Positions 1 to 32,000 of a DNA stretch of 32,000 nucleotides are shown here, one piece after another. Location: contig JASBSB010000003.1 in NCBI GenBank assembly GCA_030149205.1, forward strand, positions 441,710-473,709. The letters are read 5' to 3'. Made by a program: the position numbers and the translations under genes. Each line of letters opens with the position of its first letter. Position 1 is the first letter of the stretch. Below the pieces are notes generated by a model that ran no database searches, had not been told where the DNA came from, and saw only the letters and a list, made by a program, of their open reading frames with translations. The stretch comes from Candidatus Heimdallarchaeota archaeon (GTDB lineage: Archaea > Asgardarchaeota > Heimdallarchaeia > Heimdallarchaeales > Kariarchaeaceae).

Positions 1-671
1 ATGCCAAAAGAGCCTTGAATCTGCTCTATGAACTTGATTAGCGTTTTTGCAAAAGCCCTCAATTCATCATCTTTGTACATTTTTTTAATCTCAGGAACAT
101 CAAAGTAATCTGTGATATCTCCTGGACCTTTAAGAGTACAATCACCTGGAAATACCCCTTTGATTGATAATTCCAATAGAAAAAAGTGAATAACTTCCTC
201 TTTGTTGGTTATCTTTCCTTTGCTAGCTGTTTTTGGACTGGGCTCAACTTCTTGAACTATTTCGGGTTGCTTTGTCGGTTGTATAAGCTTATTTGAGGTT
301 CCTTGAAGGTTTTCTGTGACCTGAGTAATACCTGGAGCCTTGGTCATAGCAGTTTTGTCAGATCTTTCAAAATTAGACACTAAACTAAAATTCTGTTTGG
401 TGGATTGGTTTGCTCCAACTTTTCTCTTCTTCATTTGATCTGAGTTTGAAGATGATTGCTCAGATAAGACGAAGAGATTTAGCGTAATGGTATCGTTCAT
501 ATTTGCAAAAACACCCCTTCTTTTCTGAACAAAATTAGGAATTGTTACTTTAAGATTACTTTCTTTGGTAAGATAATGTCGTAGCCCCTCATAAATATTG
601 TACTCATATTGGAGTAATCCCAAAACGAATACTATGGAGAGAATAAATACAACGAATGTGTCACTTACCAT
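1..671 (-). CDS. Hypothetical membrane-anchored protein, truncated at the window edge (not in the ORF track)
   Basis: I translated it by hand. The frame is open from ATG 671 to position 3 (223 codons): MVSDTFVVFILSIVFVLGLLQYEY (one TM), a Ser/Thr/Gln/Lys-rich linker, then a globular-looking segment. A TATA box lies at 694-701. Confidence 0.8.
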   Translation of the reverse strand, partial: MVSDTFVVFILSIVFVLGLLQYEYNIYEGLRHYLTKESNLKVTIPNFVQKRRGVFANMNDTITLNLFVLSEQSSSNSDQMKKRKVGANQSTKQNFSLVSNFERSDKTAMTKAPGITQVTENLQGTSNKLIQPTKQPEIVQEVEPSPKTASKGKITNKEEVIHFFLLELSIKGVFPGDCTLKGPGDITDYFDVPEIKKMYKDDELRAFAKTLIKFIEQIQGSFG

Positions 672-693
672 TGAATAACAGTAAATTTGTCAC

Positions 694-701
694 CTTATAT
701 A
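694..701 (-). promoter_or_regulatory. Archaeal TATA box (TATATAAG) for the leftward gene
   Basis: Centred about 26 nt upstream of ATG 671, which fits a leaderless transcript. Confidence 0.55.
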
Positions 702-749
702 TTTTACCTACTCCAGCTCAATTTTTGAACAAAATTGTGGTGACTGGTG

Positions 750-764
750 TGGACAATTTGTCCA
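750..764. promoter_or_regulatory. Palindrome TGGACAA-T-TTGTCCA, candidate operator
   Basis: Perfect 7-bp inverted repeat with a 1-nt spacer in the divergent intergenic region. Confidence 0.35.
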
Positions 765-800
765 TAGGTTTTGGAATATTGATAATTCAAAATTGAGGAG

Positions 801-822
801 AATTTCTTTGCAGAAATTTCTG
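801..822. promoter_or_regulatory. Overlapping palindromes AATTTCT-N4-AGAAATT and CAGAAATTTCTG
   Basis: 7-bp inverted repeat at 801-818 and a perfect 12-bp palindrome at 811-822. Confidence 0.3.
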
Positions 823-882
823 TGAAATTGCTATCTTTTCAAGATGTTGTTATATTGATTAGAAGATTAATACACGGTATCC

Positions 883-890
883 TTATAAAG
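883..890 (+). promoter_or_regulatory. Archaeal TATA box (TTATAAAG) for the TPR gene
   Basis: Centred about 26 nt upstream of ATG 913. This favours 913 over TTG 895 as the start. Confidence 0.55.
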
Positions 891-912
891 AATCTTGCCT
901 ATTTGGTTTAGG

Positions 913-1794
913 ATGTCAATTGATTTAGATCCTGTATTAGAGAAAAAACTTAGAGTTGCTCAACTTTTTGTTAGAGCTAAAAAGTATAGGGATGCAATCG
1001 AAACCTATCTAGAAATCACTGAGTCAGAACCTAACAAATCAGAATATTATAAGGTCATTGGAGAGCTGTATTACAACTCTTCTGATTATACTCAGGCTGA
1101 GTATTATTTTTCTGAGTCAATGAAACTTGGTTCAGATAAGGAGAACGAGCAGTTTTTGGCATTCTCCAAAATAATGCTCCATAAGTATAGAGAGGCAGAG
1201 GAGCTCTTGAGTAAAATTAATGAGAATGATGAATATCTCACGAACCTTATTGCAACCTTGAACCTTCTCACCTCAGAACCTGATGAACTTACAGACAAAC
1301 AGAAGGAGAGAATCTTAATGAAGGATCTGTTGGCAATGTATGAATTTAATCACAATCGACCATTGAGTTCAATAAGAATTGCCCATCAAATCGAATCTCG
1401 ATTAATTTCATACTACACACTTGGTGTTATATTTGCTAATATCAGAGATGAATCTTCAACTACAAAGGCAAACAAATATTTTCGATTAGCCTTAGCTATC
1501 TATGAAAAAGCAAAGCTTGATGAACCTACCTTTCTTAATAAAATCAAAATTGCTGTTGCAATAACAAACCAAAATATGGAAGAACGGAAGGTTGCATTAC
1601 AAAAGTTAATGCATCAAATAGATGATCCAGAGCTGTATTATGGGTATCTTCAAACACTGATTGAGTCAAAAAGCCCCAGTTCACAAATTTTAGAGACTAT
1701 AGAGAAGATGGAGGAATACAGAGGTGATGCTCCAGACCTGTTACGTTCAATTGATTTATGGATGGAAAGGACAAATGGAGGTGTCTTATATTGA
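913..1794 (+). CDS. Tetratricopeptide-repeat (TPR) protein
   Basis: TPR-like helical pairs, e.g. AQLFVRAKKYRDAIETYLEITESEP and YYKVIGELYYNSSDYTQAEYYFSESMKLG. The ORF track starts it at TTG 895. Confidence 0.8.
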   Translation: MSIDLDPVLEKKLRVAQLFVRAKKYRDAIETYLEITESEPNKSEYYKVIGELYYNSSDYTQAEYYFSESMKLGSDKENEQFLAFSKIMLHKYREAEELLSKINENDEYLTNLIATLNLLTSEPDELTDKQKERILMKDLLAMYEFNHNRPLSSIRIAHQIESRLISYYTLGVIFANIRDESSTTKANKYFRLALAIYEKAKLDEPTFLNKIKIAVAITNQNMEERKVALQKLMHQIDDPELYYGYLQTLIESKSPSSQILETIEKMEEYRGDAPDLLRSIDLWMERTNGGVLY

Positions 1795-4700
1795 AAGTCT
1801 GTTTAAATTGTGGACATAAAAGTTCTAAACCAATAAATTTTTGTTCAGTCTGTGGTTTTTCAATCATTGATGAGAACTTAGAGATTATTTGTGAAAAGTG
1901 TGGAGCTAAAAACCTTCTTTCCAGAACTTTCTGTTCTAACTGTGCTGCAAATATTGAGAAGGGGTATAAAATGAATCAAGCAAGACTTGAATCTCTAACC
2001 TCTAGAATCTTGGACCTCTCGATTAAGACAAATTCAATAGATAAAAGATTAAATCTATTAATTGAAGCTGCTAAATTAGGGAAGCTTAGTACCGATAGAG
2101 TTGATCTCTATGCACTTGGAAAACGTCAAGGTGAGGAAGCTCAGTTTCCACAAACTGGATCTAGTAAATCTACAACAAATGTTACATCTTCTGCAATTGA
2201 AGATATAAAAGGTGAAGATCCACACCATGCAGAAACATCCCAAACGGCAGTCCCTCAAGAAGTCAAAGCAGAAGGTACTAAGGCAGAAGATAGAGGAAGT
2301 ATCTATCAACAAACTAAATCTGACGCAATTCCAAGCTATGCAAAAATTGGGGACAATTCAACAAAGTCAGAGTTAACTGCATCTGAGGGCAATTTAAAGC
2401 GACCTAAGGAATCAACCATTGGTGAGACAACACCTGTCTCACCGTCCAAAATTTTTGAACAGAAACAAAAGTCTGAGATACAAGCTGACCTTCAAACTTC
2501 ATCTGTTGGTGATGTCCCTCTTGAATCTAAACCCAGTGTTGAGACAACAGAAAGAATTTCAGCTGAATCCCGAATTATCACAAATCCGACATTATCGATT
2601 AATAGGGAAGTTGGAGGATTAAAAAGAATTGTTCCTTCTTTTGTCAAACCTAAGTTTGATCTGAAGATCCCTATTACTCCTATCAAATCAGGAAGGACTC
2701 AACGCAGGTTTGACTTAAGCTCACCTAAAAAGTTGCTTAGTGACTTTGGTCAACAGATTCAAGTTGGGATTGCTGTTTCTCTACTCTTAGCAGGGTTAAT
2801 ATTTAGTTCATTCATTATAAGCTCTGATAAATTTGTTCAGAACACCATTCTATATAGTACTGGTTTACTTACAATAATTGGTGGACTACTTTTTGCTAAA
2901 TTATTTTGGAAGGATCAGGATAATTTACTTGGTAATACCTTAATTTCACTGGGTTATTTTTTGGCACTGTACAGTTCTTTTGGGACTGCTAATCAGTTAA
3001 ACGCAACAATTTTACCAATTCTTCCTACACTTTTGATCTTATTCTCTGCATTGTTACTAAATTCAGAGAGTCTGGCAGATATTTCTGTTCTGGGAACACT
3101 TTTTGCTGGTTGGATCGCATCTCAGACATTCATAGAATTAAGCTGGAACTTTGGGTCAACCTGGATAATTATGACTGTTCTAATTGCAACATTATTTTAT
3201 TTGAAAGACAAAATGATTCAACCTAGCATTTTAGCCTACTTTGGAGGGGCAATAATTAGTCTCTCATTGTTGTCCAATACACCTGCGACTGGAATGATTT
3301 CCCTGCCTATACTCATTTCAACTATTCCATTGGCACTAATTATCTTAAATCAGAGGTTAGATTTGCTGCCAAATATGATGAGAGCTCTATATGCGATTCT
3401 ATTAGGTGTTCCCTTTGTTGCCTTCCTTATTGGTGCAGCTACAGGTAAACTCAATCTATATGATGATGTCATCCTTTTCTCAATTATCGCAGTTTTAAGC
3501 ATTTTATTTGCAAATCCAAATCTATTGAAGAAAGAGGAAAACAGACTCTATAGCTTGCTTAACTTATCCTTGAACAAATACTCAAAAATATTTGTCCCAT
3601 TTGTTTCAATAATTTTTCTTAATCATATAATTGAAACTGTCAATCAATCATCAACTCAAATAGCTAGAATCGATTTTATTTTCTTCGTTATAACACCTAT
3701 AGTATTATTTTTCAGCTTAAACCTCTTGTTCTCAGTAGCCAGTACTTCTGAAGAAGTGAGAACTGAAGTTCAGTTGTTGAATTACATTCCAATTCTCATA
3801 ACTGAAAGCATTTTTTTCAGCCTTAGCTTAGGCTTATCAAGATTTGTGGGTAACCAATCTCTTGGTTACTTAGCAACGAGCTTCTATCTTATCCTTGTGT
3901 TTGTTCCACTGACCATTGGGATCCTAGGGGGTATCTTTGCCAAATACCTCAAGGTTACAGACAGAATAATGTTTGCAACCCAGGTGATGACAATGATAAA
4001 TACCATTTGGTTGAATTCTTACGTCCTAATCGGGGGTGATGCAGTTCTTGCATCATTGGCAGTATTCTTAACTTTCCTTCTTGCTTTATATTTACCAGGA
4101 ATATCAGATCTTTACAGAAAGAGAATTTATGCAATTTCACTTCTTGGTTCCTCAGTTTTGGTTTTATTAGGTCAACTGTATCACAGATTTGATCAATTTG
4201 AGAACCCTGGATTTATCTGGTATCTAAAGACAAACACCTTCTTAAAACTAGAGACATTTGGTCCACTTACAGTGCTGGCTTCTTTTGGTGTCATAGCTGG
4301 GCTAAGCCTGTTCAGACTCGTCAGGCTGGTAGAAAGGGGTCAGATTAGCAGAGAGGCGATCATAAATTCTTCAAATCCGTTTTTAAAGCTATATTATTAT
4401 TTTGAACGCTTCATCTTAAATCATCTTGAACAGCTGTTTTCTGCAGCCCTGAACTTTTCATTTATTGCAATATTATTGACTGGTGGTTTCAATTCACAGT
4501 CTACTACCTCAACAGTGGTTGCTTTTATAACAACACTTCTGACCCTTTCAAACGGCATAATTATATATCTCTCAAGAGGAAGAAGCTGGTTGTCATACAT
4601 CTTCACTGGTACAGCAATTGTCTTTAGCTCCATGTATATAGTTAATGCAGATTCATACCTGGTTATTCAGGGTAACATTGTACTTCTCTTCTTGCTAAGC

Positions 4701-7700
4701 TTTCTTATTATGAACTTTGAATCTCGTCGAAATATAGTTCAAAAAGCAGAAAGAGCACTAACCAGAGAATTTATCCTGGGAAGCACACTGTTAAGCTCAG
4801 TTATAGTAACTGGTTCTGCTTATTTGGATCCAACGCTGATTCTTGTGGCTACATTGGTGGTTTACTCCATGATACTGTCATTGAAGTACCACAATTCTTT
4901 CTTATCTGGGTTAGGGTTAATAGTTTACTCAGTGTTGTTCACTAAAGTTAACACCCAATTTACTACTAGTCTTCCCTACCCTCAATTATTCTACGTGTTG
5001 GCCTCGATAACATTGGTGCTTACCTTTGGGATATACCTGTACAGTCAAATAAGAGGTGAGGGGTTGAATGTGACACAATATGAGTTTATATCTAGGATGA
5101 CAAACCAATATCCTGCTCTTGACACTAAATTCTTCAGATCCATCCGTATAACCTTTCCTTTAATAGGGTTGCTAATGTTCAGCTATACACCTGATCTCAA
5201 TGTAACTTTTCAGGCTATCTGGATACTAATCTTAAGCATAACGCTAATTTTCTCAATTGAAAGTTCAGATTTTGACAGTAGGTTAGTTGGTCCAATTCTT
5301 ATATTGTACAGTCTGTTCCTATATCTAACATTTCAACCCACAGGGTTGGTCAACGGTTTGGTCTCTATTCTTGGGTATTTGCTCCTGGTAGGATATTTGA
5401 GCCTTAGAAATAACAGTGAGGAAAATTCAACCGAGAGAGATGTTGTGACCTTAGTTAACAACGTAATTCTAAGCTTAACTTTTATAGGAGCATTTCAGTT
5501 TCTATCAGCTGTCCCAGAATTACGAGGTTTGGTATTAGTTGTGTTGGCAACCATCCTTGGGTTGCACACCAAATCAATCCGACTGCACTCTCTACCTGTT
5601 GCATTGATGTTCCTGTTTAGTTACATAAATCCTCTTTATGTCCTGAATACTAACATCTTGAATTTTGGATATTTGATGATACAGAACAAAAGTTACACAC
5701 TTGAAGCAGTCAGGACACTCCCAATTTTGATATACGTATCACTTGTGTATCTAAGATCAATCAGGGATTCAAAATATGTATCTATACCAGTTTCGATTTC
5801 TGTTGGTATACTTTTTGTATCTGGGTTATTCACAGTTAATGGTGAATTAGGATTTGTATTCTTGGTTTCACTTTACGCTTCTTTACTTATTCTCGCCCTA
5901 CAAACTGAATTTATAGAGGAGCATATACTCAGTTCTCTTATCTTCATACTAGGAGTAACATTCGTAGGCGGAAGTGATATATTATTAGGTCAATTTGGAG
6001 CGGATCAAATCTTATTGTCCAACAGGATGATTGCTGCAACTGGGCTCTTATTGATAAATCTTATCATCTGGAAACATGCCGAGCTGAAATCTCTGTTTGA
6101 GATAAACCTAACGAAAATACCACTATCAATAGTATTTGCAGTGCTTGATGGGTATATCCTGTTTCTTGGATCGTTTTCATCATGGTTTTCTGCGGTTTAT
6201 GTGTTCACAACTATCATCCTCCTAAGTGTCGTAGACTTAAGACAAAACAGTAGATACATTGGAATTGGTTCTGGTTTGTTTGGATTAATAGTTTTATTAT
6301 CTGGAATGTTCATTATTCCATCAGACCACATTTTCAAAACTCTCCCAGGTAGTTTAGTTGGCCTTATAACTGGAATATCTGTTTTGGTCCTGATCTTCCG
6401 TTCGAGATTTGAGGAGCTGGAGCTATCGACAAGTCACTTTGAGATTGGAGGATTTATCTCACTGATCTCAGTTTTATCTCTGTCTGCTTTCTTCGGGTCA
6501 ACATTAGAATTTGCCATCCTTCAACTGGTCAGCTTATTTGTGTTGACCTATGTTAACTGGGCGATTAACAAGTACGAAATTTCAATGATAACTTCTATCG
6601 GCATCTCCCTGAACGTCTTTATTCAGCTTTTCGTTAATCCATTTGCCATAATCTCACTTTCTGTCTTTTTGATTAACCTAGTACTCTTCATGCTAAATCA
6701 GTTCACTGAGATCAACATCAAAGGAAACATGATAGGGATAATCACAGGATTTTCAGTTGTTGTTGGAGGGATTTTGTTTGGTAGTCAAAGTGGAGAACAA
6801 ATCATAGCACAGATCCCAGAACTGGTGACTTATGCTGGATTGTTTAATTATACTTGGATCATTCTCTTTTGGATGTGGATAGTTGACCTGTTAATTGCGA
6901 ACTTTGTTGGTAATCTCTTTGACGATAATTTTCTTGAGTCAATAGGAAATAGACTGAACATCCCAATTCAAGAGGGTCTCAGTAGGTTTACAATTGTTTT
7001 ATCAATAATCTTCCTAAACTATATTCCTGTTTTTCTCTTCTGGAGATTAAACTCACTTGAAAACACAGTATTTTTGCTTGGAAATGTTATAGTCTTTACT
7101 CTGATCTTTCTTTCATCATTAATCAAGAGAAAGGGAGAAGAAAATGTCAATCTATACATTGATATGATCACAATTACACCTGCGCTTTCAGGGTTTATCT
7201 TTTCAGTGTTTTTCATGAATATTCAACAACAGATATACAGTGGAAATCAAATAATTCAGTCCATTATATCCTTGGTTCTTCAGTATGCATATCTAGGAAT
7301 CAGCTCATTAGCAGTTTTGGCTGTTGTTTTCTTCTTTTTAAGAAACAGATCAGAAGACTTTGAGCACACCTCAACAAATATCTTACTTGATATTGGAACT
7401 TTCATCTCCTTGGCCTCATTATTTGTCCCGATACTGACAGGTAATTTCCAACCATTATTAGCTGTAACGGTACTATTTTGGATGCTGTTTATAACTGGAA
7501 GCGTGCAGGGAGGAAATAACGTTAAGATCAAGCAGGTTGTACAGCTGTTTGGTTCATTTGTCGCCTCTTATTTCTTCATTTATGCATTTCCAGTGCAGTA
7601 TGTTACTGTAAACTACAGTCACGGTGTGTCCCTGTTCTCAATTGCATCCCTAAGCCTAATTGCTAATGCCTTGGTTGCTTATGCCTACCTCCTTGTAGTT

Positions 7701-8159
7701 GGTGAGAATGTAAAGGAAAACATCAACTTTACCTTCTTGGCATATTTCAGAATAGTGATAAGCTTTCTTGCGATACTTCTTCTAAATGACTTCTCAACAC
7801 CTTTTGAAAGATTTGTGTCTCTCTCTGCCTATGTCTTATTGAGTGTGACAACCATGGGATATGGAGTCAAATATGAAATCTCTCCTATGAAAATGCTTGG
7901 GACTGCAATCATTTTTGCAGGACTCTTTATAGGTGGTGTATTCCTATTGACAAGTTACAGCAGTGGACAGCCAGTAGATCCTCTTCTTGCTGCTCTTACT
8001 TTCATCATCGGTGGTTTGGGCTTTCTTTACAATGTGTATCTACAGGATGCAGCTAAGAAAAACAAAAGGAACATCTTCATCTCAATGTTCATTCCAAAGG
8101 TCAGTGAGAGATCTGGTCAAAATGAGAAAACACTAAATGAGGAAACACTACCAGAATAA
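1791..8159 (+). CDS. Giant polytopic membrane protein with N-terminal double zinc ribbon; DUF2339-like membrane region
   Basis: Four CxxC pairs (nt 1800-1943), a coiled-coil, a long S/T/E/K/P-rich linker, then ~1800 aa of mostly hydrophobic helices. The likely start is TTG 1791: GGAGGTG SD at 1777-1783 and a TTGA overlap with the TPR stop. The ORF track starts it at 1758. The DUF2339 resemblance is by eye only. Confidence 0.85.
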   Translation: MKVCLNCGHKSSKPINFCSVCGFSIIDENLEIICEKCGAKNLLSRTFCSNCAANIEKGYKMNQARLESLTSRILDLSIKTNSIDKRLNLLIEAAKLGKLSTDRVDLYALGKRQGEEAQFPQTGSSKSTTNVTSSAIEDIKGEDPHHAETSQTAVPQEVKAEGTKAEDRGSIYQQTKSDAIPSYAKIGDNSTKSELTASEGNLKRPKESTIGETTPVSPSKIFEQKQKSEIQADLQTSSVGDVPLESKPSVETTERISAESRIITNPTLSINREVGGLKRIVPSFVKPKFDLKIPITPIKSGRTQRRFDLSSPKKLLSDFGQQIQVGIAVSLLLAGLIFSSFIISSDKFVQNTILYSTGLLTIIGGLLFAKLFWKDQDNLLGNTLISLGYFLALYSSFGTANQLNATILPILPTLLILFSALLLNSESLADISVLGTLFAGWIASQTFIELSWNFGSTWIIMTVLIATLFYLKDKMIQPSILAYFGGAIISLSLLSNTPATGMISLPILISTIPLALIILNQRLDLLPNMMRALYAILLGVPFVAFLIGAATGKLNLYDDVILFSIIAVLSILFANPNLLKKEENRLYSLLNLSLNKYSKIFVPFVSIIFLNHIIETVNQSSTQIARIDFIFFVITPIVLFFSLNLLFSVASTSEEVRTEVQLLNYIPILITESIFFSLSLGLSRFVGNQSLGYLATSFYLILVFVPLTIGILGGIFAKYLKVTDRIMFATQVMTMINTIWLNSYVLIGGDAVLASLAVFLTFLLALYLPGISDLYRKRIYAISLLGSSVLVLLGQLYHRFDQFENPGFIWYLKTNTFLKLETFGPLTVLASFGVIAGLSLFRLVRLVERGQISREAIINSSNPFLKLYYYFERFILNHLEQLFSAALNFSFIAILLTGGFNSQSTTSTVVAFITTLLTLSNGIIIYLSRGRSWLSYIFTGTAIVFSSMYIVNADSYLVIQGNIVLLFLLSFLIMNFESRRNIVQKAERALTREFILGSTLLSSVIVTGSAYLDPTLILVATLVVYSMILSLKYHNSFLSGLGLIVYSVLFTKVNTQFTTSLPYPQLFYVLASITLVLTFGIYLYSQIRGEGLNVTQYEFISRMTNQYPALDTKFFRSIRITFPLIGLLMFSYTPDLNVTFQAIWILILSITLIFSIESSDFDSRLVGPILILYSLFLYLTFQPTGLVNGLVSILGYLLLVGYLSLRNNSEENSTERDVVTLVNNVILSLTFIGAFQFLSAVPELRGLVLVVLATILGLHTKSIRLHSLPVALMFLFSYINPLYVLNTNILNFGYLMIQNKSYTLEAVRTLPILIYVSLVYLRSIRDSKYVSIPVSISVGILFVSGLFTVNGELGFVFLVSLYASLLILALQTEFIEEHILSSLIFILGVTFVGGSDILLGQFGADQILLSNRMIAATGLLLINLIIWKHAELKSLFEINLTKIPLSIVFAVLDGYILFLGSFSSWFSAVYVFTTIILLSVVDLRQNSRYIGIGSGLFGLIVLLSGMFIIPSDHIFKTLPGSLVGLITGISVLVLIFRSRFEELELSTSHFEIGGFISLISVLSLSAFFGSTLEFAILQLVSLFVLTYVNWAINKYEISMITSIGISLNVFIQLFVNPFAIISLSVFLINLVLFMLNQFTEINIKGNMIGIITGFSVVVGGILFGSQSGEQIIAQIPELVTYAGLFNYTWIILFWMWIVDLLIANFVGNLFDDNFLESIGNRLNIPIQEGLSRFTIVLSIIFLNYIPVFLFWRLNSLENTVFLLGNVIVFTLIFLSSLIKRKGEENVNLYIDMITITPALSGFIFSVFFMNIQQQIYSGNQIIQSIISLVLQYAYLGISSLAVLAVVFFFLRNRSEDFEHTSTNILLDIGTFISLASLFVPILTGNFQPLLAVTVLFWMLFITGSVQGGNNVKIKQVVQLFGSFVASYFFIYAFPVQYVTVNYSHGVSLFSIASLSLIANALVAYAYLLVVGENVKENINFTFLAYFRIVISFLAILLLNDFSTPFERFVSLSAYVLLSVTTMGYGVKYEISPMKMLGTAIIFAGLFIGGVFLLTSYSSGQPVDPLLAALTFIIGGLGFLYNVYLQDAAKKNKRNIFISMFIPKVSERSGQNEKTLNEETLPE

Positions 8160-8241
8160 TTTGGAGTAACTAATGCGTGTATAGACTATCACAAAATATT
8201 AATTCAATTTCAAGAGAGTTTCAATTGAAGAAGGTGAAAAT

Positions 8242-9249
8242 GTGTTAGAAGATGATTTAAAGGAGAGGTTACTCAGACATGATCCAAATGGAGTGCCTGA
8301 GGCTATTGCACTCCTCCTGTCTGATAACACAGAAAGTAAGGCTGAGTTAATTGGATTTATTTTAAGAAACAATCTCACAGAGTTCCTGGATGATCTAATC
8401 AATGTTGGGGTTGTGGATGAGGAGAAATCCATTCGAGCCATGGCTATCATGGCAGTTGCAAAATTGGGGAACAGAAGTAATGCAACTGACCTCTTAGATG
8501 CAATCTCGCTTGAATCCGATGAAGAGACACTAATGTCAATGATCGAAAGCTTCATCCTGTTTGCTGAGATTAATGACCTGAAAATTGAAGAGCTTGAACA
8601 GTTACTCGAAGTATTACCAATCGAAAGGATCTCAAGTCTACAGAATGCAACCCAATCGAGAATTGAGATGAAGGAAAAGCCTGATCCCCTAAAAATAAGC
8701 TTACCATTACCCCAGGATCAGGATGAAATTGTGGACTTCTTTGTGGATAACAGTGCGACACAAAAACATGTAGGGAAACTTGAGGATCAGATTGCAGAAG
8801 CAAAGGCAAAAATCAAATTGATTCTGTTGGATCTCGAGCCAAATATCCCTGTCAGCATCTACAGGCTTGCAGAACTGTCTAACACAACCCCGTACTCATT
8901 GGAAAGATATCTTATAGAATTAACTGAGGATGGAACCCTAACAGGAGAATACCTCGAGCTTGAACAGATGTTCATTAAAGGAAGACAGACAACATCTGCA
9001 CTATTAGGAAACATCCCCACAAAGGGACCCCCTCTCTGTTCTGATTGCGGTTCTCCCTCAAGATCATTTCCCTGTGAAAACTGTGGAGGAGGGATACAGT
9101 GTGGTACTTGCAAGCTACTTATTGGAAAGGGAGAAGATATAATTGAATGCCCGGATTGTGGTTCTAAAAACCACAGAACTCATCTCCTTGAATGGCTGAA
9201 AATCAGAGGTGTCTGTCCCATTTGTAAACGGAAAATTCAAATTAAGTAA
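8242..9249 (+). CDS. HEAT-like / winged-helix (PCI-like) / zinc-ribbon / RING-variant protein, putative E3 ligase
   Basis: Helical N-terminus (IRAMAIMAVAKLG), a wH-like segment (VSIYRLAELSNTTPYSLERYLIELTEDGTLTGEY), CSDC-x8-CENC, and C-x2-C-x12-C-x2-C-x4-H-x2-H-x3-W-x6-C-x2-C at the C-terminus. GTG start with GGTGA upstream. Confidence 0.8.
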   Translation: MLEDDLKERLLRHDPNGVPEAIALLLSDNTESKAELIGFILRNNLTEFLDDLINVGVVDEEKSIRAMAIMAVAKLGNRSNATDLLDAISLESDEETLMSMIESFILFAEINDLKIEELEQLLEVLPIERISSLQNATQSRIEMKEKPDPLKISLPLPQDQDEIVDFFVDNSATQKHVGKLEDQIAEAKAKIKLILLDLEPNIPVSIYRLAELSNTTPYSLERYLIELTEDGTLTGEYLELEQMFIKGRQTTSALLGNIPTKGPPLCSDCGSPSRSFPCENCGGGIQCGTCKLLIGKGEDIIECPDCGSKNHRTHLLEWLKIRGVCPICKRKIQIK

Positions 9250-9471
9250 TATGATAAGTTTTGATATAAAATATTCATTCAGTTCATTTATTAACTATTG
9301 ATTATATTAAAACAAAACAAAATTAATTATTATTTAAATTAATTTCATTCTTTACAATCCAAATTAGGAGATTATTAGAATATAGTTCTATCATTAGTGT
9401 AAGTTAGCAGTTTATTTAGTCATAAGATTCATATTTGTAGTTTTGTCTTGAATTGAATTCCGTTAATTAGA

Positions 9472-10329
9472 TTATTCTACAAAATGAATCTCATAGGTCT
9501 TTTCTGCAAGAAGGGAATATTCATTTAAAATGATTTGATCTTGAATTACATCTATCTCATAAAGAAAAAACCTGAAGAAAATATTGAAATTGTCTGTAAT
9601 GCCATATTCAATAAGTAGATTCAAAATCCGTTTGTTTGTTTTTCCTTTAAGCAACAACGTTGGTAAGATAAATTGATGAAGACTAAAAGAGGACCTTTTG
9701 TTACCATGAGAAGCAAATTTTGCCTCTAGGGCTATCACTAGATTTTCGGATTCTATAAAATTATCTACTTCAATTTGGGCCTTGACGGGGATTTCTCTTA
9801 TTTTGTTGTCTTTGCCATCTCTGTACAATAATCCTAATTTTCCTTCAACAGTAGTGTTTAACCTTCCACCAATTGTAAAATTCTCAGTCAATCCTAAATA
9901 TTCTTGAACGAATTTCGAAAACAGATTTAATTCATTAGCTAAAATTATACCAGTTTCTTCATTGTGAAGAGTAAAATGTTTTAATACAGAAATTTTATCT
10001 ATTCGACTTATGTTCAATGTTACTTTTGAAACCTTTGGGTTTTTAAGACTTGGGAAAAGCGTTTTTAATGAAAATTTCTTAGTTTTAATCAGAACACATC
10101 CCCCTAATTGGTTTCTAAACAATTCGACCCCATTTTCTTTTAAAACATCTGGAAGCTCTGAATATCTATAAGTGGGTATCATCTTTACTGGTTTTACACC
10201 TAGATATTTGAAATCAGTTGAGAATAGTTGATATATTACCTCTTCGTCATCATTAAGCCAATTTTGCAGCTTTTTTGAGCTAGGACCTTCATTAAATAGT
10301 TTTATCCAATTTTTATTTCTTTTACTCAA
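9472..10329 (-). CDS. PD-(D/E)xK restriction-endonuclease-like protein (resembles DUF6996/DUF6997 family)
   Basis: Catalytic-type motif QIEVDNFIE...IALEAK followed by LHQFILP. The N-terminal KMIPTYRYSELPDVLKENG segment resembles the family from memory. TTG start. Confidence 0.65.
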   Translation of the reverse strand: MSKRNKNWIKLFNEGPSSKKLQNWLNDDEEVIYQLFSTDFKYLGVKPVKMIPTYRYSELPDVLKENGVELFRNQLGGCVLIKTKKFSLKTLFPSLKNPKVSKVTLNISRIDKISVLKHFTLHNEETGIILANELNLFSKFVQEYLGLTENFTIGGRLNTTVEGKLGLLYRDGKDNKIREIPVKAQIEVDNFIESENLVIALEAKFASHGNKRSSFSLHQFILPTLLLKGKTNKRILNLLIEYGITDNFNIFFRFFLYEIDVIQDQIILNEYSLLAEKTYEIHFVE

Positions 10330-10904
10330 AATTCAAACCCTATAAATTATAATTTTGTATAAATTTTTAAGGGTTGTAATAATATGCAAAAATGATCTGT
10401 CTGTCAAATACATTAGTTGACTAATATCTTAAATTAAATCATAAATTGGAAAGAAATATTATATAATCAATGGATAAAGAACATCTTAGAGTCTTAAAGA
10501 ATTAAGATATATATTTAAATCTCTGAAAAAACTAATATAAATGGTACTGCAGAAGCAGAGTGTCAACTACTTCCAGATACAGATCACCGCTTAGAGTAAA
10601 TCAATTTAACCAATCCTATCAAGCTATCCCAAAAATAAGTAGTGTAAAGGGAATTTTGAAAGTTTGGATTGTTTTAATTTCTAGGACTGGGAAACGAATA
10701 ACTCCTTAAATTCACTTAGTACAAGTCTACTTTCACTGGCTTTAGAATTACTGTAATCCTCAACGTCTGCGATATTTCATTAACTCCATTGAGAGGGGAG
10801 ATTGCACTGCGAATTTTAATTAATTTTTTTATAAGCTAAGTTAACTAGAGTTCAAAGGTCCCTTACATCGGATTCCTCATATTATTGGCTCTATATCTTG
10901 AGAT

Positions 10905-11105
10905 TTATTTTAGCAGGCTATACATTTTCTTTTCCATTTGTTGTTTGGCTTCCTGCATTGCCTGTGGTGTTGTCGCTTTCATCAGATCTGCATGTTTTTC
11001 TCCGCCATGTTTCATCATGATTTCCACGACCTTTTCTTTGGTCTCTCCGGATGCAACAAAGTTACACCCTGTTTCTGCTACTGAACTACATTTTAGTTGA
11101 TGCAT
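10905..11105 (-). CDS. DUF1059-family small Cys/His metal-binding protein
   Basis: MHQLKCSSVAETGCNFVASGETKEKVVEIMMKHGGEKH fits the C...C...H...H pattern. TATA TTTAAATA at 11126-11133. Confidence 0.8.
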   Translation of the reverse strand: MHQLKCSSVAETGCNFVASGETKEKVVEIMMKHGGEKHADLMKATTPQAMQEAKQQMEKKMYSLLK

Positions 11106-11125
11106 GGAATAAGATATTCTGGCTT

Positions 11126-11133
11126 TATTTAAA
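11126..11133 (-). promoter_or_regulatory. Archaeal TATA box (TTTAAATA)
   Basis: About 25 nt upstream of ATG 11105. Confidence 0.5.
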
Positions 11134-11716
11134 CACTCTCTTTTTAGAATATTAGTGTTAAGAAAGCTGAAAGCTAAACAAGAGTAATATCTTAGAGAAC
11201 TGAAGAGAGTTCCCCCATGATTGAAAATAGCATAATTATATACATCTCAGAGATTTTCTAACAAAAACTGTTGAAATTTGCTTTTCAGACAGCCTAGTAA
11301 ATCAGAGAATTAAATTCAATGGGAAATTTGCCCATGGTAAAAATTCACCTGAACAAATTAGCTGATTGAACCAGAGGATGTCACTTATCACAGTTAGCCC
11401 CATAGACATTCATGAGAGAATAGGGTAATAATAAAATATTAATTTCTCAATGATCAACACCATTGGAATTGTATCCTAACTAAGTTTAAATCAAAATCAT
11501 CTGATGAGACTTCTGTTGCATCTTGATGTGTGTCTCAATTTGCCAAATTGTAGGTATTATATTTTTTCAGATTTGAACATAATAACACAAATTTACGGAA
11601 ATCCTCCTCTTAGAGCTGTTTTTCAAAACTGAGTAATAGAAGTATTGATTTAATTGAGAACAGTACAATCTAACCCTAATTTGCCAATACCTGATTGCAT
11701 TTGATAAACTTAAATT

Positions 11717-12733
11717 ATGAATTTAGATGAAAATTTAATATATTCTAACCAGAATTTAAATACCTTCAAAAGTCCAACAATGAACTTAACAATAGAAATG
11801 ACAGTTTCTATCATCATGCCCACCTACAATGGACAGCGATTCTTACGTGAGACACTTGACTCCATACTCCGACAGACTTATCGGGACTGGGAGCTTATCG
11901 TGTGCGACGATAAATCTACAGATAACACTGTTGAGATAGTTCAGGAGTATGCCAATAATCATGAGCAGATACACCTTCATAGGTTTGAGCATTATGGGAA
12001 TCCTGCAGTTCTCCGTAACAAGGGAATAGAGCTTGCCAAGGGTAAATACATAGCACTATGCGATCAGGATGACCTGTGGGCTGAGAACAAGTTAGAGTTA
12101 CAGGTAAGTATAATGAAGGACACAGGTAAGTCTAACATCAAATTCGTTTCTGGAGCCAGTTCAATAATTAATTCTGAGGGTACCGTGATTCAAGGTGGAA
12201 AAAATACAGTCTTCGATCTTGCTGTAAAGAAGGCTCAAGATTTAGGGGGTTGTGTTATCATCCCCCCGATGTATTTAATCCTGGGAAACTTCATCATGAA
12301 TTCCTCAGTATTAATATCAAGAGACATCTACAATACCATTGGATTTTACAAGGAAGATCAATCATACAGAGGAATAGAGGATTATGAATTTATCCTGAGA
12401 TACTTATCCTCAGGATACAAAATTTGTTTTATCAAAGAACCTATAGCTTACTGGAGACAACATGAATCAAACCTTACAAAGGATGTTCAGTCAAGTCAAA
12501 GGTTAGAGATAATCCTTAGTGAAATTCTGGAGGCCTTAAAATCAGATTCATTCAAGGAACACCAAAAATGGCTTCTGATACAGCAAAGAATCAGTTATCT
12601 ACAGATGGAGATAGCAAGATCAAGGTATTCTGAAAGCCCCTCCCAAACAAGAAAAATTATGAAGTTTTACAAAAAACAGAGGTTCAGATTCTACAAATTG
12701 CTAGGAAAGCTAAGCAAGACCGCAATTTATTGA
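11717..12733 (+). CDS. Glycosyltransferase family 2
   Basis: SIIMPTYN, VCDDKSTD, ALCDQDDLW (DxD) and IEDYEF motifs. The true start may be 11798 (MTVSIIM). Confidence 0.92.
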   Translation: MNLDENLIYSNQNLNTFKSPTMNLTIEMTVSIIMPTYNGQRFLRETLDSILRQTYRDWELIVCDDKSTDNTVEIVQEYANNHEQIHLHRFEHYGNPAVLRNKGIELAKGKYIALCDQDDLWAENKLELQVSIMKDTGKSNIKFVSGASSIINSEGTVIQGGKNTVFDLAVKKAQDLGGCVIIPPMYLILGNFIMNSSVLISRDIYNTIGFYKEDQSYRGIEDYEFILRYLSSGYKICFIKEPIAYWRQHESNLTKDVQSSQRLEIILSEILEALKSDSFKEHQKWLLIQQRISYLQMEIARSRYSESPSQTRKIMKFYKKQRFRFYKLLGKLSKTAIY

Positions 12734-12744
12734 TTTTTTTTTTT
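12734..12744 (+). terminator. Oligo-T tract, possible archaeal terminator
   Basis: 11 consecutive T directly after the GT2 stop codon. Confidence 0.4.
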
Positions 12745-12846
12745 ACCCGAAGATTAACTGCTCTCAGAGCAAATTTGGTATCCAAACAAAAAATAATCTT
12801 TCTCAGCCCGATTGGTAATCAATCAGCTTTTTAATACAATCATAAA

Positions 12847-13428
12847 TTGAAAACTATGGTTGAATTTCTCAAACCAGAATCTGAGGTAAAATCCAAGGTC
12901 ATGCTGAACCTCGGAAGTGGGACGGATATCCGTCAAAACTGGATCAATGCAGATATCGCCAAAATAGACGGACTGGATTTTGTCATAGACATCGAATCTG
13001 AAGAACTCCCCCTCGATGACGGTTCAATCAGCCTTATACTCCTTTCACATGTGATCGAGCATGTTGACAACATCAGGCATCTGCTCAATGAGATATTTCG
13101 GGTGCTAAAACCTGGTGGAAAGCTATACATAATCGTCCCCGCCTTTTCTTCAAATGGGGCATTCCAAGACCCAACCCATGTGAGATTCTTCACTGATGAG
13201 ACATTCAAGTACCTTAGTGGAGAGTATTTCGACTACTACTTTGGGAACGTGGGACAGAGGGCTAAGGTTGTTTTATTAAAAAGAAGAAGAACAAGCTATT
13301 ACAATCAACTCTACAGATATTTCTCTCCCATCATAAGATTGATCGGAAAGAGAAGGTTCGACAACTATGTGGATAATCTCTTTCTGAACATGACAAAAGA
13401 ATATCATGTGATTATAGAAAAACTCTAA
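12847..13428 (+). CDS. Class I SAM-dependent methyltransferase (glycan-cluster type)
   Basis: LNLGSG motif I, SHVIEH, RVLKPGG and AFQDPTH motifs. Alternative ATG at 12856. Confidence 0.88.
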   Translation: MKTMVEFLKPESEVKSKVMLNLGSGTDIRQNWINADIAKIDGLDFVIDIESEELPLDDGSISLILLSHVIEHVDNIRHLLNEIFRVLKPGGKLYIIVPAFSSNGAFQDPTHVRFFTDETFKYLSGEYFDYYFGNVGQRAKVVLLKRRRTSYYNQLYRYFSPIIRLIGKRRFDNYVDNLFLNMTKEYHVIIEKL

Positions 13429-13529
13429 ATTAAGTAAATATTTTTGATCTATTAAAATTCAAAAGATGAAAGTTTATGGATAAAGTAGGGGGAGAGGGCT
13501 AAATGTCTCTGCATTAGAAGATTTTTTGG

Positions 13530-14432
13530 TCAAAATTTACCTTGGCTCCTCTTCTCATCCTCTATTTCATCTACTATATCAAGGAGATACTGACCATAGG
13601 GGGAATTTTTTTGTCCCTCAGCCAGCTTCAGATACTGCTCCTTGCTGATGAAACCCTTTCTGAATGCTATCTCCTCAATGGCTGACACATAGAAACCCTG
13701 CTGATTCTGAATCGCCTCAATAAAATTGCTTGCTTGTAACAGACCTGTGGGGGTTCCTGCATCGAACCATGCGATTCCCCTTCCAAGCTTAATAGCGTGT
13801 AACTCCCCAATTTTGAGATATTGATCGTTCACACTGGTGATCTCAATTTCACCTCTATCGCTTGGTTCGACATTCATTGCTATCTCAGATACACGATTGT
13901 CATAGATGTACAGACCTGGAATGATATAGTTAGACCTGGGATTGGCGGGTTTCTCCTCAACTGATAAAACCTTTCCAGATTTATCAAATTCCACAACCCC
14001 AAAGGGTTTTGGATTCTTTACATAATACCCAAAAATTGTTGCTCCCGTTGAAAAATCCTTAACAGTTTTGTTTACCAGTTCGCCAAAATTTGCACCATAA
14101 AATATGTTATCCCCCAGTATCATCATAACATCATCTTCCCCGATAAACTCCTTTCCCACAATGAAAGCATCTGCTAAGCCCCGAGGTGTGTCTTGGTTCT
14201 TATACGAAATCTGAACACCATAGGCAGAGCCATCACCCAACTGGTTTTTATACAAGTCTAGATGGTCTGTACTGGATATTACAAGAATCTGTTTGATCCC
14301 TGCCAACATCAACACGGAAAGAGGGTAATAAACCATAGGCTTATCAAAAACTGGCAAGAGCTGTTTACTTAATACTGTAGTTAATGGGTAAAGTCTGGTT
14401 CCTTTACCCCCAGCAAGGACAATTCCTTTCAT
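13530..14432 (-). CDS. rmlA: Glucose-1-phosphate thymidylyltransferase
   Basis: MKGIVLAGGKGTRLYPLT, KQLLPVFDKPMVYYPLS, RGEIEIT and WFDAGT motifs. Confidence 0.97.
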   Translation of the reverse strand: MKGIVLAGGKGTRLYPLTTVLSKQLLPVFDKPMVYYPLSVLMLAGIKQILVISSTDHLDLYKNQLGDGSAYGVQISYKNQDTPRGLADAFIVGKEFIGEDDVMMILGDNIFYGANFGELVNKTVKDFSTGATIFGYYVKNPKPFGVVEFDKSGKVLSVEEKPANPRSNYIIPGLYIYDNRVSEIAMNVEPSDRGEIEITSVNDQYLKIGELHAIKLGRGIAWFDAGTPTGLLQASNFIEAIQNQQGFYVSAIEEIAFRKGFISKEQYLKLAEGQKNSPYGQYLLDIVDEIEDEKRSQGKF

Positions 14433-14540
14433 AATCCCGAATAATCTTTAAAAATATTAATGATTTGCATCAAATCTAAGATTAGTCAATAATTATTCTA
14501 AGGACTAGAACTTTATTAAAATACTATAATTTCACAATTT

Positions 14541-15401
14541 GTGGATATACTCCTGTTAGGTGCTGAAGGTCAACTTGGAAGAGAATTTAAATCACTTCTA
14601 AATTCAAACAACCTGAAATTTCAAACATACAGCCATAATGATCTGGATATAACAAATCATGAAAGTGTGAGAGAACTCTTTAAGAATAACAAGTTAAAAC
14701 TTATCATTAACACAGCTGCTTATAATTTAGTAGACAGAGCAGAAGACAACCCATATCTAGCAGTGGAGGTAAATCACAAGGCAGTTGAGAATTTGGCATT
14801 GTTATGTTCCAAAAATAGTGTGTTTCTCATCCATTTTTCAACAAACTATGTATTTGATGGCACCAGCCTTGAACCTTATAAAATCAATGATCCCCCTAAT
14901 CCTCTGTCAGTATATGGAAAATCCAAATATATGGGAGAAAAAGCTATTTTACAAAACATGGACAAGAATTTTTTGATTGTTAGAACAAGCTGGGTTTTTG
15001 GTCTTGGACCACAGAATTTTATATACAAATTATTAAATTGGGCAAAAGACAACTCCACCTTAAAAATAGTTGACGATGAAATCGCAGCTCCAACATCTAC
15101 ATCTGACTTAGCTAAGGCAACTTTTGAACTTTACAGTTCAGGATTATCAGGGTTATATCACATCACCAATCGAGGGAATTGCTCTAGGTTTAAGTGGGCA
15201 GAGCTGATATTAAACGAGATTAAATGGACCGGTGAACTCAAACCTACAAACTTAAGTAACTTTGGATTAAAAGCTAAAAGACCACATAGAGCAATACTTG
15301 ACATTTCAGAGCTTCCTAAAGAAATTCATTCTAACCTAAAATCATGGGAAGATGCGACTACTATAGCTGTAAAAAGAATAAATCAAAATCAGATTATTTG
15401 A
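14541..15401 (+). CDS. rmlD: dTDP-4-dehydrorhamnose reductase
   Basis: GAEGQLG, NTAAYNLVDRAE, HFSTNYVFDG, YGKSK and VRTSWVFG motifs. GTG start. Confidence 0.95.
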   Translation: MDILLLGAEGQLGREFKSLLNSNNLKFQTYSHNDLDITNHESVRELFKNNKLKLIINTAAYNLVDRAEDNPYLAVEVNHKAVENLALLCSKNSVFLIHFSTNYVFDGTSLEPYKINDPPNPLSVYGKSKYMGEKAILQNMDKNFLIVRTSWVFGLGPQNFIYKLLNWAKDNSTLKIVDDEIAAPTSTSDLAKATFELYSSGLSGLYHITNRGNCSRFKWAELILNEIKWTGELKPTNLSNFGLKAKRPHRAILDISELPKEIHSNLKSWEDATTIAVKRINQNQII

Positions 15402-15589
15402 GTCTTAAATTTGAAGTAAAATTCCTGAGTATCATGAAGTCTAAATGTTGAAACTCATAAACTCTACATTTTGAAACTTATGTCCCTACGAAAATAAAAA
15501 TTCCCTTTAGATAATTTGTTACGTAGGGCATTAAAAATCCTCAAATCGAAGCTTATGGTTAAAATGTGTGAAGAGAATCTCAAAATTAT

Positions 15590-16141
15590 TTATTCAAAAA
15601 GGTCTTTCTGTTCTGCCAGCATTGGTGCTCTCTTATCCTTTGATGATACAATAGGAGAAGAAATGCTCCAGTTAATTTTTAAGACTGGATCAGCCCAATG
15701 AATTGACCTCTCATGACGTGATGAATATTCAGAGGTAGTGAAGTACTGAACCACTGTCTGATCAACCAAACTCAAGAACCCATGACCAAAACCTTCTGGT
15801 ATCCAATACAACTCTCTACTTTTATCATCCAAATAAACTCCCACTGATTTTCCAAAGGTGGGTGAACTTTGTCTTAAATCTACTGCCACATCATAAATCT
15901 TTCCTCTCAGAACTGAAATGAGCTTTCCCTGAGCTTTCGGAGGTATCTGATAATGGATTCCACGTAATACATACTTTTTAGAAAGAGAAATATTTGATTG
16001 GAAAACATTTAATTTTATGTTGTGATTGGAAAAATCAGAAAATTTGAAATTTTCAAGAAAATATCCCCTCTCATCCTTGAAAAATTTTGGTTCTATGAGA
16101 ATTAAATCTTCAATTGCTTGAGGCTTAAATTCAAATGGCAT
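15590..16141 (-). CDS. rmlC: dTDP-4-dehydrorhamnose 3,5-epimerase
   Basis: DERGYF, VLRGIHYQ, DVAVDLRQSSPTFG and WIPEGFGHGF motifs. Confidence 0.97.
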   Translation of the reverse strand: MPFEFKPQAIEDLILIEPKFFKDERGYFLENFKFSDFSNHNIKLNVFQSNISLSKKYVLRGIHYQIPPKAQGKLISVLRGKIYDVAVDLRQSSPTFGKSVGVYLDDKSRELYWIPEGFGHGFLSLVDQTVVQYFTTSEYSSRHERSIHWADPVLKINWSISSPIVSSKDKRAPMLAEQKDLFE

Positions 16142-16479
16142 ACTTTATCTTACGGTTTCAAGTTTTAACACTTTCAACACAAATTTGGACAAATTAATAT
16201 GAAATTACAGTCCGCTAGACAACCTGACAGATAAAATTCATTAACGGATATTGAATAAAGATCCTAAATATCCACACAAAAAATTTACACTAAGCAAATA
16301 TCGAAGCGTAACATAGGGATTAAAGTCTCATTAGAACTTAACATACATTGTTAGAATTTAATAATTATCATCATCAGAGGTTCTTGTTCTCTCGTTATTA
16401 TAGCTTATTGATATGTATTTTCCTTTTATCCTCATAAATGAGTATGATTTTTCTCTTGAAACCAAATTGATTCTAAATT

Positions 16480-17493
16480 TTAATGAGGAGGTTTATCATC
16501 AAATTTCTTGAGATACCAATCAACTGTCTGATTTAATCCAACATCAAAACTAGTCTCAGCTTGCCAACCTAATTTATTCCGAATTTTTGTTGAATCAATT
16601 CCATATCTTCTATCATGTCCTAATCTGTCAGAAACATGCTCAATTAACGTCTCATTTATCATCGGGTCATCTAGTTTTTGACTCAGAATTTGAAGTAATT
16701 TCTTAGTCAAGGATATGTTATTCCACTCATTATTCCCACCTATGTTGTAGATATCACCCAAAGTTCCATTTTTATGAACCATGTCTATCGCTTTACAATG
16801 ATCCTGAACATACAACCAGTCTCTTATCTGTTTCCCATCACCATAAATTGGGATAGGTTGATGATTTATTGCACGAGAGATTATTTTCGGTATCAGTTTC
16901 TCTAAATGTTGGTGTGAACCATAATTGTTTGAACATCTTGTAATCATCCCCGGAAATTCATAAGTGTCAACAAACGCTTTTACCATAAGGTCTCCAGAGG
17001 CCTTGCTTGCTGAGTATGGACTGTGAGGATCAAGAGGAGAATCTTCTGTAAACAGACCAACCCTTTCTAATGATCCATATACCTCATCTGTAGAAATTTG
17101 TACAAACCGCGCACCTTCAAGCCACTTTTGATTGATTAACCAGTATTTTTTCGCTACTGTTAGCAAATTGAGAACTCCTAGGATATTAGTTTCAGCAAAA
17201 ATCTTGGGTTCTTCTATTGAGTTATCAACGTGAGTTTCTGCAGCAAAATTAACAACTGACTTGATGTCATACTTGGTAAATATATAATCTAGGAGTTCAA
17301 AATTTTGTAAATCACCTTTTATGAATTCGAGTCTATCTTTGTTTTCAATCATTATTTTCTTAAGTCCCTTCTTATCAGCTGCATATGTGAACTTATCCAG
17401 GCCGATTATTTGTTCTTCGGGATATGTGTTAAAGTAATACTCTAGAAAATTAATACCAATAAACCCAGCTACTCCCGTGATTAAAATACTCAT
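16480..17493 (-). CDS. rmlB: dTDP-glucose 4,6-dehydratase
   Basis: ITGVAGFIG, FAAETHVDNSI, QISTDEVYG, PYSASKAS, RCSNNYG and RLGHDRRY motifs. The start is placed at ATG 17493; the ORF track uses 17532. Confidence 0.97.
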   Translation of the reverse strand: MSILITGVAGFIGINFLEYYFNTYPEEQIIGLDKFTYAADKKGLKKIMIENKDRLEFIKGDLQNFELLDYIFTKYDIKSVVNFAAETHVDNSIEEPKIFAETNILGVLNLLTVAKKYWLINQKWLEGARFVQISTDEVYGSLERVGLFTEDSPLDPHSPYSASKASGDLMVKAFVDTYEFPGMITRCSNNYGSHQHLEKLIPKIISRAINHQPIPIYGDGKQIRDWLYVQDHCKAIDMVHKNGTLGDIYNIGGNNEWNNISLTKKLLQILSQKLDDPMINETLIEHVSDRLGHDRRYGIDSTKIRNKLGWQAETSFDVGLNQTVDWYLKKFDDKPPH

Positions 17494-18003
17494 TATTGAA
17501 AGAGGAATTGATAAATATATTAATTCAATCATAAAAATTTGTTATAGCATACATTTTTCAATTCGAGCTGGATATAAATTGTATTTGAATATTTATTCTA
17601 AGAAAATTTGTTCTCCAAATTGTGATATATTTATTTACATACTTTAACTCACTAATTTGTAGTTTTGTTTGAGAATATTAAGGAATTTCAGTTTGTGAAA
17701 CTATGTAAAAATAGAAATGAAAAATCAGATCAATTTGAAAAATATAATTTAAATGTGGACTTTAAAGAAAACTAATTCAATTAACATCGTGAATTTTTAG
17801 TTATTCCTATGATGAAAAAAAAGAAAATACTTTAAATAGTAGACCTTTTTGGCCCTAAACTTGTTGTTTACCTTATTTCAACTCATTTTTAAGTTACTAA
17901 ATTTGACAAAAGATATTTTATTGAAAAAAATAAAGGCATTCATACAAATAATATAATAAAAACACTGACTTGAAAACTCAATAAAATATGCATATTTGTA
18001 CAA

Positions 18004-18432
18004 ATGAATTTAAAAGAAAAGTATTTTATAAAACTTAAGAAGATAAAGATGAATCAACTAGTATCCTTCATAGTTACTATTTTAATATATAACGTCCTTG
18101 TTGCTATCGCAGTTCTATTTCTCGGGTTAGCCTCTATTAACTTAACTGGTTTTTCAATCAGGTCTCTCACTAATCTATTCTTTAATTTATATTTCATCTT
18201 GGGATTAGGGGTTTCATTCGGTGCACGAATGTTATTTACTGTTGCTATTAGTCAAGCATCAAATTTAAATCAGCTTCAAAATAGTGCTACAAGCCTAACA
18301 TATATTGTTTCTTTGAGCAGTTTAATTTTTGTCGTTGTAGTTAATTCTAAAATTTTAGGGGATACCCTAAAAACTAACCAAATCATAGGGTCAGCAATTA
18401 TAATTATTGGTTTAATTTTACTATTTCTTTAG
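18004..18432 (+). CDS. Small 4-TM DMT/EamA-like membrane protein
   Basis: Four hydrophobic segments and a DMT-type C-terminus (ILGDTLKTNQIIGSAIIIIGLILL). Alternative ATG at 18049. Confidence 0.7.
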   Translation: MNLKEKYFIKLKKIKMNQLVSFIVTILIYNVLVAIAVLFLGLASINLTGFSIRSLTNLFFNLYFILGLGVSFGARMLFTVAISQASNLNQLQNSATSLTYIVSLSSLIFVVVVNSKILGDTLKTNQIIGSAIIIIGLILLFL

Positions 18433-18459
18433 ATCTCCAAAATTAAGATATCTCATACA

Positions 18460-18561
18460 TAGTTCAATTATAACCCAATTTCAAGAAAGGCTCGGTCTCT
18501 TCTAAATTTCATTCATCCATTGAGCTTGCCGACTCAATCGTATATCCAAATGTTTTGAAAC
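18460..18561 (-). repeat. Dispersed 102-nt repeat, copy B
   Basis: Aligns without gaps to 31721-31822(+): 72/102 identical by hand count, 60/79 in the core, including the exact 14-mer GCTCAATGGATGAA. Confidence 0.75.
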
Positions 18562-18714
18562 TGACTAGAGACAAACAAAGAATATTTTTTAACAGAGCAA
18601 TTTAACTTAATTGAACTAAATTTGCTGTTTGAAAATTAACTTATAGATTTTGATTTAGTAAATTTAAACAAGGAGAAATGCAATTTTATATAAAGAATTA
18701 GAAATTCTATCAAT

Positions 18715-19944
18715 ATGAAAAAGTTTGTTGGCGTCGAAATAGAGAAGAAAGAGTTATTATACCTTATTGGATTAACAATTATAGGACTTTCAGCGCGTGT
18801 CTTTGAAATATATCACCTTAAACTTATTCCAGTTGATGCTTTAGATTATATAGCACTTTCAAAATATTTTTTAGGTGCAGGGAACATAGAAAAAGTCACC
18901 CTCATCCCTAGAGAGCCATTGATTTCAATCATTATGGCCCCATTTCTATATATTTTTGGATTCGACTTTATTGTTATGAGATGGGTAACTGCAGTGTTTG
19001 ATGTAATAAATATTTGGATGCTCTGGATTCTGACGAAAACTTTTATTAGCTCAAGAAAACTTTCAGTTAACTCTAGCAAAGCAGCAATTTTTGTTTCAAT
19101 AATTTATACCTTTAACAATCGAATTGTTGCTCAGGCTACCTATGGTATCAGAGAACAAATTTATCTCTTCATGCTGATTGTAATTCTCCTTATATCTTAC
19201 AGCAAAGTCTTTACTTCACGAAAAAAAATATTAATTCTAATAACATCAATATTAATAACCACTTTAAAACTAGAGGCATTAGTTGTTTTAATAGGTTTTG
19301 CAATTATTTGGATTTATATTGAAAAAATTATTCTAAACAAGAACCTATTTATAAGACAGACTCCAGCTTTCTTTATAATTATTGGGACTTTGCTCGGCTA
19401 TTTAATCAGTGGAATTATTTATATGATTATTTTCGGGAATTTTAATGCTACCACCACTTGGCAAGCTAATGGGTTCTATAAGCATGAATTCGGACAACCA
19501 CCTTCTACTAGTTTAACCCCATTTACCTATCTTTTAAACTTCCATACAATTCCTACACTATTTAAAGCATATTTTGGAGGTTTGACAGAATTAATCACAT
19601 TTTATTTTTTCATTTATTCATTTATTTTATTTTCATTTTGGGGTATGGGTTTTCTACGTGTACTTAACAAAAATTATCATGAATTAGTCTGGTTCTCGGT
19701 GTACCCCTTATTTTTCATAGGAATATTTGCATATTTGTGGGGATTCAGTGGGTATATGCGTCATTTGATACCTTATGCTTCATTATCTTTAATTTTTATT
19801 GTGATTGAAGCTCTTGATTTCATTAATGAATCGGAGATTAAGATATCAAAACAAAAAACATTTATTGTTACAAAAAATGCTTGGTTAGCCTTGATCTTCA
19901 CAATAGTTAGTTTCTATTATTTGTTAAGAATTATAACAAGTTAA
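18715..19944 (+). CDS. GT-C fold membrane glycosyltransferase (PMT/ArnT-like)
   Basis: Polytopic. First-loop acidic motif DALDY followed by REPLIS...MRWVTAVFD, and REQIY in a later loop. Confidence 0.7.
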   Translation: MKKFVGVEIEKKELLYLIGLTIIGLSARVFEIYHLKLIPVDALDYIALSKYFLGAGNIEKVTLIPREPLISIIMAPFLYIFGFDFIVMRWVTAVFDVINIWMLWILTKTFISSRKLSVNSSKAAIFVSIIYTFNNRIVAQATYGIREQIYLFMLIVILLISYSKVFTSRKKILILITSILITTLKLEALVVLIGFAIIWIYIEKIILNKNLFIRQTPAFFIIIGTLLGYLISGIIYMIIFGNFNATTTWQANGFYKHEFGQPPSTSLTPFTYLLNFHTIPTLFKAYFGGLTELITFYFFIYSFILFSFWGMGFLRVLNKNYHELVWFSVYPLFFIGIFAYLWGFSGYMRHLIPYASLSLIFIVIEALDFINESEIKISKQKTFIVTKNAWLALIFTIVSFYYLLRIITS

Positions 19945-20128
19945 AATACATTTTATTCATTTACCTTTTCAATGATAGAAGTTCCTTACCTACTTCACAA
20001 AAATTATTACATAATAACCATCTAAATTCACAATAAATTATCCTATAAATAATCCGTTCATATTAATACACCATTTATATAACTGATTTAAAATGGGTGA
20101 ACTCTTGGGAAGTTAAACTTAGTTAACC

Positions 20129-21112
20129 TTAAACTAAGAATTCCTCAATTTTTTCATCCTTTAAATCATTTTCTAAATACATCTTTTCATAGTATTTTAT
20201 TGTACTTTTTAATCCATCATTTAATTTTGTTTTTGCTCGAAATCCAAATTTTTCATAAGCTTTAGTAGTATCTAACATCCTAATAGGTTGACCATCAGGT
20301 TTTGATTTATCCCAATTTATGACTCCATCAAACCCTGTGAGGTTTTTTATCAATTCAACTAGTTCTTTAATTTTAATTTGTTCACTTGATCCAATGTTTA
20401 TAGGGTCTATTTCGTTGTATAGTTCAGTAGCTTCTAAAATGGCTTCAGCAGCATCTTTTACGTAAATAAATTCTCTAGAAGCCGTACCGGTACCCCAAAC
20501 ATTTATGTATTTTTTTCCGAGCTCCTTAGCAAGGATACATTTTCTAATCAAAGCTGGAATTACGTGGGAAGAATTTAAGTCAAAGTTATCCCCCGGACCA
20601 TAAAGATTAACCATTAAGAGATGAATTCCTTGAAATTTATACTGATTAGCGTAAGCTTGAGTTTGAACCAACATCATCTTTTTTGCTAATCCATAAGGTG
20701 CATTGGTCTCTTCAGGATATCCATTCCATAAATCTTCTTCCTTAAAAGGTATAGGACAAAATTTGGGGTATGAACAAACTGTACCAATTCCGACAAATTT
20801 TTTAACGTTATTTATATACGATGTATGAACAAGATTTAAATTAATCATTGCGTTATCATAAAAAAACTCACCAGGATAATTTCGATTAGATCCAATACCA
20901 CCCATTTTTGCTGCCATATGAATTACAATTTCAGGTTTAGTTTTATCAAAGAGTTCAATTGCTTCAGATTGGATTCTCAAATCAAATTCCTTAGAAGATG
21001 GTGTTATTAAATTTGAATAACCATATTGTTTAAATTTTTCGACAACATGTTTTCCGAGAAAGCCATGAGCTCCAGTTAATAATACTTTTGAATTTTTAAA
21101 GGATGAAATCAT
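20129..21112 (-). CDS. fcl: GDP-L-fucose synthase
   Basis: TGAHGFLG, AAKMGGIG, GTVCSYPK, YPEETNAPYGLAKK, NLYGPGDNF and WGTGTASREF motifs. Confidence 0.95.
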   Translation of the reverse strand: MISSFKNSKVLLTGAHGFLGKHVVEKFKQYGYSNLITPSSKEFDLRIQSEAIELFDKTKPEIVIHMAAKMGGIGSNRNYPGEFFYDNAMINLNLVHTSYINNVKKFVGIGTVCSYPKFCPIPFKEEDLWNGYPEETNAPYGLAKKMMLVQTQAYANQYKFQGIHLLMVNLYGPGDNFDLNSSHVIPALIRKCILAKELGKKYINVWGTGTASREFIYVKDAAEAILEATELYNEIDPINIGSSEQIKIKELVELIKNLTGFDGVINWDKSKPDGQPIRMLDTTKAYEKFGFRAKTKLNDGLKSTIKYYEKMYLENDLKDEKIEEFLV

Positions 21113-21207
21113 ATAATTTAAATTGTTAAACCTCCTTATAATTTTTCAGATTAAGTAAGATTAAAATTTCTTTATATTACAAGAACTCAACAAAGCAGTA
21201 GAAGATT

Positions 21208-21885
21208 TTAAATTGTAGATTCGATTTTATTAACTAGATCAAGTGCATTTTTGTAAATTTCCATTGATTCTTGATCATTTATTGAAAAGACCATTATTTT
21301 TCTAATTGTATTTCTAAATTTCATTCTTTCTCTTTCTTTAAAACCAAGTTTTTTATATAAATTGTTTATAACAGGGTCTTCTTCATGAATAATCGCTTTA
21401 ATTTCTGTAGCCCCTCTTAATAGACAATCTTCCATTGCTTTTATATAAATTACTTTTCCGATTTTTCTTCCTCTAAATTCTGGTTTTAACCCTGCAATAA
21501 TTAATTCAACTTGTGTACTTTGAGAATTTAATTTTTTCATTACTGATCTTACTTTAAAATATTCAAATAAAAATTTAGGGGAGGTTAAAAGTTTTGTTCC
21601 AAATATCAAGAGTATTTTGAAAAAGTGTTTCCTAACTACATTTGAATACAATTTTGAAGAATTTAATGTATAGGCAATGTAGCCACCTAACTTACCATAT
21701 TCTTCAAAAACAATCCCTGATGAATAATCCGAAGTAGCCAACTCTATGTTTATTAATTTTAATAATTTACTTCCAAATTGGGACACAAAATCATCAGGCA
21801 TAGCTTCCTTGTATAAAATTGCTGTTTCGTCAGTATCTCGGACTTCATACAGTCTAAATTTTTTATTCTTTAGGTTTAGAACCAT
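21208..21885 (-). CDS. GNAT-family N-acyltransferase
   Basis: Acyl-CoA-binding motif A (GLKPEFRGRKIGK) and a C-terminal LYKKLGFKE segment. Confidence 0.82.
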   Translation of the reverse strand: MVLNLKNKKFRLYEVRDTDETAILYKEAMPDDFVSQFGSKLLKLINIELATSDYSSGIVFEEYGKLGGYIAYTLNSSKLYSNVVRKHFFKILLIFGTKLLTSPKFLFEYFKVRSVMKKLNSQSTQVELIIAGLKPEFRGRKIGKVIYIKAMEDCLLRGATEIKAIIHEEDPVINNLYKKLGFKERERMKFRNTIRKIMVFSINDQESMEIYKNALDLVNKIESTI

Positions 21886-21986
21886 AATTAAAACAAATAA
21901 TTTCGCTTAAATATTTTGTGGTGACTAAAAAACAAGGTAATAAATTTACGACAAATTTTATTTGCGTGTATAAAATTAATTTGATT

Positions 21987-22757
21987 ATGAATAATTTAAA
22001 TGAAGGAGAATTTAAAGAAAGGGTGGTTTTAATTACTGGTTCTTCTCAGGGTTTAGGCGCACATTATGCGGAGAACTATGCTAGACTTGGAGCGAAAGTG
22101 ATGATAAATTATGTTTCAAATAACTCTAGAGATAAAATTATTGAGTTTAAGTCTCATTTACAAAATTTATATGGAACCGAAATTTCAATTTATCAGTCTG
22201 ATGTAAGAAGTTCTAACCAAGTCAATAGGATGGTCGATGAAATTAACGAACAATATGGAAATGTGGATATTTTGATAAATAATGCTGCGGTTTACCAAGA
22301 TAACGTAATTTGGAAGATGGAAGACAATATTTGGGATAACGTAGTTGACACCATACTAAAAGGTAGTTTTAATTGTATTCGTGCCGTTGTAAATGAAATG
22401 AGAAATAAAAGATGGGGAAGGATTGTAAATATTTCATCGGTTGTTGGACAAATTGGAGTTTTTGGAACCTCAAACTATTCTGCGGCAAAATCAGGACTTT
22501 TTGGATTAACTAAAGCTGTTGCAAAGGAAGTTGCCAATAGAGACATCACCGTAAATTGTCTTGCATTAGGGTATTTCAAAGAAGGTATGAACTTGAGACT
22601 ACCGAATGAAATTCAAAACTCAACATTAGCCAAAATACCAATGGGGAGATTTGGGGAGATTGAGGAGGTAGTGAAGTTCCTGCAATTTTTAACCTCAAAT
22701 GATTCAAGTTACCTTACCGGTCAGGTTATTCACTTAAATGGAGGAATTTACATGTAA
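21987..22757 (+). CDS. fabG: FabG/PhaB-like short-chain dehydrogenase (3-oxoacyl reductase)
   Basis: TGSSQGLG, LINNA, NISSVVG, NYSAAK (YxxxK), IPMGRFG and TGQVIHLNGG motifs. The start is placed at ATG 21987; the ORF track uses GTG 21918. Confidence 0.85.
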   Translation: MNNLNEGEFKERVVLITGSSQGLGAHYAENYARLGAKVMINYVSNNSRDKIIEFKSHLQNLYGTEISIYQSDVRSSNQVNRMVDEINEQYGNVDILINNAAVYQDNVIWKMEDNIWDNVVDTILKGSFNCIRAVVNEMRNKRWGRIVNISSVVGQIGVFGTSNYSAAKSGLFGLTKAVAKEVANRDITVNCLALGYFKEGMNLRLPNEIQNSTLAKIPMGRFGEIEEVVKFLQFLTSNDSSYLTGQVIHLNGGIYM

Positions 22758-22924
22758 CCTTGTGTAAATTCAATATTCTATTGATACAATTATAATATCA
22801 TGAAAATCACAAAATTTAACATTTGAGTTTAAATAATTGATAATTTATTAATTAATTAAATATTTAATGTTGGTTTTAGGTTATCCTGAAAAACCTTGAA
22901 TATGATTTATATAAAATATTATTT

Positions 22925-23641
22925 ATGATGAGGATTAATCTAATTAATATGAAAATAGATTTATGTATTTTGACATGGAATGAAATTGATGGAATTTCTG
23001 AACTTTTTCCTAAAATTAACAAAAAATTATTTTCTAATATTTTCGCAATGGACAGGGGTTCAGAAGATGGGACTCTAGATTATTATAAGAATCATAATAT
23101 ACCCTTTTTTGTTCAAAACAAACCTGGAAGAGGGAATGCATTTATTGAAGCTTTTGAGAGAACAGAAAATGATGCTATAGTATTTTTTTCAGGGGATGGC
23201 AACGAAAATCCGGAAGATTTGGAAACGTTTGTTAAATTTCTCAACGAGGGTTATGATTTAGTTATTGGAGGACGTTTCATACTAAAGGGCTCAAAGAGTG
23301 ATAATTCAGACGACTTTTTCAGATTAAGATGGTTGGGGAACATATTTTTTAGCATAATTGCGAGATTGATTTGGAAGACAGGGGTTTACGATTCTATAAA
23401 TGGTTATCGTGGAATTACAAGAAGAGCAATGTATAAAATGAAACTAGATGCTCAAAAACATGAAATAGAACTACAATCAACAATAAGAGCAGCAAAACTC
23501 AATTTAAGAATTAAAGAATTTCCAACTAAAGAATTAGAAAGGGTGGGTGGAGAGAGAAAATATACTGCTGGGACTTTTACCCTTGGAAAAACTTTATCAA
23601 AGATGCTTATACAAGAAATTTTTAAAAGAAAGGATTTTTAG
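22925..23641 (+). CDS. GT2, polyprenol/dolichol-phosphate glycosyltransferase-like (DPM/ArnC type)
   Basis: ILTWNE, MDRGSEDGT, GRGNA, FSGDGNENPEDL, YDLVIGGRF and DSINGYRG motifs. Alternative start at 22949. Confidence 0.85.
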   Translation: MMRINLINMKIDLCILTWNEIDGISELFPKINKKLFSNIFAMDRGSEDGTLDYYKNHNIPFFVQNKPGRGNAFIEAFERTENDAIVFFSGDGNENPEDLETFVKFLNEGYDLVIGGRFILKGSKSDNSDDFFRLRWLGNIFFSIIARLIWKTGVYDSINGYRGITRRAMYKMKLDAQKHEIELQSTIRAAKLNLRIKEFPTKELERVGGERKYTAGTFTLGKTLSKMLIQEIFKRKDF

Positions 23642-23650
23642 AAAAAAAAT

Positions 23651-24022
23651 ATGTTTGAGTTAATTATTTTCGTCTTACTAATTGCATTAATACACACAAT
23701 TGGAGAAATCATATATAAAATTGGGTCTAAAAATTATTTTTTATCTTCAAATAAATTGAGTTTCAGATCTATGATTGGCTTTTTTTTCCAGAAGTTGGTC
23801 GTGATAAGCTTAAGTTTATCTTTAATTTCAAGGATAATGTTTGGTTTTGCAATACAAAATGCAAATTTTAGTGTAGCACCTGCAATTTATTTAGCATTTA
23901 ATATTCTGCTTAGTCAAGTTGGAGGATACTTCTTTTTTAGTGAAGAAATTACAAAAACACAATTTGTGGGATTTATTTCAGTGACTATAGGGATATTTCT
24001 GATTGGTGGTACAGTAATATGA
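23651..24022 (+). CDS. Small 4-TM DMT/EamA protein (ArnE/F-like)
   Basis: IGEIIYK, FSVAPAIY and FFFSEEITKTQFVGFISVTIG segments. The stop overlaps the next start (ATGA). Confidence 0.75.
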   Translation: MFELIIFVLLIALIHTIGEIIYKIGSKNYFLSSNKLSFRSMIGFFFQKLVVISLSLSLISRIMFGFAIQNANFSVAPAIYLAFNILLSQVGGYFFFSEEITKTQFVGFISVTIGIFLIGGTVI

Positions 24023-24432
24023 GAAATCGTAGTTTCTTCTTGTTGATATTTGCAGCAGCGCTTAGCTATACAATATCAGACTTATTTTTAAAATTGTCAC
24101 AGATTTCTACTTTGATTAAACTAACAGTAAATTCAAATCCTGAAAGCTATTGGTTGATATTTTTACTTATAATTGGGTTAATGTTTACTTTTTCAAACAA
24201 GATTTTGTCTGCTCTCATATTATCTAAATATCCTATAGGCATCACAACTGCTATAACCCTTTCAACAATCATAATACTAAGCGGGGTTATTGGAACATTT
24301 ATATTTAAAGAAACTGTAACTTTTATGCAAATTTTAGGATTTGTTTCCATAATTTTTGGGATCATTCTAATATCAACTAACAAAAATATAAAATCGACTA
24401 TTCCAAAACAAAGTCAAGATTTGTCCACCTAA
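24019..24432 (+). CDS. Small 4-TM DMT/EamA protein (ArnE/F-like)
   Basis: ISDLFLK and IFKETVTFMQILGFVSIIFGIILI segments. Translationally coupled to the previous gene. Confidence 0.75.
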   Translation: MRNRSFFLLIFAAALSYTISDLFLKLSQISTLIKLTVNSNPESYWLIFLLIIGLMFTFSNKILSALILSKYPIGITTAITLSTIIILSGVIGTFIFKETVTFMQILGFVSIIFGIILISTNKNIKSTIPKQSQDLST

Positions 24433-25399
24433 TGTGATCATTTGTATATTTCAAATCTAAAGGATCTTCTATTATACCAAGTTTTATTGCTTCAATAATT
24501 TGAACAACTCCCTGTATTAAATTGTATTTTGGTTCAAAGCCAATTTTGTTTTTAATCTTTTCATTTGAAACTTTATAATTCCTATTGTCATTACCATCCT
24601 CCACAATCTCAAAATTTACCTTAATTAATTTACTAATTTCAGTGATTAATTGATTCTTGTTGATATTAAACGATAATACGTTGAATATTTGAGATGAGAT
24701 ATCATTTGTTTCAAAGTTAATTATTTGAATAATACTTTCCGAAGCATCTTTTACATGTAAATAGGGTCTCCAAGAATTAGGAGAATAGATTTGAATTTTC
24801 GTTCCCATTGTTGCTTTCATTGAGATTTCATTTATCAACAAATCAAATCTCATCCTAGGTGATAATCCAAAAATTGTCCCAAATCTCAGAATTGTTAAAC
24901 GAGGTTTAGAGGTTTTAGCTAGCTTAATTAATTCTAATTCAGTATTAACCTTAGTTTGTGCATATAAGGAAAGCGGGTGTAGTTGATCATCTTCTGTTGC
25001 ATATTTTTCACCTTCCGTAACTCCATAATTGCTACAAGTAGAAATAAAAATAAATTTAGGTATAGATCGAATAGAAGCAAATTTATACAATTTTATGGAT
25101 GCATTTTGATTTACTTCCATAGTATTTGCTTGAAAATTTTCACAGAGTTGATGGCTGACATAAGCTGCTAAATGTACAATTGCATAAAACGATCCATCAA
25201 TGATATTGTTCAACTTCTCTGTATCACGGATATCCCCTTTAATAAGTGAAAACTTATCGTTATCCATCAGGTCAAGAATGTGTTGAGCACCCATCATAAA
25301 ATTATCATATATCACAACTTCGAATCCTTGGGTGAGGAGATCTCTTATTAAAATTGAACCAATATAGCCTAAGCCACCTGTTACAAGAATTTTTTTCAA
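24398..25399 (-). CDS. NAD-dependent nucleotide-sugar epimerase/dehydratase (extended SDR)
   Basis: VTGGLGYIG, HLAA, STCSNYG, YAQTK, LRFGTIFGLSPRMRFDL and WRPYLHVKD motifs. Confidence 0.9.
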   Translation of the reverse strand: MKKILVTGGLGYIGSILIRDLLTQGFEVVIYDNFMMGAQHILDLMDNDKFSLIKGDIRDTEKLNNIIDGSFYAIVHLAAYVSHQLCENFQANTMEVNQNASIKLYKFASIRSIPKFIFISTCSNYGVTEGEKYATEDDQLHPLSLYAQTKVNTELELIKLAKTSKPRLTILRFGTIFGLSPRMRFDLLINEISMKATMGTKIQIYSPNSWRPYLHVKDASESIIQIINFETNDISSQIFNVLSFNINKNQLITEISKLIKVNFEIVEDGNDNRNYKVSNEKIKNKIGFEPKYNLIQGVVQIIEAIKLGIIEDPLDLKYTNDHIRWTNLDFVLE

Positions 25400-25403
25400 T
25401 GAA

Positions 25404-26126
25404 TCATCCCCTGAGAATTGTCACAAATATTCTCCATCCGTGTTTTATTGCACTCACTTTAGATTCTCCTGCAAATCTTGCTCTTTCAATTGAAGGAATC
25501 TCTATAAATTGATATCCCGCTTTTTTAGCTTTTATCAATACTTCTATACAATATGCAAAATCTTCAGAATTTACCTGAATTTTTTCGAAGGCGTCCTTTG
25601 GGAAGGCAGCATAGAGAAAAAGTGCATCAGAAACTCCAAGGTTATGGCGAAAATTAGTGAACCAAGTAAAAAATTTATTCCCTAAACCCCGTATAAAGGT
25701 GTCATCATCAGTTCCAGAATTATGAGTATACCTAGATGCAATTGCAATTGTATTTGGGTTTTGATTTACAATATCTACAAGTTTAGGGAGATCTTGAGGA
25801 TTATGAGAACCGTCCCCATCCATTAAAACAATTATTTCCCCTTTAGATTTTTCAATTCCCTCTTTAAATGCAGAACCATACCCCTTCCCATTTTGTCTTA
25901 AGACAGAGTATCCAGCCTCTTCTACTTCTTTAACAGTATTATCTGTTGAGTTCCCATCGATAATCAAAATTTCGGTAATTTTTTCTTTCGGCATTTCTTT
26001 TAGTACAGATCCAATACATCCTTCTTCATTGTATGTAGGAATCACCACAGATACACCTTTATCAATTGATGCATTCACAATCAGAAACGATTGTACTAAT
26101 AAATAGACTTTATGATTAATCCTCAA
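25404..26126 (-). CDS. GT2, polyprenol/dolichol-phosphate glycosyltransferase-like
   Basis: VVIPTYNEE, IDGNSTDNT, KGYGSA, LMDGDGSHNPQDL, IASRY and RFAGESK motifs. The true start is probably somewhat downstream. Confidence 0.9.
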   Translation of the reverse strand: MRINHKVYLLVQSFLIVNASIDKGVSVVIPTYNEEGCIGSVLKEMPKEKITEILIIDGNSTDNTVKEVEEAGYSVLRQNGKGYGSAFKEGIEKSKGEIIVLMDGDGSHNPQDLPKLVDIVNQNPNTIAIASRYTHNSGTDDDTFIRGLGNKFFTWFTNFRHNLGVSDALFLYAAFPKDAFEKIQVNSEDFAYCIEVLIKAKKAGYQFIEIPSIERARFAGESKVSAIKHGWRIFVTILRG

Positions 26127-26167
26127 TTTTCTTTAAATGATCAGAAAAAAATTTATAGATCCTTAAA

Positions 26168-27265
26168 ATGAATAAAAATATGACTCAAACCTTTATTCCT
26201 CAAATGGAACCGGTTTACGGAGAAGAGGAAAAACTTGCACTTATACAATATCTGAATGAAGGAGGTTGGGGCACTGAATTTAACAAAACTTTAGAGTTTG
26301 AAAATAAAGTGGCCAAATTTACCAATGTAAAATATGCGATCGCAACTAATAATGGCACTATATCATTGACCTTAAGTATGCTGTCTTTAGGATTGAAGCC
26401 AGGAGATGAAGTTTTAATTCCAAACCTTACGATGATAGCAACGTATACATCTGCTTTAATGATAGGTCTAAAACCAATATTGGTTGATATTGACCCTACC
26501 AATTTATGCATAAATATTGAAGAAGCTAGACGAAAAATAGGAAAAAAAACAAAAGCATTGGTATATGTATCTCTTAATGGGAGATCTCATGATATGAATA
26601 TGGTCAAAGACTTTTGCATTGATAATAATCTCTTTCTTATTGAAGATGCAGCACAATCATTAGGCTCTTATAATTTTGATAAGAAACATTTGGGATCATT
26701 CGGAGATTTTGGATCTCTCTCATTTAGCACACCCAAAATAATCAGTACTGGGCAAGGAGGAATGATATTAACAAATGATGAAGATTTAGCTCACAAAGTG
26801 AGAAAATTAAAAAATTTCGGTAGGATTGAAGGTGGAAATGATTATCATGACTCAGTAGGTTATAATTTTAAATTTACAGATTTCCAAGCAGTTATTGGTA
26901 TAGAACAAATGAAAAAATTACCAAATAGAATCAAATGGAAAAAAGAAATGTATGAACTTTATGAGGAATTATTGAACCATAAATTTGTAGAGTTTATACA
27001 TACTGATCTTAAGAGGACATCCCCATGGTTTATCGATATTTATATCTCTGAACGATCTAAGTTGATGAAGATTTTAAAAACTAACAATTATGGATCTAGG
27101 CCGATTTATCCACCTATAAGTTCCCAACCAATATTAAATTTAAATGAGAAATTTCCTGTAACTGAAAAATATTCAAATAGAGGACTTTGGTTACCCTCTA
27201 GTTCAAGTCTGACAGAAGATGACATAATTGCTTTATCGAATTGTATTAATGAATGGATCCGATAG
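26168..27265 (+). CDS. DegT/DnrJ/EryC1/StrS sugar aminotransferase (perosamine-synthase-like)
   Basis: IPQMEP, NGTISL, IEDAAQSLG, SFSTPKIISTGQGG (PLP-binding Lys), GYNFKFTD and GLWLPS motifs. Directly upstream of gmd. Confidence 0.92.
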   Translation: MNKNMTQTFIPQMEPVYGEEEKLALIQYLNEGGWGTEFNKTLEFENKVAKFTNVKYAIATNNGTISLTLSMLSLGLKPGDEVLIPNLTMIATYTSALMIGLKPILVDIDPTNLCINIEEARRKIGKKTKALVYVSLNGRSHDMNMVKDFCIDNNLFLIEDAAQSLGSYNFDKKHLGSFGDFGSLSFSTPKIISTGQGGMILTNDEDLAHKVRKLKNFGRIEGGNDYHDSVGYNFKFTDFQAVIGIEQMKKLPNRIKWKKEMYELYEELLNHKFVEFIHTDLKRTSPWFIDIYISERSKLMKILKTNNYGSRPIYPPISSQPILNLNEKFPVTEKYSNRGLWLPSSSSLTEDDIIALSNCINEWIR

Positions 27266-27309
27266 TAAATGAATAAAAGATTTAAAAAGTTTTTTTTGTA
27301 CTTAAGGCT

Positions 27310-28365
27310 GTGACTAAAATTGCGTTAATTACTGGCATAACTGGTCAAGATGGCTCATATTTGGTAGAATACCTCCTATCTTTGAATTATGAAGTTCATG
27401 GAATCATTCGAAGGTCTTCTTCCTTCAATACGAGGAGAATTGATCATTTATATAAGGATAGTCATGCGGAAAATGTGAATTTGTTTTTGCACTATGGAGA
27501 TATAACAGATTATGGTAGACTTTCAGGATTGATTAGAGAGATACAGCCAGATGAGGTCTATAATCTTGCTGCACAAAGTCACGTAAGAGTAAGTTTTGAT
27601 ATGCCAGAATATACTGGACAAGCTACTGCACTTGGGACGACTTGTATATTAGAAGCACTTAGAAAAAACAATGGGGACACGAAATTTTATCAGGCTTCCT
27701 CATCTGAAATGTTTGGAAGCGCCTTACCACCACAATCAGAAGTTACAAGATTTCATCCGAGAAGTCCTTATGCTGTCGCTAAAGTTTATTCATTTTGGAT
27801 GACTGTAAATTACAGAGAAGCCTATGGAATGCATGCTTCAAACGGTATACTATTTAATCATGAATCACCTAGAAGGGGAGAAACCTTTGTAACTAAAAAA
27901 ATAACCTCTGCAGCAGCAAAAATCAAAAAAGGTATTCAAAAGTTCCTTTATCTTGGTAACTTAAATTCAAAAAGAGATTGGGGATTTACTCCAGAATACG
28001 TAAAGGGTATGTATGATATACTCCAATTAGATAAACCAGTAGATCTAGTTTTAGCCACAGGTAAATCTGCTTCTGTTTATGAATTTTTAGAATACGTGTT
28101 CGAATACGCTGACCTCGATCCAGATAAGCATATAAAAATTGACCCAAGGTATTTTAGACCTTCAGAGGTTGAATCATTATTAGGTGACATATCTAAGGCA
28201 AAAAACACAATAGGATGGTCACCAAAAGTTAATATCAAGGATTTAGCAAAAATTATGACTGATTTTGATTTCCTTGAAAATGGTTTAGAACCAATCGGAG
28301 AAGGGGTTAAAATTATGGAAAGACTTGGCTTAAATTGGACTAAAATTCCAAGGAATATGATTTGA
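27310..28365 (+). CDS. gmd: GDP-mannose 4,6-dehydratase
   Basis: [59 protein letters not shown] and RDWG motifs. GTG start. Confidence 0.97.
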
Positions 28366-28559
28366 CTTCAAATTATTCATTTGTGTCATGACAATCATAA
28401 ATCTAAAATTATCTATATTTATATATCACAATTTGCCTTATATAAAAAACCTTATACCTGATTACTATTATTCTTAAAATGGTTGATTTTTTGAGAGATG
28501 AAGATGGGGAAGCTTAAACTAGGAATTAATCTCAATCTATTCTTATCCCTCTCTTTGAA

Positions 28560-30596
28560 TTAAAGATTCATAACTTGATAAACAAATAATGAATTTTGAT
28601 TGTAAACGAAGGTTGCTTTTAATGAAAATTCTTTTTGATCAAGAACAATAGAGTTCCACAATTTATTGGAAATAATCGGGAAATTTTTATACGATTGAGT
28701 AATAAAAGGTGATGTTTCTTGAGGTATAATTAAAATTGTAAAATTATTTACTTTTAAGTATTGAACAAATTCTGAGTAATTTGAGTTTGAAGAATTTGCC
28801 CAATTAGCTATATTTCTAAATGTTTGCGATAAATCTAATTGGATTTGATAAACAAACAATGAGTTTACTCCATGAAATGGTAATGCAACCCTAGACCCGA
28901 TAAAGTTTGTTTTGAAGTACTGGGCCAGTGGTTCGAAGGGGTAGACCAACTGATTATAATAAATATTCGCATCGTTATTCCTTTCTTGTTGAGTATTCAG
29001 AAAATTTAGGTTCAAAAGAATTATCAACAAAAAAATAGTCAATAATTGATGTTTGTTTAATCTGAATCTGGTTATTCTTTGACTTTTATAAGGTATTTTT
29101 TGCTTAAAGTCAATAATAAAAACAAATAAAAGAACAAACCACAAAAGAATAGCAGGAGCAATAAAGCGATCAACTCTCCCAGCCCAACTTCCATCAGTCT
29201 CCAAACTTATATACCATAGAGAAATTATTGTAAGAATGCTTAAAATTAAAGATATTTTTTGTTTATTAGATCTATATTTAAACAAATATAAAAGGACGGA
29301 TATGACAACCACAGAGACCACCGTCCATCCTATTAACTGAGGAGATAATATAAAATAATCATAAATTGTGAACTTATCGAATGGATTAAGTGATAACTTA
29401 CTTAATTGTAATTTTCTTCCATTGGTAGAACCGTTTGGTATCAGAGTTGCATTAATTATCCAGACCAAACCAACAAAGATTGGCACAAAAACCAACCATA
29501 ATTCGTATAAGATTTCTCTTGTGTAGACTTTGCTTCGCATTTTGATAACATTATAGTATAAATTCTTTTTCTTAACAAAATATAACATTACAAAAGTTGC
29601 CATAAGAATAATTAATGTTCTTCTATATAACAGGCCAAAAAGAACATAGAAACTATAACCTTCTAAATCGTGTAAATTATCCGTTTTTAAATATTTAAGT
29701 ATATATCTAACACTAATTACAAAAAATAATCCCTCTCCAGTGGTTTGATAAAATACACTAGAAAACGCCACATACACAGGATTACTAAGTATGAATAATG
29801 TAAATATGGACAGAAGGATATACGAATAATTGTCTGAATCCAAATCAGTTAAGTCCTCGACTAATTTAAATGAAAAATAAATCATTAATATGAATAAGAA
29901 AATTGATAAAATTCTTAAGCTTAAGCCACTAAATCCAAATATTCCAATAAACAAATTGCCTAGAAGAACATGGATAGGAGGAAATCTTACAAAACTAAAA
30001 AATGTTTGCGGAACAAGCAAATGAGTATAGTTTTGAATAAAATAATGTAAAATGCCAGTAAAAGATAATGATCCAATTACCAGACCAATAATAAATGAAA
30101 TCAATTTAAATTTATTTATACTTTGTGCATCAATATACTTCTCAAGTTTTACAACTAGATAAATTGAACCTATAATCAAAGCTCCTAAAATTAATAGGGT
30201 TGAAATTCTCCCAGTAATTGTTCCAACTTGCTTTAAAGAAATTATTTGATTAATATAGTAAACTGCATAAATATGTGATGGTTCATCAGCTCCTGAAGAT
30301 ATTGGAGTGAATACGAACACTTGATAAAAAATGGTAGTTAATAAAGCAATGATACTAAGTTGTATACACGGTTTCCTCCATGATTCATTTGAATCAAACT
30401 CAAAATGTGTTTTTTCTTGGGTTCTCTTAGAAAAGTGTAAGTTAGCTAAAAAAATAAATATGATTAGACTAATAAATAGGAATATTCTAACTTCGGTTAC
30501 AATCAAATTACTTGATAAAAGCCAAGTTGGGTAAAAAATAAAGGCCACCACCAATAATGTCGTAATTAAAGAATTATAACTTAGAGAAATTTTCAT
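28560..30596 (-). CDS. Large polytopic membrane protein, GT-C-like glycosyltransferase
   Basis: Many TM segments. GADEPSH acidic loop motif, RFPP...LSLRILS, and GRVDRFIAP near the C-terminal soluble domain. Confidence 0.7.
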   Translation of the reverse strand: MKISLSYNSLITTLLVVAFIFYPTWLLSSNLIVTEVRIFLFISLIIFIFLANLHFSKRTQEKTHFEFDSNESWRKPCIQLSIIALLTTIFYQVFVFTPISSGADEPSHIYAVYYINQIISLKQVGTITGRISTLLILGALIIGSIYLVVKLEKYIDAQSINKFKLISFIIGLVIGSLSFTGILHYFIQNYTHLLVPQTFFSFVRFPPIHVLLGNLFIGIFGFSGLSLRILSIFLFILMIYFSFKLVEDLTDLDSDNYSYILLSIFTLFILSNPVYVAFSSVFYQTTGEGLFFVISVRYILKYLKTDNLHDLEGYSFYVLFGLLYRRTLIILMATFVMLYFVKKKNLYYNVIKMRSKVYTREILYELWLVFVPIFVGLVWIINATLIPNGSTNGRKLQLSKLSLNPFDKFTIYDYFILSPQLIGWTVVSVVVISVLLYLFKYRSNKQKISLILSILTIISLWYISLETDGSWAGRVDRFIAPAILLWFVLLFVFIIDFKQKIPYKSQRITRFRLNKHQLLTIFLLIILLNLNFLNTQQERNNDANIYYNQLVYPFEPLAQYFKTNFIGSRVALPFHGVNSLFVYQIQLDLSQTFRNIANWANSSNSNYSEFVQYLKVNNFTILIIPQETSPFITQSYKNFPIISNKLWNSIVLDQKEFSLKATFVYNQNSLFVYQVMNL

Positions 30597-30801
30597 AATT
30601 GTAGATCCAAAATTAAAATTTAAAACGTTCGATACTGTATTCTGTTAGAGGTGTACTAGGACTTTATTTTTGTTCAATTATTTTTCACTGATATTGAATT
30701 AATAAAAATTGAAACTTTGACATTTGTAACTTCAAGCGAAAATAGGTTCATTTTCGGAAAACTAACAAGGTTGGACAATAAGTTAAAACCTTTAAGTTTA
30801 A

Positions 30802-31672
30802 TCGACCTCATAAATTCACTTTTCCCACAATAAAGATGTATAAAAACTTGAAAATTTAATTCAATATAATTTTCTTTAAAGAAATTTAATTTAGCTGTAT
30901 TTTCCAATATGTGTAAATAAATTTGTTTTGAAATATAATTTTCTCATCCACTTTAGATGGGCTGAGTTATAAACCAAACAAAATGACACAACAAGCTTCT
31001 GAGGTTGTTATTCTCAGTGATGTCCTTCATAATAGAATACATGAACTCTAACTCACTAAACATATTTTCAACTTTCGTCCTGAAGTGACTTCTGTTGTTT
31101 TTCCTATTGATCCCAACTTGCTACCTCTGATAGCAAGTGAATTGATACAGATGGGGATAAAAATCAGATAAGACTATGTTCCTCTCGCTGTGTATTACCG
31201 CGGTGATTTCCTCTTGATCACACCATAGAAGGATCTTGTAATCCCAATAAAACTTGACTGCATGCCGATGATGCAAACCCCCCACTAAAGCCATGTGAAG
31301 GTATCCATCTACAGGGAGCCAAAAACCCTGGAAACAAAGAGTCTGGCAACTGACAGGTGAATACATACTCTGCTAGGCAGAACACCTCCCAGATGCACCT
31401 TCTTGAAAAAGAGATGCTATCTTGAACAGGTCAGTTCTCTACCACCTCTTCAGTTTGCAGATGCTTCCAGACCGGAAGTCTATACTGATTTATCAACAAC
31501 CAATCCCTTAATCTGCTTCTTCCAATTAAGATTTTTGACTCTTTGATCTTACACAGAAAATGCTCCATGTCCCAAACGAAACTTCTTAAAATGTGAGAAG
31601 AGATCGCTGGTGTTTGATGTTCTAGAATTTCCACCTCTTTTATTATAAATCCGGTGAGTTAAGAGAGGTCCC
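30802..31672 (-). mobile_element. Possible extent of the decayed IS
   Basis: Imperfect terminal inverted repeats GACCTC-ATAAATTCAC (30804-30819) and GTGAGTTAAGAGAGGTC (31654-31670), 13/17 with one gap, bracket the pseudogene. Flanks are TAA and TAG. Confidence 0.35.
30953..31634 (-). pseudogene. Decayed DDE transposase (IS4/IS5 superfamily-like)
   Basis: One minus-strand frame from 31366 to 30953, with an internal TAG at 31121-31123, reads LPVDG...FYWDYKILLWCD...ERNIVLSD...*...HFRTKVENMFSELE. These match the vDg, GyKlh..vD and R-x3-E-x2-FS-x-L(K) transposase motifs. The N-terminal piece (31431-31634) is in another frame. Confidence 0.65.
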
Positions 31673-31720
31673 TAGTGGTTCAAAAGGTGATAACAGAAAG
31701 AAAAAATTAACTTGAAGCTT

Positions 31721-31822
31721 GTCCCAAAACTCCTGGGACAAGCATTGAGCCCTCAGGCTCAATGGATGAAAGATTTTCAGATGAGAGAGAACCTCGCTTG
31801 AGATTCGGCTAGAATCGAACTA
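31721..31822 (+). repeat. Dispersed 102-nt repeat, copy A, with tandem hairpins
   Basis: Homologous to 18460-18561(-). Contains GCTTGTCCCA-N7-TGGGACAAGC (31717-31743), ATTGAGCC-N4-GGCTCAAT (31744-31763) and GATTC-N5-GAATC (31802-31816). Confidence 0.75.
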
Positions 31823-31831
31823 GATATATAG

Positions 31832-32000
31832 TAGAGGGTCAGAACTGACTAGTGCGAACAACACAGGTCATTGACCCCCATGTACTGTCCGAATTTCTCA
31901 TCTTAAATCAAGATTTCCTTCGTCCCAAGTTCCCAGACGCAAAAAGAACCTCAAAACTGGGCAGACCAAGAATTGGTCTGAGATGGGTGCTGGCCGCCAT
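31832..32000 (+). mobile_element. Left end of an IS5-family element (IS427/IS1031-like), transposase truncated by the window
   Basis: From GTG 31852 the frame reads MRTTQVIDPHVLSEFLILNQDFLRPKFPDAKRTSKLGRPRIGLRWVLAAI, with the GRPR...R.VL.AI N-terminal signature of IS5-family transposases. Putative end TAGAGGGTC at 31832; GC content is visibly higher here. Confidence 0.75.

What the first reader, a model, noticed from the sequence alone, without database searches (positions are those of the whole stretch)
913..9249. TPR + giant Zn-ribbon membrane protein + RING-variant protein: candidate membrane-anchored ubiquitin-ligase or quality-control module
Seen: three co-oriented genes. The first two are translationally coupled (TTGA overlap plus SD) and the third starts 82 nt later. 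They encode a TPR adaptor, a ~2100-aa polytopic membrane protein with a double zinc ribbon, and a helical-repeat/winged-helix/Zn/RING protein. Established: Asgard archaea encode ubiquitin, E1, E2 and RING E3 proteins, and eukaryotic ERAD (Hrd1/Hrd3, Doa10) combines a polytopic membrane body, a RING and a helical-repeat adaptor. Inference: this may be a functional analogue with those parts split over three genes. No homology to ERAD proteins is claimed, and no Ub/E1/E2 gene lies in this window.
Basis: partly seen in the sequence, partly recalled or inferred. Interest (0 to 1): 0.8.

Follow-up and report, generated by a model that had tools for sequence, protein, structure and literature searches.

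The report
Heimdall TPR–giant membrane–RING operon
A small group of Heimdall (Asgard) archaea keeps three genes together: a helical adaptor, a huge membrane protein with about 50 membrane-spanning helices, and a soluble protein ending in a ubiquitin-ligase-type RING finger; this looks like an undescribed membrane-linked ubiquitin ligase module, but no activity has been shown.

Summary
Genes at 913-1794 (TPR-like), 1791-8159 (2122 aa: double zinc ribbon, coiled coil, disordered tether, 44 or more TM helices) and 8242-9249 (HEAT / possible winged helix / zinc ribbon / RING) are real. The TTGA overlap, the SD and the 82-nt spacer are as described.

The trio is conserved. The RING gene follows the giant gene in 9 of 10 loci whose 3' end is visible. 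A TPR-like gene precedes it in 7 of 8 whose 5' end is visible. Protein identities are only 17-35%.

The giant family is very rare: 10 hits among 1.84 billion representatives. It occurs in one family of Heimdallarchaeia (6 of 11 other genomes; 0 of 71 in six sister families).

The host encodes ubiquitin, E1 and three E2-like proteins elsewhere. The RING keeps eight zinc ligands, the E2-contact Trp and Pro, and a Lys/Arg after the last Cys.

Modelling supports the TPR N-terminal helix binding the HEAT domain (score 0.62, best control 0.00).

The membrane body resembles DUF2339/Arc3A by predicted shape only, not Hrd1, Doa10 or derlin. A membrane-linked RING E3 module is plausible. The ERAD analogy has no specific support.

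This scan noted the same stretch in an overlapping window of this genome, not on other DNA.

The parts
883..889 (+). TATA-like box (TTATAAA) about 25 nt upstream of the gene-1 ATG. Possible archaeal promoter for a leaderless or short-leader transcript.
   Evidence: Sequence read directly. Promoter function is inferred, not tested.
913..1794 (+). Gene 1: cytosolic TPR-like helical-repeat protein, 293 aa. It has a conserved N-terminal amphipathic helix, with no signal peptide or TM helix.
   Evidence: ORF and translation. Several TPR models hit below cut-off (TPR_2 E 3e-5, ANAPC3 5.5e-5). Positional orthologues of 270-323 aa sit in 6 other loci. The N-terminal helix is the predicted contact with the HEAT domain.
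1776..1782 (+). Shine-Dalgarno-like GGAGGTG serving the gene-2 start
   Evidence: Sequence
1791..8159 (+). Gene 2: giant polytopic membrane protein, 2122 aa from TTG 1791. The start overlaps the gene-1 stop (TTGA).
   Evidence: Collinear orthologues of 1950-1993 aa. Only 10 family members among 1.84 billion representatives.
1800..1943 (+). Double zinc ribbon at the N-terminus of the giant protein (cytosolic head)
   Evidence: Pfam DZR residues 15-62 and Zn_Ribbon_1. DZR found in 6 family members, best E 2.9e-7. First ribbon Cys invariant.
1971..2747 (+). Coiled-coil-like helix followed by a roughly 210-aa low-complexity K/S/T/E/P-rich tether, before the first TM helix
   Evidence: Translation. 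No TM segment before residue 336. Aligned helix in orthologues. Disorder is inferred from composition.
2763..8039 (+). TM region with 44 or more hydrophobic helices and mostly short loops. Predicted as an array of helical hairpins.
   Evidence: Hydropathy scan. AF2 model of residues 600-1350: pLDDT 66.5, pTM 0.64, all helical. Best shape match is a DUF2339 cluster, TM 0.54 over 533 residues. Solved structures match only as soluble or designed helical repeats.
4569..4766 (+). Most conserved patch of the giant protein: the R-G-R-x-W loop (R940 and W944 invariant) and R999/R1003 (invariant), with D988 and W1008 nearly invariant. In the model these sit on the same membrane face.
   Evidence: Alignment of 10 family members. 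Helix and loop positions in the model. A cytosolic location is inferred from the positive-inside rule.
8040..8159 (+). Basic juxtamembrane segment and C-terminal tail carrying a semi-conserved hydrophobic-x-Pro motif (F/I-L/F-x-x-F-x-P-x-E/K)
   Evidence: Alignment of 9 C-termini
8230..8237 (+). SD-like GAAGGTGA before gene 3. The 82-nt spacer 8160-8241 has no run of five or more T.
   Evidence: Sequence. Read-through transcription is inferred only.
8242..9249 (+). Gene 3: soluble 335-aa protein with HEAT repeats, a possible winged helix, a zinc ribbon and a RING finger
8242..8616 (+). HEAT-repeat domain (residues 1-125). Predicted docking surface for the N-terminal helix of the TPR protein.
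   Evidence: AF2 pLDDT 80-92. Foldseek finds HEAT/alphaRep proteins. HEAT_2 is above cut-off in orthologue P0010. Predicted interface residues are 18-26, 51-58 and 90-92.
8839..8991 (+). Possible winged-helix segment (residues about 200-250) with the invariant G-E-Y-x-x-L-E-Q-x-F-I motif
   Evidence: Invariant columns. Weak HTH_Crp_2 and PCI hits. Low model confidence. Missing in orthologue P0030.
9037..9084 (+). Zinc ribbon: C266-x2-C269 ... C278-x2-C281
   Evidence: All four Cys invariant
9100..9228 (+). RING finger, C4H2C2 variant: C287, C290 / C303, C306 / H311, H314 / C325, C328. W318, P326 and K329 follow the last ligands.
   Evidence: Invariant ligands, W318 and P326. A profile of this region finds RING-H2 E3 ligases first among solved structures (RNF126 E 2.6e-4, then RNF24, EL5, RNF38, Arkadia). 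zf-RING_2 scores 21.0 bits here and 28.5 bits (above cut-off) in orthologue P0030.

Best explanation
This is a lineage-restricted three-gene operon of one Heimdallarchaeia family, and it most likely encodes a membrane-associated RING-type ubiquitin ligase module.

Proposed arrangement:
- The TPR-like protein and the HEAT/RING protein form a cytosolic subcomplex. The N-terminal helix of the TPR protein docks on the HEAT domain.
- This subcomplex works at or on the giant membrane protein. That protein is a DUF2339/Arc3A-like array of about 50 TM helices, with a zinc-ribbon head on a long cytosolic tether and one strictly conserved Arg/Trp patch at the membrane face.
- The RING would recruit one of the host's E2~Ub conjugates. 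It would ubiquitylate either the giant protein's own cytosolic parts (controlling its abundance) or proteins gathered at it.

Shown: gene structure, conserved linkage, domain content, restricted distribution, and presence of Ub/E1/E2 in the host.

Supported by a model only: TPR:HEAT binding.

Inferred: attachment of the subcomplex to the giant protein, E3 activity, and the substrate.
For: Linkage:
- Full trios occur in the window, G001, G002, G003 and L066.
- Giant plus RING occurs in G008, L059, L060 and L067.
- TPR plus giant occurs in L061 and L058.
- Start/stop overlaps between genes 1 and 2 are seen in all five full trios, and between genes 2 and 3 in most loci.
- Linkage survives divergence to 17-24% (TPR, giant) and 35% (RING) identity. 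A ThiF-domain benchmark between the same genomes is 49-55%.
- The HEAT-RING form was found only beside the giant gene.

RING:
- Eight invariant ligands with cross-brace spacing, plus invariant W318 and P326.
- Lys/Arg directly after the last Cys in 6 of 7 members.
- The best solved-structure matches are RING-H2 E3 ligases.
- One orthologue passes the Pfam zf-RING_2 cut-off.

Host: ubiquitin next to an E1-like gene (C2:577139-578083), a second ThiF gene, and three UQ_con matches.

Complex model:
- Score 0.62 (runs 0.62, 0.68, 0.40); best of 3 controls 0.00.
- The mark was reached by 58 of 80 solved complexes and 2 of 110 mismatched pairs.
- Runs agree in at least 66% of contacts, and partner pLDDT is at least 77.
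- Replacing the TPR chain abolished the score.
- The job had four chains and used my own alignments, unlike the calibration.
- The interface includes invariant L25 of the HEAT domain and the conserved basic/hydrophobic N-terminal helix of the TPR protein.
Against: - No activity, expression or binding data exist.
- P0003 itself scores below the Pfam RING cut-off (21.0 against 27.3 bits).
- The RING part of the AF2 model is unreliable (pLDDT about 45).
- The residue between the first two ligands is an invariant Thr in the five aligned orthologues. From my own knowledge, most active RINGs have Ile, Val or Leu there for E2 contact.
- One locus (L058) keeps TPR plus giant but has a CBS-domain gene downstream instead of a RING gene. 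The RING is therefore dispensable, or encoded elsewhere, in at least one lineage.
- Nothing tested here links the soluble subcomplex physically to the giant protein.
- No Ub, E1, E2, Cdc48 or proteasome gene is adjacent.
Confidence: 0.45

Rival explanations
1. Membrane-homeostasis or membrane-protection complex without ubiquitylation. The giant protein acts like bacterial Arc3A (DUF2339), which limits lysophospholipid build-up. The TPR and HEAT/RING proteins are structural or regulatory partners, and the RING is a zinc-stabilised interaction module rather than a ligase.
For: - The closest predicted shape for the giant protein is a DUF2339 cluster: TM 0.54 by query, 533 residues aligned.
- A weaker language-model lead points to the same family (0.83).
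- Arc3A is a 35-TM DUF2339 protein with no catalytic residues that protects against a phospholipase toxin (PMC8926400).
- The invariant Arg/Trp patch at a membrane face could bind lipid head groups (inference).
- The L058 locus lacks the RING gene.
- Thr replaces the usual hydrophobic E2-contact residue.
- GATOR2 RINGs, which serve assembly, appear among the weak matches.
Against: - No sequence match to PF10101 in any of 10 members.
- The shape match is between two predicted helical-hairpin arrays and may be generic.
- The E2-contact Trp, the Pro and the Lys/Arg after the last ligand are conserved, which a purely structural finger would not need.
- The host has a full Ub/E1/E2 set.
Confidence: 0.25
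2. ERAD-like quality-control or retrotranslocation machine. The giant protein is the membrane conduit or platform, the TPR protein is the substrate adaptor, and the RING protein tags clients for extraction and degradation.
For: - The same parts list as Hrd1/Hrd3 in outline: polytopic body, helical-repeat protein and RING.
- Conserved operon.
- Ub system present.
Against: - No Pfam or fold similarity of the giant protein to Hrd1, Doa10 or derlins.
- The RING is on a separate soluble protein.
- The TPR protein has no signal peptide or TM helix, so it is read as cytosolic, and it is predicted to bind the RING protein's HEAT domain, unlike luminal Hrd3.
- No Cdc48 or proteasome gene is linked.
- The module is present in only one family of the class. 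That is hard to reconcile with a core quality-control role.
Confidence: 0.1
3. Conflict or defence-type accessory system. A fast-evolving, patchily distributed membrane sentinel (against a virus, toxin or membrane attack) whose output is RING-dependent ubiquitylation.
For: - Very restricted and patchy distribution: 6 of 11 other genomes of one family, none in 71 genomes of six sister families; 10 hits in 1.84 billion representatives.
- Divergence is far above a housekeeping benchmark. The window's version is closer to that of another genus (G008) than to its three congeners.
- It lies next to a low-GC surface-glycan island.
- Arc3A is itself a defence factor.
Against: - PADLOC defence models were not searched.
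- No mobile-element genes were seen among the flanking genes I examined.
- One benchmark gene is a thin basis for calling the evolution fast.
- No known defence domain was detected by Pfam or NCBIfam beyond a weak HEAT-region hit to HyoA (E 0.005).
Confidence: 0.15

Closest known systems
RING-H2 E3 ubiquitin ligases (Pfam zf-RING_2; e.g. RNF126, RNF38, Arkadia, EL5) and the reconstituted small-RING E3 of Caldiarchaeum subterraneum (PMC5654768)
   Same: - Eight zinc ligands with cross-brace spacing.
- Conserved Trp after the sixth ligand, C-P-x-C at ligands 7-8, and a basic residue after ligand 8.
- These proteins are the best matches among solved structures.
- The host has a eukaryote-like Ub/E1/E2 set.
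   Different: - The ligand pattern is C4H2C2: ligands 3-4 come from C-x2-C instead of C-x-H, and ligand 6 is His.
- Thr replaces Ile/Val/Leu between ligands 1 and 2.
- The RING is preceded by a separate zinc ribbon and fused to HEAT repeats.
- It is encoded in an operon with a giant membrane protein rather than with Ub/E1/E2.
- P0003 scores below the Pfam cut-off.
DUF2339 / Arc3A (P. aeruginosa PA5114), a massive polytopic membrane protein that protects against a phospholipase toxin (PMC8926400)
   Same: - Exceptionally many, densely packed TM helices with short loops.
- No obvious catalytic residues.
- Best predicted-shape match (TM 0.54).
- Encoded next to a partner protein.
   Different: - No sequence match to PF10101 in any of 10 members.
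- About twice as long.
- Archaeal, with a cytosolic double zinc ribbon, coiled coil and long tether.
- The partners are TPR and HEAT-RING proteins, not Arc3B (a Gram-negative-restricted partner with a predicted N-terminal outer-membrane anchor).
Eukaryotic ERAD ligase complexes Hrd1-Hrd3 and Doa10/MARCH6
   Same: A polytopic membrane component, a helical-repeat component and a RING in one functional unit (analogy only).
   Different: - In ERAD the RING is part of the membrane protein, and Hrd3's repeats are luminal.
- Here the RING protein is soluble, and the TPR protein has no signal peptide or TM helix (read as cytosolic).
- The giant protein shows no sequence or fold similarity to the ERAD membrane components.
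Soluble helical-repeat E3 ligases: CHIP (TPR + U-box) and Listerin/Ltn1 (HEAT/ARM + RING). Comparison from my own knowledge.
   Same: A helical-repeat recognition domain is combined with a C-terminal E2-recruiting finger. Listerin's RING appears among the weak matches (E 0.098).
   Different: - Here the TPR and the HEAT-RING are two proteins predicted to bind each other.
- No homology beyond the generic domains.
- No chaperone or ribosome link.
Asgard multi-winged-helix + zinc ribbon + RING proteins of about 690 aa (own genome G000:C7:264934-267006)
   Same: The same zinc ribbon plus C4H2C2 RING, with the H-L-x-x-W-L-K/R-I ... C-P-x-C-K signature. The winged helices are PCI-like.
   Different: - That family has tandem winged helices instead of HEAT.
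- It is present in nearly all genomes of the order.
- In this genome it is not next to a giant membrane gene.

Membership tests
RING finger E3 (RING-H2 type, Pfam PF13639 zf-RING_2) | Eight Cys/His zinc ligands with cross-brace spacing | tested here: met
   Pattern is C287-x2-C290-x12-C303-x2-C306-x4-H311-x2-H314-x10-C325-x2-C328, invariant in 5 orthologues and present in P0028 and P0030. It is a variant: C4H2C2 rather than C3H2C3.
RING finger E3 (RING-H2 type, Pfam PF13639 zf-RING_2) | Score above the family's curated cut-off | tested here: inconclusive
   P0003 scores 21.0 bits against a cut-off of 27.3. Orthologue P0030 scores 28.5 bits, above the cut-off. A profile of the region hits RING-H2 ligases first in PDB, E 2.6e-4.
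RING finger E3 (RING-H2 type, Pfam PF13639 zf-RING_2) | E2-contact residues: hydrophobic residue between ligands 1 and 2, Trp after ligand 6, Pro after ligand 7, basic residue after ligand 8 | tested here: inconclusive
   W318 and P326 are invariant. K/R follows the last Cys in 6 of 7 members. The first position is Thr (Val in P0030), not Ile/Val/Leu. Which residues matter is taken from my own knowledge of RING-E2 structures.
RING finger E3 (RING-H2 type, Pfam PF13639 zf-RING_2) | Stimulates Ub transfer from an E2 | not testable with these tools
   Needs an in vitro assay with the host E1, E2 and Ub.
ERAD ligase complexes (Hrd1/Hrd3, Doa10) | Membrane body homologous to Hrd1, Doa10 or derlin | tested here: not met
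   No such Pfam or NCBIfam hits for P0002 or for 9 relatives. Foldseek against PDB gave no membrane protein match.
ERAD ligase complexes (Hrd1/Hrd3, Doa10) | RING carried on the polytopic protein itself | tested here: not met
   The RING is on a separate protein with no TM helix. No fused forms were found.
ERAD ligase complexes (Hrd1/Hrd3, Doa10) | Helical-repeat adaptor on the non-cytosolic side (Hrd3/SEL1L) | tested here: not met
   P0001 has no signal peptide or hydrophobic segment and is predicted to bind the HEAT domain of the RING protein, which has no TM helix or signal peptide.
DUF2339 / Arc3A (Pfam PF10101) | Sequence match to the family model | tested here: not met
   No hit up to E = 10 in the own genome or in any of 10 family members.
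DUF2339 / Arc3A (Pfam PF10101) | Shared fold: dense array of TM helical hairpins | tested here: inconclusive
   The Atlas shape search gives TM 0.54 / 0.42 over 533 residues at rmsd 6.0, to a cluster that is 97% PF10101. Both sides are predictions, and the query model has pLDDT 66.5.
TPR repeat proteins | Tandem 34-residue helix-turn-helix repeats recognised by TPR models | tested here: inconclusive
   Seven TPR-type models hit residues 19-110 at E 3e-5 to 0.02, all below their cut-offs. Orthologues carry weak or faint TPR hits. The protein was not folded on its own.
HEAT repeat proteins (Pfam PF13646 HEAT_2) | Stacked helical hairpins and a family model match | tested here: met
   AF2 gives pLDDT 80-92 for residues 1-120 with paired helices. 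Foldseek matches HEAT/alphaRep proteins at probability 1.0. Orthologue P0010 scores 32.5 bits against a cut-off of 27.7.

The most novel reading that the evidence does not exclude
The giant TM array is a sensor or sink for membrane or lipid damage, and the TPR-HEAT-RING subcomplex is its ubiquitin ligase output. It would tag the giant protein or nearby membrane proteins for removal by the Asgard ubiquitin-ESCRT or Cdc48/proteasome routes. This would be the first membrane-coupled E3 placed upstream of those archaeal pathways. It would have arisen independently of ERAD.
Probability: 0.12. Interest if true: 0.85.

Novelty: new variant of a known kind. Interest (0 to 1): 0.6.

Why it matters
Asgard archaea have ubiquitin, E1, E2, RING proteins and ubiquitin-binding ESCRT parts. 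The one survey I checked (PMC9192718) counted E3 genes only through a single InterPro entry and did not cover RING families, so it names no ligase acting at the membrane.

This operon supplies a concrete, conserved candidate: a RING protein genetically tied to one specific membrane protein, with a predicted adaptor contact that can be mutated. It can be tested in vitro with host components that are all identified here.

It also gives a second handle on the unexplained class of DUF2339/Arc3A-like proteins with several dozen TM helices.

Its narrow distribution limits its weight for eukaryogenesis. It is a lineage-specific invention, not an ancestor of ERAD.

Tried and rejected
- **Single-sequence search with P0003** in the 5.8-billion-protein collection returned only itself. 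Relatives were then found through genome and profile searches.
- **DUF2339 membership by sequence**: no hit in the own genome, in 81 Asgard genomes (two sub-threshold hits elsewhere), or in 10 family members.
- **Internal repeats in the giant protein**: chunk-against-chunk profile comparison gave probabilities under 8%.
- **Solved structures for the giant protein**: Foldseek found nothing at E <= 0.001. VIA-align found only designed or soluble helical repeats, Z up to 17.8, which is within the range expected for helical repeats.
- **Language-model look-ups**: scores of 0.89 or lower for the giant protein and 0.78 for the RING protein. These are leads only.
- **Fused forms of the HEAT-RING protein** with the TPR or giant protein: none found.
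- **Expression**: no RNA holder was listed for the stretch, so co-transcription across 8160-8241 could not be examined.
- **TPR N-terminal helix in the RING-less locus L058**: I considered that this TPR protein lacks the helix. Rejected, because the frame upstream of the called start encodes the same basic motif there and in L061.
- **Divergent upstream RING-TM gene (window 3-671, minus strand) as a fourth component**: rejected, because other loci have unrelated genes at that position.
- **Contacts between the HEAT domain and the giant protein's two termini**: both termini were in the complex job, but the confident contacts listed were all with the TPR chain. Nothing can be concluded about the termini.
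- **Searching the L058 record for a distant RING gene**: not possible, because the record is not held.
- **Literature**: two full-text searches found no description of this operon.

Full report
**Observation**

The window holds three co-oriented ORFs exactly as described.
- Gene 1 is best read from ATG 913 to the TGA at 1792-1794 (293 aa). A TTATAAA box at 883-889 sits about 25 nt upstream.
- Gene 2 is best read from TTG 1791, so that start and stop overlap as TTGA. GGAGGTG lies at 1776-1782. Orthologues begin M-K-x-C two residues before the first zinc-ribbon Cys, which matches this start rather than the upstream ATG 1758.
- Gene 3 starts at GTG 8242, 82 nt after the gene-2 stop, behind GAAGGTGA. 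It ends at 9249.
- The next gene (9472-10329) is convergent, so the unit ends with gene 3.

**Domain content**

Gene 1 gives only sub-threshold TPR hits over residues 19-110. It has no hydrophobic segment, so it is read as cytosolic.

Gene 2 has these parts in order:
- a double zinc ribbon (Pfam DZR/Zn_Ribbon_1; DZR in all six family members that keep their N-terminus, best E 2.9e-7);
- a helix that aligns across orthologues;
- a low-complexity stretch of roughly 210 aa;
- 44 or more hydrophobic helices with mostly short loops from residue 336.

Gene 3 has these parts:
- an N-terminal HEAT domain, modelled at pLDDT 80-92, matched to HEAT/alphaRep structures, and above the Pfam cut-off in an orthologue;
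- a weakly supported winged-helix segment;
- an invariant four-Cys zinc ribbon;
- a C-terminal finger with eight invariant ligands, C287, C290 / C303, C306 / H311, H314 / C325, C328.

**Is the finger a RING?**

A profile of the last ~80 residues from five orthologues finds RING-H2 E3 ligases first among all solved structures: RNF126 at E 2.6e-4, then RNF24, EL5, RNF38 and Arkadia. HMMER's alignment to RNF126 puts the invariant W318 on the RING-H2 Trp, H311 on RNF126's His ligand, H314 on the Cys of ligand 6, and C325-P326-x-C328 on the last C-P-x-C pair.

Lys or Arg follows the last Cys in 6 of 7 family members. From my own knowledge, this is the position of the 'linchpin' residue of active RINGs.

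Two points count against a clean assignment:
- P0003 scores 21.0 bits against a cut-off of 27.3, although orthologue P0030 reaches 28.5.
- The residue between ligands 1 and 2 is an invariant Thr in the five aligned orthologues, where active RINGs usually have Ile, Val or Leu.

The same zinc ribbon plus C4H2C2 RING also ends a ~690-aa protein with tandem PCI-like winged helices (G000:C7:264934-267006). ORFs of similar length (about 690-700 aa) ending in this RING occur in most genomes of the order searched. The finger therefore belongs to a wider Asgard family, and only the HEAT-bearing form is tied to this operon.

**Conservation of the gene order**

| Arrangement | Loci |
|---|---|
| Full trio (TPR + giant + RING) | window, G001:C43, G002:C374, G003:C6, L066 (Logan contig) |
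| Giant + RING, 5' end cut or shortened | G008:C522, L059, L060, L067 |
| TPR + giant, 3' end cut | L061 |
| TPR + giant, followed by a CBS-domain gene, no RING | L058 |

- The RING gene follows the giant gene in 9 of 10 loci whose 3' end is visible.
- A TPR-like gene precedes it in 7 of 8 whose 5' end is visible.
- Stop/start overlaps of 1-31 nt between genes 1 and 2 are the rule. Overlaps or 2-nt gaps between genes 2 and 3 occur in most loci. The window and L059 have spacers of 82 and 94 nt.
- The loci come from related organisms and are not independent. Even so, the order survives divergence to 17-23% (TPR), 18-24% (giant) and about 35% (RING) identity. A ThiF domain from the same genomes is 49-55% identical.
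- Chance adjacency is excluded.

**Distribution**

- The record titles name Candidatus Heimdallarchaeota MAGs.
- A profile of the giant protein's core found 10 proteins among 1.84 billion representatives.
- It matched 6 of the 11 other genomes in the window's GTDB family, and 0 of 71 in the other six families of the class. Absence in incomplete MAGs is not proven.
- The HEAT-RING form was found only in these loci.
- The window's version resembles that of another genus (G008, L059) more than that of its three congeners. This suggests two old subtypes or replacement.

**The giant protein**

- It has no detectable internal repeats and no Pfam family beyond the zinc ribbons.
- Ten members share invariant R940 and W944 (an R-G-R-x-W loop) and R999/R1003, with near-invariant E891, D988 and W1008.
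- In the AF2 model of residues 600-1350 (pLDDT 66.5, pTM 0.64) these residues lie in short loops and helix ends on one membrane face. I take that face to be cytosolic because it is Arg-rich.
- The model is an array of helical hairpins. Solved structures match only as soluble or designed helical repeats.
- Among predicted structures the best match is a DUF2339 cluster, TM 0.54 over 533 residues. A weaker language-model lead points the same way.
- DUF2339 is the Arc3A family: very large polytopic proteins that protect Pseudomonas against a phospholipase toxin by preventing lysophospholipid accumulation, by an unknown mechanism (PMC8926400).
- Sequence membership in PF10101 was tested and not met, so this is a resemblance and not a family assignment.

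**Host ubiquitin system**

The genome encodes a ubiquitin-fold protein directly followed by an E1-like ThiF protein (C2:577139-578083), a second ThiF protein, and three UQ_con matches above cut-off. None lies in the window.

**Physical link**

One complex job held four chains: the TPR protein, the giant protein's N-terminal head, its last two TM helices plus tail, and the HEAT domain as the scored partner.
- Score 0.62 (runs 0.62, 0.68, 0.40) against 0.00 for the best of three controls.
- The mark was reached by 58 of 80 solved complexes and 2 of 110 mismatched pairs.
- The runs agree in at least 66% of contacts, and partner pLDDT is at least 77.
- The job differs from the calibration (four chains, my own alignments), so these counts hold only roughly.
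- All confident contacts join HEAT residues 18-26, 51-58 and 90-92 to residues 7-24 of the TPR chain. Whether that is ORF or chain numbering is ambiguous. Either way it is the N-terminal helix before the first repeat.
- Replacing the TPR chain abolished the score.
- That helix carries a basic/hydrophobic motif conserved in all orthologues, including the frames upstream of the called starts in L058 and L061.
- This supports, but does not show, a TPR:HEAT-RING pair. How the pair meets the giant protein remains open.

**Reading**

The best-supported explanation is a lineage-specific, membrane-associated RING E3 module built from a cytosolic TPR:HEAT-RING pair and a DUF2339-like giant membrane protein. 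The giant protein's own cytosolic tether, or proteins gathered at it, are the likely targets (confidence about 0.45).

Rivals:
- a ligase-independent membrane-homeostasis complex in which the RING is structural (0.25);
- a fast-evolving defence-type system (0.15, overlapping with the main reading);

Against the ERAD reading: the membrane body is unrelated to ERAD components, the RING is on a soluble protein, the TPR protein is read as cytosolic, and the module is confined to one family.

**Novelty**

Every domain is of a known kind. The combination and the giant protein family appear undescribed in the literature I could search. I rate it a new variant of a known kind (membrane-associated RING ligase modules) with interest 0.6. 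All the components needed for an in vitro test are identified in this report.

Noticed in passing
window 3-671 (minus strand; full gene = L057:7284-8381, G000:C7:441283-442380): The gene transcribed divergently from gene 1 encodes a 365-aa protein with one N-terminal TM helix, a low-complexity linker, a zinc ribbon and a second RING-like finger (zf-RING_2 E 1.9e-4, below cut-off), which has Glu at the position of the sixth ligand. It is not found at this position in the other loci, so I do not count it as part of the operon.
   Followed up: partly
G000:C7:264934-267006 (L063:2935-5007): A 690-aa protein made of tandem PCI-like winged helices (PCI 27.5 bits, above cut-off), then a double zinc ribbon and the same C4H2C2 RING. 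ORFs of about 690-700 aa with this C-terminus occur in most genomes of the order. This looks like a widespread Asgard RING family of unknown role.
   Followed up: partly
window 11717-17532 and 20129-28365: A surface-glycan gene island with low GC (0.25-0.31). It includes a GT2, a methyltransferase, RmlA (13530-14432), RmlD (14541-15401), RmlC (15590-16141), an RmlB-like dehydratase (16480-17532), a DegT aminotransferase (26168-27265) and a GDP-mannose-dehydratase-family (PF16363 NDP-sugar 4,6-dehydratase) protein (27310-28365).
   Followed up: partly
window 9472-10329 (minus strand): The convergent gene that closes the operon encodes a DUF6997 protein (E 7e-11).
   Followed up: no
L058:2056-4949: In the one locus without a RING gene, an Arf/Roc-type small GTPase (2056-2670) lies upstream, and a 308-aa leucine-rich-repeat protein (4023-4949) sits directly before the TPR-giant pair; three small genes (one an ACT-domain protein) lie between the GTPase and the LRR gene. 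This could be an alternative cytosolic partner set.
   Followed up: no
window 913-9249 compared with G001:C43, G002:C374, G003:C6 and G008:C522: The window's operon is nearer to that of another genus (G008; RING protein E 1.5e-54) than to its three congeners (E 1e-29 to 1e-35). The giant proteins are only 21-24% identical within the genus, against 53-55% for a ThiF domain in two of the three congeners (35% in G002). This points to two old subtypes, replacement or fast evolution.
   Followed up: partly
L059:255-4841: One family member is only 1528 aa. It lacks the zinc-ribbon head, the tether and roughly the first ten TM helices, has no TPR gene upstream, and still keeps the RING gene downstream. 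It may be a truncated variant or an assembly artefact.
   Followed up: no
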